Positions 1-64,000 of a DNA stretch of 64,000 bases are shown piece after piece. Positions within the stretch are counted from its first letter, which is position 1. Every line of letters starts with the position of its first letter. Under the pieces are notes generated by a model, which saw only the letters and a program-made list of their open reading frames with translations, was not told the DNA's origin and made no database searches. Origin of the DNA: an uncultured Actinomycetota bacterium (GTDB lineage Bacteria > Actinomycetota > Actinomycetes > JAHEKZ01). The stretch lies in assembly GCA_963743915.1 (NCBI GenBank), contig CAVURN010000005.1, positions 320,001 to 384,000 on the forward strand. The letters are read 5' to 3'. The translations under genes were made by a program, and so were the position numbers.

Positions 1-1031
1 GCTGCGCTCCCTGAGCGTAGGTCTCCCACCGAGTCGCGGAGTCGCACAGCTTGGTGGGTCCGCCCAGCCCACCGGTGGTCACGACGACGAAGAAGGAGCC
101 GTCCGGCGCCAGGTCGACGTCGTGCAGATACGAGTCGAAGAATCGGTTGCAGTCGCGGCTGCCGAACCGGGACGTGCGCCAGCCGTCCACGACGGCATGC
201 CGCCCTGAGGTGTCGAGCACCGCCACCTGCGTCCGCGTGCGCCCTCCGACTGCGGTGAAGTTCCCGATGGCGACCAGGCGGTCGCCCGCAGGGGTCACGT
301 CGATCTTCCGCACGGTGGTGACGCCACCCTGGTTGACCCCGGAGAACGGCAGGTCGACCGCTCGCGTCAGCCATCCAGTCGACGCGTTCAGCGTGGCCAG
401 GCCCCGGCGGGGCACGCCACCGGCCGACGTGAACGACCCCGCGACGTAGAGGCGGCTGCCGACAAGGCGGAGGTCATAGATCCGTCGGTCGAACGCCGGG
501 CTGCGGAAGGAACCGACCTTCGGGCCGTCGGCGAGGTCGAGCTGCTGCAGCCGACCTGGGCCGACCCCGTTGATCGTGCGGAAGTCGCCGCCGACGTACA
601 CCGACCGGCCGTCGCCCGACAGGGCCAGCGCGTCGACCCGCGGCGCCACCCCGGGGGCAGAGGCCAGCACGGGGACGAAGGCGTCGCTGACGGCCCCGGT
701 GGTCACATCGAAGGCGAACAGTCCCGTCCGCGGCAGCACGGGAGCGTCGACGCCGGACTCCTGCACCTTGCTGAACGTGCCCCCGACCACGACCAGGTCC
801 CCGACGCGGACGATCGCCTGGACGCGCCCGTCGAGCACCCGTGGTGTGTGGTCGAGCGGGTCGTCGCTTGCCAGCTGCTCGGCCGCGGCGGAGGCGCTGG
901 CCGGTGCGGTCACCGCGCTCATCGAGCGTCACGAGGGCTGCTGCGACCAGGGCCACTGCCCCGGCTCTGAGCCAGCGGCCACCCCTCGTCCTCGCCACCT
1001 GCGCTCCCCCACCCGTCGTCGGCGCACCCAC
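1..1031 (-). CDS. Secreted beta-propeller repeat protein of the type found N-terminal to PKD domains in actinobacteria; runs off the window; frameshift near 922
   Basis: Signal-peptide-like start (RWLRAGAVALVAAALVTL). After a one-base shift the frame stays open to the window edge: DHTPRVLDGRVQAIVRVGDLVVVGGTFSKV...VYVGGDFRTING...LYVAGSFTSAGG...LVAIGNFTAVGG, i.e. repeated blade motifs. Confidence 0.7.
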
Positions 1032-1269
1032 TCGGCGCGCACTGTTGCCTCGCCATTACAGAGCGTGCCGGGACGGTCGGGCGGCGACTGCGGTCGAAAG
1101 GGAACCATCGGCGGACGACCTACTTCGTACCGTCAACTCGTGGCTACGCAGCGTGATCTGCGGAGAACGCCGCCCGGTGACGCACCCACCCGGGTGACGG
1201 CGCTCCGGGCGACGTCGGGGTCTGCGCTCGCACCACGTACGCTGCCGGGGACTCGCCTGAAGGGACAGC

Positions 1270-2468
1270 ATGGAGACGCACCACCCCGGCCTCACCGACG
1301 GCCTTGCGCCGCTCTGGGAGCCCGGGCCGGTCGGCCCGACCCGCCCCTTCCTGGTGCTGCCCTCCGCCGACGACCCCCGCCTCGTGCTGCCGGCGGGGCG
1401 CGGACGGGCCGCCGCCACAGTCCTGCACGCGTTGCGGGACGAGTCGACGGCCAAGGCGCGCACCCTCTCGTGGGCCCTGCGCGGCGCTGCCCTGCTCCAC
1501 GTGCGCACCACCGAGCTGCCTGACCCGCCGCTCCTGGCGGCCGTCGCCAGACACCTGGCACCGGAGAGCGTCGCCGCCGACCTCGTGTACGGCGTCCACC
1601 TGGGCCCGCGTCGCGCGAACCGGAAGCCGGTCCTGGCCGTGGCCGGACGGGACGGTGCGCTCCTCGCCATCGTCAAGTGGGGCATGAACCCGCTCACCGA
1701 CCGGCTTGTCGCCCACGAGGCGACGGCGCTGCACCAGCTGACCTCCCTGCCCGCGCACTCGGGGGTGCAGGTCCCGAGACTCCTCGGTCAGGGGGATTTC
1801 GCCGGACACCCCTACGTCGTGCAGTCACCCGTGCCCACCAGCGGAGCGGGTCCGTGGTCGCTCGACCGCGCCATCGAAGCCCAGGTGGCAGTGGCGACGT
1901 CGGGCGGACAGGCGGATGCCGAGGACTACCTCACCCGCTTCGCCGCGGCGTGGCGGGACCGACCCACCACCTGCGACCCGGTGGACCGCGACGCCGCCCA
2001 GGCGTTCGGGGCGCTGGCGACGACCTGGCTCGGCCACGTCCGACAGTCCTCGCTCGGGCACGGCAGGTGGCACGGCGACTGGCGTAGGACCAACATGGCC
2101 CTCACCCGGGACGGCTGCTCGGTGTGGGACTGGGAGCGGTTCGACAGCGGCGCTCCCCTCGGGTACGACGCGCTGCACCTCTTCCTCACCGGCCGCGCCG
2201 GTTCGGTGCAGGACCTCACCACGCTGCCCGCGGACGTCTTCGCGAACGCCGCGCGCCTGCTCCGACCGTTCGGCGATCGAGAGCCGCGACGACGCCGAGC
2301 TGGTCACCTGCGGCTACCTGCTCGAGCTGGCCGGCCGGTACCTCGACGACGGTCAGTCGACCTCGGGCGCACGTCTGGGAGACAGTCGCCCACTGGCTGC
2401 TGCCCACCCTCACCAGCGTCCTGAAGGAACCCACCACCGGGCACGAACAAGGAGCGAACGAGCAGTGA
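1270..2468 (+). CDS. Aminoglycoside-phosphotransferase-like (APH/kinase fold) protein; frameshift near 2275
   Basis: RRANRKPVL...AIVKWG...LVAHEATAL, catalytic-loop-like HGDWRRTN and WDWE motifs; AGGGA upstream; the stop overlaps the next GTG. Confidence 0.7.
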
Positions 2469-3320
2469 GCAGTCTGCGGGGCAAGAGCAGAAGAGCGGCG
2501 CGAGCCGCGGCCGACCGGGTCGGCCGGCGGACGTCGTCGCGCCGGGTCCTGCCGACCATGCTCATCGTGGGCGGGCAACGGTGCGGCACGACCACGCTCT
2601 TCAAGGCGCTGCTCGAGCACCCGGGGTTCGTCGGGCCGACGCTCCGCAAGGGCGTGCACTACTTCGACCTCAATGCCGATCGACCCCTGGACTGGTACCG
2701 CAGCCACTTCCCCACCGAGTCCAGCGTCGAACAGGATCGCGCAGCGCCAGGGGCACTCCGTGGTCGTCGGCGAGTCGAGCCCGTACTACATGTGGCACCC
2801 GCTGGCGCCCGAGCGGATCGCCACGGCCCTGCCCGACGTGAAGGTCATCGCCCTGCTGCGTGACCCGGTGGCCCGCGCCTACTCCGCCCATGCCCACGAG
2901 CTCGCGCGCGGCTTCGAGACCGAACCGTTCGAGCGAGCACTCGAACTCGAGGAGGAGCGCCTGGCCGGCGAGGAGGAGCGCCTACGCAGCGGCGCGGTCA
3001 CGCGCAGCCTCGCGCACCAGCATCTCGCCTACGTCCGTCGGGGGCAGTACATCGACCAGCTCGAGCGTCTCGAGGCGGCCCTGGGCCGCGAACGCATCCT
3101 GGTCGTCGACAGCGTCGCCCTCTGGTCCTCGCCGGAGGAGCGCTGGCCCGAGGTCACCCGGTTTCTCGGCCTCCCGGACCACCCGGTGTCGATCGAGCGT
3201 CACAACGCCCGTTCGCGCTCTCCCCTGGACGACGCCCTCCGAGAACGTCTCGAGGCGCACTACGTGCCCTACGACGAGCGGCTGGCCGCCTGGTGGGGAC
3301 GCACCCCGAGCTGGCGGTGA
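2465..3320 (+). CDS. Sulfotransferase (Sulfotransfer_1, heparan-sulfate sulfotransferase-like); frameshift near 2730
   Basis: 5'-PSB loop IVGGQRCGTTTL, KGVHYFD, GESSPYY, 3'-PB motif LLRDPVARAYS. Confidence 0.85.
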
Positions 3321-3518
3321 CGGCTGCAGCGGACCGAGGAGACAGCGCGGTCTCTGACCGCTGCTGACGACCCACGACTACCGCACGTGCAGGACACCGG
3401 ACGTCCGGCAGGCGTCACCCGTTTGGCGGCACTTGTGCCAACACCGATCGGACCCCGCTACCTCCGGTGAGAATTGACCCACCGACCACCTCCCCTTCAC
3501 CGCGACCGAGGAGCATCC

Positions 3519-3992
3519 GTGCAGGCACTGTCCGACCTCGAAGGTCGCGTGCTGCTGGTCGGCTCCAGCGGTGGTCACCTCGCCCAGCTCCTCGCGCTGG
3601 CGCCGCTCTGGCCGCGGGAACGACGGCACTGGGTCACCTTCGACACCGCGGACGCAGTGTCCCAGCTGGTCGCCGAGAGCGTGACGTGGGCGTACCACCC
3701 CACCACCCGGAACGTGAGGAACCTGGCACGCAACACCGCGCTCGCGCGCCAGGTCCTCGACGCCGAACGACCCGACGTGATCGTCTCGACCGGAGCGGCC
3801 GTCGCGTATCCCTTCTTCCTGCTGGGCCGCGCCCGGGGGATCCCCACGGTGTACGTCGAGGTCTACGACCGGATCGACAGCCGCACCGTGACCGGGAGGC
3901 TCTGCCGTCCGCTGTCGACGCTCTTCTGCGTCCAGTGGGAGGAGCAGCAGCAGCTCTACCCGGGCTCGATCGTCGTGGGGCCGCTGCTGTGA
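3519..3992 (+). CDS. Alg14/PssD/Cps14F-like glycosyltransferase subunit
   Basis: VGSSGGHLAQL, DVIVSTGAAVA, VYVEVYDRI...TG, VQWEE motifs; GAGGAG RBS. Confidence 0.85.
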   Translation: MQALSDLEGRVLLVGSSGGHLAQLLALAPLWPRERRHWVTFDTADAVSQLVAESVTWAYHPTTRNVRNLARNTALARQVLDAERPDVIVSTGAAVAYPFFLLGRARGIPTVYVEVYDRIDSRTVTGRLCRPLSTLFCVQWEEQQQLYPGSIVVGPLL

Positions 3993-4470
3993 GCCGCATC
4001 CTCGTCACGGTGGGCACCGACTTCCACCCCTTCCAGCGCCTCGTCGACTGGGCCGACCAGTTCGCCGAGCAGCACCCCGAGCACGAGGTCTTCACGCAGT
4101 ACGGCTCAGCCCGTCCGCCTCGGCACGGCGAGCACTCCCGGCTGCTCGACCACGCCCAGCTGCAGCGCGAGATCGCCCGGGCCGACGTGGTGGTCTGTCA
4201 CGGAGGCCCGGCAACCATCACCGAGGTGCGGCGTGCCGGTCTCCGACCGGTCTGCGTCCCGCGCGACCCGGACCGCGGGGAGCACGTCGACGGACACCAG
4301 ATGCGTTTCGTGCGGCGCATCGAGCGAGGCCGGGATGGTCGCCGCATGCCTCGACGTCGACGACCTCGACGAGGCGGTCGCCGCCGAGCTGGCCCGGCCA
4401 CGCCGCGACCCGGGTCAGGCCGAGGACGTGGCGCCGGGCGTCCGGCGCATCCATGACCTCATCGCCGAGC
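3989..4470 (+). CDS. Alg13/PssE/Cps14G-like glycosyltransferase (GT28 C-terminal domain); frameshift near 4322; end uncertain, possibly fused to the next gene
   Basis: ILVTVGTDFHPFQRL, ADVVVCHGGPATI, VPRDPDRGEHVDGHQ; GTGA overlap with the upstream gene. Confidence 0.8.
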
Positions 4471-5438
4471 CTCACCGCGCAACCTTCGACCGACGGCGAC
4501 GACGACGACGCGCATCCGGGTCATCTACATCGGCGGCCAGGGACGGAGCGGCAGCACGCTTCTCGAGCGCGCGCTGGGTGAGCTGCCCGGCGTCCTCAGC
4601 GTCGGCGAGATGGTGCACCTGTGGGACCGCGGGCTGCGCGACGACCAGCTCTGCGGATGCGGGGAGCCCTTCCACACGTGCTCGTTCTGGCGGTCGGTGG
4701 GCGACGTGGCCTTCGGCGGCTGGGACGCCCTCGACGTCGATGAAGCGGTGTCGCTGCGCTACGCGGTCGACCGCAACCGCTACCTGCCCCTGCTCGCGCG
4801 TCCCGGCCTCTCCCGCCGCTACCGGGAGCGCCACGCCCGCTACGTCGCCAGGCTGGCTCAGCTGTACCGCGCCATCGCCGAGGTCTCCGGCTCACGCGTC
4901 ATCATCGACTCCAGCAAGCACGCCTCCTACGCGATGACGCTGTCCCAGGTGCCCGGCCTCGACCTGCGGCTGCTGCACGTGGTGCGTGACAGCCGTGCGG
5001 TGGCCCACGCGTGGAGCAAGGAGGTCGCCAGGCCGGAGGCGCTCGGGGTTCCGATGCCGATGTACGGACCGACCAAGACCGCCGTGCTGTGGGACGTGCA
5101 GAACACCTTGATCGAGCGACTCAAGCGTCGCCACCCTTACCTGCGGATCCGCTACGAGGACTTCGTCGAGGCGCCCAAGGACGTCCTGCTGGCAGCCGGA
5201 CGGTTCGCCGGGCTCGGGGACGAGGCCTCCACGCTCGACGTTCCTCGACGCGGACACCCTGCGGCTGACGCCCTCGCACACGGTCGCGGGGAACCCCATG
5301 CGCTTCCTCTCCGGAGAGGTGAGGATCAGGGCGGACCGGTCGTGGCGTTCTGACATGCCGACCGGCCGGCAGCGTCTGGTCAATGCACTGACGCTGCCCC
5401 TGCAGCGTCACTACGGCTACCGATCGGCAGACTCGTGA
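4453..5438 (+). CDS. Sulfotransferase (Sulfotransfer_3-like, with a Cys cluster); frameshifts near 4510 and 5245
   Basis: VIYIGGQGRSGSTLL, LCGCGEPFHTCSFW, IIDSSK, HVVRDSRAVAHAW, RIRYEDF, HTVAGNPMRF. Confidence 0.85.
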
Positions 5439-6370
5439 CCATGAGCCCCTTCCCCCGCGTCGACGTGGTGGTCCCGACCCGCGACCGCCCGGAGATGCTG
5501 CGGACCGCCATCACCGCGATCCTGGCGTCGGAGTACAAGGGCGACATCCGGGTCCTGGTCGTCTACGACCAGTCGTCCCCGGACTCGTCACTGGCGACGG
5601 AGCAGTCACTGGGCATCGGCGACCACCGAAGCGTCAGCGTGCTGTCGAACAACCGCACACCCGGGCTGGCCGGCGCCCGCAACACCGGGCTGCTGGCAGC
5701 GGACGCCGAGCTCGTCGGCTTCTGCGACGACGACGACACGTGGCTCCCGCACAAGCTGGCGGCGCAGGTGGACGCCCTCGCGGCGGAGCCGGACGCGGAG
5801 TTCGTCTGCTGCGGCATCGAGGTGCTCTACGACGGGGAGTCGCACCCTCGGGTGCTGGACCTGCGCCACGTCACCCTCACCGACCTGGTGCGTGACCGAC
5901 TCACCGAGCTCCACCCCTCCACCTTCCTCATGCGACGCGCGGCGGTCGTCGAGGGCTTCGGACTGGTCGAGGAGGAGATCCCCGGCAGTTTCGGTGAGGA
6001 CTACGAGCTGCTGCTCCGGGCAGCACGTCGGCACCCGATCCTCAACGTCCCCGAGGTCGGTGTCCAGGTCCTGTGGTCCAGCCGTTCCTACTTCACCGCG
6101 CGGTGGCAGACGATGCGCTCCGGTCTCACCTGGCTGCTCGAGCGCTACCCCGAGTTCGAGGACGTCCCCGCGGGCGAGGCCCGGATCGCCGGTCAGATCG
6201 CGTTCGCGGCAGCAGCGGACAAGGACCGGAAGCAGGGTGCTCGGTGGGCGTGGCGGGCCCTCCGCCGGCGCCCGGTGGAGCCGCGCGCGTACCTGGCGCT
6301 CGCCGTCGCCGGTGGGTTGTCTCCGCAGTGGGTTCTCCGACGCCTGCACTCCGTCGGCCGCGGGATCTAG
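5435..6370 (+). CDS. Glycosyltransferase family 2
   Basis: VVVPTRDRP, GLAGARNTG, FCDDDDTW (DxD), GEDYELLLR. Confidence 0.9.
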   Translation: MTMSPFPRVDVVVPTRDRPEMLRTAITAILASEYKGDIRVLVVYDQSSPDSSLATEQSLGIGDHRSVSVLSNNRTPGLAGARNTGLLAADAELVGFCDDDDTWLPHKLAAQVDALAAEPDAEFVCCGIEVLYDGESHPRVLDLRHVTLTDLVRDRLTELHPSTFLMRRAAVVEGFGLVEEEIPGSFGEDYELLLRAARRHPILNVPEVGVQVLWSSRSYFTARWQTMRSGLTWLLERYPEFEDVPAGEARIAGQIAFAAAADKDRKQGARWAWRALRRRPVEPRAYLALAVAGGLSPQWVLRRLHSVGRGI

Positions 6371-7284
6371 CGGTCGATGATGGTGCGCCACGCCTGCCGG
6401 GACGGCGCGTCCCGCAACCGGTAGTCGATGTTCGGCACCTGCGCATCCCAGTACGTGACGAACGCGGCGTTCCGCCGGTCGGTGTACCGGGCACACGCAT
6501 GCAGCCAGCGCGCACGTCGGGTGCCGTCGTCCCCCGGGAGCAGCCGGCTGGCCAGCTCGGCCACCCCGAACCTGTTCCCCAGTCGACGCGTCGTGCGGTA
6601 GGCGGGGCCCATGAGCTTCCGCGGCGCCATGTACTGAGGGGCCCCGCGTGGGCTGTAGCAGTCCCACCCCATCACGTCGATGAAGTCGCCGGGGTAGTAG
6701 GTGCGGACGGAGCGGTTCGAGGAGCGGGCCGTCCAGCACATCAGGATCAGGGTGGGGTGCAGCTGCGGGTTGTCCACGCGGCGGGCGATCGCGTTGATGT
6801 GCCGCCACGCCGCGCGGTACTGGGCTGCCGAGATCAGACCACGCTCGTGGTCGTCCTCCGGCTCGTGGAAGTACGACCAGAAGGTGGGGCGCTGCTTGGG
6901 CGCGTTCCGGAAGAAGGTCCGGAGCTCGTCGTCGACCGCGCCGCTGAGCACCCGGCCGGGCATCTCACGGAACGAGAGCACCACCGGGCGCCGAAACCCC
7001 TCGAGCAGTCGGTTGAAGGTGTCGCGGACGAAGGGCTCGTACACCCGGACGATGTCCATGCCCCCGTAACGATCGTCGGACTGCCGCACGGCGGTGCGCC
7101 AGTCGATCCCGTCGGACGGGACGCTGGCGCCGAACCGGGTCGACGATCCTCGGCGCTCCAAGCGTGTCCCGTCGGTCGAGGCCTCCGACTCCGTCGACGT
7201 GCTGACGATGAGCGGGACGAGGGCGGCGACGAAGGCCACCGCCAACAGGATCACGGGCAACGTTCGGCGTGCGTGGGAAGTCAC
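6367..7284 (-). CDS. Secreted GH26-like glycoside hydrolase
   Basis: Signal peptide; YFHEPEDD (acid/base), YRAAWRHI, YYPGDFIDVMGWDCY, FGVAELA (nucleophile). Paralog of 8778-10310. Confidence 0.65.
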   Translation of the reverse strand: MTSHARRTLPVILLAVAFVAALVPLIVSTSTESEASTDGTRLERRGSSTRFGASVPSDGIDWRTAVRQSDDRYGGMDIVRVYEPFVRDTFNRLLEGFRRPVVLSFREMPGRVLSGAVDDELRTFFRNAPKQRPTFWSYFHEPEDDHERGLISAAQYRAAWRHINAIARRVDNPQLHPTLILMCWTARSSNRSVRTYYPGDFIDVMGWDCYSPRGAPQYMAPRKLMGPAYRTTRRLGNRFGVAELASRLLPGDDGTRRARWLHACARYTDRRNAAFVTYWDAQVPNIDYRLRDAPSRQAWRTIIDR

Positions 7285-7328
7285 AGGCGAATCCCTTCGT
7301 CGGGGTCACTCTGGGGAAGTGGTCGGTC

Positions 7329-7880
7329 CTAGTCGTTGAACTGGGACTGCGCACGGTCCAGGCCGACGGTCATCAGCGCAGCCACCGCGTCGGCGCACCT
7401 CGTCACGATCTCGGGCACCTCGGGCCGCTCGGCGGCTGCGAAGTCCCGCAGCACGAACGACGCCGGATCCATCCTGCCAGGCGGACGGCCGATTCCCACC
7501 CGAGCCCGGTAGAAGTCGCCGGTGCCCAGCGACCGCCGGAGGGACTTCAGCCCGTTATGCCCGTTATCACCCCCGCCGAGCTTGAGCCGCAGCGAACCGA
7601 AGGGCAGGTCGAGCTCGTCGTGCACCGCGACCACCCGCTCGGGAGTGACCTTGTAGAAGGCGCAGAGCGGAGCCACCGCCTGACCGGAGTCGTTCATGTA
7701 CGTGGTGGGCTTGACGAGCACCACGCGGTGACCGTCGACGCGCCCCTCCCACGTGTGTGCGCGGGCGCGTCGATGGCTGCGGAACGCAGCACCACCGGCG
7801 AGCTCGTCGACCACGAGGTACCCGACGTTGTGACGGTTGCCCGCGTACTCCGGTCCGGGGTTGCCGAGCCCGACGACCAC
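7329..7880 (-). CDS. pth: Peptidyl-tRNA hydrolase (true start may be a few codons upstream)
   Basis: [45 protein letters not shown]; adjacent to rplY. Confidence 0.95.
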
Positions 7881-7927
7881 CCAGGGACGGTCGTCGTCGG
7901 TGACCTCCGGTGGACGGTTGCGCCGGA

Positions 7928-8569
7928 TCAGGCCGGCGGCTCCACCGTCTCGGCCACCACGGTGGCCGCCGCGGCACCTGCGGCCGCCTCGGCCTCGGCA
8001 GCCTCGGCCGCCTCGTCCGCAGCAGCCTCGGCCGACTGGGCACCGAGGATGTGCACGACCACCAGGTCGGGGTCGGCCACGAGCACCGCTCCGGACGGCA
8101 GCGGCACGTCGGAGGCCCGGAGGCTCTCTCCGACTGTCAGACCTTCGACGTCGATCACCAGCTCGGACGGGATCTTGGTGGCTTCGGTCTCGATGCCGAT
8201 GGTGTCGTTCACGTGCTCGAGCAGACCACCAGGGGCGATCTTGCCCTCGGTGCGGACCAGCACCTCGACGGTGACCTTCTCGCCGGTGCGGACGGCCACG
8301 AGGTCGACGTGCTCGATCGTGTGACGGACAGGGTCTCGCTGCACGGACTTCGGCAGCACCAGCTGGGCGCCGTCGTCGAGCTGCAGCGAGAGCAGGGTGT
8401 TGGACTTCTTCAGGGCCAGCATCAGCTCGTGTGCCGGCAGGGCCAGGTGCTGGGTGTCGGCGCCGTGCCCGTACACGACGACGGGGATCTTCTTGTCACG
8501 ACGCAGACGGCGCGCGGCACCCTTGCCGAACTCCGTGCGGCGCTCAGCGGCGATGGCGATCTCGGACAC
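7928..8569 (-). CDS. rplY: 50S ribosomal protein L25/Ctc
   Basis: [31 protein letters not shown]...HVDL; pth-rplY-prs synteny. Confidence 0.95.
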
Positions 8570-8713
8570 GGGCCTTCAGCTCCTGACGACGGTCGGTCGG
8601 TGGGCGTTCCGGCGCAGGTCAGCCCGCGCATCCGCGCCAGCACCGCGTCGATCACGGGCGCCGACCTTCATCTCACAAGGTCGGCACACCCTCGCCGGGA
8701 CCCGCAGAGTCTA
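8570..8713 (-). promoter_or_regulatory. rplY promoter and structured 5' leader (candidate L25 autoregulatory RNA)
   Basis: -10 box TAGACT at 8713-8708; perfect stem GCCGACCTT/AAGGTCGGC (8660-8685) flanked by GGCGAGGG and CCCGTGATCG. Confidence 0.5.
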
Positions 8714-8777
8714 GCCGCGCCTGCGACAGCAGCCCAAATCTGGCCTTCGGGTGACGACCATCACCCGGCGTCCTGGA

Positions 8778-10310
8778 TCACCGGGCCAGGTGGCTGCCGT
8801 ACGTGGTCGTGACCTCGCGCCAGGCCTGCTTGGACGGCTCGTCGAGCAGGCGGTAGTCGCCCCCGGTGGCCACGGCGTCCCAGTAGCACACGAAGGCGGC
8901 GTCGCGTTCGAGCAGCCAGGATCCGATCGATCGCAGCCAGTCACCACGCTTGCTGCCCGTCGCGTCATCCACGCCGAGTCTGGCTCCTGTCTCGGCGACC
9001 CCGAAGGGGAGCCCGAGCTCGCGGGTCGCGGCGAGCGCCTTCCCGTACATGTCCTCAGGGTTGGCATAGGGCGACGTGGAGTGCGCGTAGCAGTCCCAGC
9101 CCATCGCCTCCACCACGTCAGCACCCGGGAAGAAGCTGCTGACGCTGCGGCCCGACTTCGGACTGGCCGTCCAGCACATCAGGATGACGGTGTTGTGCAG
9201 CTGCGGGTTGCCGGCCGCATCGGCGAGCCCCGCGATCCGTCGATAGGCGTCGCGCCACTGCTGCGCCGTGAAGTCCCCGCTCTCGACGTTGTCCTCGGGC
9301 TCGTGCCAGTACGACCACCAGATGTCACGGTCCCTGGGGGCGGTACGGAACCACTCGGCCAGGTAGGCGTCGTGCCGCCCGGCGAGCACATCGGACGGGT
9401 TGGCCTTGAACGAGACGACGACGGGACCGCCCACCTCACCGGCACGGCCGGGCCACCGGCTCGGCAGGCCCGGGTAGAAGACGCGCACGACCTCCATGCC
9501 GCCGTAGGCCGCGTTGGAGTCGGCCAGCGCCTGGGACCACGAGCGTCCCTCCTGGTCGACGCTGGCCCCGAACAAGGTGCTGCCGTCCGCCGGCCCCTCG
9601 GTCGGGCTGTTCGTCGGGCTCGGCTGCGGCTCAGGGGCGCTGGTCGTGGGGGCGGGCTGGCTGGGGGTGGGGGACTCGGAGGGGGTCGGCGACGGCGACG
9701 AACTCGTCCCCTTGACCGGGTGCACCCGCACGCGGTCCACCTTCAGACCACTCAGCGAACGGAAGGCGGTCAAGGAGACCTGGAGAGTGCTCCGGGCTTC
9801 GCTCGGCTCAGCGAGGAAGGCGACCTGCCGCCAGTTGTCGCTTCCCGCGGTGAAGCGTTCGCCGGTCACCGAGGCGACCCGGTCGCCCTTCCACTCGTAG
9901 AGGCGGAAGGCACCTTGCACCGGGGCTCCGGTGGCGCGGACCCACGCGGACACCTGGTACTGCACCCCGGGGGCGGAGGTCGGGGCCGTCGCGCGCAGGT
10001 CGCGCAAGGTGGCCGAGGCCGCGCGCAGGTGGAGGACCGCCGCCCGTCGACTGCCCCAGACGCCACCGTCGGTGATGCCCAGCACGTCCCCGCTGCCGCT
10101 CGTGACGTCCCAGTCGGTGAAGCCGTGCTTGAACCCGCCGTTGTGCACGAGGTTGGGCCCGAGCACCCGGCGTCCCAGGGAGTCGGGGTCGCCGACCGGC
10201 GCCGCCGAGGAGGGGATCACCACCGCCGCCACACCCAGACCTGCGGTCAGCGCGAGGGCGGTCGTGACGGCGGCGACGCGGGACGGGGTGCTCGGACTGC
10301 GGTTGCTCAT
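8778..10310 (-). CDS. Secreted protein: CBM4/9-like domain, Pro/Ser/Thr linker and GH26-like catalytic domain
   Basis: Signal peptide; NLVHNGGFKHGFTDW...YQVSAWVRA; PSPTPSESPTPS linker; YWHEPED, MGWDCY, FGVAETG. Confidence 0.7.
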   Translation of the reverse strand: MSNRSPSTPSRVAAVTTALALTAGLGVAAVVIPSSAAPVGDPDSLGRRVLGPNLVHNGGFKHGFTDWDVTSGSGDVLGITDGGVWGSRRAAVLHLRAASATLRDLRATAPTSAPGVQYQVSAWVRATGAPVQGAFRLYEWKGDRVASVTGERFTAGSDNWRQVAFLAEPSEARSTLQVSLTAFRSLSGLKVDRVRVHPVKGTSSSPSPTPSESPTPSQPAPTTSAPEPQPSPTNSPTEGPADGSTLFGASVDQEGRSWSQALADSNAAYGGMEVVRVFYPGLPSRWPGRAGEVGGPVVVSFKANPSDVLAGRHDAYLAEWFRTAPRDRDIWWSYWHEPEDNVESGDFTAQQWRDAYRRIAGLADAAGNPQLHNTVILMCWTASPKSGRSVSSFFPGADVVEAMGWDCYAHSTSPYANPEDMYGKALAATRELGLPFGVAETGARLGVDDATGSKRGDWLRSIGSWLLERDAAFVCYWDAVATGGDYRLLDEPSKQAWREVTTTYGSHLAR

Positions 10311-10475
10311 GCAGGGCTCCTCGGGCCGGGGATAGACGGCTCATCGGAGGAGCGACGGGGGGTGCTTGACGCCCTGACCACGGAGTTGGGCCATGTGGGT
10401 GGACGAATTCGGACTAAGCCGGCCGGGGGTTAGCCCGTGTGGGCGACACCTCCGTGAACGGCGGCGTCGCGCGGG

Positions 10476-11450
10476 TCAGGCGTTGCCGTCGAAGAGGCTG
10501 GTCACCGAGCCGTCGTCGAAGACCTCGCGGATCGCCCGCGCCAGCATGGGCGCGATCGGCAGCACGGTGAGCTTGTCGAACCGCTTGTCGTCGGCGATGG
10601 GGAGGGTGTCGGTGACGACCACCTCGGAGACACGGCTGTTCTTCAGGCGGTCGATCGCCGGTCCGCTGAAGATGCCGTGAGTCGCGGTGACGATGACCTC
10701 GGCAGCACCCTGGTCGAAGAGGGTCTCGGCGGCCTTCACGATCGTGCCACCGGTGTCGATCATGTCGTCGACGAGCACGCAGATGCGTCCCTCGACCTCA
10801 CCGACGACCTCGAAGACCTTGACCTCGTTCGGCACGTCAGGGTCGCGTCGCTTGTGGATGATCGCCAGCGGGCTGCCGAGGCGGTCGGTCCATCGCTCGG
10901 CCACTCGCACGCGTCCGGCGTCCGGCGAGACCACGGTGATGCGGCTACGGTCCGAGACCCGGCTGGCGACGTAGTGCGCGAGCGTCTCGAGCGCGAACAG
11001 GTGGTCGACCGGGCCGTCGAAGAAGCCTTGGATCTGCGAGGTGTGAAGGTCGACAGCCATCAGCCGGTCGGCCCCGGCCGTCTTGAAGAGATCGGCCATC
11101 AGACGCGCCGAGATGGGTTCGCGTCCCCGGTGCTTCTTGTCCTGACGGGCATACCCGTAGAAGGGCGCCACCACCGTGATGCGCTTGGCCGAGGCCCGCT
11201 TGAGCGCGTCGACCATGATGAGCTGCTCCATGATCCAGGTGTTGACCGGGGTGGTGTGCGACTGGATGACGAAGGCGTCGCAGCCCCGCACCGACTCCTC
11301 GTAGCGGACGAAGATCTCACCGTTGGCGAAGTCGAAGAGCGACGTGGGACACAGTTCGGTGTCGAGGAAGGCGGCAACCTCCTCGGCGAGTTCGGCGTGC
11401 CCTCGGCCCGAGAAGAGCATCAGCTTCTTGGAGTTCGTCGACTCGATCAT
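10476..11450 (-). CDS. prs: Ribose-phosphate pyrophosphokinase
   Basis: [45 protein letters not shown]. Confidence 0.97.
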
Positions 11451-12964
11451 GCGCTGCCTTCCGGATCGCCCGTCCCGCCGCGCTCATTCTCCCCCGACCC
11501 GGTTGCGCTGTCATCGGCGGGCACCGCCTCTGTCGTCGCGGGCTCGACGGCGGCCTCGGCCGCCCGGGCGGACGCGGACCCGCTCCGCTTGCGCAGCACC
11601 CAGCCCAGGATCGTCCGCTGCCTGGCACGGCCGACGCCCATCGCGCCGGCGGGGACGTCGTCGGTGATGACCGACCCCGCTGCCGTGTAGGCACCGTCGC
11701 CCACGGTCACCGGGGCGACGAGCATGGTGTCGCTCCCGATCCGCACGTGGTCGCCGATCACCGTCCGGTGCTTCGCGACACCGTCGTAGTTCACGAAGAT
11801 CGTGGCCGCACCGATGTTGGAGCCCTCACCGATCTCCGCATCCCCCACGTACGACAGGTGCGGGACCTTGGAGCCGTCGCCCACGACGGCCTGCTTCGCC
11901 TCGACGAACGCACCGGCACGCGCACCGCGGCCGAGCCGCGTCCCCGGCCTCAGGTACGTGTACGGACCGACGCTGGCGTCCTGCCCGATCACCGCACCCT
12001 CGGCCGTGGTGAAGCGGATCACCGCACCCTCCGCCACCTGCACGTCATGCAGCTGCGACCCCGGACCGACCTCGGCTCCGGCCGCCACCGTGGTCGCACC
12101 GGACAATGCCGTCCACGGGTGGACGACGACGTCGGGCTCGAGGGCGACGTCGACGCCGATGTCGGTGGTCGCCGGGTCGGCGATCGTCACACCGGCCCGC
12201 ATCCATCCCTCGTTGATCCGGGTGCGCATCTCGGCGCGAGCGGCGGCGAGCTGGACGCGGTCGTTGACGCCCATGACCTCATGAGGGTCGTCGACGACCT
12301 CGGCCGCGACCTGTCGACCATCGCTGACGAGCAGCGCGACGACGTCGGTGAGGTACTCCTCGCCCTGGCTGTTGTCGCGCGAGAGGCGACCCAGCGCATC
12401 ACGCAGCAGCTCGGCCGTGAAGGCGTAGATCCCGGAGTTGACCTCGTCGATCGCCAGGGTCTCGTCGTCGGCGTCCCGGTGCTCGACCACGGCGGTGACG
12501 GCGCCGGACGGGTCCCGCACCACGCGCCCGTAGCCTCCCGGGTCGGACATCCGGGCCGTCAGCATGGTCGCTGCCGCCTGGCTGTCCCGGTGCCGCTCGA
12601 CGAGGGACTGGAGCGTCCCGGTGCGCAGCAGCGGGGTGTCACCGCTCACCACCAGCACCGTGCCCGCCAGCTGTGGCATGGCGCCCAACGCGATCCTGAC
12701 CGCATGTCCGGTGCCGTCCTGCTGCTCCTGGACGACCGGTTCGGCGCGGGGGCCGACGAGGGCCAGGTGGTCGGTGACGGCGTCGCGCGCATGTCCGACG
12801 ACGACCAGGGTGCGCTCAGGCTGCAAGGGCGCGACGGCGTCCAGCACGTGTCCGAGCATCGAACGGCCGAGGAAACCGTGCAGGACCTTGGGAGTATTCG
12901 ACTTCATCCGAGTGCCCTCACCGGCGGCGAGGACCACCACGGCAGCCGGACGGCTCGGGTTCAC
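11447..12964 (-). CDS. glmU: Bifunctional UDP-GlcNAc pyrophosphorylase / glucosamine-1-phosphate acetyltransferase
   Basis: [22 protein letters not shown], hexapeptide repeats, [15 protein letters not shown]. Confidence 0.97.
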
Positions 12965-13049
12965 GGGGCTCCTGGCTCAGCGGGTGGACGGGGGTCGACC
13001 GTCCGCAGGATACCCGGCGGTCCGGTCGGCACCGTCCGCCTGCGGCGGG

Positions 13050-13120
13050 CTCCCGGGGGAGGATTCGAACCCCCATTAACGGGACCAAAACCCGCTGTCC
13101 TGCCCTTAGACGACCCGGGA
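13050..13120 (-). tRNA. tRNA-Gln (anticodon TTG)
   Basis: Reverse complement TCCCGGGTCGTCTAAGGGCAGGACAGCGGGTTTTGGTCCCGTTAATGGGGGTTCGAATCCTCCCCCGGGAG folds as a cloverleaf; usual position next to glmU; CCA not encoded. Confidence 0.95.
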
Positions 13121-13207
13121 CCGACGGGCCCGTCCGCGACGGGCGCGAGCCCCGGGCGATCAGCCTAACCTGGTGGACGCTCCCGGCCCGCGACTACCAT
13201 CGCGCTC

Positions 13208-13690
13208 GTGTCCGAGACCACGATGGTCGAGCTGGTGAACAGCGCGCTCACCGCCTTCGGCATCTCCGACACCGTCTCCGTCGTCGGCCAGTTCGAGCCT
13301 CGCGGCACGTCCGGCGGGATGTTCCTTGGTGGGATGGTCGGGGGCAGCGCAGGCGGTGCCCTCGGAGGGTCCATGGGCGACGCGATCGGGGTGGGCGCAG
13401 GATCGCTGGCCGGCAGACAGGCGGCCGCGGACGCCGAGGGTCTGCCGCGACAGATGCTGGTCGGTGTCTCCGCATCCATGGTCTACGGGGTCGAGGCCCG
13501 CACTCGCCACTCCGTGCCGGAACGCCTGGTCTTCGGCATCGGGCGCGAGGGTCTCCGGGCCGTCGTGCACCAGCGAGGCATGGTGCGGGTGCTCGAGCTG
13601 ATCCACGACGACACCGGCTCGACGATCGAGCTGGAGGGCAGCCGGGTGCCGGTCACCCACGCCAAGGACGTCATCGACGTCCTGACCTGA
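13208..13690 (+). CDS. Hypothetical protein with a glycine-zipper segment
   Basis: GGMFLGGMVGGSAGGALGGSMGDAIGVGAGSLAG; GC-rich third codon positions; TACCAT -10 box 7 nt before the GTG. Confidence 0.65.
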   Translation: MSETTMVELVNSALTAFGISDTVSVVGQFEPRGTSGGMFLGGMVGGSAGGALGGSMGDAIGVGAGSLAGRQAAADAEGLPRQMLVGVSASMVYGVEARTRHSVPERLVFGIGREGLRAVVHQRGMVRVLELIHDDTGSTIELEGSRVPVTHAKDVIDVLT

Positions 13691-13729
13691 AGGTCGAGCC
13701 CGCCCAGCCCAAGGGGTCCTGTCTCGACA

Positions 13730-13762
13730 AGTTACGCTTCCGTAGGTTACGGTGCCGTAACT
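13730..13762 (+). promoter_or_regulatory. Tandem palindromic operator (GTTACG-N4-CGTAAC-like, two copies) upstream of the desaturase
   Basis: AGTTACGCTTCCGTAGGTTACGGTGCCGTAACT, about 15 bp before the ATG of the desaturase-TetR operon. Confidence 0.65.
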
Positions 13763-13776
13763 AGAAGGGAGTCCGA

Positions 13777-14725
13777 ATGACGACGGACCTCACCACGCTC
13801 TACAACCCCCCGGTGGACCCCGCCGCCGTTGACGCACCCCCTCGCCAGAGCGCCTTTCACCGCTTCTGGCTCTACTACTTCATCATCGTGCCGCTGCTGG
13901 CCCTGGTCGCCGCCATCCCCCTGGCGTGGGGCGGTTTCGTCGGGCCGGTCGACCTGGTCCTGCTGGTCGTCTTCTACGCGGTGAGCGCGACGGGCATCAC
14001 GGTCGGATTCCACCGGCACTTCACCCACGGCGCCTTCAAGGCCAAGCCATGGGTCCGCGTGATGCTGGCCGTCGCCGGGCAGCCTCGCGATCGAGGGTCC
14101 GCTCGACCAGTGGGTCGCCGACCACCGCAAGCACCACGCCTTCAGCGACAAGGAAGGTGACCCGCACTCCCCCTGGCGTTTCGGTGACTCCGTCCCCGCG
14201 CTGCTCAAGGGGCTGTACTACGCGCACATGGGGTGGTTCTTCGACGACGGCCACAGCTCCCGTGCCAAGTACGCGCCCGACCTGCTCGAGGACCGGGCGA
14301 TGCGTCGCGTCTCCGCGAACTTCGGCTGGCTGGTGCTCGCGTCGGTGCTGCTCCCTGCCCTGCTCGGCGGGCTGCTCACGTGGTCGTGGTGGGGCGTCGT
14401 GACCGGTCTGGTGTGGGGCGGCTTCATCCGGATCGCCCTCGTCCACCACATCACCTGGTCGATCAACTCGATCTGCCACGTGATGGGGGAACACCCGTTC
14501 AAGTCACGCGACCGTTCCGGGAATGTCTGGTGGCTCGCGATCCCGTCGTTCGGCGAGAGCTGGCACAACCTGCACCACGCCGACCCCACCTGCGCCCGTC
14601 ACGGCGTCGAGAAGGGGCAGATCGACATCAGCGCACGACTGATCCGGTGGATGGAGAAGGCCGGGTGGGTCTGGGACGTCCGCTGGCCCAAACGCACCAG
14701 GCTGGAAGCCCGTCGCGCCGGATGA
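13777..14725 (+). CDS. Delta-9 acyl-CoA/acyl-lipid fatty acid desaturase; frameshift near 14078
   Basis: His boxes HRHFTH, HRKHH and GESWHNLHH; GDPHSPW; transmembrane segments. Confidence 0.92.
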
Positions 14726-15354
14726 GCGAGCCCCAGGAGCGACGACGCTCCCGGATGACGAGCGCCGCGCGTCGCGAACAGCTGCTGCAGGTGGGGCGCT
14801 CGCTCTTCGCCGAACGCGGGTTCGAGGCGACCTCGGTCGAGGAGATCGCGTCCAAGGCCGACGTCTCCAAGCCCGTGGTCTACGAGCACTTCGGCGGCAA
14901 GGAGGGCCTGTACGCGGTCATCGTCGACCGCGAGATGCAGAAGCTGCTCGGCATGGTCGAGGGCGCACTCACCGAGGACCATCCCCGTCGGCTGCTCGAG
15001 CAGGCCGCCCTCGCGCTGCTCACCTACATCGAGCAGGACACCGACGGTTTCCGCATCCTGGTCCGCGACTCGCCGGTGGCGACCTCGACCGGCACCTTCG
15101 CCAGCCTGATCGTCGACATCGCCGGCCAGGTCGAGCACCTGCTGGCGGGCGAGTTCAAGGCTCGCGGGTTCGACGTCAAGTACGCGCCCATGTACTCACA
15201 GATGCTCGTGGGCATGGTGGCGCTCACCGGGCAGTGGTGGGTCGACGTGCGCAAGCCGAAGAAGGCTGAGGTCGCCGCCCACCTGGTGAACCTGGCCTGG
15301 AACGGACTGCGCGACCTCGAGGCCAAGCCGAAGCTGGGTGGCGATCGGGCATGA
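14722..15354 (+). CDS. TetR family transcriptional regulator (Rv1019-like)
   Basis: RMTSAARREQLL...GFEATSVEEIASKADVSKPVVYEHFGGKEGLY; ATGA overlap with the desaturase. Confidence 0.92.
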   Translation: MSEPQERRRSRMTSAARREQLLQVGRSLFAERGFEATSVEEIASKADVSKPVVYEHFGGKEGLYAVIVDREMQKLLGMVEGALTEDHPRRLLEQAALALLTYIEQDTDGFRILVRDSPVATSTGTFASLIVDIAGQVEHLLAGEFKARGFDVKYAPMYSQMLVGMVALTGQWWVDVRKPKKAEVAAHLVNLAWNGLRDLEAKPKLGGDRA

Positions 15355-15403
15355 GGTGCGTCGATCCTTCCCCCCTCGGAGGGCAAGGGTTAGCGTTCAG
15401 ACC

Positions 15404-15955
15404 ATGAGCGACCAGACGCCGCAGGACCCTTACGCCGTCCCACCGCCGGGGAGCGTGCCGCCACCTCCCCCACCCCAGGCGACCCCGGGCGCACCGCCCC
15501 CCGCGGTCCCTCCGGCCGGTGGGTACCCGCCCCCGCCGCCCGCCGGGTACCCGGCGCCGACGTACCCCGCGGCCGGTTACCCCGGTGGCCAGCCCAAGCG
15601 GGGTCACAGTGGGCTCGCCATCACGGCACTGGTCGTCGCGGTCGTCGTGGTCTTCATCTGCTGGATCCCGTTCATCGGGGCGGGCGCAGCCCTCATCGCC
15701 CTGATCCTCGGCGTCGTCGCCTGGGTCACGTCCAAGAGCGCCGGTCGGCCGATCAGTCTCGCCGTCGCCGCCACGATTCTCAGCATCCTCACCCTGCTCG
15801 CGGGAATCGCGATCACCATCGGATTCATCGCTCTGGTCGACAAGGCGCAGGAAGCCGACCGGTTCTGCCTGCGCACGACGACCACGCAGGCCGAGTACGA
15901 CCAGTGCTTCGAGGACCGGGTCTCCAGCTGGTTCGGCATCGAACCCAGCCCGTGA
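15404..15955 (+). CDS. Proline-rich membrane protein (DUF4190-like)
   Basis: PPPAGYP N-terminus; GLAITALV followed by three hydrophobic helices; C-terminal Cys pair. Confidence 0.7.
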   Translation: MSDQTPQDPYAVPPPGSVPPPPPPQATPGAPPPAVPPAGGYPPPPPAGYPAPTYPAAGYPGGQPKRGHSGLAITALVVAVVVVFICWIPFIGAGAALIALILGVVAWVTSKSAGRPISLAVAATILSILTLLAGIAITIGFIALVDKAQEADRFCLRTTTTQAEYDQCFEDRVSSWFGIEPSP

Positions 15956-16476
15956 CCACCGGCGACGCCACACGTGACCGCGACGAGGTCGACGACCTCG
16001 TCGCGGCATGGCGGCGAGAGCGCCCGGACCTCGATGTGGCACCGCTGGAGGTGCTCAGCCGGGTGAGCCGACTCGCGCGCCACCTCGACCGTGCGCGTGG
16101 CCAGGCATTCTCACGGCACAGCCTCGAGGGCTGGGAGTTCGACGTGCTCGCAGCGCTGCGACGATCCGGTGAACCGTACGAGCTCTCCCCGGGCAAGCTG
16201 CTGCAGCAGACCCTCGTCACGTCGGGCACGATGACGAACCGCATTGACCGGCTCGCCGCACGTGGGCTGGTCGAGCGTCATCCCGCGCTGGACGACCGAC
16301 GCAGCATCATGGTGCAGCTCACCGAAGCGGGGGCGACGAAGGTGGACGCCGCGCTGATCGACCTGCTCGCCCACGAGCAGGCGATCCTCGCCGAGCTGGA
16401 CGCCGACGACCAGGAGACCCTCACCACCCTGCTACGGAGGGTGCTCCTCCCCTTCGACCGGAACGCAGCCAAGTAG
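15952..16476 (+). CDS. MarR family regulator, TamR/PecS (urate-responsive) subfamily
   Basis: DEVDDLVAAWRRERPDLD, EFDVLAALRRSG, VTSGTMTNRIDRL, DDRRS. Confidence 0.88.
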   Translation: MTTGDATRDRDEVDDLVAAWRRERPDLDVAPLEVLSRVSRLARHLDRARGQAFSRHSLEGWEFDVLAALRRSGEPYELSPGKLLQQTLVTSGTMTNRIDRLAARGLVERHPALDDRRSIMVQLTEAGATKVDAALIDLLAHEQAILAELDADDQETLTTLLRRVLLPFDRNAAK

Positions 16477-16477
16477 C

Positions 16478-16520
16478 CCGCCCAGCAGCCGAGACGTCCA
16501 CCCGCTCAGCACTCGGCGGG
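16478..16520. repeat. Short copy of a REP-like palindromic repeat between convergent genes
   Basis: GCCCAGCAGCCGAG and GACGTCCACCCGCTCAGCACTCGGC match the two ends of the 50181-50328 element. Confidence 0.55.
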
Positions 16521-16523
16521 AGA

Positions 16524-17234
16524 TCAGTCAGCCGCGATGTAGCGTCCGTCGCGCAGGACAGGGACCACGTCGTCGACATCCACCTGCTCGGCCAGTCGCA
16601 CGTCATCGGGGAAGCCCCAGTCGATCAGCTCGCGCCCGGACGGCACGCCCGCCAGCGAGTCCCGGTCGCGGAACGCGGCGACCGCTGCGCGCGCCTCCGG
16701 AGCCAGCTGCACGTTCGGGTCGAGGGCGAGCAGCCGCTCGGCGATCGCGCCGGAACCGACGTGGTCCTCGTAACAGACGCGGAGCGCACCATCGGGCCAC
16801 TGCTCGCCGGCAGGCACGAGACCGACGGTGCGGAACCGTCCCTGCAGCCAGCGGGCCACGGCTGACGCGTTCCGGAGCGAACCGGCCACCACGGTGAGGC
16901 CGGACATCAGGGCAGCGTGGGAGATCACCGAGCCGTTGGCCGACGGCATGATCAGCCGTTCACCGTCCTGCACGTCGAGCAGGCTGGCGGGTGACAGGGT
17001 CCGTCCCTCGCGCATGTTGCGCCCCCGCACCAGGGTGGCACCGATCGCCCGGGCGAGCTGTTCGGCGCGCTCGTGGCCACTGTGCGGCCACACCGCCGCG
17101 CCACGCGCGACGGCCACGGCGACGGATGTGGAGAACGACAGCACGTCGACGATCACGACGCACTCGCACGTCTCCGAGAGCAGGCGGAGTCCGCGCGGCC
17201 CCCACTCCAGCTGCACCACTGTGGGGTCGACCAT
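16524..17234 (-). CDS. 2-phosphosulfolactate phosphatase (ComB) family protein
   Basis: EWGPRG, VVIVDVLSFSTSV, LSPASL, PSANGS, GSLRNASAVA, PAGEQW, EDHVGSGAI. Confidence 0.85.
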   Translation of the reverse strand: MVDPTVVQLEWGPRGLRLLSETCECVVIVDVLSFSTSVAVAVARGAAVWPHSGHERAEQLARAIGATLVRGRNMREGRTLSPASLLDVQDGERLIMPSANGSVISHAALMSGLTVVAGSLRNASAVARWLQGRFRTVGLVPAGEQWPDGALRVCYEDHVGSGAIAERLLALDPNVQLAPEARAAVAAFRDRDSLAGVPSGRELIDWGFPDDVRLAEQVDVDDVVPVLRDGRYIAAD

Positions 17235-18139
17235 CAGTCGACCACCCGCGCTCCGGCCACCGGACCCACAGCAGACACGACCGTCCGGCAGGTGCCCGAC
17301 GAGGTGAGGGCGACGGCGAGGTCGAGGGCGTGCTCCTCGTCGCGGGCCAGGAAGGCGCAGGTGGGGCCCGATCCGGAGACCAGGGCACCCAGGGCGCCGT
17401 ACTCCTCCCCGACGTCGAGGGTCATCGCCAGACCGGGGCGCAGCGACACCGCCGCGCGCTGCAGCTCGTTGTGCAGGACACCGCCCAAGGACACGGCGTT
17501 TCCCGACCGCAGCGCGGCCATCACCCGGTCCGAGACGCGCGGCTCCGGCAGCACCGAACCCGCCCGCATGCGGTCGAGCTCGGCGTAGACGTCCGGGGTC
17601 GAGAGCCCGCCGTCGGCGAACGCGAACACCCAGTGGAAATGACCCCGCGCCAGCACGGGTGTGAGCTTCTCGCCGCGCCCGAGCCCCATCGCGGTGTGTC
17701 CCACCAGCCCGAACGGCACGTCCGAACCGACGGAGGCGGCAAGGTCGACCAGCACCTCCCGCTCGAGGTGCGCCTCCCAGAGCCGGTCGAGGGCGAGCAG
17801 CGCTCCGGCCGCGTCGGCACTGCCTCCGGCCATGCCGGCGGCCACGGGGATCGCCTTGTGGATGTGCAGGTGCGCTCTGGGCTCGACGCCGAGGTGCTCG
17901 GCGAGCGCCCGGGCAGCGACCAGGGCCAGGTTCTCGTCATCGACGGGAACCGTGTCAGCGCCCTCGCCCTCGACGCTGACGGTGAGATGGTCGCCGGGGA
18001 GGGCAGTGACGTCGTCGAAGAGCGAGACTGCCTGAAAGACCGTGGCCAGGTCGTGGTAGCCGTCCTTGCGCGGAGTGCCGACGATCAGCTCGAGGTTCAC
18101 CTTGGCCGGGACCCGCACGGTGACCGGACTCACCCACAC
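17234..18139 (-). CDS. ispE: 4-diphosphocytidyl-2-C-methyl-D-erythritol kinase
   Basis: VPAKVNL, GYHDLATVFQAVS, KAIPVAAGMAGGSADAA, GSDVPF, VSGSGPT. Confidence 0.96.
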   Translation of the reverse strand: MWVSPVTVRVPAKVNLELIVGTPRKDGYHDLATVFQAVSLFDDVTALPGDHLTVSVEGEGADTVPVDDENLALVAARALAEHLGVEPRAHLHIHKAIPVAAGMAGGSADAAGALLALDRLWEAHLEREVLVDLAASVGSDVPFGLVGHTAMGLGRGEKLTPVLARGHFHWVFAFADGGLSTPDVYAELDRMRAGSVLPEPRVSDRVMAALRSGNAVSLGGVLHNELQRAAVSLRPGLAMTLDVGEEYGALGALVSGSGPTCAFLARDEEHALDLAVALTSSGTCRTVVSAVGPVAGARVVD

Positions 18140-18208
18140 GCTCCCCTCGTCACCTGCTCATGGCCCGCCGACGGTGGGCTCGCTCAGTCTGTCAGCAATC
18201 CGGTCGGG

Positions 18209-19099
18209 TCACCTGCGCATATCCGGGCGCCTGTCCGGGCGCAGGTCGGGGTGGTGGGCGGCGACCGCCGCGAAGTCGGAGACCGACAACCGTTCGCCAC
18301 GCGTCGCGGGATCGACCCCTGCCGCCCGGAGTGCGGACTCAGCCCTCTGGGCGTCCCCCGCCCAACCGGCCAGGGCCGACCGAAGGCTCTTGCGGCGCTG
18401 GGCGAAGGCCGCGTCGATGCAGGCGAAGACCTGCTCCCGACTGGCGGTCGTCGTCGGCGGGAGTCGGCGACGGAAGGCGACGAGACCGGAGTCGACGTTC
18501 GGAACCGGCCAGAACACCGACTGCGGCACCCGTCCCGCACGGGTGACCTCGGCGTACCAGGCAGCCTTCGCGCTCGGCACCCCGTACACCTTGCTGCCCG
18601 GTGGCGCCGCCAACCGCTCAGCGACCTCGAGCTGCACCATCACGAGCCCGTGCTCCAACGAGGGGAAGCGCTCGAGCAGGTGGAGGACCACCGGAACGGC
18701 GACGTTGTACGGGAGGTTGGCGACCAGCGCCGTCGGCGCCTCGGGGAGCTCGTCCACCCGCAGGGCGTCCTGCTGGACGACGGTCAGCCGCCCGGCGACG
18801 GCGGGGGCACGGGTGGCGACGGTCTCCGGAAGCGCGCGCGCCAGGACCGGGTCGATCTCGACCGCCAGCACCCGCCGGCACTCCGGCAACAGACCGAGGG
18901 TGAGGGACCCGAGGCCGGGACCGACCTCGACGACGACGTCGTCGGCGACGACCCGGGCGACACGGACGATCCGGCGCACCGTGTTGGCGTCGACGACGAA
19001 GTTCTGCCCCCAGCGCTTCGTGGGGTGGAGGTCCAGCCGCCGAGCAAGCTCGCGGACGGCGGCTGCGCCGAGCAGGGCCGACTCTTCAGGAGAGGTCAC
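18209..19099 (-). CDS. rsmA: 16S rRNA adenine dimethyltransferase (KsgA)
   Basis: [47 protein letters not shown]. Confidence 0.96.
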
Positions 19100-19129
19100 G
19101 ACGTCCAGTCTGCCGCGGCAGCGGTGGGA

Positions 19130-20224
19130 TCAGCTGAACAGCAGAGGGCCGCACACCGGCCACTGGCCAGCCCCTGAACGCTGGTAGAGGACCTGCGCCC
19201 GGTACGTCTGTTCCGACGGGCTCGCGTCGACGGGGTTTCCGGTGCCGCCCACGGAGTACCAGGTGGAGAGAGCGAACTGGTACAGCCCGTAGTACCCGGC
19301 CGGGTTGACCGCGCGTGGGTTGCCGCCCGACTCGCAGCCGGCGAGGGCGGCCCAGTTCAGACCCTCAGCCCCGGTGGCCGGTGCCGAGAACGGACGCGGT
19401 GTGGTGCCGTACGCGACGACCTGGCGGCGTGGCTCGCTCAGGACCCTGCGGTCGAGGCGACGCTCGCGAACGACCACCCCGTCGTGCCGCACCACCCGGC
19501 TGATGACCACGCCGCGGCCGTCGCGTCCGCGCTGCAGCACCTTCTGCTGACCGACGTAGAGGTCGGAGTCGGCGCGCCGCACGACGTCGTGGTCGATGGT
19601 GAACGCGTGGCGCACCGTGGCGACCTTCACGCGGGTCACGACGATCTCCATGCCGGTCTGGACCTCGCGGCCGAGTGGCACGCTCACGATGTCGTCGCCT
19701 CGGAGCGGCACCCCGGCCTCACGCAGGACTCCCGCCACGTTCTGCGCCGTCGTGACGACAGTGGTCCGCCGCTGGTCGTGCAGCACCGTCACCCGATCCG
19801 GCAGCAGGACGCCGACCCGTGCTCCGGTGAGGGGCACCCGCTCGCTGCGGGACGCCACGACCTCGGCGCTGTCCGTCCTGAGGTCGAGATCGGCGAGCGC
19901 CTCGTCGACGGTGAGCTCGGTCGTCCAGATCTGGGTCGGCTCGCCGTCGACGACCACCTGCAACGGGCGTGCGTGACGGACCTGCACCCGCTCGGCTTCC
20001 GTGACGGGGGTGACCGGGTCCGGGACGACGAGGTCACGGTCGTTCACGACGACACCCTGCTCGGTGAGCAGCTCGCCGACGGTGTCGGCGCGCGTCTCGA
20101 CGGTGCTGAGCTGACCGTCGACCTCGAGCGACACGGGATGGTCGCTGGAGGTGAACCCGGAGACGGCGAGCACGAGGACCGCCGCGAGGGCGCCCTCGAG
20201 CACGAGCAAGATCGGCTTGAACAC
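19130..20224 (-). CDS. rpfB: Resuscitation-promoting factor B (three DUF348 repeats, G5, Rpf transglycosylase)
   Basis: WAALAGCESGGN...YYGLYQF...EQ...WPVCG; tatD-rpfB-rsmA-ispE synteny; TAGCGT -10 box 7 nt before the GTG at 20224. Confidence 0.9.
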   Translation of the reverse strand: MFKPILLVLEGALAAVLVLAVSGFTSSDHPVSLEVDGQLSTVETRADTVGELLTEQGVVVNDRDLVVPDPVTPVTEAERVQVRHARPLQVVVDGEPTQIWTTELTVDEALADLDLRTDSAEVVASRSERVPLTGARVGVLLPDRVTVLHDQRRTTVVTTAQNVAGVLREAGVPLRGDDIVSVPLGREVQTGMEIVVTRVKVATVRHAFTIDHDVVRRADSDLYVGQQKVLQRGRDGRGVVISRVVRHDGVVVRERRLDRRVLSEPRRQVVAYGTTPRPFSAPATGAEGLNWAALAGCESGGNPRAVNPAGYYGLYQFALSTWYSVGGTGNPVDASPSEQTYRAQVLYQRSGAGQWPVCGPLLFS

Positions 20225-20340
20225 CCGACCGACGCTAGCGGCGGGCACCCCTGGGGGGCCAACTCGAGTCCACAACCCACAGACCCCACGGAGTCAACCT
20301 CGAGTAGAGGTTCACTCTTACGACGGCCGCTCGGCCGCGC

Positions 20341-21232
20341 CTACCAGGGCCCGAAAGCCCGGTCGGTGTTGGCCGCCACCACCGCGCCGAGTGCCGCGAG
20401 GTCGACCTCCTTGACGGCGGCCATCGTGTGCAGCGTCACAGGGACCAGGTAGGAGGCGTTGGGGCGTCCACGGTGTGGGAGCGGAGCGAGGAAGGGCGCG
20501 TCGGTCTCGACGAGCACGAGCTCGAGGGGGGCCGCGACGAGAGCCTCCCGCAGGTGCTCGTTCGCCTTGAAGGTGACCGTCCCGGCGAACGACATGAACC
20601 ACCCGTGCTCGGCGCAGCGTCGAGCGAGGTCCGGGCCGCCGGAGAAGCAGTGGAACACGACCCTGTCGGGTGCGCCCTCGGACAGCAGCACCGAGACGAC
20701 GTCGTCGTGCGCATCCCGGTCGTGGATCACCAGCGTGCGGTCGAGCCGCTTGGCCAGGTCGATGTGCCGCCGGAAGGACTCCTCCTGCGCGGCGCGCCCG
20801 TCCTCGCCGGTGCGGAAGTGGTCGAGGCCCGTCTCCCCCACGGCGCGCACCCGGGCATCGCCGGCGAGTGCGGCGATCGTCGCGAAGGCTTCCTCGAAGG
20901 TTCCGTCGGCCGACCAGCCGAGGGGCTTCGTTCGGATGCAGCGCCACCGCGGCCACGACCTGGGGGTGGCGGTGCGCGGTCTCGACACCGAAGCGTGAGC
21001 TCACCACGTCGTAGCCCACCTGCACCACCCGGGTGACGCCGACCGAGCCGGCCAGCTGCAGCGCCCGTTCGACGGTGAGTCCCGGGCCGTGCTTGCTCTC
21101 GTCGAACGCGATGTCGAGGTGGCAGTGACTGTCCGGGACGTCGACCGGCAGGCGCTCCGGCAGCGGAGGCCAGCTCCCCGTGCCGGGGGTCGGCGCAGCG
21201 GATTCCGGGGACGAGTCGGACAGGTCGGGCAT
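20341..21232 (-). CDS. tatD: TatD family DNase; frameshift near 20930
   Basis: DSHCHLD, ALHPNEA, AVGETGLD, IHDRDAH, FHCFSG, VETDAPFL. Confidence 0.92.
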
Positions 21233-21333
21233 CCGCCCATCGTGACAGACCCGAACTTCGCGAATCCGTTGACACCGGCTGCTCGGCGGTCGACGATCGG
21301 CGGGCCCGGTTGCCCGACCGCACGGAGGAAGCC

Positions 21334-23853
21334 TTGATCCAGCTGCGCCTGATCGCCGGCGGTTCTGCACTCGCCCTTGGGGCCGGACTCCTCCTCCTGC
21401 CGCCGTCGGCCGGGGCAGCGGTGACGTGCACCGCGTTCGGCACGACGCCGGAGTACTCCGGCGTCGTGCCGACTCCCGAGGAGATTCTTGGCTTCCCCCT
21501 GGGCAGCCAGGAGACGACGCCCCGCGAGATCTCCGCCTTCGTCAGTGCCGTCGACCAGGCAAGCGACCGGGTCACCAGCGGCAGCGCTGCCACCTCGGTG
21601 GGTGGACGCCCCCTTCCCTACGCCGTGGTCGGGGCGCCGGACGCCGTCACCCCCGACGCACTGGACACGATCAGCGACCAGGCCCAGCGCCTGCGCGACC
21701 CCCTGCTGCCCGCCGGCGCGGTGGACGACCTGGTGTCGAGCACACCGGCGATCCTGTGGGTGTCGGGCAACGTCCACGGGAACGAGGAGAGCGGGGCCGA
21801 GGGCGCACTGCAGGTGCTCTACGAGCTCGCCGACCGCACCGACTGCGTCGCGGACACCGTGCTGTCCAACGCACTGGTCGTCATCCTGCCGACGCAGAAC
21901 CCGGACGGCCGGGCCGAGGACAGCCGTCGCAACCTCTACGGGTTCGACATGAACCGCGACTGGTTCGCCCGCACGCAGCCCGAGACGGACGGGAAGCTCG
22001 AGCTGCTCAGGCGCTTCCCCCCGATGCTCTATGTCGACGCCCACGAGTTCGGGTACTCAGACTTCCTGTTCCCGCCCCACGCCGACCCCGAGTACCACGA
22101 GACCCCTGACACCGTTCACGACTGGATCTTCGACGAGTACAGCCCGGCGATCGCCGCCGAGTTCGACCGCGAGAAGCTCAACTACCACCACGGCGCCCCG
22201 TACGACTTCTTCGCGAGCATCTTCGGCGACACCGTCCCCGGAGTGGGATTCCACGCAGCGGGCATGACCTTCGAGAAGGACAACCGCGACCTGCTGAGCG
22301 CCCGGTCGTTCCAACAGTTCCTGGCCATGTGGGCTTCGGTCTTCCGTGGGGCGACGGGCGGCAGCGACTGGGTACGTCAGTGGCACGAGTCCTACGTCAA
22401 CGCGTACGACGAGGGCGTTGCCGGCTCTCTCCAGCCCAACGAGGTCTACTGGCCCAAGAGCACCCTCTACCAGCAGGTGCCCAACCAACGGGTGCGCCAC
22501 TACTTCCTGCCCGACCAGCCGAGCCGCGCGTACGAGCTCGACACCTTGGTGCGCCGACTGCAGCGGATGGATGTCGACGTGTACCGGCTGACCGAGCCGC
22601 TGCGTGTCCCGAACTTCACGCCGTACGGCGGCCGGACCCATGCCGAGACTCTCCCCATCGGCTCCTACTGGATCCCGATGGCTCAGGGTCAGAAGCACTG
22701 GATCCAGTCGATGCTCGCCAGGGAGACCTACATCCCGGTCAAGGTGACCTACGACGTCACGTCGTGGAGCAACCCCCTCCTGCTGAACCTGGACGGGGGA
22801 TCGAGCGGCGACGTGCTGGCTCCGAGCGCTGAGCTCGTTCCCCGGGTCACCACACCAGGGTGGGACGGACGTGGTGGCGTCCCGTCCGTGGGGCTGTTCG
22901 AGATCCCCGGGTCGTCCCGCGGGTTCGAGTCCGCCGGCCAGACGCGCTACCTCTTCGAGCGCATGTGGGGTCTGCCCTACCGCATGGTGACGGCCAACGA
23001 CATCATCGGCGGGCTCCGCGACGTCGACGTCCTTGTCGTGCCGGACGGCTACTCCAACTACGCCATGCAGGCTCTCGGGTCGAAGGGCAAGAGAGCGCTG
23101 CGCACTTGGGTGAGCGACGGGGGTCGATACGTCGGATGGCAGGGCGGCACCCGGATTGCGATCAGCTCGGGCCTGTCCACGGTGACGCTGGCGAACACGA
23201 AGGCGAACGCACCCGGCACGCTCATCCGCACCGTCCTCGACACCGACAGCCCGCTGTCGACCGGTGTCGGCAGGACCGTGTGGGTCATGTACGACAACAA
23301 CGAGACGATGAGCACCGCCTTCTCCGCCGGCGGGTTCCCGTCGCCGGGATCACCGGCGTACGCCACGTCCGGTCTTGCGGAGAAGGTGGGCGCGCTTGCG
23401 GGGACGTCGTTCGTGGCTGACGAGCCCCTCGGCAGCGGACGCGTCATCACCTTCTCGATCGACCCGAACTTCCGGGCCTGGTCGCTCGGCACCCACCGGT
23501 TGCTGTGGAATGCCATCACCGGACCGGACCCGGACGCCGTCGGAGCCAGGTTCGCTCGGGGCGAGCGGCGCGCGGTGGCGGTCGACCGGGCCCGGACGGC
23601 CGAGCGCGCGACCCCGGAGATGGGCGACGCGCTGCGGGTGGCGGTGCCCAGGGAGCAGGTGGCGGCTGCTCGTGCTGCGCTGCGTCCGCTCGGGCTACGG
23701 GTGGTGACCACACCCGAAGGCGAGCTCAGCATCGTCGCGGTCGCGAACGTCGAGCATGTCGGCCTGGAGGAGAGCCGGCGGCTGGCTCGCGTGCTTCCCC
23801 GCCTTCAGCGCGCCGACATCACGATCGTGTGGGCCAACCTCCCGGGGCCGTGA
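21334..23853 (+). CDS. Secreted M14 zinc carboxypeptidase family protein with a C-terminal GATase-like domain
   Basis: Signal peptide; NVHGNEESG, QNPDGR, RRNLYGFDMNRD, DAHE; GGAGG RBS before the TTG at 21334. Confidence 0.88.
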   Translation: MIQLRLIAGGSALALGAGLLLLPPSAGAAVTCTAFGTTPEYSGVVPTPEEILGFPLGSQETTPREISAFVSAVDQASDRVTSGSAATSVGGRPLPYAVVGAPDAVTPDALDTISDQAQRLRDPLLPAGAVDDLVSSTPAILWVSGNVHGNEESGAEGALQVLYELADRTDCVADTVLSNALVVILPTQNPDGRAEDSRRNLYGFDMNRDWFARTQPETDGKLELLRRFPPMLYVDAHEFGYSDFLFPPHADPEYHETPDTVHDWIFDEYSPAIAAEFDREKLNYHHGAPYDFFASIFGDTVPGVGFHAAGMTFEKDNRDLLSARSFQQFLAMWASVFRGATGGSDWVRQWHESYVNAYDEGVAGSLQPNEVYWPKSTLYQQVPNQRVRHYFLPDQPSRAYELDTLVRRLQRMDVDVYRLTEPLRVPNFTPYGGRTHAETLPIGSYWIPMAQGQKHWIQSMLARETYIPVKVTYDVTSWSNPLLLNLDGGSSGDVLAPSAELVPRVTTPGWDGRGGVPSVGLFEIPGSSRGFESAGQTRYLFERMWGLPYRMVTANDIIGGLRDVDVLVVPDGYSNYAMQALGSKGKRALRTWVSDGGRYVGWQGGTRIAISSGLSTVTLANTKANAPGTLIRTVLDTDSPLSTGVGRTVWVMYDNNETMSTAFSAGGFPSPGSPAYATSGLAEKVGALAGTSFVADEPLGSGRVITFSIDPNFRAWSLGTHRLLWNAITGPDPDAVGARFARGERRAVAVDRARTAERATPEMGDALRVAVPREQVAAARAALRPLGLRVVTTPEGELSIVAVANVEHVGLEESRRLARVLPRLQRADITIVWANLPGP

Positions 23854-23863
23854 GCGGAACAGC

Positions 23864-23919
23864 ACACCTTTGGGGAAACTCGTCGGGGTCATAGCCCGGA
23901 GGAGTTACCCCAAAGGTGT
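23864..23919. terminator. Long hairpin between convergent genes (bidirectional terminator or REP-like element)
   Basis: ACACCTTTGGGGAAACTC (23864-23881) pairs with GAGTTACCCCAAAGGTGT (23902-23919) with one mismatch. Confidence 0.65.
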
Positions 23920-24692
23920 CAAAGGCGGACGAGACGCTGGGCGTCGTCGAAGAGCGACCGCTGCGCCGATCGCGCCGCGATGACGGCCGCCATGAAGGCA
24001 GCGCCGAGCAGCATGTACATGACCACGATCTGGTAGCGGATGGCGTCCCACGGGTCGACGCCCGCCAGGATCAGACCGGTCATGGCACCCGGCAGTGAGA
24101 TCAGCCCCACCACCTTGGTGGTGTCGACGGCCGGCACCAGCGCGGTGCGCACCGCGGTGCGGTAGGGCTGCAGGAATGCCGACCCGGTCGAGAGCCCGAG
24201 GGCGAGCCGCGCCTCGATCTTCTCGCGCTGGTCGGCGACGACGTCCACCGTGCGCTGCAGCGCCAGTCCCGCGGTCACCATCGCGGTGCTCACCACCATG
24301 CCGCCGACCGGGATCACCACGCGCGGCACCGCGTCGATGGTGCCGAGGGCCAGCAGCAGGCCCATCGTCGCCGCGACGGCGACACCGATGCCCCACCAGG
24401 CATGCTGCCGCGCACCCGGGATGCCGGCTGCGCGGCGTCCTGCGACGAAACCGGCGATCACCACCATGATCAACAGCCACCCGAAGGCTGCCGGCAGGCC
24501 ACCCTGCTCGAACACGACGAGCAGAAGCGCACCCACGGCGGCCAGCTGCACCAGGGCACGGACCGCCGCGACAGCGACCTCGCGCTCGAGCCCGAGCTTC
24601 TGCCGCCAGGAGATCAGCACCGCCACCAGGACCAGCGCGGCCGATGCTGCGACCCCGAGCCAGGTCGGGATGTTGGCGGTGCTCGAACCCAT
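23919..24692 (-). CDS. FetB/YbbM (UPF0014) ABC transporter permease
   Basis: LGLERE...RALVQL, IPVGGMVV, IEARLALG, VGLISLPGAMTGLILAG, AIRYQIVVM. Confidence 0.9.
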   Translation of the reverse strand: MGSSTANIPTWLGVAASAALVLVAVLISWRQKLGLEREVAVAAVRALVQLAAVGALLLVVFEQGGLPAAFGWLLIMVVIAGFVAGRRAAGIPGARQHAWWGIGVAVAATMGLLLALGTIDAVPRVVIPVGGMVVSTAMVTAGLALQRTVDVVADQREKIEARLALGLSTGSAFLQPYRTAVRTALVPAVDTTKVVGLISLPGAMTGLILAGVDPWDAIRYQIVVMYMLLGAAFMAAVIAARSAQRSLFDDAQRLVRL

Positions 24693-24695
24693 GGC

Positions 24696-25388
24696 TCACT
24701 CTCCTCCCAGGTAGGTGACGGTCGCGGGGTCTCCGCGCTCGACGAGGCGTCCCGCGTCGAGGACGAGGGCGTCGTGCGTGAGGGCGGCCGCACGGTGCCG
24801 GTCGTGCGTCACCAGCACGACGGAGAGGCCCTCGGCCGCCAGCCCGGCGATGACCGCGTCCACGGCCTCCGCCGACCGGTCGTCGAGCGCACTGGTGGGC
24901 TCGTCGAGCAGCAGCACCTCCGGCCCGACGGCGAGCGCGCGGGCCAGCGCGAGCCGCTGCTGCTCCCCGCCGGAGAGGTCACCGGGCCGGCGGTCACGGC
25001 CGATGTGGTCGAGTGCGACGCGGGTCAGCAGCTCGTCGACGGCGTGCTCGGGAAGGGTGGGCTCGCCGACTCTCACCTCGTCGTCGACCCGTTCGGTCAG
25101 CATGGTGGCGCGTTGGGCGACGAGGCCGACCCGACGGCGCAGGTCGCGGACGTCGAGGTCGGGCAGCGGAACACCGTGGAACAGGACGCGACCCGCGGTC
25201 GGTTCCTCGAAGCGGTTGAGCATGCGCAGCAGCGTCGACTTGCCGGAACCGCTGGGACCGACCACCGCCGTCACGTGACCCTCGTGGATGTGGTCGCTGA
25301 CGGCGTCCAGGATGGCGCGCTCGCCGATCCGGAAGGTGACCGCGTCCAGCGTGAACAGCTCGGGTGCAGCACCCTCGGTGTGCGGCAT
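24696..25388 (-). CDS. ABC transporter ATP-binding protein (FetA/YbbL-like)
   Basis: GPSGSGKST, LSGGEQQR, LLLDEPTSALD; start overlaps the tryptophanase stop. Confidence 0.9.
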   Translation of the reverse strand: MPHTEGAAPELFTLDAVTFRIGERAILDAVSDHIHEGHVTAVVGPSGSGKSTLLRMLNRFEEPTAGRVLFHGVPLPDLDVRDLRRRVGLVAQRATMLTERVDDEVRVGEPTLPEHAVDELLTRVALDHIGRDRRPGDLSGGEQQRLALARALAVGPEVLLLDEPTSALDDRSAEAVDAVIAGLAAEGLSVVLVTHDRHRAAALTHDALVLDAGRLVERGDPATVTYLGGE

Positions 25389-26788
25389 CAGACCGTCGGG
25401 AGTGGCTCGAAGCGTGCCGTGAAGTGCCGGAGCTGGTGCGGTTGCTCGACGATGCGGTAGCCGGGAAGCGTGTCGGCGCGACGGGCGACCTCCTGGCACA
25501 CCTCGATGACGTAGTCGATGTGGCTCTGGGTGTAGGTGCGACGCGGGATGGCCAGCCGGACGAGGTCCATCGAGGCGGCCACCTCGCTGCCGTCGGCCTG
25601 GCGTCCGAACATGACGGTGCCGATCTCGCAGCCACGCACGCCGCCGACCTCGTACAGCGCGACCGCCAGCGACTGTCCTGGATAGCTGAGCGGATCGAGG
25701 TGGGGCAGCAGCGCGCGCGCGTCGAGGTAGACCGCATGGCCGCCGATCGGCCGCACCACGGGGATGCCGGCCGCATGCAGTGCCTCTCCGAGATAGGCGG
25801 TGGAGCGGATGCGGTAGCGGAGGTAGTCGTGGTCGACGACCTCGGACAGGCCTTGCGCCAGGGCCTCGAGGTCACGGCCGGCCAGCCCGCCGTACGTCGG
25901 AAAGCCTTCGGTGAGGATGAGCAGGTTGCGGCACTGTTCGGCAAGCGCGTCGTCGTCCATCGCGAGCCACCCGCCGATGTTCCCCATCGGGTCCTTCTTG
26001 GCACTCATCGTCATGCCGTCGGCGACCGCCGCCATCTCGCGGACGATGGCTCGGACATCCCGGTCACCCATGCCGGCCTCACGCTCGCGGATGAACCAGG
26101 CGTTCTCGGCGAACCGACACGCGTCGAGGAAGAGCGGCAGTCCGTAGCGGTCGCAGACCTCGCGCACCTCGAGCAGGTTGGCCAGGGAGACCGGTTGTCC
26201 GCCTCCCGAGTTGTTGGTCACCGTCATCATGACCACGGGAACGTCGGCGGCCCGCTCGGCGAGCAGCTGCTCCAGCGCCGGGACGTCCATGTTGCCCTTG
26301 AAGGGGTGCTCGGACTGTGGGTCCCGCCCCTCGGGGATCACCAGGTCGAGGGCCTCGGCGCCGCTGGCTTCGACGTTCGCGCGGGTGGTGTCGAAGTGTG
26401 TGTTGTTGGGCACGACCTTCCCCGGACCGCCGAGGGCGGTGAAGAGGATCCGCTCGGCGGCGCGCCCCTGGTGCGTGGGGATCACATGGGCGAACGGGAA
26501 GAGGTCCTGCACGGCGTCCTGGAACACGAACCAGGACGGGGAACCGGCGTAGGACTCGTCGCCGTGCTGGATCGCGGCCCACTGGTCCCGGGACATCGCT
26601 CCGGTCCCGGAGTCGGTCAGCAGGTCGATCAGGACGTCCTCGGCGCGCAGGTTGAACAGGTTGCACCCGGCCTCGGCCAGGGCGTCACGCCGCTCGGCCT
26701 CGGTGGTCAGCCGAAGGGGCTCCACCGAGTGAATCCGGAACGGCTCGATGATCGTGCGGGCCCGCCAGCGGTCCTGCTCCTGCGTCAT
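25388..26788 (-). CDS. tnaA: Tryptophanase (beta-eliminating lyase; tyrosine phenol-lyase not excluded)
   Basis: EPFRIHSVE, IDLLTDSGT, GDESYAG, THQGRAAE, DACRFAENA, MSAKKD (PLP Lys), RLAIPRRTYT. Confidence 0.88.
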   Translation of the reverse strand: MTQEQDRWRARTIIEPFRIHSVEPLRLTTEAERRDALAEAGCNLFNLRAEDVLIDLLTDSGTGAMSRDQWAAIQHGDESYAGSPSWFVFQDAVQDLFPFAHVIPTHQGRAAERILFTALGGPGKVVPNNTHFDTTRANVEASGAEALDLVIPEGRDPQSEHPFKGNMDVPALEQLLAERAADVPVVMMTVTNNSGGGQPVSLANLLEVREVCDRYGLPLFLDACRFAENAWFIREREAGMGDRDVRAIVREMAAVADGMTMSAKKDPMGNIGGWLAMDDDALAEQCRNLLILTEGFPTYGGLAGRDLEALAQGLSEVVDHDYLRYRIRSTAYLGEALHAAGIPVVRPIGGHAVYLDARALLPHLDPLSYPGQSLAVALYEVGGVRGCEIGTVMFGRQADGSEVAASMDLVRLAIPRRTYTQSHIDYVIEVCQEVARRADTLPGYRIVEQPHQLRHFTARFEPLPTV

Positions 26789-26797
26789 GGCCGCAGG

Positions 26798-28423
26798 CTA
26801 TGCCTTGCCGGCGGCCGCGTCAGCGTCCTCCAGGCGCGGGAAGAGCGCATCCCCCTTGGTGAGCGTGCACCCCGCGGGCAGGACACCCCAGCGTCCGGCG
26901 TCCTGCACACGCTGATCGGCCAGGGGGCCGAGAGCCGGCTCGGCGCCGAGCAGGCTCCAGATCCGTTGGGCGGACGTGGGCATGACGGCCGCGTACAGCA
27001 CCGCCAGCGCCCGGAGTGAGTCCGCGGCGGCGTACAGGATCGTCGCGAGCCGGTCCCGCTCAGCCTCGTCCTTCGCCACCTTCCACGGCTCCTGCTCGGT
27101 CACGTAGCCGTTGACCGCCTCGACGAACCCGCGCACGGCGGCCAGCCCGTCGTGGAAGCGCAGGTCGGTCATGGCGGCGTCAGCGGTCGCGACCGCAGAG
27201 GCGAGTGCGGAGGCGAGCTGGTACTCGGCGTCGCGTTCGTCGGAGGGGGCCGGAAGTGTTCCGTCGAAGTACTTGCCCACCATGGCCGCCACGCGCGAGG
27301 CGAGGTTTCCGAGCCCGTTGGCCAGCTCCGAGGTGTACACCGCGCTCATGTGCTCCCAGGAGAACGAGCCGTCGTGCCCGAACGGGATGGCGCTGAGGAA
27401 GTAGTAGCGGAAGGCGTCCGCACCGAAGTGGTCGGTGATCTGCTCCGGCGCGATCCCGGTGAGCTTGGACTTGCTCATCTTCTCGCCACCGACGAGCAGC
27501 CAGCCGTGGGCGAACACCTTGCCCGGCAGCGGAAGCCCGGCCGCCATGAGCATGGCCGGCCAGATGACGGCGTGGAACCGCAGGATGTCCTTGCCGACCA
27601 GGTGGACGTCGGACGGCCAGGTCGTCGCGAACTGTTGCTCGAGCGCCGGGTCCTGCTCGCCGTACCCGATGGCGGTGGCGTAGTTGAGCAGCGCGTCGAA
27701 CCAGACGTAGGTGACCTGGGAGGTGTCCCACGGGATCGGGATGCCCCAGGCGAACGACGACCGCGAGATCGACAGGTCGGTCAGTCCCGACTCGATGAAG
27801 CTGAGGACCTCGTTGCGCGCGGACGCAGGTGCGACGGCGTCGGGATGGGCGCGGTAGTGGTCGAGCAGCGGCTCGGTGTAGGCGGACAGCCGAAAGAACC
27901 AGTTCGTCTCGGAGACGGTCTCGACGGGGCGGGAGTGGATCGGACAGATCTGCACCCCGTCCTCGCCCTCCTCCAGGTCTCCCGGCAGCTTGAACTCCTC
28001 GCAGCCCACGCAGTACGGACCGGTGTAGGACCCTTCGTAGATCTCGCCCTTGTCGTACAGGTGCTGCAGGAAGGCCTGGACGCGCCGCGCGTGGCGCTCC
28101 TCTGTGGTGCGGATGAAGTCGTCGTTGGCGACTTCGAGCAGGTCGAGCAGGGGAAGCCAGGCGTCCGTCACCAGCCGGTCGACCCACTCCTGCGGGTCGG
28201 CACCGTTCGCCTCAGCCGACCGCATCACCTTCTGGCCATGCTCGTCGGTGCCGGTGAGGAACCACACGCGTTCGCCCCGCTGCCGGTGCCAGCGGGTCAG
28301 GACGTCCCCCGCGACGGTCGTGTAGGCGTGGCCGATGTGCGGAGCGTCGTTGACGTAGTAGATCGGCGTCGTGACGTAGTACGCCTTGTCCGACTGCTCG
28401 GTAGACGACTGGAGGGCGCTCAC
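26798..28423 (-). CDS. metG: Methionyl-tRNA synthetase
   Basis: TTPIYYVNDAPHIGHAY, TGTDEHG, CVGCEEF knuckle, GKDILRFH, KMSKS. Confidence 0.97.
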   Translation of the reverse strand: MSALQSSTEQSDKAYYVTTPIYYVNDAPHIGHAYTTVAGDVLTRWHRQRGERVWFLTGTDEHGQKVMRSAEANGADPQEWVDRLVTDAWLPLLDLLEVANDDFIRTTEERHARRVQAFLQHLYDKGEIYEGSYTGPYCVGCEEFKLPGDLEEGEDGVQICPIHSRPVETVSETNWFFRLSAYTEPLLDHYRAHPDAVAPASARNEVLSFIESGLTDLSISRSSFAWGIPIPWDTSQVTYVWFDALLNYATAIGYGEQDPALEQQFATTWPSDVHLVGKDILRFHAVIWPAMLMAAGLPLPGKVFAHGWLLVGGEKMSKSKLTGIAPEQITDHFGADAFRYYFLSAIPFGHDGSFSWEHMSAVYTSELANGLGNLASRVAAMVGKYFDGTLPAPSDERDAEYQLASALASAVATADAAMTDLRFHDGLAAVRGFVEAVNGYVTEQEPWKVAKDEAERDRLATILYAAADSLRALAVLYAAVMPTSAQRIWSLLGAEPALGPLADQRVQDAGRWGVLPAGCTLTKGDALFPRLEDADAAAGKA

Positions 28424-28530
28424 CCGAAGATCTTAGGGCGCGCTCTTCGTCGAACCGCTCCGAGGCCCACCGAGTGCGTGCCCGGTGGACACCACAGCGC
28501 GTCGAGTGCGCCCGGTGACAGGATCGGGGC

Positions 28531-29367
28531 GTGTCCACTCCCGTGACCGGTCTGCTGGTCCTTGCTGCCACACCGATCGGCAACGTCCGCGACGCCTCCC
28601 CCCGGCTGCGCGAGCTGCTCGCGACGGCGGACGTGGTCGCCGCCGAGGACACGCGCCGACTCCGACGCCTGGCCTCGGCGCTCGAGGTAGAGATCGGTGG
28701 CGCCGTCGTCTCCTACCACGAGCACAACGAGGGGTCTCGGACGCGTGACCTGGTCGAGCGCATGAGAGCAGGACAGACCGTGGCCCTGGTCACCGACGCC
28801 GGGATGCCGTCGGTCAGCGATCCGGGCTATCGCTTGGTGGCGGCGTGCATCGCGGCGGACATTCCGGTGAGCACCGCACCCGGGCCTTCAGCGGCGTTGG
28901 CCGCCCTCGCGGCGTCCGGCCTGCCGGTCGACCGGTTCTGCTTCGAAGGATTCCTGCCGCGCAAGCCCGGCCAGCGTCGTGAGCGCTTGCGTTCGCTGGT
29001 CGGCGAAGAGCGCACGATGGTGTTCTTCGAGGCACCGCACCGACTGGCGGATGTGCTGTCCGACATGGTCGACCTGTGGGACGCCGAACGCCGGGCGGCA
29101 GTCTGCCGAGAGCTGACGAAGACCTACGAGGAGGTACGGCGCGGATCTGTTGCAGAGCTCGCCGCTTGGGCGAGCGACGGCGTCCGTGGTGAGATCACCC
29201 TGGTGGTCGCCGGCGCGTCACCGTTGCCGCCAGCCCTGACCGACGACGAGCTCCGGGAGCAGGTCGACCAGCTCGTGGCGTCAGGGCTCTCGCGCAAGGA
29301 CGCCATCTCTGTCCTCGCCGAGCGCACCGGCATCCCACGGCGCCGGGTGTACAACGCCTCGATCTGA
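28531..29367 (+). CDS. rsmI: 16S rRNA C1402 2'-O-methyltransferase
   Basis: ATPIGN, AEDTR, DAGMPSVSDPG, FEGFLP, FEAPHR, RELTKTYEE. Confidence 0.96.
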   Translation: MSTPVTGLLVLAATPIGNVRDASPRLRELLATADVVAAEDTRRLRRLASALEVEIGGAVVSYHEHNEGSRTRDLVERMRAGQTVALVTDAGMPSVSDPGYRLVAACIAADIPVSTAPGPSAALAALAASGLPVDRFCFEGFLPRKPGQRRERLRSLVGEERTMVFFEAPHRLADVLSDMVDLWDAERRAAVCRELTKTYEEVRRGSVAELAAWASDGVRGEITLVVAGASPLPPALTDDELREQVDQLVASGLSRKDAISVLAERTGIPRRRVYNASI

Positions 29368-29443
29368 CGCGTGTCCACCAGGCACGCACTCGACGGGCTG
29401 GGCGTCGGTCGGAGGGACGCTGAGCGCGTTCTAGGATGCCTGG

Positions 29444-31051
29444 GTGACGGCGACAGCGGGCCTGGGAGCGGTCCACCCCACCGCTGTCCCTGAGTCGCGA
29501 GAGGTCGCCGAGCACCGCGCGCAGGTACGTCGTCGGCTGCTGCCGCCGGGCCCCACCGATCGCGTCGCCGGCTGGGTCGGTGCGCTGGCGGTCACGGTGC
29601 TCGGCGGCATCCTGCGCTTCTGGGAGCTCGGCAAGCCTCGCGCCTTCATCTTCGACGAGACGTACTACGCAAAGGACGCGTACGGCCTGCTCCAGCACGG
29701 CTACGAGCAGGACTTCGTCGAGAAGGCCGACGAGCGGATCCTGCAGGGGAACCTCAACGTGTTCTCCGACACCGCGTCGTTCGTCGTCCATCCGCCACTG
29801 GGCAAGTGGATCATCGCGAGCGGCGAGCAGCTGTTCGGCATGAACCCGTTCGGCTGGCGCGTTGCGGTCGCGGTGCTGGGCACTCTCAGTGTCCTGCTCC
29901 TGGCCCGGCTCGTGCGACGCGTCACCGGATCCACTGTGCTCGGGACCATCGCCGGCTTCCTCCTGGCGATCGACGGGCTGCATCTCGTCATGAGCCGCTC
30001 CGCACTCCTCGACCTGCCCGTGTCGTTCTTCGTGCTTGCGGCGTTCGGCGCCCTCGTCATGGACCGCGAGCAGGGGCGCCGCCGCGCGGCCGAACGACTG
30101 GACCGGTTCGAGACCAGCAACCTCGGCCCGGGCCTGGGGTTCCGCCCCTGGCGCATCGCGGCGGGTGTGCTGCTCGGCTGCGCCCTCGGCACCAAGTGGA
30201 ACGCCATCTTCTTCATCGCCACCTTCGGTCTCCTGACGGTGTGGTGGGACGTGTCGGCGCGTCGAGTGGCCGGTGCTCGGTCCCCGTGGCTCGGCGCACT
30301 GCGACATGACGCGCTGCCAGCGTTCCTCTCCATCGTCCCGCCCGCCCTGGTCACGTACGTCGTCACCTGGACGGGCTGGCTCGTCACCGATGGCGGCTAC
30401 TACCGCACGTGGGCCGACGACAACCCCTCGAGCACATTCGGCTGGATCCCTGGCCCGCTGCGCTCCCTGTGGCACTACCACCATGAGGCCTTCGCCTTTC
30501 ACACCGGGCTGTCCAGCGACCACGCGTACGAGTCGCATCCGTGGAGCTGGCTGGTGCAGGGCCGACCGGTGTCCTTCTACTACAAGGAGTACACCGACGG
30601 GCAGCTCGGCTGCACGGTGGAGAAGTGCGCTCGCGAGGTTCTGGCGGTCGGGAACCCCGTGCTCTGGTGGAGTGTCGCACTCGCCCTCCTGGTGATGGTG
30701 TGGCTCGTGATCAGCAGACGCGACTGGCGGGCAGGTGCCGTGCTCGCGGCGGTCGCCGCCGGCTGGCTGCCGTGGTTCTGGTACGCCGACCACAACGAGC
30801 GCACCATGTTCTCGTTCTACGCCGTGGCGTTCGTTCCCTTCCTCGTGATGGCCGTCACCCTGTGCCTCGGGTTCGTCCTCGGCCCCAAGGACGCGTCGCC
30901 CGCGCGGCGCACGGCGGGCGCCACCGCCGTGGGCGCCTACCTGCTCCTCGCTCTGCTCGCAGCAGTGGTCCTGACGCCGCTCTGGCTCGGCCAGGTGATC
31001 CCCTACGACAGCTGGCTGGACCGTCTGCTCGGCATCCAGTCCTGGGTGTGA
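29444..31051 (+). CDS. pmt: Polyprenyl-phosphate-mannose protein O-mannosyltransferase
   Basis: IFDETYYAKDA, VVHPPLGKW, SRSALLD, GTKWN, HAYESHPWSW, GNPVLWW; next to rsmI as in mycobacteria. Confidence 0.93.
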   Translation: MTATAGLGAVHPTAVPESREVAEHRAQVRRRLLPPGPTDRVAGWVGALAVTVLGGILRFWELGKPRAFIFDETYYAKDAYGLLQHGYEQDFVEKADERILQGNLNVFSDTASFVVHPPLGKWIIASGEQLFGMNPFGWRVAVAVLGTLSVLLLARLVRRVTGSTVLGTIAGFLLAIDGLHLVMSRSALLDLPVSFFVLAAFGALVMDREQGRRRAAERLDRFETSNLGPGLGFRPWRIAAGVLLGCALGTKWNAIFFIATFGLLTVWWDVSARRVAGARSPWLGALRHDALPAFLSIVPPALVTYVVTWTGWLVTDGGYYRTWADDNPSSTFGWIPGPLRSLWHYHHEAFAFHTGLSSDHAYESHPWSWLVQGRPVSFYYKEYTDGQLGCTVEKCAREVLAVGNPVLWWSVALALLVMVWLVISRRDWRAGAVLAAVAAGWLPWFWYADHNERTMFSFYAVAFVPFLVMAVTLCLGFVLGPKDASPARRTAGATAVGAYLLLALLAAVVLTPLWLGQVIPYDSWLDRLLGIQSWV

Positions 31052-31082
31052 GTGCGCCTCGCGCACGACCTAGGCTCAAGGG

Positions 31083-31649
31083 GTGACCATGCGTACCCGT
31101 TCCCTGCTGGCCCTCATCGTCTCGTTCCTCGCGTTGGGGGCGGTGGCGCTCCCGGCGTCCGCCCACAGCGAGCTGCTGCAGAGCACCCCCGCGGACGGGG
31201 AGCAGCTCACCGAGGCGCCCGCCGAGATCGAGCTGGTCTTCGGCGAGGCAGTGCAGCAGCAGGGCGGCGCGATCATCGTCAAGGGTCCCGACGGCACGCG
31301 CTACGACCGGGCGGCATCGTTCACCACCGACGAGAACGTCGCGACGATCGGGCTGGTAGCAGCCACCGACCCGGGCGAGTACAGCGTGGCGTACCGCGTC
31401 GTGAGTGCCGACGGCCACGTGGTCAGCGACACCTTCACGTACGAGCTGCTTGCCACAGACCCCTCACCCACGACCGTGCAGTCCGCGCCCGACGCCAGCC
31501 CTCTCGCGGGGACGCCGACAGATGACGGAGCCGGAGAGGGTTCGGACATCGGTTTCGTCTGGGTCCTGGGGCTCGGAGCGATCGGGCTCGTGCTGCTTGC
31601 CGCGGTGATCGCCGTGGCGGTGCGAGGTCGGCGTGGTCGCGAAGGTTGA
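31083..31649 (+). CDS. CopC copper-binding protein with a C-terminal membrane anchor
   Basis: ASA-HSELLQSTP (mature N-terminal His), YRVVSADGHVVS. Confidence 0.88.
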   Translation: MTMRTRSLLALIVSFLALGAVALPASAHSELLQSTPADGEQLTEAPAEIELVFGEAVQQQGGAIIVKGPDGTRYDRAASFTTDENVATIGLVAATDPGEYSVAYRVVSADGHVVSDTFTYELLATDPSPTTVQSAPDASPLAGTPTDDGAGEGSDIGFVWVLGLGAIGLVLLAAVIAVAVRGRRGREG

Positions 31650-33636
31650 CGCTCCCCCGCGTACTCCGCGGACGATGTGGCCACGCATGGCGCTCGCCGT
31701 CGCGCTGGGTGCGGCCGGGCTGGTCCTGGCGTTCGTCGTCGGCGACAGCGCTCCCCGCACGTCCGTCGAGGGGATCCCGACAGCCTCGTTGACCGTGCAG
31801 TGGGGGCTCCCCCTCGTCCGCACGCTCATCTACCTGATGGCTGCCATGACCGTCGGGCTGCTGCTTGCAGCGGCCGCCCTGCTGCCGTCGGCCAAGGACC
31901 TGCTGGCGACGGCGTCCGCACGGGCGGCGAGGCTTGCGTCGTGGGCGGCCTGGATCTGGGCGTTGCTGGCGTTGGTACAGCTCGTCCTCGCCTACGCCGA
32001 GACGTTCGCAACCTCCTTCGGTGACGCACTCGACCCGGTCGAGCTGCTCAGCTTCGTCGGGCAGTCGCAGCAGGGGGCAGCGCTGGTCGTGTCGGCATCC
32101 TTCGCCGCGTTCGCCGGCGTGGCGGCCAGGGAGGCCGAACGGCCTCTCGGCGCGTGGGTCGCCCTGCTCCTCGCACTTCTGGCGACGATCCCGCCCGCTG
32201 TCACCGGACACGCAGCGGCAGCGGGCGACCACGATCTCGCCACCTCCTCGCTCGTCGTCCACGTGACAGGTGTGTCTCTCTGGGTCGGCGGGCTGCTCGC
32301 GCTGGTCTGGTACGCAGGTGCGGACGGTCGCTTCCTGGCCCTCGCCGCCCGGCGCTACAGCGCCCTGGCGGTCTGGGCGTTCGTCGCGGTGGGCGTGAGT
32401 GGTGTCGTCAACGCGCTGATCCGGCTGGACGGGCTCGACAACCTCACGACCAGCTACGGCGCGGTCGTGCTGCTCAAGGTGATCGCCTTCACCGCCCTCG
32501 GCATCCTCGGCTGGGCGCACCGTCGGCACACTCTCCCGCAGGTCGACGCCGGCGCACCCTTCGCCTTTGCCCGTCTCGCTCTGGTCGAGGCATCGATCAT
32601 GGTGCTGACCATCGGTGTCGCGGTGGGCCTGGCGGCAACTGCACCCCCTCCGTCTGGAGACACCACCGCACCACCCCCCGCCGAGGTGCTCCTCGGTCTG
32701 CCGATGCCGGACGCGCCGTCGATCCTGGGCATCGTCACCGGCTGGAGACTCGACCTGCTCGTCGTCGGTGCACTGGTGGCGGCCGGCGGCCTCTACGGCC
32801 GCGGGGTCTGGACCCTGCACCGACGCGGTGACCGGTGGAGCGTCGGCCGCACCGTCGCGTGGTACGCAGGTCTGGCGGTCATCGCCGTTGGCGCGCTGTC
32901 GGGGCTCGCTGTCTACGGACGCGCCGCGTTCAGCCTGCACATGACGCAGCACATGGTGCTGAGCATGATCGCTCCCCTGCTGCTGGTGCTCGGTGCACCG
33001 GTCACCCTGGCGCTGCGATCTCTGACCGCGGCCAGCGCTGGTCAACCGTCGGGGCCCCGCGAGTGGCTGCTCGCCGCCCTGCAGAGCCCGTTCGCCAAGG
33101 TGCTGACGCATCCGGTGACGGCATTCGCCCTGTTCGTCAGCGCCCCGTACATGGTCTATTTCAGTGGCCTGTTCGAGACCGCAATGCGTCAGCACTGGGC
33201 CCACGAGCTGATGCACGTGCACTTCGTGCTCGTCGGGTACCTGTACTTCGAGTCGTTGATCGGGACCGACCCGATCCCCTACCGCGCCAGCTACCCGATG
33301 CGCATGGTGACGCTCTTCGCGTCCCTGGCGTTCCATGCCTTCTTCGCCGTCGCACTGATGAGCACCGACACCGTGATCGCCTCCGGCTACTACGAGACCC
33401 TCGACCGTTCGTGGTGGCCCGACCTGCTCGACGACCAGACGGGCGGCAGCGCCTTCGCATGGGCATTCGGTGAGCTTCCCGGGCTCATCGTGCTGGTGGT
33501 CCTGCTGTACCAGTGGTCGCGCGAGGACGATCGGCAGGCGCGACGTCAGGACCGGCAGGCCGACCGCACCGACGATGCCGAGCTCGTGGCGTACAACCGG
33601 ATGCTCGCCGCACGGCGGGACAACCCGCGCCAGTGA
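31633..33636 (+). CDS. CopD-CtaG fusion (copper uptake / cytochrome c oxidase assembly)
   Basis: TGHAAAAGDH, HV...LWVGGL, YGAVVLLK (CopD); FSLHMTQHMVLSMIAP, FHAFF, DQTGG..AWAFGE (CtaG). Confidence 0.88.
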   Translation: MVAKVDAPPRTPRTMWPRMALAVALGAAGLVLAFVVGDSAPRTSVEGIPTASLTVQWGLPLVRTLIYLMAAMTVGLLLAAAALLPSAKDLLATASARAARLASWAAWIWALLALVQLVLAYAETFATSFGDALDPVELLSFVGQSQQGAALVVSASFAAFAGVAAREAERPLGAWVALLLALLATIPPAVTGHAAAAGDHDLATSSLVVHVTGVSLWVGGLLALVWYAGADGRFLALAARRYSALAVWAFVAVGVSGVVNALIRLDGLDNLTTSYGAVVLLKVIAFTALGILGWAHRRHTLPQVDAGAPFAFARLALVEASIMVLTIGVAVGLAATAPPPSGDTTAPPPAEVLLGLPMPDAPSILGIVTGWRLDLLVVGALVAAGGLYGRGVWTLHRRGDRWSVGRTVAWYAGLAVIAVGALSGLAVYGRAAFSLHMTQHMVLSMIAPLLLVLGAPVTLALRSLTAASAGQPSGPREWLLAALQSPFAKVLTHPVTAFALFVSAPYMVYFSGLFETAMRQHWAHELMHVHFVLVGYLYFESLIGTDPIPYRASYPMRMVTLFASLAFHAFFAVALMSTDTVIASGYYETLDRSWWPDLLDDQTGGSAFAWAFGELPGLIVLVVLLYQWSREDDRQARRQDRQADRTDDAELVAYNRMLAARRDNPRQ

Positions 33637-33664
33637 CCCTCGAGCGGCCTTCGGGGGGAGACCT

Positions 33665-33694
33665 TACTTCAACGTTCAAGCATTGGGTTAGGAT
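33665..33694 (+). promoter_or_regulatory. Candidate MarR operator and leaderless -10 box
   Basis: Imperfect palindrome TACTTCAACGTTCAAGCA, then TAGGAT 6 nt before the ATG. Confidence 0.5.
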
Positions 33695-33700
33695 GCGCGC

Positions 33701-34183
33701 ATGACCGCCGGACCGTCCCTCGCCCGCTCTGCCTCCGTACGGTGGCTCAGCGACGACGAGCAGGCCACCTGGCGCGCGTTCCTCGCGATGCAGCGCAAGA
33801 TCCGCGACCGCCTCGAGCGGCAGCTGCAGCAGGACGCCGGGGTGCCGATGACGTACTACATCATCTTGGCCATGCTCTCCGAGGCGCCCGACCGCACCCT
33901 GCGGATGACCGAGCTCGCGACCATCGCCGGCACCTCCCAGAGCCAGCTCTCCCACGCTGCCTCGCGTCTGGAGGAGGCGGGCTGGATCGAGCGGCAACGG
34001 TGCCTGGACGACAAGCGCGGCTACCTGGCGATCCTGACCGACGCCGGCTTCCAGGTGCTGGCCGAGGCCGCACCCAGCCACGTCGAGAGCGTGCGTGCGG
34101 TGCTGTTCGACCGCCTCACCCCGCAGCAGGTGCGTCAGCTGCGCACCATCGCCGACGCCGTCAACACCGACGACGACGCCTGA
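33701..34183 (+). CDS. MarR family transcriptional regulator
   Basis: RWLSDDEQATWRAF, YYIILAMLSEAP..LRMTELA, DDKRG...LTDAG. Confidence 0.9.
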   Translation: MTAGPSLARSASVRWLSDDEQATWRAFLAMQRKIRDRLERQLQQDAGVPMTYYIILAMLSEAPDRTLRMTELATIAGTSQSQLSHAASRLEEAGWIERQRCLDDKRGYLAILTDAGFQVLAEAAPSHVESVRAVLFDRLTPQQVRQLRTIADAVNTDDDA

Positions 34184-34184
34184 C

Positions 34185-35144
34185 CTAGCCCGCTTCGCTC
34201 CCGCCGACGTTCCGCCCCGCGAACACGCGAAGCGCCATCCCTTCCAGCGCGGCTGCTCTTCGCGTCAGACGAGCCCCGGCCGGCTTGGCGAGAACCACCG
34301 TGAGCGCCGGAACAGGATCGGCGAGGTCTCGCGCCACCACTCGACGGCCCTCGACCGACTCGTCGTTGTTCGGCCTCAGGTTGAGCAGGCTCCATCCGAG
34401 CCCACGGCCCACCAGCGCCCGCGCGGTCTCCGCACTGCGGGTGCGGTACCTGACCTGCGGTTCCACGCCCGCGGCGGTGAAGGCAGCCCTGAAGTAGTCA
34501 CGGCTGTGCGGCAGGTCCAGCAGGACGAACGGCTCGTCGGCCAGGTCTGCCAGGCGCACCGACGCGGCGCTGCTCAACGGGTGGTCGGCGGGAAGGAGTG
34601 CGTGGGCCCGTACCTCCAGGAGGGGGCGACGCTCGATCGCTTCGCCGAGTCCCAGGTCGTAGGTCAGCGCCACCTCGAAACGTCCCTCGCGCAGCCCGGT
34701 CTCGATGCCGTCCAGGGGCTCCTCGACAGGGTCCACCTCCAACCCCGGCAGCTCATCGGCCACGGCAGCCACCAACGTCGGCACCAAGTAGGGGGCCAGG
34801 ATCGCGAAGCACCCGAGCCGGATCCGTCCCACCAGGCCTTCACCGAGGGCGTGCGCCGAGGTGTCCAGGTCGTCCGCCTGCCGCAGCAGCTCGCGGGCCG
34901 CCACCAGGAGCTCGTCCCCGGACGGGGTCAGTGTCACACCGCGGGCATGGTGCCTGACCAGCAGCTGCACACCCAGAGCCCGTTCGAGGTCTGCCAGAGC
35001 CGTGGACATGGCCGACTGCGACAGGTGGACCTGCTCGGCCGCAGCGGTCAACGTCCCCGCCTCGGCGACCGCGACGAAGTACTCGAGCTGGCGCAGCGTG
35101 AAGCGAGCCCTGGGGCTCCGCTCGTCGGGGGTGGTCACCCGCAC
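34185..35144 (-). CDS. LysR family regulator (HinK-like)
   Basis: FTLRQLEYFVAVAE, LLVRHHARGVTLTPSG, GCFAILAP, LLDLPHSRDYF; last gene of the histamine cluster. Confidence 0.88.
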   Translation of the reverse strand: MRVTTPDERSPRARFTLRQLEYFVAVAEAGTLTAAAEQVHLSQSAMSTALADLERALGVQLLVRHHARGVTLTPSGDELLVAARELLRQADDLDTSAHALGEGLVGRIRLGCFAILAPYLVPTLVAAVADELPGLEVDPVEEPLDGIETGLREGRFEVALTYDLGLGEAIERRPLLEVRAHALLPADHPLSSAASVRLADLADEPFVLLDLPHSRDYFRAAFTAAGVEPQVRYRTRSAETARALVGRGLGWSLLNLRPNNDESVEGRRVVARDLADPVPALTVVLAKPAGARLTRRAAALEGMALRVFAGRNVGGSEAG

Positions 35145-35165
35145 TGCCCGTCGTCAGTCGGCATC

Positions 35166-36655
35166 TCAGTAGCTGATCCAGGTGGTCTTCAAGGCGGTGT
35201 ACTTGTCGAACGAGTGGATCGAGAGGTCACGGCCAACGCCGGACTGCTTGAAGCCTCCGAAGGGCGTCATCGGGCTCAGCGCATCGACGGTGTTGACCGA
35301 GACGGTGCCGACCTTCAGCTGCTCCGAGACCCTCAGCGCCCGTGAGAGGTCGGACGTCCACACCGACGCCGCCAGCCCGAATCGCGTGTCGTTGGCGATG
35401 CTCACCGCCTCCTCCTCGTCATCGAACGGGATCACCGCCAGCACCGGACCGAAGATCTCGTCGCGAGCGATCTCGTGATCGTTGGAGACATCGTCGAAGA
35501 TGGTGGGCGTCACGTAGCAGTCGCTCGACAGGGTGAGTCGATCGCCACCGACCACGAGCCTTGCCGACCTCCGTCCCGACTCCACGAACCTCATGACCCG
35601 GTCGGTGTGCTGGCGACTGACCAGAGCACCCACGGTCGTGCTCGGATCCAGGGGGTGACCCGGTGCCATCGCCTCTGCCTGTTCGACGAGTCGCTCCAGC
35701 AATGCGTCCTTGACCGAACGGTGGACGAGCAGCCGGGAGTTGGCCGAGCACACCTCGCCCTGGTTGTAGAAGATGCCGAACGCCGACTTTGCCGCCACCT
35801 CGTCCAACGAGGTGGCGTCCGCGAAGACCAGGTTGGGGCTCTTGCCGCCGAGCTCCAGCCACACCTGCTTGGCGTTCGACTCCGCCGAGTACGAGAGGAA
35901 GAGCTTGCCGACCTCCGTCGACCCGGTGAATGCGAGGCAGTCGACGTCCGGATGGCGGCCGAGCCCCTGACCGGCGGTCTCGCCGAAACCCGGGAGCACG
36001 TTCAGCACTCCGTCCGGGACTCCAGCCTCGGTCGCGAGCTGAGCGAGCCGCAGAGCCGAGAGGGGGACTGCTCCGCAGGCTTGAGCACCACCGAGTTGCC
36101 GCTGGCCAGAGCCGGTGCGCACTTCCACGCCGCCGTGTCGAGCGGGAAGTTCCACGGGACGACAGCCGCGACGACCCCCAGCGGCTCGCGGCGCACCAGG
36201 GCGAGATCGCCACGACCGGTCGGGGCGATCTCGTCGTACACCTTGTCGATCGCCTCGGCGTGCCACTGCCAGACACCGGCTGCCGCGGGGACGTCCACCG
36301 CCAGCGCGTCGCTGATCGGTTTGCCCATGTCGAGGCACTCGAGCAGGGCCAGCTCCTCGGCGTTCTCGCGAATCAGACCGACCAGGCGAAGAAGCACCTC
36401 CTTGCGGTCCGCGGGGGAGGCGTGGGCCCAGTCGCCCCGGGCGAAGGCCGCACGAGCCGCTGCCACCGCCCGGTCGACGTCGTCGACGTCGGCTGAGGCG
36501 ACATCGCCCAGGACGTCGCCGGTGGTCGGGCTGAAGTTGGCGAACGTCTGCCCCGAGGCGACGTCGACCTGGGCACCGTCGATGTAGGCAGCGCCCGGCA
36601 GCTCGAGCGCTGCGACGCGCTTCTCCCAGTCATCGCGTGTCAGGGCTTGGCTCAT
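35166..36655 (-). CDS. NAD-dependent aldehyde dehydrogenase (PuuC-like; candidate imidazole-acetaldehyde dehydrogenase); frameshift near 36065
   Basis: VPWNFP, KPAEQ, FTGSTEVG, LELGGKSP, NQGEVCSA, EIFGP, PFGGFKQSG. Confidence 0.9.
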
Positions 36656-38740
36656 GCGGATGACTCCTCAGGGGCGAGTCCAGTGACCTCGCGCCGGAAG
36701 GGGACGCTGTCGCCCGTGCGCGGCGGGCCGTCCAGCTCTTCGGCGTACTTGTGTCCTTCATAGACGGCTGCGGCGATCGTGGCGGGGGCGAAGGCGTCGC
36801 CGATCGCACGGACACTCAGCAGCCCGGCGTCCGTCCACTCACCGCTGCGAGCGTTGAGGCCGGTGAACAGCTCGTCGCGCGGCAGGCGAGCCGTCACCAT
36901 CACGACCGCGTCGGCGGGCACCGCCTCCTCGCGTCCGGTGTACGCGCAGGCCAGGGTGACCTCCCCGTCCCCCATTGCGGTCAGCGTTCGCGCCGTTCGC
37001 ACCTGCACGCCGGCGTTCAGCACCCGCTCCTGGATCCGGATGATCTCCAGCGTGTTGTTCGTCCAGCTCGACACCTGTGCCGCCGGCGTCACCAGCTGGA
37101 CGTCGTACCCCTCCGCCGCGAGCAGCTCGGACAGGACACCCCCCATGTAGTAGTGGTCGTCGTCGAAGACCACGACACGTGGGCCGGAAGGACGCTCCCC
37201 CGACATCAGGTCGTCCGGGGTCAGCACCGGCAGTGATCCCGCGGTGGGGACCGGGGTCAGGTGCCAGCGACCGATGCCGTCGGCGCGCCATCTGGCGCCC
37301 GTCGCCACCACCACGTGCTCGAAGCCGCTGCCGATGATGTCGTCGACCTCCATGGGTGACTCCATGGCGACCTCGACGTTCTTCAGGCCACGGATCTGCT
37401 GCTCGCGGTGGTCGAGCACCCGCACCCACGCGGCCAGACCGGGCAGGCGGGACTCGCGCCAGACGCGACCACCGAGCTGGCGCGTCGCCTCGGTCAGGGT
37501 GACGTCGTACCCGCGTTGGCCCAGCGACTTCGCCGCCTCCAGCCCGGAAGGACCGGCTCCGACGACAAGCACCGAGGTCTCCGATCCGCGCACTTTGATC
37601 CGCTCGGGGTGCCACCCGCGCCGCCACTCCTCACCCATCGTCGGGTTCTGCGTGCACCTGATCGGAGACATCGTGAAGTCGCCGGACACACAGATGTTGC
37701 AGCCGATGCACTCGCGGATGTCCTCGAGCCTTCCCTCCTCGATCTTGCGCGGCAGGAAGGGGTCGGCGATCGAGGGTCTGGCAGCGCCGATCAGGTCCAG
37801 GATCCCCTGACGCACCTGGCGCACCATGGTGTCCGGCGAGGTGAAGCGACCGACGCCGACGACGGGCCGGGTGGTCAGCTGCTTCAAGCCCTTGACGTAC
37901 TCCTCCTGCGCGCCCTCGGGCCCGAAGCGCGACGTGACGGAGTCGTCCTCCCAGGACCCGAGCACGAAGTCCCAAAGGTCCGGGTGCTCAGCGAGCTCGG
38001 CGACGACCTCCTCGATCGCCGCGCGGTCGATCCCGCCGTCACCGAGCAGCTCGTCGACGGTGATCCGGCAGGCGACCGCCGCCTTGCCGTCACACGCCTC
38101 CCGGGTGTCCTCGAGGATCTCGCGCAGCAGCCTCATGCGGTTCAGGGTGCTGCCGCCGTACTCGTCGGTCCGCTGGTTGTAGCGCGGACTCAGGAAGTGG
38201 TGGATGCCTCCCAGCGCGTGGCCGGCATACACGTACACGATGTCGTAGCCGGCCTCGATCGCACGCCCGGCCGCCGCCTTGTGCCAGCGGCGCAGGTCGA
38301 CGATGTCCTGCTTGGTCATGGCCCTCGCCTGGACCGGGTCCAACGACCACGTGGCGACCGGCAGGTGTGCCGGACCCATCGGCGCCTCGCGGCTGTAGAG
38401 GTTCGGACCGTTCATGCCGTTGTAGGTCAGCTCGAGGCCGGCCAGAGCCCCGTGCTCGTGCACGCGATCGGCCATCCGGGCCAGGGCCGGGATGTCCTGG
38501 TCGTCCCAGAGCCGCAGCTCGATGAACGGGCGTGATGTCGGACGAGTAGTGGAACTCGACCTGCTCGGTGCACACCACACCCCAGCCGCCCTCGGCCTTG
38601 ACGCCGCGCATGGTCGCGAGCGCCGTCACGTCCCGGTACCCCATGCCGTTGCAGTGCGGAACCTGGAAGAAGCGGTTGGGGGCAGTGACCGGACCGATCG
38701 GGACCGGTTCGAAGAGGACGTCGTAGCGGGGGTCACGCAT
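36652..38740 (-). CDS. Histamine dehydrogenase-like flavo-iron-sulfur enzyme (TMADH/HADH family); frameshift near 38530
   Basis: NRFFQVPHCNGMGYRD (6-S-cysteinyl-FMN Cys), TEQVE, PFIELRLWDDQD, GSWEDDSVTSRF, RECIGCNICVSGDFTMSPIRCTQNP (4Fe-4S), VGAGPSGLEAA. As I recall it, closely colinear with Nocardioides simplex histamine dehydrogenase. Confidence 0.85.
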
Positions 38741-39929
38741 CGCTGCTCCTCGGCGGGACGGCCAGCAGTCGAGCCCGCTCGTCTGCATCACTTGCCACGT
38801 CGACGACGGTCAACGCCAACGCGGTCGCCGCATCGAGCACGGCGCGGTCGGCTGCGGGCGTCGCGGCGGCGGCGGCGAACTCCGGTTGGTGGTTCACCGC
38901 AGGAAGGGAGTCGATCCCGATGTACGGGTGGATCGCCGGCACCACCTGGGACACGTTGCCCATGTCGGTGGACGCCCGGTTCATCCGGGTCGCAGGGTCG
39001 TCGGGACTGGCGAACCGGCGTCCGAGGCCCTCGGCGTTGGCGACATACCTGGCCAGCACCGAGGTGTCGTTGCGGAAGTCGGCGTACGGCTGGCCCTCGG
39101 ACGTGATCGTGAGCCGGCAGTCGGTGGCCAATGCCCCGGCCTCGAAGCACTTGGCCGCGCGAGCCTCGACCTCACGCATCTGCGACATCGTGGTGCCTCG
39201 TACGTACCAGTGACCCTGTGTGCGGTCGGGGATCACGTTCGGCGCCTCTCCGCCGTGCGTCACGATGCCGTGCACCCGCGAGTCGGACGGGAGCTGCTGG
39301 CGCAGCAGGGCCAACGCCACCTGCGCGATCGTGAAGGCGTCCGCAGCGTTGACACCGAGGTCGGGGTAGGCAGCCGCATGCGCGGCCTTGCCCTCGTAGG
39401 TGACGCGCGAGGTGCGAGACGGCATACGCCTCTGCGCTGTGCGACGTCGACCGGCCCGGGGTGGGCCATCAGCGCCAGGTGCGCATCGTCGAAGGCGCCG
39501 CGGTCGAGCAGCTCGAGCTTGCCGCCGGCGCCCTCTTCGGCCGGCGTCCCGAGCAGCTTCACGCGGATGCCGAGGTCGTCGGCGACCGCTCCGAGCGCCA
39601 GCGCGGTACCGACCGACGACGCAGCGATCACGTTGTGACCGCAGGCATGACCGAGGCCGGGGAGCGCGTCGTACTCGGCGCAGACGACCACGGTCAGCGG
39701 GTCCGTCTCCGCGCACGGCCTCGACCGCAGTGGCGACCCCGTAGGCCTGCGGCGTCACGTCGAAGCCCGCCGACCGCCATGGCGTCGGCCACCCATGCCG
39801 CTGGCGCGCACCTCTTCCCACGCCACCTCGGGGTGGGCGTGGATCCGGTGGCTGAGGTCGATCAGCGCGTCGGCGTCTCCGCTGCGACGACGCGACGTCG
39901 CCTCGTCGCGCACCTCGGTCAGCCGTCAC
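38733..39929 (-). CDS. M20D amidohydrolase (ACY1L2/PM20D2-like); several frameshifts
   Basis: IHAHPEVAWEE, AEYDALPGLGHACGHNVI, GTPAEEG, GKAAHAA, ASTDMGNVS, NHQPEF. Confidence 0.85.
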   Translation of the reverse strand: MTADRGARRGDVASSQRRRRRADRPQPPDPRPPRGGVGRGARQRHGWPTPWRSAGFDVTPQAYGVATAVEAVRGDGPADRGRLRRVRRAPRPRSCLRSQRDRCVVGRYRAGARSGRRRPRHPREAARDAGRRGRRRQARAARPRRLRRCAPGADGPPRAGRRRTAQRRMPSRTSRVTYEGKAAHAAAYPDLGVNAADAFTIAQVALALLRQQLPSDSRVHGIVTHGGEAPNVIPDRTQGHWYVRGTTMSQMREVEARAAKCFEAGALATDCRLTITSEGQPYADFRNDTSVLARYVANAEGLGRRFASPDDPATRMNRASTDMGNVSQVVPAIHPYIGIDSLPAVNHQPEFAAAAATPAADRAVLDAATALALTVVDVASDADERARLLAVPPRSSDA

Positions 39930-40624
39930 CGGGCGTCTCCCGGTACGCCGTAGCTCGGCGAGCTCTCGGGGTCGAGCGCCCGCTACCAGGTAGGCCTGCT
40001 CCTGGGGCTGCCAGACGCGCCAGAGCCGCGCGAGCTCGCCACCGGCTCGTCGTGCCAGTCGACCCGGAGATCGGTCACCGGCCAGGTGTAGACCGGGTCC
40101 GGATCGGCGACCAGCAGACCGGCCGAGTGCACGGGGCCGGCTTCGCCCCCGGCGGCGAGGGCGGCGGCGAGCCCCGCGATCAGCCGCTCTCCGAGCGGTG
40201 CCGATGGGTCGAGCCTGCGAAGGCATCGGCCGCGGCGTCCAGCACCGACGGCGACGACAGCAGGTTGCCGGCAACGACGACCCCGGCGCGCGACGACCTG
40301 GCCGTGCACGCCCAGTGCCTGCTCGACCGGTCCAGGCCGCGGTCGTCGCCGTTGCGGTCGACGGCGGTCAGCTGACGCCAGGCGATGACGGCGCGTGCGG
40401 CTGGCGTCCGACGACGTCGGCCACCGCGGCGTCCGGCTCGGCCCCCGCTCGAGGGCGTCCAGCATCGTCGGTCCCAGACGCGGGTCGGTGACGTTCTGCG
40501 TGGTGACGGCGCCGACGCCACCGCGGACCCAGGCACAGCGGGCCGCGACTGCCGGTGACGACGACGTGATCGCCACACCCATGGCGCCGGTCCTGGCGCA
40601 GTGGCCGCCCACGCTGAACGTCAT
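39926..40624 (-). CDS. DUF1028 Ntn-hydrolase-like protein (HinG-like); frameshifts
   Basis: MTFSV, SSSPAVAARC, VTTQNVTDPRLG, AGNLL, AGGEAGPVHSAG, DLRVDW, SYGVPGD. Confidence 0.85.
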
Positions 40625-41044
40625 GACGCCACCCGACTCGGACGAGCACCGCGGTCACGTCGATCTCGACCAGCCACTCCGGCCGGGCAAGCGCGGTGAC
40701 GACCAGACCGGTCGACACCGGGTAGACACCCTTCAGCCATCGGCCCATCACCCGGTAGACCGGCTCGCGGATAGCGGATGTCGGTGAGGTAGACGACGAC
40801 CTTCACGACGTCGTCCAGACTCGAGCCGCACTCGTCGAGCAGCATCGCCATGTTCGCCATGGCCTTCTCGGCCTGCCTCGACGTCACCGATCGCAACCGA
40901 CTCGCGGGTGTCGAGGTCCTGCCGATCTGGCCGCGCAGGTAGACCGTGCCGCCGGCGACCACGGCCTGGCACAGGTCGTTGTCGAGGTTCTGCTCCGGGT
41001 AGGTGTCGCGGGTGTTGAAGGGGCGGATCGCGTCGGTGGCTCAT
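40621..41044 (-). CDS. RidA/YjgF family enamine/imine deaminase (HinL-like); frameshifts
   Basis: PFNTRDTYPEQNLDNDLCQAVVA, VYLRGQIG, GVYPVSTGLVVTALARPEWLVEID. Confidence 0.85.
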
Positions 41045-42354
41045 GCGCGATCCCCCGAGCTGCACCGCCTGGACCCGTCGCCACACTGGTCGCGAGCTCG
41101 CTGCCGCGGTAGGCCAGGTAGCCGCGCTGCGATCGCGATGTGGTCGGCGACGAACCTGGCGTCGTGCCAGACGCCCCAGATGAAGGACGAGCCGCGCCGC
41201 GACAGCCACGGCAGCCCGAGGAAGTAGATCCCGGGCTCGGTCGACACACCGCGCTGGTGCCTCGGCCTGCCGGTCTCGTCGAAGGCGTCGACCTGCAGCC
41301 AGCCGAAGTCGACGGCGAAGCCGGTCGCCCAGACGATCGACGTGACGCCCGGCGCTCGCGAGGTCGAGCTCGAGGATCGGGTCGGTCACGCACGCCGGAG
41401 CCGGGCCCAGGATGCGCGCGCCTCGGCTCCTCGGGCAGGTCGAGCCCGTTGCGCGCGACGTAGGCGTCGGCCTCGTCGAGCACCGAGAGGTAGTTGGCGT
41501 CGCCGTGGGCGATGTTGTCGGCCAGGTCCGGCGCGAAGGTGCATCACACCGTCCTCGAACGAGCTCGTCCGGCCGACGAGCATCATGCCGCGCGCGGCGA
41601 GGTCGCGGAAGTCGACGGTCTGGCCGCCATGGGCGCCGCTGACCGCGATGGTGACGTGCTCCTTGCCCTGCGGCGGGGTCTCCTCGTCCCACTTGCCGAG
41701 CACGCCGAGCCACCAGACGAAGTCGCGCCCGCGATAGCGCCGCGGCGGACGGTCGTGCGGACCGACCGACAGGTAGACGCGCCGCCCGGCGCGCAGCAGC
41801 TCGTCGGCGATCTGCACCCCCGACGATCCGGCCCCGACGACGAGCACCGCGCCCTCGGGCAGCTGGCTCGGGGTTGCGGTAGGCGCTGGAGTGGATCTGC
41901 TGAGGCCCGGCGTCGTCGGGCACGATCGCAGGAATGACCGGGCGCTGGAACGGTCCGGTCGCGGCCACGACGAAGCGCGCGTCGATGGCCCCGTCCGAGG
42001 TCTCGACGCGGAAGCCCGGCCGGCCGGCGTTCCGCTGCGACCGACGTCACCTCGACGCCGCAGCGGATCGGTGCGGCGATCTTCTCCGCGTAGGCGACGA
42101 AGTAGTCGGCGACCTGCTCCTTGGGAGCGAACGCGTCCGGGCTCGACGTCGGGGAACTCCAGGCCGGGGAAACGGTCGTGCCAGGCCGGCCCGTTGGCGA
42201 CCAGCGAGTCCCACCGCCCGGACCGCCAGCGCTCGGCGATGCGGTCCCGCTCGAGGACGAGGTGCGGCACGCCGCACCGGCTCAGGTGCTCGCTCATCGC
42301 CACGCCGGCCTGCCCCGCGCCGACCACCACGGCATCGACCACTTCGTCCGCCAT
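41041..42354 (-). CDS. Flavin-containing monooxygenase (HinF-like; candidate imidazole-acetate monooxygenase); several frameshifts
   Basis: VVGAGQAGVAMSEHL, RWDSLVANGPAWHDRFP, VGAGSSGVQIADEL, PPRRYRGRDFVWWLG, GLPWLSRRGSSFIWGVWHDA. Confidence 0.85.
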
Positions 42355-42483
42355 CTCGGCACTCCCTGGGTGAGGCTCCGTCGTCCTGGCTGCCTGGCGC
42401 TCTCTGCGCACCTCAGGCCGCTGTCTCCGGCATCCTGGTCGGTCGGATACCCCCTGTCCAACAGATGTTCTCGGGGACTGGCT

Positions 42484-42496
42484 TCGGCTTTACCGA
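42484..42496. promoter_or_regulatory. Candidate LysR recognition box (T-N11-A)
   Basis: TCGGCTTTACCGA with TCGG/CCGA dyad, about 130 bp upstream of the monooxygenase start. Confidence 0.5.
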
Positions 42497-42557
42497 TGTA
42501 GAGGCGGAGGCGGACGCAGGGGTGCGGAGATCACGGAGGAAGGATCACGCGGTTGGG

Positions 42558-42631
42558 TGGAGCTGAGGGGATTTGAACCCCTGACCCCCTCGTTGCGAAC
42601 GAGGTGCGCTACCGGACTGCGCCACAGCCCC
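42558..42631 (-). tRNA. tRNA-Ala (anticodon CGC)
   Basis: Reverse complement GGGGCTGTGGCGCAGTCCGGTAGCGCACCTCGTTCGCAACGAGGGGGTCAGGGGTTCAAATCCCCTCAGCTCCA; G3:U70 pair; TATCCT -10 box upstream. Confidence 0.95.
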
Positions 42632-42705
42632 TGGCTGTCCACCCACGAGGGGGGACGGCAGGACCGGATGAGGATAGCAACGGAGCGTCCCGCCGCCCGA
42701 ATCGG

Positions 42706-43699
42706 TCAGTCGCCGACGGCGCGGCGGCTCGACTCACCGGTCGGCGCGTCCGAGCGTTCGACCGGCGGGGCCGCCTCGTGCTCCAGCAGGGCGTCGAGCT
42801 CGTCGAGCTGCACCTCCGCGGCGAGCAGGTCCTCCTCGCCCAGCCCGTCGTCCAGCAGTCGGCCCGACGTCCAGGCCCCCGGTGTGGTGAGGTCGATGAC
42901 CTTGATCGGTCGAACCGCCTTGGGGGCGGTCACGTAGGTCGGGAGCGGCAGTGGGTTCGGGGCCCACGCCTCGTCACCCTGCTCGACCGCCGCCGAGCCC
43001 GCGGACGCCGCGTGCCGCTTCGTCTCGACCGTGACGGCCCGCGACGGGCCGGACACGAACCCTGACGCGTCGGGGCGGTCCTCAGCCGGTGCCACCTCTC
43101 GGCGATCAGCCGTCGGGTTCCTCCGGTCGGTGCGCGCGTCGTCCCGCCGCGCAGCGTCCTTCGCCCGGAGCCCGCGGAGCCGGCCATCCGACGGCGCTGC
43201 TTCTGCAGAGCCTGGACGCGCAGGTGGACCACGAAGGCGACCAGCAGCACGACCACGACCAGCGGGTGCCCACCAGGGCACGGGGGTCAAGGGCGCTGCG
43301 AGCGCGAGGACCAGTGCGAGGGCCGCCAGCACCCCGAGGGTGCGGGCCCGACGCTGGGCGAGGGAACGGGGTGGGCGAGCCGGACGTTTGCGCGCAGCCG
43401 GACGCGGCTGTCGGCGGGGCGCCGGACCGCACGGGTCGCTCCGACCGCGGCTCGGGTCGAGGGCGCCGGGTCGGCACCGCGTCCTCGTGGCGGGTCGGCA
43501 CGGGCTCCTCCACGAGCTCCTGGCGGCGTCGGGCGTCCTGCGCGGCCTGCTCGCGGCGCGAGAGCACGCGCATCGCCTGCCCGAAGCGCTCGACCGAGCG
43601 GTTCTCGGAGGCGGTGTCGTGGTTGCGGAGCCACATCGGGATGAGGACGGCGGCCCACATCAGGGCGATCGCTGCATAGATCAGACCGCTTGCACTCAC
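42706..43699 (-). CDS. SepX/GlpR family membrane protein; frameshifts
   Basis: SGLIYAAIALMWAAVLIPMWLR..D...SVERFGQAMRVL, WAPNPLPLPTYVTAPKA, RRAVGD; lies between rimJ and tRNA-Ala. Confidence 0.8.
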
Positions 43700-43832
43700 G
43701 GGACATCACGGTACGTGCGGGTCCGTTCACTTCTCGGTAACGCGGCCGGTGTGTCGGACCCTGGGTGTACGACGCAGAAGGTCGGGCGCAACGAGACCTG
43801 CCGGACGCACACTCGGCGCAGGGAGACCGAGG

Positions 43833-44436
43833 TCAGCTGAGTGGGAGGCGGGTGCGTCGCCAGCGCTCGGCCACGCCCTCGGGGATCTCGCCGGCCAGCA
43901 GCACGTAGACCCGGTGGTCGCGCCAGTCGCCGTCGATGTGCAGGTACGCCTCCCGGTCGCCCTCGTACCGGAACCCCAGCTTCTCGGCCACCCGGCGGCT
44001 CGGCATGTTCTCCGGCCGCATCGCGATCTCGATCCGGTGCAGCCGCAACGAGGCGAACGCGTGGTCGGTCGCCAGCGCCACCGCGGTCGGGATGATCCCC
44101 CGACCGGCGTGGTCGGCGCCGATCCAGTACCCGATGTGCGCCGCACGCAACGAGCCGTAGTGGACGCCTCCGACGGTCAGCTGCCCCACCAGCCGGCCGT
44201 GGTAGGTGACGACGAAGGGGAGCATGCGACCGGCACGGGCCTCGCGGCGCAGCCCGGCGACCATGCTGTGGAAGCCGACGGAGGGTTGGCGGGGGTCCGG
44301 GTTGGTCGCCTCCCACGGCCGCAGCCACTCGGCGCTCGCCGCCCTGACGTGGCGCCAGGCTGCCGGCATCCCGGTACCGGATCGGGCGCAGTCCGACCGG
44401 CCCCTCGGAGAGCGTGACCGGCCACCCCGTGGTCAG
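43833..44436 (-). CDS. RimJ-like GNAT N-acetyltransferase; frameshift near 44362; probable CTG start
   Basis: WPVTLSEGPVGLRP, WLRPWEAT, HIGYWIG...GRGI, LHRIEIAMRPEN.PSRRVAEKLGF, IDGDWRDH. Confidence 0.88.
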
Positions 44437-44924
44437 TGGTCACCCCCGGCGAGCTGGTCGCGCACGTGGGCGAGCAGCGGCGCCACCACGGCGACGCCGT
44501 CCCGAGCGCCCCCCACCGATCCGGGAAGGTTCACCAGCAGCGTGCGCCCCGCGACCCCCGCGACGCCTCGCGACAGCACCGCCGTCGCGACGCCCGCGGA
44601 CTGTCCGGCGGTGCGGATCGCCTCGGCGATCCCCGGCACCTCACGGTCGAGGACGCGGCGCGTCGCCTCCGGCGTCCGGTCGTCGGGTGCGAGGCCGGTG
44701 CCGCCGGTGGTGAGAACGGCGTCGACGCCCGCGTCCACGGCGGCTCGCAGCACCCGCTCCAGCTCGTCCTCGTCGTCGGCGACCACCGTCGAGCGTCACG
44801 TCGCCGACGCCGAACGCGCGCAGCGCCTCCACGACCGCCGGCCCGCGAGCGGTCCTCGTACTCGTGCGCGGCGGCCCGGGTGGACACCGTCACGACGTGG
44901 ACCCGCAGTGCTCGCGTCAGGCAC
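44433..44924 (-). CDS. MogA/MoaB molybdopterin adenylyltransferase; frameshifts
   Basis: [45 protein letters not shown]. Confidence 0.88.
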
Positions 44925-45388
44925 GGTGCCAGTCCCCGGACGCTCCCCCGGTCTTGGTGTCGACGTGCACCGCGTTCACCTCGGCGGCGGGGTCGACCGC
45001 CTTCACCATGTCGATCAGGGCCAGCGCCGCGACGGTGACGCAGGTGAGCGCCTCCATCTCGACGCCGGTGCGGTCCGCGGTGCGCACCGTCGCGCGCGAT
45101 CGCGACGTGGTCGTCGTGCACCTGCAGGTCGACGGCCACACCGTGGATGGCGATCGGATGGCACAGCGGCACGAGATCGGGCGTGCGCTTGGCTGCCTGG
45201 ATGCCCGCGATGCGCGCGACGGCCAGGGCGTCCCCCTTCGGCACGCCTGGACCGCGCAGCAGCTCGACCACCTCCGACGAGACGTCGACCCGTCCGGACG
45301 CCGTGGCCGTACGCACCGTGACGTCCTTGCCGGAGACGTCGACCATCCGCGCGGCGCCGCGCTCGTCGAGGTGGGTGAACTCGCTCAT
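44917..45388 (-). CDS. moaC: Cyclic pyranopterin monophosphate synthase; frameshift near 45095
   Basis: [49 protein letters not shown]. Confidence 0.93.
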
Positions 45389-46611
45389 CCGGCGCGCCGC
45401 TCGAGCATGACCACCGTGACGGCGTCACCCGACGCCACGTGGGTGACGTCCTCGGGCACCGCGATCAGACAGTTGGCGCTGGCCAGTCCCGCGAGCAGGT
45501 GCGAACCGGAACCGCCGACAGGACGGACGACGTAGCGACCGTCCTCGACACCGAGGTCGCCCCGCAGGAACTGTCGCTTGCCGGACGGGGACTGCACGTT
45601 CTCCTTCAGCACCGCCCGCACCGTCGGGCGCTCGAGCGGCTCGAGCGCCTGCATCCGGCGGAGCACGGGGCGGACGAACATCTCGAACGAGACGAACGCC
45701 GAGACCGGGTTGCCCGGCAGGGTGAAGATCGGCGTGCTGTCCGGGCCGACGAACCCGAAGCCCTGCGGCATGCCGGGCTGCATGGCCACCTTCTCGAACG
45801 TGACACTCCCCATGCGTCCGAGCGCCTCCTTCACGACGTCGTAGGCGCCGACGCTGACCCCGCCGGTGGTGATCACCAGGTCGGCCCGGATCAGCTGGTC
45901 CTCGATCGTGGTGATCAGGGTCTTCGGGTCGTCCGGCACGAAGCCGACGCGGTAGGCGGTGGCCCCTGCAGCGTTGGCGGCGGCCGCGCAGCATGAAGCT
46001 GTTGGAGTCCGGGATCTTGCCGCCGGCGATCGGGTCGCCCGGCTCGACCAGCTCGCTGCCGGTCGACATCACCACGACGCGCGGACGCGGACGCACCAGC
46101 ACCCGCGCGCGACCGACCGCCGCCAGCAGCGCGAGCTGGGCCGGGCCGAGCCGCGTCCCTGACGGGGACGACGACGTCACCCTGACGCGCGTCCTCGCCC
46201 TGGGAGCGCACGTAGGCGTCCCGCTGCGGAGCCCGTCGGATGGACGACCTCGACGATGTCGCCGTCGGTCCACTCGACCGGGACGACCGCGTCCGCACCC
46301 GAAGGCATCGGTCCCCCCGTCATGATCCGCGCACACTGTCCTGGGGAGACGGCGAGGGCGCCGGAGTACCCGGCAGGGATGTCGCCCACCACCGGCAGCA
46401 TCACCGGCGACGACTCCGAAGCGCCCGCGACGTCGTCGGTGCGGACGGCATAGCCGTCCATGGACGAGTTGGTGAACGGCGGCAGGTCCCACGTGGCCGC
46501 GACGTCCTCGCTGAGCGTGCAGCCGTGGGCGTCGAGCAGGCGGAGCTCGAGCGGGGAGAGCGTGTCGATGTTCGCCAGGCAGTCCGCGAGGTGCTGGTCG
46601 ACGGACTTCAT
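45385..46611 (-). CDS. moeA: Molybdopterin molybdotransferase (Glp); frameshifts
   Basis: [60 protein letters not shown]. Confidence 0.93.
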
Positions 46612-47534
46612 GAGGCCGCCTGATCTCCTGCGCCGCGCTCCTGCTCGCGCACGAACTCCGCGAGCCACGCGCGGAACTCCGGCCCAGGTCCTCCCGCTCG
46701 CTGGCCAGCCGGACGACCGCCTTGAGGTAGTCGGCGCGGTCGCCGGTGTCGTAGCGGCGGCCGCGGAAGACCACGCCGTGCACGACGCCTCCCGCGTCCG
46801 CCGGCATGCCGGCCAGCGTCTCCAGCGCGTCGGTCAGCTGGATCTCGCCCCCGCGTCCGGGAGGCGTGTCGCGCAGCACGTCGAAGACCGCCGGGTGCAG
46901 CACGTAGCGACCGATGACGGCGAGGTTGCTCGGCGCCTCGTCGGCCGGCGGCTTCTCGACCAGACCGGTGACGGCGAACACGTCCTCGTCGTCGGTGGCG
47001 GTGACCGCCGCGCAGCCGTAGAGGTGGATCTGGTGCCGCGGCACCTCCATCAGCGCGACCACCGACCCGCCGCGGGTCGCCTGCACCTCGATCATGCGGG
47101 CGAGCAGCGGGTCGCGCTCGTCGATCAGGTCGTCGCCGAGCAGCACGGCGAACGGCTCGGCCCCGACGTGCTGCGGCAGCGACGAGCACCGCGTGCCCGA
47201 GCCCGCGGGGATCTCCCTGACGGACGTAGTGGATCTGCGCCAGGTTCGTCGACTCCTGCACGCGGGCCAGGCGGTCCGTGTCGCCCTTGGCCTCCAGGGC
47301 GAGCTCGAGCTCGACGTTGCGGTCGAAGTGGTCCTCGATCGCCGTCTTGTTGCGGCCGGTGACCATCAGCACGTCGGACAGGCCGGCCGCGACGGCCTCC
47401 TCGACGACGTACTGGATGGCCGGCTTGTCGACGACCGGCAGCATCTCCTTGGGCACCGACTTCGTCGCCGGAAGGAAGCGTGTGCCCAGCCCGGCAACCG
47501 GGATCACGGCCTTGGTGGGGCGTCCTGTGCTCAT
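46608..47534 (-). CDS. galU: UTP-glucose-1-phosphate uridylyltransferase; frameshifts
   Basis: [57 protein letters not shown]. Confidence 0.95.
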
Positions 47535-47543
47535 GCCCCGAAT

Positions 47544-49526
47544 CTATCGGTCCGACGCCGTCCCGGCGCTGACCGCCATGACCCACCGGTCACGCCCTGC
47601 ACCCTTGGCCTGGTACAGAGCGCGGTCGGCCGCTCTGAGCAACGTCGCCGAGGTCGTCCCCTGCTCCGGGTAGACCGACCCGCCGATGGACACCGTGACG
47701 TGCAGCGGCGACTCCCCTTCGTCACCGTCGAAGGGAGTCGAGCGGATCGCCGAGCAGATGCGCTCGGCGAGGTTCTGGGCACCGGCCGCGGACGTCTCCG
47801 GCAGCACCACCACGAACTCCTCGCCGCCGTACCGCGCCAGGACGTCGACCTCACGGATCTCCCGGCCCACCCTGGACGCGAACTCGCGGAGGACCGCGTC
47901 CCCCCGCTGGTGGCCGTACGTGTCGTTCACGGCCTTGAACAGGTCGAGGTCGAGCATGAGCACCGACAGCGACCGTTGGAACCGATTGGCGCGTTCGACC
48001 TCGCGGTTGAGGCTGGACATCAGGAAGCGGAAGTTGGCGACCCCGGTGAGCGGGTCGATCGTCGACGCGTGTGTCGCCTCGGCATGCAGCATCACGTTCT
48101 CGACCGCGATCGACACCGGCCCCGCCAGCGCCTGGAGTGAGGACTCCGCGGCTGCGTCGAAGCCCGGCTGGCTCTCGCCCGCGAAGAGGGCGATGACCCC
48201 GAAGACGTGCGGGGGTCGTCGCAGCGGCACCGCGACCACCTGGCCCTGCTGCGGCTCGTTGCTGCCGGGCGTCAGCTCAGGGCTGGAACCGATGCGCCCG
48301 CGCACCGACAGCCCGGACGCCGCGACGGAGCCGAGCAGTCCCTCGCCGGGCATCACCGCGTCCGGCACCGCCAGACCCCGGGTGTGCATGCCGTGCTGCG
48401 CGTGGACGGTCAGCCCGCCGTTCTCGTCGCCGAGCAGTACGAGGCCGGCGCCGGCACCCGTGGTGGTCATCGCCGTCTCGAGGATCACTGGCATCAGCGT
48501 GTCGAGGTCGAGCGTGGCCGAGAGGGCGTCACCGAGCCGGTCGAGGCTGGCCCGTGCCGCGTCCCGGCTGTCCTCCAGCTCGGTGACGTAGGTCAGCAGC
48601 TCGTCGGTCATGTGGTTGAACGCGCGCGCCAGTCGACCGACCTCGTCAGCCCGCCGAACCTCGATCGACTTGGTGAGGTCACCTGACGCGACGGCCTCGG
48701 CGGCGTCCGTGACCTCCTCGAGCGGGCCGGTGAGGTCGCGGGCGATGACGACCGCCGCGACGACGGCGACCACGAGCGCGACCAGCGCGACCAGCACGAC
48801 CACCTGCATCAGCGCTCCGCTGGTCGGGGTCGGCGTCGCGACCACGACGTCGAAGGGCATGCCTGCGGTGGCATGTGCGATGGCTGCGGTGATCCCGTCC
48901 TGGTCGACCAGCTGAGAATCGGTGCCCGAGTTCGCGACCAGGTCAGCAGCGAGTGACAGGTCGGTCTCCGGCGCCGACGTGCTGGCGATCAGCGCGCCGT
49001 CGCGCAGCAGCGCGATGTCGCCGGTGAAGCCCAGCCGCTTCCGCAGGTCGTCCAGGTAGGCGGCGTCGACGGTGATGGAGGTGCGGATCTCCGCAAGATC
49101 GGGGCGTCCGTCGACGACCACCTGCAGCCCGGTCGTGACGGCCGCTCCTCCCGTCTCGTTGCTGGCGCAGCTGCTCCACGGGTCGGTGATCAGGACCGAT
49201 GGCAGTCGCCCGGCGGACGCGACCAGCCCGCCGCGTCCGTCGACGACCGCCACCCAGTCGGCCAGCCCGTCGTTCACCGCGGTGCGCGTCGCGTCCCCCG
49301 GGGACGTCGAGGCCACCCCACGACCCACCACGACAGCAGCGGTGGCCACCGCGTCGCACTGCCGGGTCAGGTCGTCGACGACCGCGGAGCGCGTCCCGAG
49401 CACCAGGGAGTCAGCACGGTCGCCTGCCGCGCGTGGGACGGTGTAGGTCACGAGGACGGCGGCCGCGACCAGCGGAACCAGCACCAGTGCCACCAGCACC
49501 AGTGCGAGTCGGGTTCGCAGCCTCAT
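47544..49526 (-). CDS. Membrane diguanylate cyclase (TM-sensor-TM-HAMP-GAF-GGDEF)
   Basis: HAMP DEVGRLARAFNHM; DPLTG, DLDLFKAVNDTYGH.RGD, REVD I-site and RYGGEEF, ADRALYQAK. Confidence 0.92.
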   Translation of the reverse strand: MRLRTRLALVLVALVLVPLVAAAVLVTYTVPRAAGDRADSLVLGTRSAVVDDLTRQCDAVATAAVVVGRGVASTSPGDATRTAVNDGLADWVAVVDGRGGLVASAGRLPSVLITDPWSSCASNETGGAAVTTGLQVVVDGRPDLAEIRTSITVDAAYLDDLRKRLGFTGDIALLRDGALIASTSAPETDLSLAADLVANSGTDSQLVDQDGITAAIAHATAGMPFDVVVATPTPTSGALMQVVVLVALVALVVAVVAAVVIARDLTGPLEEVTDAAEAVASGDLTKSIEVRRADEVGRLARAFNHMTDELLTYVTELEDSRDAARASLDRLGDALSATLDLDTLMPVILETAMTTTGAGAGLVLLGDENGGLTVHAQHGMHTRGLAVPDAVMPGEGLLGSVAASGLSVRGRIGSSPELTPGSNEPQQGQVVAVPLRRPPHVFGVIALFAGESQPGFDAAAESSLQALAGPVSIAVENVMLHAEATHASTIDPLTGVANFRFLMSSLNREVERANRFQRSLSVLMLDLDLFKAVNDTYGHQRGDAVLREFASRVGREIREVDVLARYGGEEFVVVLPETSAAGAQNLAERICSAIRSTPFDGDEGESPLHVTVSIGGSVYPEQGTTSATLLRAADRALYQAKGAGRDRWVMAVSAGTASDR

Positions 49527-49616
49527 CGTTCCTCCCCGCTCATCATCGGGGGATGGCGCTCCGGACAATAGGTCCAGAATGATGCGGTGACCCATTTGGA
49601 GCAGCCCGAGGAGACC

Positions 49617-50181
49617 ATGCCGACGCCACCCGACCCTGACGCACGAGGGGACAAGAAGGAGCTGCGGGCCGCCGTCCGGGCTCGTCGCGCACAGCGGTCC
49701 CCCGAGGACCAGGCCGCTTTCGCCGAGGCCCTCGCCCAGCTGGCAGCCGCCCGAGGGCACCCGACGCGTCGCGCTGTTCCTCGGCGTCGGTGACGAGCCG
49801 GACACCGGTCCGCTGATCGCGGCGCTGCACGCCCGCGGAGTCGAGGTGATCGTGCCGATCACCCTCGACGACTTCTCCCTCGACTGGGCGGTCTACACCG
49901 GTCCCGACGAGCTCGCCGACGGACGGTTCGGCCTGCGCGAACCGACCGGCCCCCGCCTGGGGCACGCGGCCATCGGCTCAGCCGACGTGGTGCTCGTGCC
50001 AGGGCTGTCGGTGGACGCCGAGGGACGCCGGCTCGGTCAGGGCGCCGGCTGCTACGACCGCTCCCTTCCCTTCGTCTCGGCCACCACCCCCGTCCTCGCC
50101 GTGGTCTTCCCCGATGAGCGGGTCGAAGGCCCGCTGCCGGAGGAGCCCCACGACCGAAGGGTCGACGGCGTCCTGCCGTAA
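49617..50181 (+). CDS. 5-formyltetrahydrofolate cyclo-ligase; frameshift near 49755
   Basis: KKELRAAVRARR, DEPDT, FGLREP, VLVPGL...RLGQGAGCYDR, EPHD. Confidence 0.9.
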
Positions 50182-50328
50182 CAGCCGAGTGCGCCCAGCA
50201 GCCGAGTGCGGCGCTGGATGATGGCGGAGCCAGTCGGTTGCGCCCAGCGCACTCGACGCAGCGGAGCGTCATCCAGCACCGCACTCGGCGGGCTGTGACG
50301 TCCACCAGCCCAGCACTCGGCAGGCTGT
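50181..50328. repeat. Nested palindromic REP-like element between convergent genes
   Basis: 21-bp arms GCCGAGTGCGGCGCTGGATGA (50201-50221) and TCATCCAGCACCGCACTCGGC (50269-50289) with one mismatch, plus outer GCCGAGTGC/GCACTCGGC copies. Confidence 0.7.
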
Positions 50329-50339
50329 GTGTCGCCCCG

Positions 50340-52928
50340 CTACTGACGTGGTTCCAGGACCAGCGTCTGCGTCGCGGCGGCCGTGGCATCCGCCGAGTAC
50401 GGCCACGGATACGTGTCACCGGTCAGCCACGCGTCGACCTGGTCCGCGTAGTGCGGGTCGAACACGTGACCGCTCTGGCCGGTGAGGTGGACCCACCGGG
50501 AGGCGTCGAGATCGCTGAGGTCCACGACCATGCGCATCGACGGCACCCAGTTCACCTCGTACCCCTCGGCGGCGTTCCAGCCGGTGGCGTTGACGATCCC
50601 GTCACCGCCCGGGGTGGCCAACGGGCCTCGGTTGAACAACGCCTCGAGTGGGCCGACGCCGCTGCTGCCGAAGGTCTGATGGGTGAGCTCCAGCTGGTGC
50701 AGGTCACCCCACCGCCACTCGGTGGGGTCGTTCCCGAGCCGTTCGGTGAGCTCGGCGTCAGCGTCCTGCATCGCGGCCACGATGATCTCGTCGGCGAACT
50801 CGACGTCCTCGGTGGTCGCGTCGTCCCACCAACGCGACCACGGGTCGGTCAACAGCTCGCGCATCACCTCGAACCAGCGGTCGCTGCCGTCCGGGCGCAG
50901 GTCACCGGTCAGCTCGTCGTGGAACACCCGGGCCAGCAGGTGACGCCACACTGCGTTGTAGTAGGCGGCGGGCGCCGAGTCGACGGGTTGGTCGAACTGC
51001 CAGCCCTCGAGCAGAGCCTGTGCCTCCGCTGTGTCTGCGTCCACGTCGACGTCGAGCAGGTGCGGGACGAGCGTGGGCGCGAAGCCGTTGGTGGTGTCGG
51101 TCATCAGCGCCGCCGCTGAGGCGGGAGTGAGCGGATCCGACCGCTCGATCAGGTCGATCAGACGTTGACTGCGGTAGCCGTACGACCAGTCACGCGTCAG
51201 CAGGTACGGGTACTCGGGTCCGACCACTGCCTGGTTCGCGGCGACGATGTACTGCTCCGGCGGGTCGAGCGTCCAGGGCAGCTGACCGAACGGGATGTAG
51301 CGCGACCAGCCGTAGGAGGTGTTCCATCCCGGCACCGGAGAGGTGCCGTCCCCGCCGATGCGCACCGGGATGTTGCCGGGCATCTGGTAGCCGATGTGAC
51401 CGTCGACGTCGGCGTAGAGCATGTTCTGGCTGGGCACCTCGAAGGATGTCGCGGCCAACCGGAAGTCGGCGAAGTCGCGCGCCGCGTTCAGCTGCAGGAT
51501 CGCGTCGGCGGTCCGTCCCGGCTCGAGGGCGGTCCATTGCAGGGCGATCGCGACCTCGTCGGCGTCGGCCGGGAGGTCGGCGGGGCTGAAGGTGTCCTCG
51601 ACCAGCCGCAGGTGCTCGTCGCTCACGTCGGAGATGAGCGGTCCCCAGTCGGTGGAACGCACCCGGATCTCCTGGGCATCACCGCCGGCCACCTCGATGG
51701 TCTCGACGCGCTCGTCGAGCGGGACGAGACGCCCGCCGCGGACGTAGCGGTCGCCGTTGAGCGCTTCGTACGCGAGGTCGGTGACGTCCGAGCCGTTGTT
51801 GGTGAAGCCCCAGGCGATGCGGTCGTTGTGACCGATGATGACGCCCGGCAGCCCCGAGAACGTGAAGCCACCGACGTCGTAGGGGCAGGCCGCGTCCACC
51901 ACGCGACAGCGAAGGTTCGCCTGGTACCAGATGCCGGGAAGGCTGGGCGCGAGGTGCGGGTCGTTCGCGAGCAGTGCGCCTCCCGACTCCGTCCGGTCAC
52001 CGGTGACCGCGAAGGAGTTCGAACCCACGCCGGGGCCGTACGCACCGAGCCACGCATCCAGGCGCTCGGCACCGGTGCGCGCCGCCAGCAGCGCAGACCG
52101 GACCGGTGGTGACGCTGCGACGGCCGGCGCTCGCTCGAGGACAGGTCCTGGTCGCCACCGACCATCGGTCAGGCTGCCCTGAGGCACGATCACGTCGTGC
52201 CGGGCGTAGGGGTACGGCGGGTAGAGGTCGTCGACCAGGGAGCGCACCGTGGGCACGAGCAGAGCTCGGTCGGTCTCCTCCTCGAGATTGCCGCGCAGAT
52301 CCCAAGCCATGGCTTTGAGCCAGGCAACCGAGTCGGCCGGCGTCCAGGGGTCGATGGTGTACCCGCGGGCGGTGAGCCCGAGCACCGCGTACTCCAGGCT
52401 CACCTCGGTGTCGTCGTGCGTGTCGAGGTAGGCGTTCACCCCCGACGCGTAGGCAGTGAGAGCTTCGAGCGTCTCCGGTGTGAGCAGGTCGAGCTCCTGC
52501 TCGGCGATCCGCCTCCAGCCCAACGTGCGGACGAACGCATCGGTCTCGACCTGATCGGCACCGAACATCTCCGAGAGGCGGCCGGCGGTGATGTGCCGCC
52601 GGACATCCATCTCCCAGAAACGGTCCTGCGCATGCACGTATCCCTGCGCGAAGAAGAGGTCGTCGCTCGTCTCCGCCACGATCGTGGGGACGCCGCGCGC
52701 ATCCCGTTGCACCTCGACCGGTGCACCGAGCCCTTCCACCCGCAGCTCACCCTCGGTCTGGGGCAACGACCGCTGCACCAGCCAACCGCCCACGGCGGTT
52801 CCGGCGATCAGCGCGAGAGCGAGCAGTCCGGCCAGCAGCGCCAGAACGGTCGCACCCCACCGCGGCCGCGACCGCCGGCGACGTCCGGGGCCGGAGCCTC
52901 GCGCGTCGAGCACCTCCGCCTCTGACAC
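50340..52928 (-). CDS. Penicillin acylase family Ntn hydrolase (S45)
   Basis: AQGYVHAQDRFWEMD, GVG-SNSFAV cleavage site, LLANDPHL, IIGHN, NMLYAD; N-terminal membrane anchor. Confidence 0.93.
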   Translation of the reverse strand: MSEAEVLDARGSGPGRRRRSRPRWGATVLALLAGLLALALIAGTAVGGWLVQRSLPQTEGELRVEGLGAPVEVQRDARGVPTIVAETSDDLFFAQGYVHAQDRFWEMDVRRHITAGRLSEMFGADQVETDAFVRTLGWRRIAEQELDLLTPETLEALTAYASGVNAYLDTHDDTEVSLEYAVLGLTARGYTIDPWTPADSVAWLKAMAWDLRGNLEEETDRALLVPTVRSLVDDLYPPYPYARHDVIVPQGSLTDGRWRPGPVLERAPAVAASPPVRSALLAARTGAERLDAWLGAYGPGVGSNSFAVTGDRTESGGALLANDPHLAPSLPGIWYQANLRCRVVDAACPYDVGGFTFSGLPGVIIGHNDRIAWGFTNNGSDVTDLAYEALNGDRYVRGGRLVPLDERVETIEVAGGDAQEIRVRSTDWGPLISDVSDEHLRLVEDTFSPADLPADADEVAIALQWTALEPGRTADAILQLNAARDFADFRLAATSFEVPSQNMLYADVDGHIGYQMPGNIPVRIGGDGTSPVPGWNTSYGWSRYIPFGQLPWTLDPPEQYIVAANQAVVGPEYPYLLTRDWSYGYRSQRLIDLIERSDPLTPASAAALMTDTTNGFAPTLVPHLLDVDVDADTAEAQALLEGWQFDQPVDSAPAAYYNAVWRHLLARVFHDELTGDLRPDGSDRWFEVMRELLTDPWSRWWDDATTEDVEFADEIIVAAMQDADAELTERLGNDPTEWRWGDLHQLELTHQTFGSSGVGPLEALFNRGPLATPGGDGIVNATGWNAAEGYEVNWVPSMRMVVDLSDLDASRWVHLTGQSGHVFDPHYADQVDAWLTGDTYPWPYSADATAAATQTLVLEPRQ

Positions 52929-52966
52929 GACGGTGACGCTACCTGCCCCCAGCTTCGTCCCAGCGG

Positions 52967-53320
52967 CTACGCCTCTCCCGGCTCATGGGAGCCGACGTAG
53001 TGCACGACGGCGACGTCCTCGAGCAGGACGATCCCGCCCTTGACCACCTCGGTCACCGCGGGCAGGAAGGCCCGGATCTTGGCGTCCTCGTCGATGATCG
53101 TGATCACCACCGGAAGGTCGTGCGAGAGCGAGACCAGGCGGCTGGTGTGCACGAGGGAACGGCGACCGTAGCTCTCGACGCCGCGCACGACCGTGGCACC
53201 GGCGAGCCCCGCCTCCCGCGCCCGGATCACCACCTCGGTGTAGACGGGTCGGTGGACGTGCACGTCGTCCTCACCCACGATCACCGTCAGCTTGAGGGCG
53301 TGGCCACTGAGCTCGGTCAC
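52967..53320 (-). CDS. DUF190 (PII-like) protein
   Basis: LTVIVGEDD...VY..VV.RAREAGLAGATVVRGVESYG...LSHDLPV; GAGGAGG RBS. Confidence 0.88.
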   Translation of the reverse strand: MTELSGHALKLTVIVGEDDVHVHRPVYTEVVIRAREAGLAGATVVRGVESYGRRSLVHTSRLVSLSHDLPVVITIIDEDAKIRAFLPAVTEVVKGGIVLLEDVAVVHYVGSHEPGEA

Positions 53321-53350
53321 CGCAGTCCTCCTCTCGCCGACCCGACGACG

Positions 53351-53371
53351 GAACGTCGTGAAGCCTCCCAC
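53351..53371 (-). pseudogene. Possible crcB/fluc remnant
   Basis: Encodes VGGFTTF, matching the Fluc GGFTTFS signature, directly upstream of DUF190. Only 7 codons. Confidence 0.3.
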
Positions 53372-53441
53372 GGATCGGTCGGCCCGGAGTGGACGTGGAG
53401 AGTGGGGGCTCGGCGGACACAGCCCGCCGCGAGGGGTAGAC

Positions 53442-53468
53442 TTGGCACTCACCAGGGGAGAGTGCCAA
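53442..53468. promoter_or_regulatory. CIRCE element (HrcA operator)
   Basis: TTGGCACTC-N9-GAGTGCCAA, a perfect inverted repeat 21 bp upstream of the fmdB-family gene. Confidence 0.92.
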
Positions 53469-53489
53469 CCCCGTCCCGAAGGAGCGTTC

Positions 53490-53856
53490 GTGCCCACCTA
53501 CGCCTACGTCTGCACCGCGTGCGACCACGCCTTCGAGGCTGTCCAGGCCATCACCGACGACGCCCTCACCGACTGCCCCAGCTGCGGAGGGTCGCTGCGC
53601 AAGAAGTTCCACCCCGTCGGCGTCACCTTCAAGGGCTCGGGCTTCTACCGCACCGACAGCCGCGCGGGCTCGTCCGGGAGCACGCCCGTCGACTGCGACC
53701 AGCGACGGCGGGACGCCTGCGAAGTCGGACTCGTCCAGCGGCACCTCGAAGTCGGACTCCTCCGGCTCCAGCGGTTCCTCGTCCGGCTCGAAGTCGGACT
53801 CCTCGGGTGGCGGAGCCTCGTCGAGCTCCAGCACCGCGGGTGCCGCCAGCTCCTGA
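53490..53856 (+). CDS. FmdB family zinc-ribbon protein (Rv0991c/Ruc-like) with a Ser-rich tail; frameshift near 53685
   Basis: MPTYAYVCTACDHAFE...CPSCGGSLRK...FKGSGFYRTDSR; AAGGAG RBS. Confidence 0.9.
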
Positions 53857-53907
53857 ACCTGTGGACAGCCGCCCACGGCGGCTCCGTCGGGCCTACCGTC
53901 ACCCGTC

Positions 53908-54355
53908 ATGGCCACCCCGTCCACCGGCGCGATCCGTCGTTGGCTCGCCCTCCGTCGTCGCCCCCTCGCAGCGGGCGTGCGCCTTCGCCGCTGTCCTGCT
54001 GGGGCTGTCCGCGTTGAGCAGCTCCGTCGCAGCAGCTCCTCGACCGAGCCGTCGGCCGACCGCGGCATCAGCATCCCGGCGGGTCAGCTCGCGGTGCCGC
54101 TGCGTCTCGCAGACGCCGCGGTCGCCTCGCTGCTGCAACCGGGCGACCAGGTGGACGTCTTCGCCGCCGACAACCGCTCGGGGCGTGGAGGTCGTGGCGT
54201 CCGGCGTGACCGTCACCGCCACACCCTCCACCGACGCGGGTCCATGGACGGACGGTGAAGGGCTCGTCGTCGTCCTGGTCGTGCCGGAGCAGGCAGCCGC
54301 ACTCGCCGCGGCGGCTGCGGGAAGCGAGCTGACGATCGCCCTCCATCCCCGCTGA
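53908..54355 (+). CDS. SAF/RcpC-CpaB-like protein (Rv0990c-like); frameshifts
   Basis: RRRPLAAG, AVPLRLADAAVASLLQPGDQVDV, GLVVVLV...AAALAAAA; follows fmdB. Confidence 0.7.
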
Positions 54356-54403
54356 ACCGTGCGCTAGCGTGCGAGCAGGGGAGGAATCGAGAGTGGAGGG
54401 TTC

Positions 54404-54814
54404 ATGAAGGGCTTCAAGGACTTCCTCATGCGGGGGAACGTCGTCGACCTCGCGGTCGCCTTCGTCATCGGCCTCGCCGTGGTCGCACTGATCGGATCGG
54501 TCGTCGACGGCATCATCAATCCCTTGATCGCCGCCATTTTCGGGAAGACCGACCTGACGTCCGTGGGCACATTCACGATCAACAATGCGACCTTCAGCCT
54601 TGGCCTGGTCCTCGACGCACTCGTCAACTTCTTGGCTGTGGCAGCCGTCGTCTACTTCCTGATCGTGCTGCCGATGAACAAGATCAAGGAGCGCATGGCG
54701 AAGCCTGGCGAGCCGGCTGCACCCACCGAGGTCGAGCTGCTCGCCGAGATCCGCGACGCGTTGCGCGCGCAGGGTGGCCCTTCTGGCGACTACACCCGAC
54801 CCGCCGGCCAGTAG
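54404..54814 (+). CDS. mscL: Large-conductance mechanosensitive channel
   Basis: MKGFKDFLMRGNVVDLAVAFVIG, YFLIVLPMNK, LLAEIRDAL. Confidence 0.96.
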   Translation: MKGFKDFLMRGNVVDLAVAFVIGLAVVALIGSVVDGIINPLIAAIFGKTDLTSVGTFTINNATFSLGLVLDALVNFLAVAAVVYFLIVLPMNKIKERMAKPGEPAAPTEVELLAEIRDALRAQGGPSGDYTRPAGQ

Positions 54815-54827
54815 GCGAGCGAGGCCG

Positions 54828-54953
54828 TCAGTCCCCGTGATGGGGCGGGACGTCCTGGCGTAGCCGGTCGTCGTTGTCGTCCGGCTCCCGGTCGACGTCG
54901 TCCTCGGTCTGCTCGGGCAGCAGAGGCTCGTCACGCCAGTCGTCGGTGCTCAT
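54828..54953 (-). CDS. Small acidic protein (41 aa) ending in PPHHG; absent from the ORF track
   Basis: MSTDDWRDEPLLPEQTEDDVDREPDDNDDRLRQDVPPHHGD; TAGCCT -10 box 6 nt before the ATG. Confidence 0.7.
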   Translation of the reverse strand: MSTDDWRDEPLLPEQTEDDVDREPDDNDDRLRQDVPPHHGD

Positions 54954-54996
54954 GCCGCCAGGCTAGCCGTCCACGCGGGCTTCCTATCCTGGTCGC

Positions 54997-55895
54997 GTGC
55001 TGACGACGCTGTCCCGCGTCGGAGTGGCAGGCTCGCGCGCAGCACCACCGCGCGCGGGTGCTCCCGTGGGTGGAGCCGCGTCTGGAACGGCGTCGCCGTG
55101 GTGACAGCGACCCGGTCGACGACTTCCTCTTCACCTACTACTCCTTCCGCCCCGCCCAGCTGCTCACCTGGCATCCGGGACTGGGAGTGGCCTGTGACGG
55201 AGCCGACGAGCTGCTCGGTCGACGCGGCTACGTGCACACGCCACACGGCGTCACGGTGGACGCCGCCGCGTTTCCCGAGCGACTCACGACTGCGCGGTGG
55301 GTGGTGGCACCTCCTCGAACGCATGCGCGAGCGCCCGGCGACCTTCGGGTGCTTCGGGGTCCACGAGTGGGCGATGGTCCACGGCCTCGACCCGGCGGAG
55401 ATCCGTCACGCGTCGTGGCCGCTGCGGCTGGCACCCGGTCAGGTGGCGGACGTCGTCGAGGATCTCGGCGCCCGGTGCACGCACTTCGACGCCTTCCGCT
55501 TCTTCACCGAGACCGCGCGACCGCTGAACGCGCACCAGCTGACGCGCTCCGACCAGCCGGACTTCGAGCAGCGAGGATGCCTGCATGCCGGCATGGACCT
55601 CTACAAGTGGTCGTACAAGCTGAGCCCACTGACGTCGTCCGAGCTGGTGGCCGACTGCTTCGAGCTCGCGCGCGAGATCCGCACCGTCGACATGCGTGCG
55701 TCGCCGTACGACCTGAGTGACCTCGGCCTCGAGCCGATCGCCATCGAGACGCCCGACGGCCGCGCGGAGTACGTCGAGCGGCAGCGCAGCTTCACTGAGC
55801 GCGCCGAACCGCTGCGCGCACGGCTGCTGTCCGAGGCGAAGGCCGTCGACGTGTTCAGCCGAGACGACGTGCTCTACGCCGACGGATCGAGGTAG
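54997..55895 (+). CDS. Conserved protein often labelled 3-methyladenine DNA glycosylase; frameshifts
   Basis: DPVDDFLFTYYSFRP..L..WHPG, FGCFGVHEWAMV, CTHFDAFRFFT, GCLHAGMDLYKW, DMRASPYDL; TATCCT 6 nt before the GTG. Confidence 0.75.
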
Positions 55896-56263
55896 AGACA
55901 GAAGGGGTGGCCGGCCGGGTCGAGCAGGACGCGCACGGTCTCCTGCGGCTGGTAGGACGCCAGCTCGGCACCGCACTCGAGGGCAAAGGCGACCGCATGC
56001 TCGAGGTCGTCCACCTCGAGGTCGAGGTGCATCGACATCTGCGGCTCGCCCTCGACGGTCGGCCAGACCGGGCGCGTGTAGTGCTTCTCGGTCTCGAACG
56101 CCAAGTTGTACCCGGCGTCCTCCGACGGTGCGACGGCGGCACCGCCGTCGTGTTCGTGGAACACCTGCCATCCCAGGAGCCGTGCGTAGAAGTGCGCGAG
56201 CGCGATGCCGTCGGGCGCGTCCAGCACCACCCCCCACCACTGCGTCCGGGATCTCAGTGCCAT
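55874..56263 (-). CDS. VOC/glyoxalase family protein
   Basis: VVLDAPD..ALAHFY..LLGW, MHLDLEVDDL, VLLDPAGHPFCL. Confidence 0.88.
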   Translation of the reverse strand: MALRSRTQWWGVVLDAPDGIALAHFYARLLGWQVFHEHDGGAAVAPSEDAGYNLAFETEKHYTRPVWPTVEGEPQMSMHLDLEVDDLEHAVAFALECGAELASYQPQETVRVLLDPAGHPFCLYLDPSA

Positions 56264-56273
56264 GACGTCAGCG

Positions 56274-57062
56274 TCAGTGAGCCCGACGGTCGAGGTACGC
56301 CGACGCCAACCGCTGCACGTCGTCGCCGGACAGTGGCTGCTCGTGGCCGGGATAGGCGACCTGCACATCCAGTGACGCAAGGCGACGCATCGAGGCCACA
56401 TAGCTGTCGATGTCGGACTCGGGGAGCTCGTCGAGCAGCTCGCCGTCGTACAGGACGTCTCCGGTGAACAGGACGCCGTTGGCGGCGTCGTAGAGACCGG
56501 CCGACCCGGGGGTGTGGCCCGGCAGGTGGACCACCTCGAAGGAGCGATCGCCGAGGTCGATCACGTCCCCGTCCTGCAGCGGAGCCTCGACCGGCGCGGA
56601 CGGCACGGTGTAGCCGCGGACGTCGTAGTCGGCGCCCGGCACCGTGTCGATGAGGTAGGGCGGGGCCACGCCGCCGGGCTCGTCGGCGGCGAGGGCATCG
56701 GCGAAGGACGCGGGCAGCTCGGCGGTGACGAGGGTGGACTCCTCCGGCTCCAGCAGCATGGGGGCCTCGGCCACGTGACAGGTGCGCCGCGGGAACGCGT
56801 GTGCACCGCCTGTGTGGTCGTAGTGACCGTGAGTGATGAAGGCGAGGGGGTCGTCCGCGAACAGGTCCGGGAACGCCTCGTGCAGCGAGCCGATGCCCAT
56901 CCCGGTGTCCACGACGAGGTCGCCGTCGCGACCCCGGACGTGCCAGATGTTGGCCCGCAGGAAGGGGTGCACCCCCGGCTCGAGGAGCCAGGTGACCCCA
57001 GCCGCCACCTCTCGACGCTCGAACCAGGGCGCGCGGACGGGCAGTCCGAGGGCGTTATCCAC
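56274..57062 (-). CDS. Metallo-beta-lactamase fold hydrolase
   Basis: VVDTGMG, THGHYDHTGG, HLPGHTPGS, LFTGD, YPGH. Confidence 0.9.
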   Translation of the reverse strand: MDNALGLPVRAPWFERREVAAGVTWLLEPGVHPFLRANIWHVRGRDGDLVVDTGMGIGSLHEAFPDLFADDPLAFITHGHYDHTGGAHAFPRRTCHVAEAPMLLEPEESTLVTAELPASFADALAADEPGGVAPPYLIDTVPGADYDVRGYTVPSAPVEAPLQDGDVIDLGDRSFEVVHLPGHTPGSAGLYDAANGVLFTGDVLYDGELLDELPESDIDSYVASMRRLASLDVQVAYPGHEQPLSGDDVQRLASAYLDRRAH

Positions 57063-57171
57063 AGGCCCAGCCTGCCACATCCGTGACGCGGCTCACGCGT
57101 GGCGAGCGCGCCGGACCCCGTGCCACGTCGTAGCGTGAGGCTGATCGACCGACCGATGACCGAGGAGTCAC

Positions 57172-57450
57172 ATGAATCGCACCGAGCTCGTCCAGGCCGT
57201 CTCTGAGCGCGCTGGAGTCACCAAGGCGGACGCCGACCGCGTCCTTGCCGCCATGGCGGAGGTCGTCGGAGAGACGATCGCCAAGGACGAGAAGGTCAGC
57301 ATCCCCGGCTTCCTGACCTTCGAGCGCGCTTTCCGCGCCGCCCGCACCGCCCGCAACCCGCAGACCGGCGCCGAGATCCAGGTGGCCGCCAAGCACACCG
57401 CCAAGGTGAGCGCGGGCGCCACGCTGAAGAACGCCGCTGCCGGCAAGTAG
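57172..57450 (+). CDS. hup: HU family DNA-binding protein
   Basis: MNRTELV...IPGFLTFERAFRAARTARNPQTG; GAGGAG RBS. Confidence 0.93.
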   Translation: MNRTELVQAVSERAGVTKADADRVLAAMAEVVGETIAKDEKVSIPGFLTFERAFRAARTARNPQTGAEIQVAAKHTAKVSAGATLKNAAAGK

Positions 57451-57465
57451 CCGCAGCACCACCCG

Positions 57466-57503
57466 CGAAGGCGGGGCGGCCCGGTCGGGCTGCCCCGCCT
57501 TCG
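57466..57503. terminator. GC-rich hairpin terminator between hup and the convergent GNAT gene
   Basis: CGAAGGCGGGGCGGCCCG / CGGGCTGCCCCGCCTTCG. Confidence 0.75.
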
Positions 57504-57521
57504 GGTCGTCCAGGGACCAGG

Positions 57522-58361
57522 TCAGCTGACGAAGCGCAGCGCCATGCGGTCCTGCACCGGCGCGAACCCGAGAGCGCGATAGATGCCGGTCGACGTCGGA
57601 TTGGCTTGGTCGGCGAAGAGCACCAGCCGCATCCCCTGAGCCGCGAGCCCTCGCACACACAGCGTGCGTGAGCGCCTCCGCGTAGCCGCGACCGCGGTGC
57701 GGCGTCGGGCGTGTACACCGGACCGATCCGCGCAACGCCGGCTGCCGGCGGCGTCCGACCGACCATCGACACCGGCTCACCGGCCCGCGTCGGCCCACAG
57801 CCACACCTCGCCGGTCCGCAGCCGCGCTCGCATCGAGTCCTCGCCATCGTGCGCCGGCTCGTGGATGTCCCGCAGGAAGGCGTTCATCCACGCGACGAGC
57901 AGGTCGAGGTCGCTCTCGTCAGCTCGACGCGGTGTCCCCGCCACCGCGTGCCGAGGCTCGAACAGGTCACCCAGCTCGAACAGCCGAGTGGCCATGAAGA
58001 GCTGCGCGACTGTCTCGGTACGCGCCGTCCACATCGCCGCGAAGGTCGCCGCCAACGGCACATCTGCATTGACCCCTGTGACCGCTCGCCCGTCGGCCAG
58101 CAGGGCTTCGACCAACGAGGGCAGGCACTCCTCGGGAGCCTCGTCCAGCAGAAGTGGCCACGGCGGGTTCATCGACGCCGCGCCCCTCACGGTCCCTGAG
58201 GCGTCCGCCCACCACCCGAAGAAGCTGCCCTCGGGCGCGCCCTCCACCGCCCAGCGCTCCATGCCGACCGCGCTGATGGTGTTCCGGACGGGGTCGGTCA
58301 GCAGCAGCTCACCGGCGCTCGCGGCGAACGCTTCGGGGTCAGTGGAGAATGTCCAGGCCAT
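57522..58361 (-). CDS. GNAT family acetyltransferase; frameshifts
   Basis: DPVRNT, WLW, RIGPVYTP...RGRGYA, LFADQANPTSTGIYRALGF. Confidence 0.82.
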
Positions 58362-58478
58362 GGGCCACTTTCGCAGGACGACGCCAACCTCTCCACCTCT
58401 TTTCGCACGGGTGCGATCGACGACGAGACGTACTACGTCGTGAAGGACTTCACCGCAACCGTCGAGTGATGTGTCGCC

Positions 58479-58949
58479 TCAGCCGCGCAGCGCGGCCTCG
58501 AGGGCAGCGACGTCGATCTTCACCATCGGCATCAGCGTCTGCCACACCCGGCGCGAGGCCTCGAGGTCGCCCTCCCCTGAGAGCAGCTGCTGCAGGTTGG
58601 ACGGGACCACCTGCCACGTGATGCCGAAGCGATCCGTCACCCAGCCACATTGCAGCTCGGTGCCGCCGTCGGCGAGCGCCGCCCAGACGCGGTCGATCTC
58701 CGGCTGCCCGTCGCACGGCACCATGAACGACACCGCCGCGGTCGGCTGGTACAGCGTTCCCCCGTTGAAGGCATGGAACTCGTGGCCGAAGATCCGGAAG
58801 CTCGCCGTCACCACACCGCCTGGAGAACCGGTGACCTCGTCGGGGATGCGCTGCACCTCGGTGACCTCGCCGCCGAAGAGCTCGGCGTAGAAGGTGGCCG
58901 CCTCTTCGGCGGTGCCGTCGAACCAGAACCAGGTGCTGAGCCCGTCCAT
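58479..58949 (-). CDS. VOC family PhnB / 3-dmu-9 methyltransferase-like protein
   Basis: WFDGTAEEAATFY, FNGG, VSFMVPC..QPEIDRVW, CGWVTDRFGITWQVVP, MVKID. Confidence 0.88.
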   Translation of the reverse strand: MDGLSTWFWFDGTAEEAATFYAELFGGEVTEVQRIPDEVTGSPGGVVTASFRIFGHEFHAFNGGTLYQPTAAVSFMVPCDGQPEIDRVWAALADGGTELQCGWVTDRFGITWQVVPSNLQQLLSGEGDLEASRRVWQTLMPMVKIDVAALEAALRG

Positions 58950-58990
58950 CGCGCCTCCCGTGCTCCGTGGGGCTTCCACGGTATCCCCGG

Positions 58991-59620
58991 TCAACGGCCG
59001 GAGACGGCGCCGACCTCCACGGCAAGTGCGCCCGGCGCCAGTCCCAGCTCGAGCTCGGCGGCCACCTGGGCCCACGTCACTGCCTGCTCGCGGCTGATGA
59101 GATCACCGTGGGCGACGGTCTGCAGGGCGAGACCGTCCAGCAGCGAGACGAGCCGCCACGCCACGGCATCCGGTTCACCGCAGACCATGAGTCCCTCTGC
59201 CACTCCCGCCCGCAACAGCTCGGCCAGCAGCGCCTGCCACTCCTCGTTCAGGCGACGCGTGGAGCGCTGCAGCGCCGGTCGTCGTGCCGCCTCGGCCCAC
59301 GCATCGAGCCACAGCTGCATCGCGCCTTCCTCGTCCGCGCTGTTGTACGCGGTGATGAAGTGCGCCAGTCGCTCGATGGCGTCCCGCCCGTGTCGGCAGG
59401 CCTCGACCGTGCGCTCGAAGTCCGCGGTCGCCACGCGGGCGAACGCATCGGCGAGCAGCTGGTCCATGGACGAGAAGTAGTGGTGGATGAGACCGCTGGA
59501 GGTGCCCATCTCGGCGGCGACGTCACGGGCGGTGGTGGCGGCTATGCCTTGGCGCACCATGACCCGGGAAGTGGCGTCGATGATCGCCTCACGGCGCTGC
59601 TCCGGCGTCATCCTGGCCAC
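58991..59620 (-). CDS. TetR family regulator (BetI-like C-terminus)
   Basis: RREAIIDAT..VM..QG....TARDVAAEMGTSSGLIHHYF, LLDGLALQ; TACGGT 6 nt before the GTG. Confidence 0.9.
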   Translation of the reverse strand: MARMTPEQRREAIIDATSRVMVRQGIAATTARDVAAEMGTSSGLIHHYFSSMDQLLADAFARVATADFERTVEACRHGRDAIERLAHFITAYNSADEEGAMQLWLDAWAEAARRPALQRSTRRLNEEWQALLAELLRAGVAEGLMVCGEPDAVAWRLVSLLDGLALQTVAHGDLISREQAVTWAQVAAELELGLAPGALAVEVGAVSGR

Positions 59621-59633
59621 GGCGTCACCGTAG

Positions 59634-59663
59634 AGGGCTGTTGCACGCCTGTCCAACAGCCCT
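59634..59663. promoter_or_regulatory. TetR-type operator palindrome in a divergent promoter
   Basis: AGGGCTGTTG-N10-CAACAGCCCT, a perfect 10-bp inverted repeat. Confidence 0.75.
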
Positions 59664-59705
59664 TAGGGTGCTCCCAACGTCGACCGGAACCCCGGGAGCT
59701 CCCCC

Positions 59706-60911
59706 ATGGTCAAGACCACGCCGTTCCACCCGCGCCTGGCCGAGCTGAACACCACCCAGCTCTGGACGCACTGGGCCGGACACCTGTCGGCCACGCAGTA
59801 CGACATCGCCGCCAAGCACGAGTACTTCGGCGTCCGCCAGGCCGTCGGCTTCTTCGACGCGTCGCCGCTGTACAAGTACGAGATCACCGGCCGGGACGCC
59901 GAGTCGTTCCTCGGGGGCATCCTCACCCGCGACATCCGCACCTGCCGTCCTGGGCGCGCGCAGTACACGATCTGGTGCGACAGCGACGGTTACGTGCTCG
60001 AGGACGGCGTGGTCTTCCGCCACTCCGCGAACGAGTTCCTGCTCACCGCTGCCGAGCCCAACCTGTCGTTCCTGCAGAACCAGATCGGTTCGCTCGAGGT
60101 GGCGGTGGAGGACGTCTCCGACCAGTACGCGATGCTCGCGGTACAGGGCCCTCGCTCGCGGGCGGCGCTCTCGTCACTGGCGCCAGAGGTGAATGAGCTC
60201 AGCTACTTCGGCCACTCACCGGCGAAGATTGCCGGCAGCGAGGTGACGGTCAGCCGCACCGGGTTCACCGGTGACCTGGGCTACGAGCTCCGCATCCCTG
60301 CCGACGACGCACTCGCGGTTCTGGACGCCGTCATGGAGGTCGGCGAGCCGCACCGCATGCGTCCGTTCGGTGACCAGGCTCTCAACATGCTGCGGATCGA
60401 GGCGGGGCTTCCGCTCATCGGAGCCGAGTTCACCTCGAGCCGCTACGCGTTCAACGAGCACGACCGCTTCACCCCGGACGAGCTCGGCTTCGGCTGGCTG
60501 CTCAAGGGCATCGACGACGAGACGCGTCCGTTCGCCGGACGTCGTGCGATCCGCGCCGAGCGGGCGAACGGCTCGTCCCGCTGGAAGACCGTGGGCCTGA
60601 TGGTCGACGGTCACGCCTTCGAGCAGCTGCACTACGACGCCGGGCTCATCCCCCCGAAGGACGAACCACCGGCAGCGTGGGAGACCATGCTCTACGACGC
60701 CCACGGCGAACGGGCGGGATACGCCACCAGCTACGCGTACTCCCCCATGATGCAGACCCAGATCGGCATCGCCCGCGTGCGACCGGAGCTCTCCCAGATC
60801 GGCACCACGATCGACGTCGAGGTGACGGTCAACCACGTCTACACCACCGTTCCGGCAACGGTGTGCGCCATGCCCTTCTTCAACCCCGAGCGAAAGACGT
60901 CCATGACATGA
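59706..60911 (+). CDS. GcvT-like folate-dependent aminomethyltransferase/demethylase
   Basis: TPFHPR, EYFGVRQAVGFFDASPLYKY, GYVLEDG, LAVQGPRS, SRTGFTGDLGYE, LRIEAG, PFFNPER. Confidence 0.88.
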   Translation: MVKTTPFHPRLAELNTTQLWTHWAGHLSATQYDIAAKHEYFGVRQAVGFFDASPLYKYEITGRDAESFLGGILTRDIRTCRPGRAQYTIWCDSDGYVLEDGVVFRHSANEFLLTAAEPNLSFLQNQIGSLEVAVEDVSDQYAMLAVQGPRSRAALSSLAPEVNELSYFGHSPAKIAGSEVTVSRTGFTGDLGYELRIPADDALAVLDAVMEVGEPHRMRPFGDQALNMLRIEAGLPLIGAEFTSSRYAFNEHDRFTPDELGFGWLLKGIDDETRPFAGRRAIRAERANGSSRWKTVGLMVDGHAFEQLHYDAGLIPPKDEPPAAWETMLYDAHGERAGYATSYAYSPMMQTQIGIARVRPELSQIGTTIDVEVTVNHVYTTVPATVCAMPFFNPERKTSMT

Positions 60912-62503
60912 CCGACACCAACCGTTACGACGCGATCATCGTCGGGGGCGGGCACAACGGCCTGGTCAACGGCGCCTACCTCGCCAAAGCCGGACTGAAG
61001 ACGCTGATCCTCGAGCAGCGTCACCTGGTCGGGGGCGCCGCGATCACCGAGGAGCTCTACCCGGGCTTCAGCTTCACCACGTTCTCCTACGCGCTCAGCC
61101 TGATCCGACCCGAGGTCATCCGCGAGCTCGAGCTGGTCAAGCACGGGTTCAACCCGATCTACATGCCCACCTCCTTCTCCCCCATGGAGAACGGCGACTA
61201 CCTGCTGCTCGGTCCCGACCGCGACGAGAACATCCGCGAGATCATGCGTCACTCACCGCGGGACGCGGACGCCATGGACCGGTTCGAGCACGACGTCGCC
61301 CGCGTCCTGCAGCTGATGTACCCGCTGTTCGACCGGGTGCCGCCGAACATCTTCGGCAAGTCGGAGGAGGACGCGCTCGACATCGCGTGGCTGCTCGGGC
61401 ATCTCGGGTCAGCCGAGCCGAGGGTCATCCACGACGCAGTCCGACTCATCACGGGCAGCATCGCCGACTTCCTCGACGACTACTTCGAGAGCGAGGTCCT
61501 CAAGGGCTACCTGGCGGCGTCCTCGACGACGGGCACGAAGGTGGGCCCGATGTCGGCCGGTTCCGGCCTGGTCTCGCTGATGATGATGATGGGTGAGCAC
61601 GACGGGCACCTTGGTTCGTGGTCGTTCCACAAGGGCGGCAACGGCGGGTTCACGCAGATGCTGGCTCGCGCCGCCCAGTCCTTCGGCGCTGAGATCAAGC
61701 TGGAGGCCCGCGTCGACCACGTCCTCACCAAGGAAGGGCGCGCCATCGGCGTCGTTCTGGTGGACGGCACCGAGTTCCACGCCGACACCGTCGTCAGCGC
61801 GCTCGACCCCCGTCAGACGTTCACCAAGCTGGTCGACCCCCGCGAGCTCCCCGGCGACCTCGTCGAGAGCATCGACCGCTACCAGTACAACGGCACCAGC
61901 GCGAAGGTGAACTTCGCCCTGGACGGGACCCCGCGCTACCCGGCGCTCGGGGACCGCACCGACCAGTACCGGGGCTTCGTCAGCTTCGCGCCGTCGATCG
62001 AGTACCTCGAGCGTGCGTACGACGCCGCCAAGTACGGCTGGTACAGCGAGCGTCCCTACCTCGACACCTGCCTGCAGTCGTTCCTCGACCCCGACATGGC
62101 TCCGCCCGGCAAGCACGTCATGTCGTGCTTCGTGCAGTACGCGCCCTACCACCTCAAGGGAAGCGACTGGGACACCGAGCGGAACAACCTCGGCGACACG
62201 GTGCAAGCCACCATCGAGTCGTTCTTCCCGGGCTTCGGCGACCTCGTGCTGCACCGTGAGGTCGTCACCCCGCTCGACATCGAACGCGTGGTCGGCCTGT
62301 CCGAGGGCAACATCTACGCCGGTGACTTCCTGCTGCCGCAGATGTACTTCTTCCGGCCGGCACCGGGCTGGAGCCAGTACCGGACGCCGATCGAGGGCTA
62401 CTACCAGTGCGGCTCGGGCACCCATCCCGGCGGCTGCGTCATGGGCGCACCCGCCCGCCTGGCCAGCCAGCAGATCCTCAAGGACCGTTCAGGCAACAGC
62501 TGA
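60908..62503 (+). CDS. FAD-dependent oxidoreductase, phytoene-dehydrogenase-like (PYROXD2 family)
   Basis: YDAIIVGGGHNGLV..AYLAKAG, GGAAITEE, DPDMAPPGKH, TPLDIE...GNI, YRTPIEGYYQCGSGTHPGG; ATGA overlap. Confidence 0.9.
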   Translation: MTDTNRYDAIIVGGGHNGLVNGAYLAKAGLKTLILEQRHLVGGAAITEELYPGFSFTTFSYALSLIRPEVIRELELVKHGFNPIYMPTSFSPMENGDYLLLGPDRDENIREIMRHSPRDADAMDRFEHDVARVLQLMYPLFDRVPPNIFGKSEEDALDIAWLLGHLGSAEPRVIHDAVRLITGSIADFLDDYFESEVLKGYLAASSTTGTKVGPMSAGSGLVSLMMMMGEHDGHLGSWSFHKGGNGGFTQMLARAAQSFGAEIKLEARVDHVLTKEGRAIGVVLVDGTEFHADTVVSALDPRQTFTKLVDPRELPGDLVESIDRYQYNGTSAKVNFALDGTPRYPALGDRTDQYRGFVSFAPSIEYLERAYDAAKYGWYSERPYLDTCLQSFLDPDMAPPGKHVMSCFVQYAPYHLKGSDWDTERNNLGDTVQATIESFFPGFGDLVLHREVVTPLDIERVVGLSEGNIYAGDFLLPQMYFFRPAPGWSQYRTPIEGYYQCGSGTHPGGCVMGAPARLASQQILKDRSGNS

Positions 62504-62514
62504 CGCCGGCGCAC

Positions 62515-64000
62515 TCACGGAAGCTGCTGGACCTCTTCCTCGACCAGGTCGGCCTCGTCGTTCGGTCGTGTCGGTCTCCTGGGCATTGCCTGTCCGCAGG
62601 GCGACGACGGGCACGAACCACGCCAGCACGAACGCGGCGGCCATGATCGGCACTCCGGTCAGGAACGTCGTGTCGGTCGCCCGGGCAAAGGCGCCGAGCA
62701 CCTCACTCTGCAGGTCGGCAGGGAGAGCGGCGATGTTCGCCATCGACGCACGCGGATCTGCTCCTGCGGCTGCGCCGGCAGGCAGGACGCCCTTGAGCTC
62801 GGCCGTCAGTCGGGCGGCCCACACCGCACCGAACACGGCCGTGCCGAACGAGCCGCCGATGGAACGGAAGAACGTCGCACCGCTGGTGGCGGTACCGATG
62901 TCCCGCGGCTCCACCGAGTTCTGTACGGCCAGCACGAGCACCTGCATCACGTTCCCGAGCCCGGCGCCGAGCACCAGCATGGCGATCGAGATCTTCCAGT
63001 ACGGGGTGCTCTCGTTCATCTGGGAGAGCAGGAAGAGCCCGATGGTGGCGAGCCCCGTCCCGATGATCGGGTAGATCCGGTAGCGACCGGTCCTGGTGAT
63101 CAGGCGTCCGCTGGTGATGGACGCCACGAGGATTCCGGCCATCAGCGGGCAGCAGCTGCAGACCTGCCGTGGTCGGACTCGAGCCGTAGACCACCTGCAG
63201 GAAGATGGACAGGTAGACGATGGCGCCGAACATGGCGAAGCCCACGACGAAGCCGATCCCCGAGGTGACGGTGAACGTGCGGTTCCGGAACAGCTCCATC
63301 GGCACCATGGGCTCGGGGTGACGCAGCTCCTGGAACACGAAGAGCACCAGCGTCACGACGGCGAGCGTCGGCGAGGCCGAAGATCTGCCACGACACCCAG
63401 GCGAACTCGTTGCCGCCCCACACCGTGACCATGAGCAGGCTGGTGACACCCACGACGAGCAGTGAGGCACCGACCCAGTCGATGCGGTGCTCGGTGCGGT
63501 GGCGCGGGAGGTGCAGCACCGATCCGAGCACCAGGAAGGCCGCGATCCCCAAGGGCAGGTTGATGTAGAAGATCCAGCGCCACGAGAGGTGCTCGGTGAA
63601 GAATCCTCCGAGCAGGGGGCCGATCACGCTCGCGATCCCGAACACGGCACCGAAGAGCCCGACGTACCTCCCTCGCTCGCGAGGCGGGATCAGGTCGGCG
63701 ATCACCGCCATGACCAGCACCATGAGCCCACCGCCGCCGAGACCCTGCAGTGCGCGCGTGGCGATGAGCTCGGCCATGTTCTGGGACAGCCCGGCCAGCG
63801 CGGACGCTGCGACGAAGATGACGACCGCCAGCTGCAGCATCGACTTGCGGCCGTAGAGGTCGGAGATCTTGCCCCAGATGGGGGTGCTGGCGGTCGCGGC
63901 GAGCATGTAGGCGGTGACCACCCACGACAGCTCGTTCAAGCCCGCCCAGGTCGCTGGTGATGGTCGGCAGTGCCGTCGACACGATCGTCTGGTCGAGCGC
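62515..64000 (-). CDS. DHA2 (EmrB/QacA) MFS transporter; 5' end outside the window; frameshifts
   Basis: LDQTIVSTALPTI, WGKISDLYGRK, RALQGLGGGG, PRERGRY, WRWIFYINLP, FFRSIGG. Confidence 0.9.

Follow-up and report, generated by a model that had tools for sequence, protein, structure and literature searches.

Within the window, the 64-kb stretch of actinobacterial DNA that was analysed, an operon of five plus-strand genes was found. A WpsI-like kinase with an APH/choline-kinase fold (1270–2468, 398 aa when intact) is followed by ST1, a WpsH-like and heparan N-/3-O-sulfotransferase-like enzyme (2465–3320), and by an intergenic stretch on the same strand (3321–3518) holding the element GGCGTCACCC, which also lies upstream of pssD in relatives. 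Next come an intact PssD/Cps14F/Alg14-like gene (3519–3992, 157 aa) for the putative acceptor-binding half of a split GT-B glycosyltransferase, a gene for a PssE/Alg13-like domain fused to a second sulfotransferase, ST2 (3989–5438), and an intact WpsA-like GT2 gene (5435–6370). On the minus strand lie GH26a, for a secreted or anchored GH26-like hydrolase (6367–7284), convergent to the operon; the 5' part of a secreted beta-propeller gene (1–998), divergent from the operon and cut by the window edge; and, beyond pth and L25, a second secreted GH26-like paralogue (8778–10310). The plus-strand region with the ribosome site upstream of the kinase (1040–1269) is homologous to those preceding wzz in relatives. 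The coding regions named in the original prediction, which proposed a surface polysaccharide with two kinds of sulfation and possibly phosphorylation, are all present near the positions given, but three of the five operon genes are not open frames as assembled.

By sequence and gene order, the locus is a relative or variant of the wps-1 cluster of the soil bacterium Actinoplanes missouriensis (AMIS_7280–7380; Tezuka and Ohnishi 2026, PMC13390465). That cluster is needed for sporangium formation, and deletion of wpsA, wpsH or wpsI gives squashed sporangia, as does deletion of the whole cluster; its product, predicted to be a sulfated Wzx/Wzy polysaccharide, awaits verification, and too little sporangium matrix was obtainable for chemistry (PMC13390465). 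The earlier statement that such glycans are poorly characterised in actinobacteria remains true of the chemistry; as a type, however, the cluster has already been described and subjected to knock-out. Common to both loci are a GT2 (WpsA), a pair of sulfotransferases from separate families (WpsB and WpsH), the kinase (WpsI) and a GH26-like gene, with the kinase directly 5' of the heparan-type enzyme and ST2 directly 5' of GT2. The window proteins are about 30–60% identical (ST2 44–51%, GT2 44–50%) to their counterparts in Actinoplanes loci that follow the wps-1 order as published, used as stand-ins for the A. missouriensis proteins; one such locus (L054) runs Sat-CysC, Wzz, Wzy, kinase, ST1, Wzx, methyltransferase, GH26, DUF4262, GT26, ST2, GT2, DeoR, GalT. 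The differences are several. Where wps-1 has the GT26 enzyme WpsC, the window has PssD and a PssE fused to ST2; it is without the WpsF methyltransferase, WpsD and adjacent Sat-CysC of wps-1, and instead of Wzx, Wzy and Wzz (WpsG, J and K) it shows clean junctions at both expected sites. Its GH26-like genes belong to a different, secreted family from WpsE. Further, the sporangium role is known from A. missouriensis, whereas the window's nearest loci come from MAGs of uncultured Actinomycetes, one of which is labelled Ca. Nanopelagicales, and are known from their genes. As far as the passages on the synechan xss cluster of Synechocystis PCC 6803 go (PMC8205485), that cluster is also of the Wzx/Wzy type and encodes two sulfotransferases that belong to distinct subfamilies. 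It differs in having eight glycosyltransferases and a sulfated product that has been proven, and those passages include no APH-type kinase.

To survey relatives, loci were picked on the kinase, taking the best 80 of at least 562 matches in GTDB species genomes, mostly Micromonosporaceae. In these best 80 of at least 562, ST1 was close to the kinase in all 80 loci, directly after it in 79, while ST2 was found in 63 and GT2 in 61. The gene set recurs in other genomes, and the clustering of these four genes is non-random. The gene immediately 5' of the kinase was wzy in 77 of the 78 loci long enough to show it, wzx was immediately 3' of ST1 in 72 of 74, and wzz, wzy and wzx accompanied the gene set in all 66 full-length relative loci. 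A Sat-CysC gene for PAPS synthesis lay within 10 kb in 58 of the best 80. Natural fusions, namely PssE-ST2, kinase-ST1 in P0373 and ST2-GT2 in P0351, tie the enzymes of the cluster together. A pathway to a glycan, as predicted, in which a kinase and two sulfotransferases unrelated to each other take part and an intermediate is lipid-linked, is supported by this company and by the occurrence of the same genes in wps-1. A proposed functional link to nearby glmU was rejected: most loci are flanked by Sat-CysC and DeoR/GalT rather than pth/L25, which occurs beside only 5 of the 80, and the proximity is probably incidental.

The kinase was predicted to be APH-like and coupled to a heparan-type sulfotransferase, and the coupling is borne out by the presence of ST1 near the kinase in all of the best 80 loci of at least 562. 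P0001 matches 386 of its 398 residues. Neither Pfam nor NCBIfam gave a match for the window frame, nor Pfam for P0001; the kinase of locus L013 scored 21.9 with Pfam APH against a gathering cut-off of 23.2, and some close homologues carry PF01636. A PDB sequence search with the kinase profile gave no significant match (best E = 0.17). A structure model (pLDDT 91) supports an APH/choline-kinase fold, the top matches being APH, fructosamine-3-kinases and choline kinases (Z 14–15.5, rmsd 3.5–4.4 over 254–289 residues), with Rio/Bud32 kinases below 10. The catalytic Lys, Glu, HGD..N and DWE set is common to both, and RANRKPV, K136, E150, WHGD..N and WDWER are invariant in 52 aligned kinase sequences. 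Identity to these enzymes is 7–19%, however, and the cluster kinase is set apart by an extra N-terminal part (about residues 24–85) and by the invariant basic RANRKPV motif. Unlike APH, it has a constant place in a glycan operon, and there is no indication of antibiotic resistance.

ST1 matched Pfam Sulfotransfer_1/3 and, in the PDB, 3rnl, 1nst, NDST1 and 3-OST; the intact orthologue in L007 gave E = 8e-17 with 3rnl and 5e-10 with 1nst. The motifs QRCGTT and RDPVARAYS are present, with Arg in the 5'-PAPS loop where 1nst and 3rnl carry Lys. The closest solved relatives and the PAPS-binding motifs suggest a heparan N-/3-O-sulfotransferase-like enzyme, a likeness that does not fix the acceptor. 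Bacterial enzymes of this type are of interest for making glycosaminoglycan-like polymers. ST1 and ST2 were considered as paralogues and this was rejected, their pairwise similarity not being significant (E = 0.10).

The predicted Alg14/Alg13-like pair and second, unrelated sulfotransferase are there, but the Alg13-like half and ST2 are a single 481-aa protein, and ST2 has no separate gene. PssD-PssE is the textbook split pair. The adjacent halves scored 33.7 bits with Pfam Alg14 (cut-off 27) and 44.3 with GT28_C (cut-off 22), families shared with Rhizobium PssDE, Cps14FG and WelK, as is similarity to NCBIfam PssD, PssE and WelK. In contrast to those proteins, the window's scores fall below the NCBIfam cut-offs (NF041549 on the PssD-like protein, 107 bits against 110; PssE, 62 against 120, with a frameshift-cut fragment as query), and its PssE half carries a sulfotransferase domain. 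The intact 481-aa protein P0241 contains PF04101 and PF13469, and the window matches 466 of its residues once extra bases are skipped. A PssE/Alg13-like donor-binding domain occupies residues ~1–160 and a WpsB-like ST2 domain ~173–481; the structure model (pLDDT 91) has two domains and a low-confidence linker at 162–170, and no transmembrane segment was predicted in the fusion protein. PssE and ST2 were fused in seven of ten pssD loci, separate in two and truncated in one, and fused in 118 of the 120 long matches listed. An independent ST2 gene starting from ATG 4453 was ruled out by P0241 and the seven fused loci.

In the best 80 of at least 562 matches, pssD was present in 10 loci and GT26 in 54, never both together, and the PssDE pair of the window occupies the GT26 place of wps-1. 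On an ST2 tree of 29 rows, roughly one or two independent changes account for this exclusion. Enzymes of either family attach the second sugar to a monosaccharide on its lipid carrier (PMC5748678, PMC13463779), and the swap hints at the step performed by WpsC.

The GT2 called in the original prediction is intact (Glycos_transf_2 E = 1.7e-20), 41–72% identical to its relatives in 61 of the best 80 loci of at least 562, and without a transmembrane segment predicted by hydropathy. The convergent hydrolase gene exists too, but its assignment to GH26 is weakly supported (Pfam E = 0.016; 15 bits, the cut-off being 20.2), and a sequence search of the PDB gave no relevant match. GH26a has one N-terminal hydrophobic segment and HEP and GVAE motifs, which would carry the two catalytic Glu. 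It is 27–32% identical to WpsE-type proteins and clusters apart from them, loci L039 and L063 containing both types; GH26a-type genes occur in 7 of the best 80 loci of at least 562. The paralogue at 8778–10310, supported also by its motifs, with a weak CBM_4_9-like domain (Pfam E = 0.023) and the same position in L005, L006, L007 and L010, is probably accessory to the same system. The divergent propeller gene was likewise foreseen, though it lies outside the coordinates then given. It matches DUF5122 (E = 2e-6) and is 58–64% identical to relatives of ~930 aa with PKD domains, as seen in the L007 protein; an extra base near 925, missing from the relatives' column, appears to split off the signal peptide.

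DNA alignment with L001, L005, L006, L007 and L010 revealed two deletions. In relatives wzz and wzy lie between the propeller gene and the kinase, and wzx between ST1 and pssD; deletion 1 (~3 kb, marked by 1040–1269) took wzz and wzy, and deletion 2 (~1.45 kb, marked by 3321–3518) took wzx. The kinase starts at the former wzz start, GACTCG..AAGGGACAGC ATG GAG in the window against GACTCG..AAGGGGACAGAC GTG GAA in L007. It had been predicted correctly that the window lacks flippase, polymerase and PAPS-synthesis genes: tblastn with all called locus genes found no homologue of wzx, wzy, wzz, GT26, the methyltransferase or Sat-CysC in the 64 kb, and Pfam turned up none of these among 67 other coding segments beyond 13 kb. 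The suggestion that flippase and polymerase genes lie to the left was not upheld, relatives carrying them inside the operon; what the closest relatives have to the left of their propeller gene is mfd and small genes, besides a single Core-2/I-branching GT, in L006.

Given the directly established gene content, fusion, folds, motifs, synteny and two deletions, the reading that we favour, with somewhat better than even confidence, is that the operon makes a sulfated, probably phosphorylated, lipid-linked repeat unit, these modifications being predicted, and that machinery encoded elsewhere exports it. The operon would supply the cytoplasmic enzymes, one half of a pathway of the wps-1 type. The first sugar would be put onto the carrier polyprenyl phosphate by a priming phosphoglycosyl transferase whose gene lies elsewhere; none was found in the window, the scanned family representatives or the published wps-1 gene list. 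PssD would then dock onto the PssE domain and the second sugar be added, a function established for the family, and the tethered ST2, to judge from the fusion, would sulfate the unit with PAPS made elsewhere. GT2 may add a further sugar and ST1 a second kind of sulfate, and the fold and tight linkage of the kinase suggest that it phosphorylates a hydroxyl of the unit or a precursor. Because wzz, wzy and wzx were deleted from the operon and no such genes lie in the 64 kb, flipping and polymerisation are assumed to occur in trans, presumably by relocated genes or another Wzx/Wzy cluster, and the secreted GH26-like enzymes might trim or release the polymer. Flippases are often selective, which counts against export in trans.

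In one alternative the pathway was repurposed without a polymerase, and this uncultured actinobacterial lineage would make, independently of Wzx/Wzy, a short, doubly sulfated and phosphorylated oligosaccharide, lipid-linked as a glycolipid or passed to a protein or wall acceptor; this would be a new class of actinobacterial sulfoglycoconjugate. Two separate clean deletions took exactly the three membrane assembly genes and no soluble operon enzyme, the kinase begins at the old wzz start, and nothing points to decay in the enzymes that are left. The N-terminus MET/MKT/MRT-HHPGL common to kinases 73–97% identical suggests that the loss is old and tolerated. Against this, an unflipped lipid-linked unit would trap carrier lipid (discussed in PMC13390465), and both genes for secreted GH26-like proteins were kept, as was the propeller gene, fitting a polymer outside the cell. 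Relocated export genes are possible, the view being 64 kb, and the four Wzx/Wzy clusters of A. missouriensis (PMC13390465) make spare machinery plausible. We regard a polymerase-free product as rather unlikely.

Somewhat less likely still is a decaying remnant, dead since the export genes were lost, with true mutations as its frameshifts. Frameshift-aware alignment with intact relatives found seven frame breaks in 1270–5438, near 2275 and 2381 (kinase), 2732 (ST1) and 4322, 4467, 4510 and 5237 (fusion gene), against none in adjacent pth, L25, prs and glmU, and the export genes are absent. Each break, however, is a single extra base, and a codon model called 56 frame changes across the window, some of them gene junctions, with peak density at 40–47 kb, where moeA, moaC and a nucleotidyltransferase gene are also split. 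Intact proteins 97% identical to the window's represent clusters of 16 and 15 member sequences. No relative-rate test gave excess change on the window's branch, the test being anchored on the window sequence and favourably biased. The extra bases are most likely assembly errors, and true pseudogenes are disfavoured.

Of similarly low probability is the idea, compatible with the favoured reading, that the kinase is not a sugar kinase but a protein kinase regulating a Wzc-like co-polymerase. At its C-terminus the Wzz of the cluster resembles BY-kinases (BceF, E = 5e-14), though the Walker A GK[ST] is absent from all 67 copies; one Wzz-kinase fusion exists (P0474), and WpsI was termed a protein kinase-like domain (PMC13390465). 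The window retains the kinase despite the loss of wzz, which speaks for the glycan as its substrate; small-molecule kinases make up most of the best fold matches, and the kinase-ST1 fusion exists as well. Fructosamine-3-kinases, among the top fold rows, act on glycated proteins.

It is very improbable that a small molecule or a secreted glycoside, rather than a surface glycan, is what the kinase and sulfotransferases modify. ST2 does resemble CurM/olefin-synthase sulfotransferases, its nearest solved relatives acting on polyketides and protein tyrosines, and a passage in PMC13291958 describes an actinomycete oligosaccharide antibiotic with sulfate on fucose, but the full-length relatives all carry the export genes beside these enzymes, PssDE and GT26 work on lipid-linked sugars, and no scaffold-building gene was seen nearby. 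Least credible is that the missing wzz, wzy and wzx are an assembly artefact: the assembly is error-prone, and all those of the 80 relatives whose flanks are long enough have these genes, but the two separate gaps stop at gene borders, the junction DNA is homologous to yet diverged from the relatives' regulatory regions, and the N-terminus METHHPGL recurs in the independent proteins P0001, P0002 and P0006.

Two specific decorations were also set aside. Choline phosphate was rejected, no cytidylyltransferase or LicD-like gene recurring among the scanned families, and the model of a WbdD-like methyl-phosphate cap cannot apply in the window, the methyltransferase of 54 of the 80 loci being absent from it. 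A BldD-like box, in the form that we assumed for the promoter scan, was not enriched upstream of the operon (21 of 72 promoters at up to one mismatch, against a shuffled mean of 23.75); its consensus was not found in PMC12871210.

Whether actinomycetes make sulfated polysaccharides is the question raised by the 2026 wps-1 paper (PMC13390465). GTDB species genomes yielded at least 562 matches to the cluster type, with Micromonospora, Blastococcus and uncultured lineages among the carriers; a plasmid collection gave one weak match, an 11.85-Mb Nonomuraea record. This breadth of hosts suggests that its role is probably wider than sporangia, and easier producers than A. missouriensis may exist. 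With the PssE-sulfotransferase fusion, for which no transmembrane segment is predicted, the coupling of glycosylation to sulfation could be tested using two proteins.

The locus lies in a region of about 71% G+C that is coding along its whole length. Pfam and NCBIfam confirmed the Alg14/PssD-like gene (3519-3992), the GT28_C/PssE-like domain starting at 3989, two sulfotransferase domains and one GT2. The kinase gene (1270-2468), the gene for the heparan-type sulfotransferase ST1 (2465-3320) and the gene at 3989-5438 have interrupted reading frames, and alignment to intact homologues placed a single surplus base near each of 2275, 2381, 2732, 4322, 4467, 4510 and 5237. With the surplus bases skipped, the kinase is identical to its intact relative P0001 at 386 of 398 residues, and the 3989-5438 product to its relative P0241 at 466 of 481. 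Across the window a codon model called 56 frame changes, some of them accounted for by gene junctions, with a peak at 40-47 kb, in housekeeping genes. The breaks in the three genes are most likely assembly errors. Crowded apparent frameshifts at 38500-47500 cut moeA, moaC, a nucleotidyltransferase gene and oxidoreductase genes, making gene calls there unreliable. The GH26 assignment of the convergent gene GH26a (6367-7284, -) is weak (Pfam E=0.016, under the cut-off), and comparison with PDB sequences gave no relevant match. A second secreted GH26-like paralogue, GH26b (8778-10310, -), contains a domain weakly resembling CBM_4_9 along with a Pro/Ser/Thr linker; it sits between L25 and prs, a position also kept in the relatives' loci L005, L006, L007 and L010.

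To our 3989-5438 gene the original prediction had assigned an Alg13-like GT and a second sulfotransferase; these are a single gene, joining a PssE-like domain to the sulfotransferase domain ST2. A search for longer ST2 relatives found 237 proteins, with a PssE-like N-terminus ahead of ST2 in 118 of the 120 listed. In the ten loci with pssD, PssE and ST2 are fused in seven, separate in two (both Micromonospora) and truncated in one. The fusion was modeled as a GT-B half and a sulfotransferase, with a low-confidence linker between them. We found no description of a PssE-sulfotransferase fusion in the literature covered, which takes in few subscription journals. An ST2-GT2 fusion has a single example, P0351, possibly a sequencing join. 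A His/Cys cluster in ST2, invariant in 60 of 60 aligned fusions (H209, C221, C223 and C230 of P0241; window ~4610-4690), is a possible metal site. ST1 resembles 3rnl and heparan N-/3-O-sulfotransferases, while ST2 resembles CurM-type and tyrosylprotein sulfotransferases; the two have no detectable similarity to each other, in keeping with the earlier description of the second enzyme as unrelated.

A genome scan with the kinase alignment gave at least 562 confirmed matches, and all locus counts refer to the best 80, a sample chosen via the kinase and mostly from Micromonosporaceae. The window's genes do co-occur in other genomes, where conserved synteny was sought: among these best 80, ST1 is present in 80, immediately 3' of the kinase in 79, ST2 in 63-64, GT2 in 61, the propeller gene (window 1..998, -) in 12 and GH26a in seven. 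Further, wzy immediately precedes the kinase in 77 of the 78 loci with room, wzx immediately follows ST1 in 72 of 74, and every one of the 66 loci that span 20 kb or more has wzz, wzy and wzx. Sat-CysC is within range in 58 of the 80, yet in none of the ten closest. GT26 (54/80) and pssD (10/80) never share a locus; six full-length loci have neither, and in five of these ST2 and GT2 are likewise missing from the range covered. When 28 selected loci and the window were placed on a tree of ST2, GT26 loci clustered largely together, so the exclusion represents about one or two independent events. Both PssDE and GT26 families extend a lipid-linked monosaccharide by a second sugar (PMC5748678, PMC13463779). 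Some loci differ in other respects: L039 and L063 (PssDE-type, from cultured Micromonospora), L056 (Blastococcus) and L042 have a third or fourth sulfotransferase; a DUF3048 gene is ahead of wzy in L039, L063, L042, L055 and L066; the L063 propeller has malectin domains; and in L006 a Core-2/I-branching (GT14-like) gene (2606-3583, -) adjoins the propeller gene.

The cluster type is already published as wps-1 of Actinoplanes missouriensis (PMC13390465); what is added here is the PssE-ST2 fusion, the exchange of PssDE for GT26 and the deletion of the three export genes, each testable. As described in the available text, wps-1 comprises genes for GT2, two sulfotransferases, GT26, DUF4262, GH26, a methyltransferase, Wzx, a kinase, Wzy and Wzz; its neighbours are Sat-CysC, a transcriptional regulator and a uridylyltransferase (PMC13390465). 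Sporangia were squashed in each knockout of wpsA, wpsC, wpsG, wpsH, wpsI, wpsJ or wpsK, and spore release fell about tenfold when wpsB was lost; the authors describe the sulfated polysaccharide as awaiting verification (PMC13390465). Because L054 and similar loci have exactly the published order, we infer orthology to wps-1 through them. Lacking Wzx, Wzy, Wzz, GT26 and the methyltransferase, unlike wps-1, the window locus is a variant of this kind and is predicted to work like it. Synechan is a proven cyanobacterial analogue (PMC8205485), sulfated capsules are in print for marine Vibrio and Cobetia (PMC11641403, PMC11766843), and PMC12691653, in its available text, deals with a separate imp cluster.

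The original prediction was that the export genes may lie to the left of the window; in relatives wzz, wzy and wzx lie inside the operon. The closest loci among the best 80 (L001, L005, L006, L007, L009, L010) come from MAGs of uncultured Actinomycetes, one of which is labelled Ca. Nanopelagicales, and have the order propeller, wzz, wzy, kinase, ST1, wzx, pssD, pssE-ST2, GT2; beyond GT2 five carry GH26a and four carry pth, L25 and GH26b. The window has this order minus wzz, wzy and wzx, homologues of which were found nowhere in its 64 kb. Its kinase start is DNA that in relatives precedes and starts wzz, and its ST1-pssD gap retains an element found upstream of pssD; the three genes were lost by two clean deletions. 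Non-coding elements common to the window and close relatives, TTACAGAGCGTG, CTACGCAGCGTGA and GGCGTCACCC (window 1056-1068, 1144-1156 and ~3409-3422), are probably regulator or sigma sites. A BldD-like pattern was not enriched across 72 promoters.

The kinase had no family match in Pfam or NCBIfam. Of 8000 candidates scored in a first search, 225 were relatives, and of 1.84 billion representatives a profile matched 1733 at E<1e-30. RANRKPV, K136, E150, WHGD..N and WDWER are invariant in an alignment of 52 sequences. In a structure comparison the model (pLDDT 91) scored Z 14-15.5 against APH, fructosamine and choline kinases, no one family ahead, which bears out the earlier label of an APH-like kinase. 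In the relatives' loci the Wzz-family co-polymerase (L020:6775-8532 and others) is Wzc-like with a BY-kinase-type domain; none of the 67 copies has the Walker A GK[ST], and the protein is likely a pseudokinase. Whatever the product, it is doubtful that this co-polymerase is the kinase's target: the missing Walker A and a Wzz-kinase fusion (P0474) speak for it, but the window retains the kinase though wzz is gone, and in P0373 the kinase is fused to ST1. P0474, P0373 and a tandem-kinase fusion (P0361) are single examples, possibly sequencing joins.

The central idea of a locus for a sulfated, possibly phosphorylated glycan holds, with its chemistry deduced; the proposed link to glmU was not upheld. 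We lean toward an operon making a polyprenyl-PP-linked, sulfated and phosphorylated unit of about three sugars. Priming would be supplied in trans; no priming transferase was found among 55 distinct family representatives scanned, a set that takes in few of the singleton genes. PssD and the PssE domain would add the second sugar, ST2, tethered to the latter, would sulfate, GT2 would attach a further sugar, and ST1 and the kinase would contribute a second sulfate and a phosphate, before export and polymerization by genes outside the operon. That the product, in a locus now without wzz, wzy and wzx, is simply not polymerized is unlikely. It is less likely still that the locus, with its interrupted frames, is a dead remnant of the pathway; relative-rate tests on all genes, in a design favoring the window, gave no excess on its branch. 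Tailoring of small molecules by these enzymes is very improbable, and an assembly artefact behind the missing genes is no more probable: the window's kinase N-terminus is common to kinases 73-97% identical, which suggests, short of proof, that the loss predates this strain. Elsewhere in the window, a 2-phosphosulfolactate phosphatase-like gene (16533-17237, -) lies beside GHMP kinase and rRNA dimethylase genes, and a PMT (protein O-mannosyltransferase) gene (29537-31048, +), of a type ordinary in actinobacteria, adjoins rsmI.

Follow-up and report, generated by a model that had tools for sequence, protein, structure and literature searches.

Gene organization of the locus

The window, a stretch of 64,000 nucleotides from an uncultured Actinomycetota bacterium (GCA_963743915.1, CAVURN010000005.1:320001-384000; source genome G000), carries on its minus strand seven co-oriented genes between positions 34185 and 42354, beginning with a monooxygenase gene and ending with a LysR gene (Pfam search of the window). 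The features, from upstream to downstream, are as follows.

42556..42631, minus strand: tRNA-Ala(CGC), predicted by ARAGORN, immediately upstream of the operon and marking its upstream boundary
42484..42496, minus strand: TCGG-N5-CCGA inverted repeat that forms a LysR-type box (T-N11-A); candidate operator, placed 142 nt before the start of the monooxygenase gene
42460..42469, minus strand: AACATCTGTT, core of the conserved 19-nt box GAGAACATCTGTTGGACAG, putative promoter or operator element located 27 nt downstream from the inverted repeat
~41040..42354, minus strand: HinF-like flavin monooxygenase (Pyr_redox_3, near TIGR04046), ~17 small indels
~40621..41043, minus strand: RidA-family protein, HinL-like (Ribonuc_L-PSP), ~6 indels
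~39928..40624, minus strand: DUF1028 protein in the position of HinH, ~9 frameshifting indels
~38733..39931, minus strand: M20 amidohydrolase of TIGR01891/HmrA type (Peptidase_M20/M20_dimer) in the position of HinG, ~11 frameshifting indels
36652..38740, minus strand: histamine dehydrogenase (HADH) homologue of the 6-S-cysteinyl-FMN/4Fe-4S/ADP-binding type (Oxidored_FMN + Pyr_redox_2), one 1-nt insertion at ~38531
35166..36655, minus strand: aldehyde dehydrogenase (ALDH), HinD-like, KauB/PuuC clade (Aldedh), one 1-nt deletion at ~36065
34185..35144, minus strand: LysR-type regulator, HinK-like (HTH_1 + LysR_substrate), intact, 319 aa

Stop and start codons overlap by 4 nt between the RidA and DUF1028 genes (40621-40624) and between the dehydrogenase and ALDH genes (36652-36655), and a gap of 21 bp separates the ALDH stop codon (35166-35168) from the LysR start at 35144. 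The earlier note had described co-oriented enzyme genes with overlapping stop and start codons followed by LysR 21 bp further on, and the Pfam assignments, overlaps and gap bear this out. All seven families of its annotation are present; the copy in the window, on the other hand, cannot be read as genes without correction. Neither among the operon frames of the window nor in the intact operon of a genome of the same genus (G002) were permease, transporter or aminotransferase families found, and none of the seven proteins has a model specific to it in NCBIfam.

Conservation within the genus

The entire operon is intact in G002, and whole or contig-cut copies occur in G005, G007, G008, G009 and G011. 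Of the 13 other genus genomes searched, seven yielded no copy (G001, G003, G004, G006, G010, G012 and G013; completeness 69-99%). The G002 orthologues of the monooxygenase, RidA and DUF1028 proteins are 433, 140 and 230 aa long, respectively, and in that genome a short distance upstream of the operon there is a second TMADH-family paralogue.

The TCGG-N5-CCGA repeat is kept 126-142 nt upstream in G000, G002, G005, G007 and G011, and the AACATCTGTT box is identical across the same five genomes. When 57 upstream regions were compared, 11 held the TCGG-N5-CCGA pattern, which is absent from that place in most other taxa; the exact upstream motif was not found at a matching position beyond the genus.

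Interrupted reading frames

All six enzyme genes are broken in the assembly and only the LysR gene is intact. The frameshifts mentioned in the earlier note are readily seen on comparison with the intact G002 operon, as ~45 indels of 1-2 nt (31 insertions and 14 deletions; ~17 in the monooxygenase, 6 in RidA, 9 in DUF1028, 11 in M20 and 1 each in the dehydrogenase and ALDH), counts that are approximate because they come from a single pairwise alignment of the window with G002 at 80% identity. The insertions lie outside homopolymers. The neighbouring molybdenum-cofactor genes moaC and moeA are split as well. On either side, at 1-34 kb and 47.5-64 kb, the frames are long and clean, and rpoB is intact. 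From monooxygenase to M20, substitutions specific to G000 number 55, 50 and 108 at codon positions 1, 2 and 3, a third-position share of 51% compared with 57-59% in intact relatives.

The broken frames are very probably local assembly errors and not gene decay. The operon could instead be a truly decaying cluster of pseudogenes, an accessory island in the course of being lost, in which the ~45 indels are real mutations. Consistent with decay are the breakage of every one of the six enzyme genes, the accessory nature of the operon within the genus, its position beside a tRNA gene, and the slightly lower third-position bias on the G000 branch. Against this, the broken stretch has abrupt ends on both sides and takes in moaC and moeA, genes unrelated to histamine; the 45 indels, which are biased towards insertions, stand against 213 lineage-specific substitutions in the monooxygenase-M20 region, and a clear codon-position bias persists among these substitutions. 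An indel share of 45 per 213 substitutions is far above what bacterial mutation would lead one to expect. Decay of the operon is thus unlikely. Gene calls between about 35.2 and 47.5 kb of the window, ~12 kb in all, should be considered untrustworthy.

A genome-wide screen for error patches based on long high-GC3 frames was dropped: the 48 "low-clean" patches were mostly lower-GC islands (63-66% GC), and the screen is therefore no measure of frameshift patches. Counting GC3 phase switches was too noisy to separate broken from normal regions. Twenty public sequencing runs contain 0.20-0.34 of the sampled words of positions 36000-42500, a figure that says nothing about habitat or correctness.

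The histamine dehydrogenase homologue

Frames in the window display the three-domain architecture of the TMADH family (Oxidored_FMN, Pyr_redox_2 and an OYE-like second domain). The G002 dehydrogenase, which is 93% identical to the in-frame part of the window's protein, aligns over its full length with the HADH of Nocardioides simplex (3K30; 1029 bits), followed by Rhizobium HADH (6DE6; 906 bits), 6L6J (675 bits) and TMADH (524 bits). By its sequence, the enzyme appears closer to characterized HADHs than to TMADH or 6L6J, in agreement with the earlier note's assignment to the HADH type rather than TMADH (1029 versus 524 bits, a comparison of bit scores and not of a tree). Cys35 and the four 4Fe-4S cysteines are kept both in the G002 orthologue and in the window's own translation (VPHCNG and CIGCNICVSGD...IRCTQNP).

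The histamine site proposed for the N. simplex enzyme comprises Gln65, Ile74, Phe77, Glu79, Asn115, Tyr181, Trp267 and Asp358, as listed in PMC10180351. In a by-eye reading of the alignment, 7 of these 8 residues are identical (Gln65, Ile74, Phe77, Glu79, Asn115, Trp267 and Asp358); the exception, Tyr181, is Leu in the dehydrogenase described here and Phe at that position in Rhizobium HADH.

The remaining enzymes and the regulator

The monooxygenase scores 376 bits on TIGR04046 (NCBIfam), below the cut-off of 498, and among the best 120 of 8000 scored homologues only generic names occur ("flavin-containing monooxygenase", "putative flavoprotein involved in K+ transport"). Monooxygenases of 60-70% identity are encoded in 10 of 400 sampled genomes from the class of one gammaproteobacterial MAG. 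The G002 DUF1028 protein matches PF06267 with 211 bits; no match to NCBIfam was found for the DUF1028 protein, and 2IMH is its only solved relative. The ALDH (Aldedh, 565 bits) falls into the KauB/PuuC clade, and its best solved relative is KauB (597 bits).

The LysR protein of the window matches 6M5F with 215 bits (E 2e-62) and ~40% identity across 285 aligned residues; the family ranked second reaches 131 bits. In the table of PMC11495319, 6M5F is given as HinK of P. aeruginosa, a regulator that responds to imidazole-4-acetate (ImAA) (PMC8231116). The LysR protein is therefore HinK-like, with P. aeruginosa HinK as its best solved relative.

Association of HADH with ring-opening genes

Among 80 HADH loci surveyed, 41 have at least one gene of the module near HADH and 22 have the monooxygenase-RidA-DUF1028 core. 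Sixteen of these 22 are from Mesorhizobium, where HADH, monooxygenase, RidA, DUF1028, ALDH and LysR genes all lie within 10 kb. HADH and the core thus co-occur, mostly in Mesorhizobium; the view that this combination is a specially actinobacterial or rare hybrid is not upheld, since the same clustering is present in the 16 Mesorhizobium loci and in other Proteobacteria. Compared with the G002 proteins, those of the proteobacterial HADH clusters (Mesorhizobium and others) are 71-75% (monooxygenase), 61-64% (RidA), 46-49% (DUF1028), 67-74% (ALDH), 36-37% (LysR) and 57-59% (HADH) identical. Gammaproteobacterial loci with the core in the same order show 59-71% (monooxygenase), 60-68% (RidA) and 45-50% (DUF1028) identity, and one gammaproteobacterial cluster (L109) has the order monooxygenase-RidA-DUF1028-M20, as in the operon.

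The M20 amidohydrolase

The M20 protein of the operon had been counted in the earlier note as part of a Pseudomonas-type module, a membership that is not supported: BLASTP detects no similarity (E 1.3) between it and the ArgE-like M20 in fourth place of the gammaproteobacterial cluster, and across the whole of G000 the top ArgE-like hit has 30% identity. Across the 80 HADH loci, an ArgE-like M20 gene adjoins HADH in 27, all of them Proteobacteria by title, and an M20D-type gene is present in 7, all Actinomycetota by title.

The assignment of HinG to DUF1028 and HinH to M20 in the same note looks swapped, given the listing in PMC8231116 together with the gammaproteobacterial gene order. In that listing PA5390 (hinG) is a "probable peptidic bond hydrolase" and PA5391 (hinH) is "hypothetical", and PMC6467879 gives HinG as a terminal amidase (EC 3.5.1.8). 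Pseudomonas HinG is itself presumably ArgE-like. Judged by sequence comparison, the M20 of the operon does not appear to match the HinG-type terminal amidase or to be a HinG orthologue. Two different M20 enzymes would then be indicated for the last step in different phyla.

Proposed pathway and alternative explanations

Histamine is both a food toxin and a host signal. The cluster is probably an accessory catabolic operon that turns histamine into aspartate, and the route put forward in the earlier note, from histamine via imidazole-acetaldehyde and imidazole-acetate to aspartate, is the best reading because of the HADH-type dehydrogenase, the HinK-like LysR protein, and a family content and order that match hinF-L-H-G plus hinD and hinK. 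The steps were assigned by homology and from published knowledge of the pathway. Histamine would be oxidatively deaminated to imidazole-4-acetaldehyde by the HADH homologue, and the aldehyde converted to ImAA by the KauB/PuuC-type ALDH. The HinF-like flavin monooxygenase might then hydroxylate the ring, with RidA and DUF1028 handling ring-opened imine or amidine intermediates of the formimino- or formyl-aspartate type. Release of aspartate would fall to the M20 amidohydrolase, a step assigned by position only, as the protein lacks BLASTP similarity to the proteobacterial M20. Transcription may be controlled by the HinK-like LysR protein, which probably senses ImAA and perhaps acts via the upstream TCGG-N5-CCGA box. 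Relative to Pseudomonas Hin, HADH would take the place of the transaminase HinC, and the terminal M20 would come from another M20 subfamily.

The cluster is real, and its arrangement is far beyond chance because the synteny is conserved across genomes. That the genes are chance neighbours forming no single functional unit is highly improbable: the monooxygenase gene is separate or on the opposite strand in the relatives G019, G008 and G016 and the M20 partner is not the same between phyla, but the genes are joined by 4-nt overlaps, the seven-gene order is maintained within the genus at 80% nucleotide identity, and 22 of the 80 HADH loci, spread over two phyla, retain the core. A different substrate is improbable. 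On this reading the cluster would break down some other amine or an N-heterocycle, such as agmatine or putrescine handled by HADH and the KauB-like ALDH, with the monooxygenase, RidA, DUF1028 and M20 genes acting on another ring compound. N. simplex HADH also oxidizes agmatine and putrescine (PMC10180351), and the ALDH is nearest KauB, so the first two enzymes alone also fit agmatine; the Tyr181 to Leu exchange in the pocket and the second TMADH-family paralogue upstream in G002 point the same way. However, the proposed histamine site is retained at 7 of its 8 residues, the regulator is HinK-like, the ImAA route uses the same four downstream families in the same order, and the co-occurrence of HADH and the module across phyla is unexplained by an agmatine route.

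On the histamine reading, the operon and its many relatives would join a well-studied histamine dehydrogenase to ring-opening genes in one regulated unit. This is an incremental extension of known biochemistry and no new kind of pathway: the parts are known, namely histamine dehydrogenase and the imidazole-acetate ring-opening genes, and their combination is common in other bacteria. One real difference from the proteobacterial clusters is the actinobacterial M20 of another subfamily. In the literature, we found no genetically defined histamine breakdown in bacteria outside Pseudomonas. It is quite possible, if somewhat short of probable, that the cluster with dehydrogenase entry, and not the Pseudomonas layout with transaminase entry, is the common bacterial route, and that in actinobacterial operons the last deformylation/deamidation step was taken over by an unrelated amidohydrolase of M20D type, replacing the ArgE-like enzyme of Proteobacteria. 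If true, this would provide testable first functions for DUF1028 and an M20D subfamily, as well as a genus-specific HinK-type operator (TCGG-N5-CCGA). G002 and Mesorhizobium offer intact, compact templates from which the functions of DUF1028, the RidA paralogue and M20D could be worked out.

Comparison with known systems

The dehydrogenase matches the HADHs of N. simplex (3K30) and Rhizobium sp. 4-9 (6DE6) over its full length. It keeps Cys35, the cysteines of the 4Fe-4S cluster and all but one of the 8 proposed histamine-site residues, the exception being Leu in place of Tyr181. No published gene neighbourhood for these two characterized HADHs was found in the literature.

The Hin systems of Pseudomonas putida U and P. 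aeruginosa PAO1 are outlined in PMC8231116, which summarizes de la Torre 2018 and Wang 2021, as hinABCD or hinDAC-hinK, together with hinFLHG; in PAO1 the order is hinF-L-H-G and hinK adjoins hinD (PMC8231116). Shared with the operon, on the basis of published family descriptions and gammaproteobacterial genomes, are a HinD-like ALDH, the monooxygenase-RidA-DUF1028-M20 genes in F-L-H-G order, and a regulator gene beside the ALDH gene, as with hinK and hinD in PAO1. By contrast, Pseudomonas enters via the HinC aminotransferase, has its genes at separate loci and possesses the HinA permease, whereas here entry is by the HADH flavoprotein, all genes are in one operon and there is no permease gene.

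Hin-type genes are not new to actinobacteria. Cheese Brevibacterium encodes homologues of HinD/F/G/H/I/L, several of which have adjacent locus tags, and was shown to grow on histamine (Anast et al. 2019, PMC6467879). For the entry step that study proposes either a histamine oxidase of the copper/TPQ type or a weak homologue of HinC, in contrast to HADH here, and the Brevibacterium HinG homologue is encoded elsewhere, whereas an M20 of another subfamily lies inside the present operon.

No published description was found of the HADH clusters of Mesorhizobium and other Proteobacteria. Their gene order differs from that of the operon and an ArgE-like M20 lies by HADH, whereas the Actinomycetota have the M20D type; the M20 of the operon is of the TIGR01891/HmrA type, with no detectable similarity to its proteobacterial counterpart.

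Layout and neighbourhood

A Pfam search of the window frames ordered seven families on the minus strand between 34185 and 42354. The window spans 320001-384000 of contig C5 in a genome (G000) of 2.92 Mb with 70% GC, 5 contigs and 90% completeness. Stop and start codons overlap by 4 nt at the RidA/DUF1028 and dehydrogenase/aldehyde dehydrogenase (ALDH) junctions, and 21 bp separate the ALDH stop from the LysR start, which confirms the co-oriented gene cluster observed in the earlier note. A same-genus relative, G002, carries an intact operon, 80% identical in nucleotides to that of G000 and with 4-nt overlaps.

Features of the operon region (families by Pfam; protein lengths from G002)
Gene 1, minus strand: flavin monooxygenase, Pyr_redox_3; 433 aa
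Gene 2, minus strand: RidA, Ribonuc_L-PSP; 140 aa
Gene 3, minus strand: DUF1028 protein; 230 aa
Gene 4, minus strand: amidohydrolase (M20), Peptidase_M20/M20_dimer; 393 aa
Gene 5, minus strand: TMADH-family flavoprotein (the dehydrogenase), Oxidored_FMN + Pyr_redox_2; 695 aa
Gene 6, minus strand: ALDH; 500 aa
Gene 7, minus strand: LysR regulator; 317 aa
42469-42460: core AACATCTGTT of a 19-nt box, 115 nt ahead of the monooxygenase start
42496-42484: TCGG-N5-CCGA inverted repeat (LysR-kind T-N11-A box), 142 nt upstream of the monooxygenase start
42556-42631: tRNA-Ala(CGC), just upstream of the operon

At the place of the 76-nt tRNA-Ala gene region of G000, the G002 locus (L002) has 76 masked bases (N, 1401-1476), so G002 probably has this tRNA as well. 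The ~1 kb between the tRNA-Ala and GNAT genes (42709-43705) contains high-GC frames overlapping on both strands, with no Pfam match in any of the three frames scanned. Starting in the last 1.2 kb of the window, 40 kb of 63% GC with open frames of up to 833 aa (contig C5, 382802-422997) are possibly a foreign island.

Enzymes and regulator

The G002 orthologue of the dehydrogenase, 93-100% identical to the in-frame parts of the window, scores 1029 bits against the histamine dehydrogenase (HADH) of N. simplex (3K30) and 906 against that of Rhizobium (6DE6), with lower scores against 6L6J (675 bits) and trimethylamine dehydrogenase (TMADH; 524 bits). Aligned to 3K30, it conserves the flavin-link Cys35, the iron-sulfur cysteines and, from the list of proposed histamine-site residues in PMC10180351, Gln65, Ile74, Phe77, Glu79, Asn115, Trp267 and Asp358; Tyr181 is replaced by Leu, and the Rhizobium enzyme has Phe at the aligned place. 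Agmatine and putrescine are also oxidised by the N. simplex enzyme, as described in PMC10180351. A second TMADH/HADH-family paralogue, with ~67% nucleotide identity to the operon dehydrogenase, lies directly upstream of the G002 operon (L002, 2-1126) and is not found at the corresponding site of G000; similar paralogues occur in G003, G004, G009, G010 and G019.

Among the other enzymes, the ALDH falls in the KauB/PuuC aminoaldehyde clade. The monooxygenase is nearest to TIGR04046, yet under its cut-off, and its family, ~80% identical across many Actinomycetota, bears generic names only. The DUF1028 protein has a single solved relative, 2IMH. The M20 belongs to the TIGR01891 'amidohydrolase' type, and HmrA and Xaa-Arg dipeptidase come nearest to it.

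The best solved relatives of the window LysR are 6M5F and 3FZV (E 2e-62, 215 bits, ~40% identity over 285 residues, counted by hand), the next family scoring 131 bits. A table in PMC11495319 lists 6M5F as HinK of P. aeruginosa, described in PMC8231116 as responsive to imidazole-4-acetate and controlling hinD and hinFLHG. Two elements, the inverted repeat and the AACATCTGTT box, keep a fixed spacing in the 200-bp gap between tRNA and monooxygenase in G000, G002, G005, G007 and G011, and together form a candidate LysR operator/promoter; the exact pattern is not conserved at the matching position outside the genus. Judged from sequence, assignment of the operon to a histamine pathway is well supported, since homology, synteny and a HinK-like regulator agree with it.

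Broken reading frames

LysR is the only whole open frame in the G000 operon, and every enzyme gene is spread across 2-3 frames. One global pairwise alignment with the G002 operon (80% identity, counts approximate) gives ~45 indels in G000, each 1-2 nt long (31 insertions, 14 deletions), of which ~43 lie within 38749-42149; the dehydrogenase (~38531) and the ALDH (~36065) have a single indel each. Real decay of the operon would account for such frames, but the damage extends past it, to genes upstream of the tRNA:

Interrupted genes within 43836-47146
MoaC: in two separate frames (profile 1-84 in one, 82-136 in the other)
MoeA: break between the N-terminal and MoCF/C-terminal parts
MoCF_biosynth gene: truncated, beginning at profile position 37
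NTP_transferase: partial

These broken molybdenum-cofactor genes extend the poor-quality stretch to ~35.2-47.5 kb of the window. Both flanks (1-34 kb and 47.5-64 kb) have clean long frames, rpoB of G000 is a single 1163-aa frame, and the indels favour insertions and lie outside homopolymers, all of which argues against decay. So do the private substitutions of G000, taken from a four-genome alignment at sites where the other three genomes agree. They number 55/50/108 at codon positions 1/2/3 from monooxygenase to M20 (51% third; 57-59% in intact relatives) and 18/8/47 in the dehydrogenase (64% third; 69-78% in intact relatives), a third-position excess indicating that selection acted along most of the G000 lineage. 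Moreover, real mutation would generally be expected to give far fewer than 45 indels alongside 213 private substitutions. Decay is therefore unlikely, and the broken frames are probably local sequence error.

Distribution of the gene combination

Presence within the genus was judged among the matches listed, 245 weaker ones lying outside them. Three genomes of the genus, G002, G005 and G007, have the operon whole; G008 has a rearranged form, and contig ends cut it in G009 and G011. It was not found among these matches in G001, G003, G004, G006, G010, G012 or G013, and G003, G006 and G010 are 91-99% complete. Given this patchy presence, the operon is accessory. The unpublished genomes G025 and G033 enter only the tallies of the genome-wise operon search.

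A wider survey covered 80 loci with HADH homologues 56-93% identical to that of G002, together with their flanks to a maximum of 10 kb on either side. A gene was counted when one open frame covered 80% or more of it, and the counts are floors, since many loci are short contigs. Monooxygenase, RidA and DUF1028 occur together at 22 of the 80 loci (by title, 16 Mesorhizobium and 6 Actinomycetota/Actinomycetes/Mycobacterium sp.), RidA with DUF1028 at 30, and at least one of the three at 41. All seven genes are present at four loci (L010, L011, L012 and L014) and, with the ALDH cut by masked bases, at L009, which duplicates G007 (100% identity over the aligned operon). An M20D-type gene accompanies HADH at 7 loci, all Actinomycetota by title; an ArgE-like M20, typically directly adjoining HADH, is found at 27, all Proteobacteria by title. 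The G000 genome has no close ArgE-like M20 (best match 30% identity).

Comparison with the Hin system

P. putida U requires HinABCDFLHGIJK, and in PAO1 hinK adjoins hinDAC while hinFLHG (PA5393-PA5390) forms an operon in which hinG is a 'probable peptidic bond hydrolase' and hinH a 'hypothetical protein' (all as given in PMC8231116). HinF is described as an FAD monooxygenase (EC 1.14.13.5), HinL as an enamine deaminase, HinG as an amidase (EC 3.5.1.8) and HinH as an amidase (PMC6467879). Compared through these published descriptions rather than Pseudomonas sequences, the window order monooxygenase-RidA-DUF1028-M20 fits F-L-H-G. This fits HinH as DUF1028 and HinG as M20, reversing the assignment in the earlier note.

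In place of Pseudomonas sequences, 400 genomes were sampled from the class of one gammaproteobacterial MAG. Ten encode a monooxygenase 60-70% identical to that of G002, flanked by RidA (60-68%) and DUF1028 (45-50%) in six and by LysR (36-37%) in three; the gene order monooxygenase-RidA-DUF1028-M20 recurs exactly at one locus, L109. The M20 of these loci is ArgE-like (PRK07522 subfamily), without BLASTP similarity to the actinobacterial operon M20 (E 1.3). Another locus, L107, also has an HADH homologue, which brings HADH-entry clusters to a third class of Proteobacteria. It comes from a gammaproteobacterial genome of 50% GC (G335), where RidA-DUF1028-LysR-HADH-ArgE-like M20 share one strand within 3442-10404 and the monooxygenase lies on the opposite strand.

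The literature search, which excluded most subscription journals, found no paper joining an HADH gene with Hin-type ring-opening genes and none containing both 'DUF1028' and 'histamine'. According to de la Torre et al., as related in PMC8231116, hin genes are absent from Gram-positive genomes; later, Anast et al. (2019) described Hin homologues in Brevibacterium (PMC6467879). The proposal of a special actinobacterial hybrid, joining HADH entry to a Pseudomonas-type ring-opening module, is not borne out, since two phyla commonly carry HADH-entry clusters. The actinobacterial form stands apart in being one compact operon and in its M20, which lacks detectable similarity to the proteobacterial one; the operon is probably a variant of an already known histamine route.
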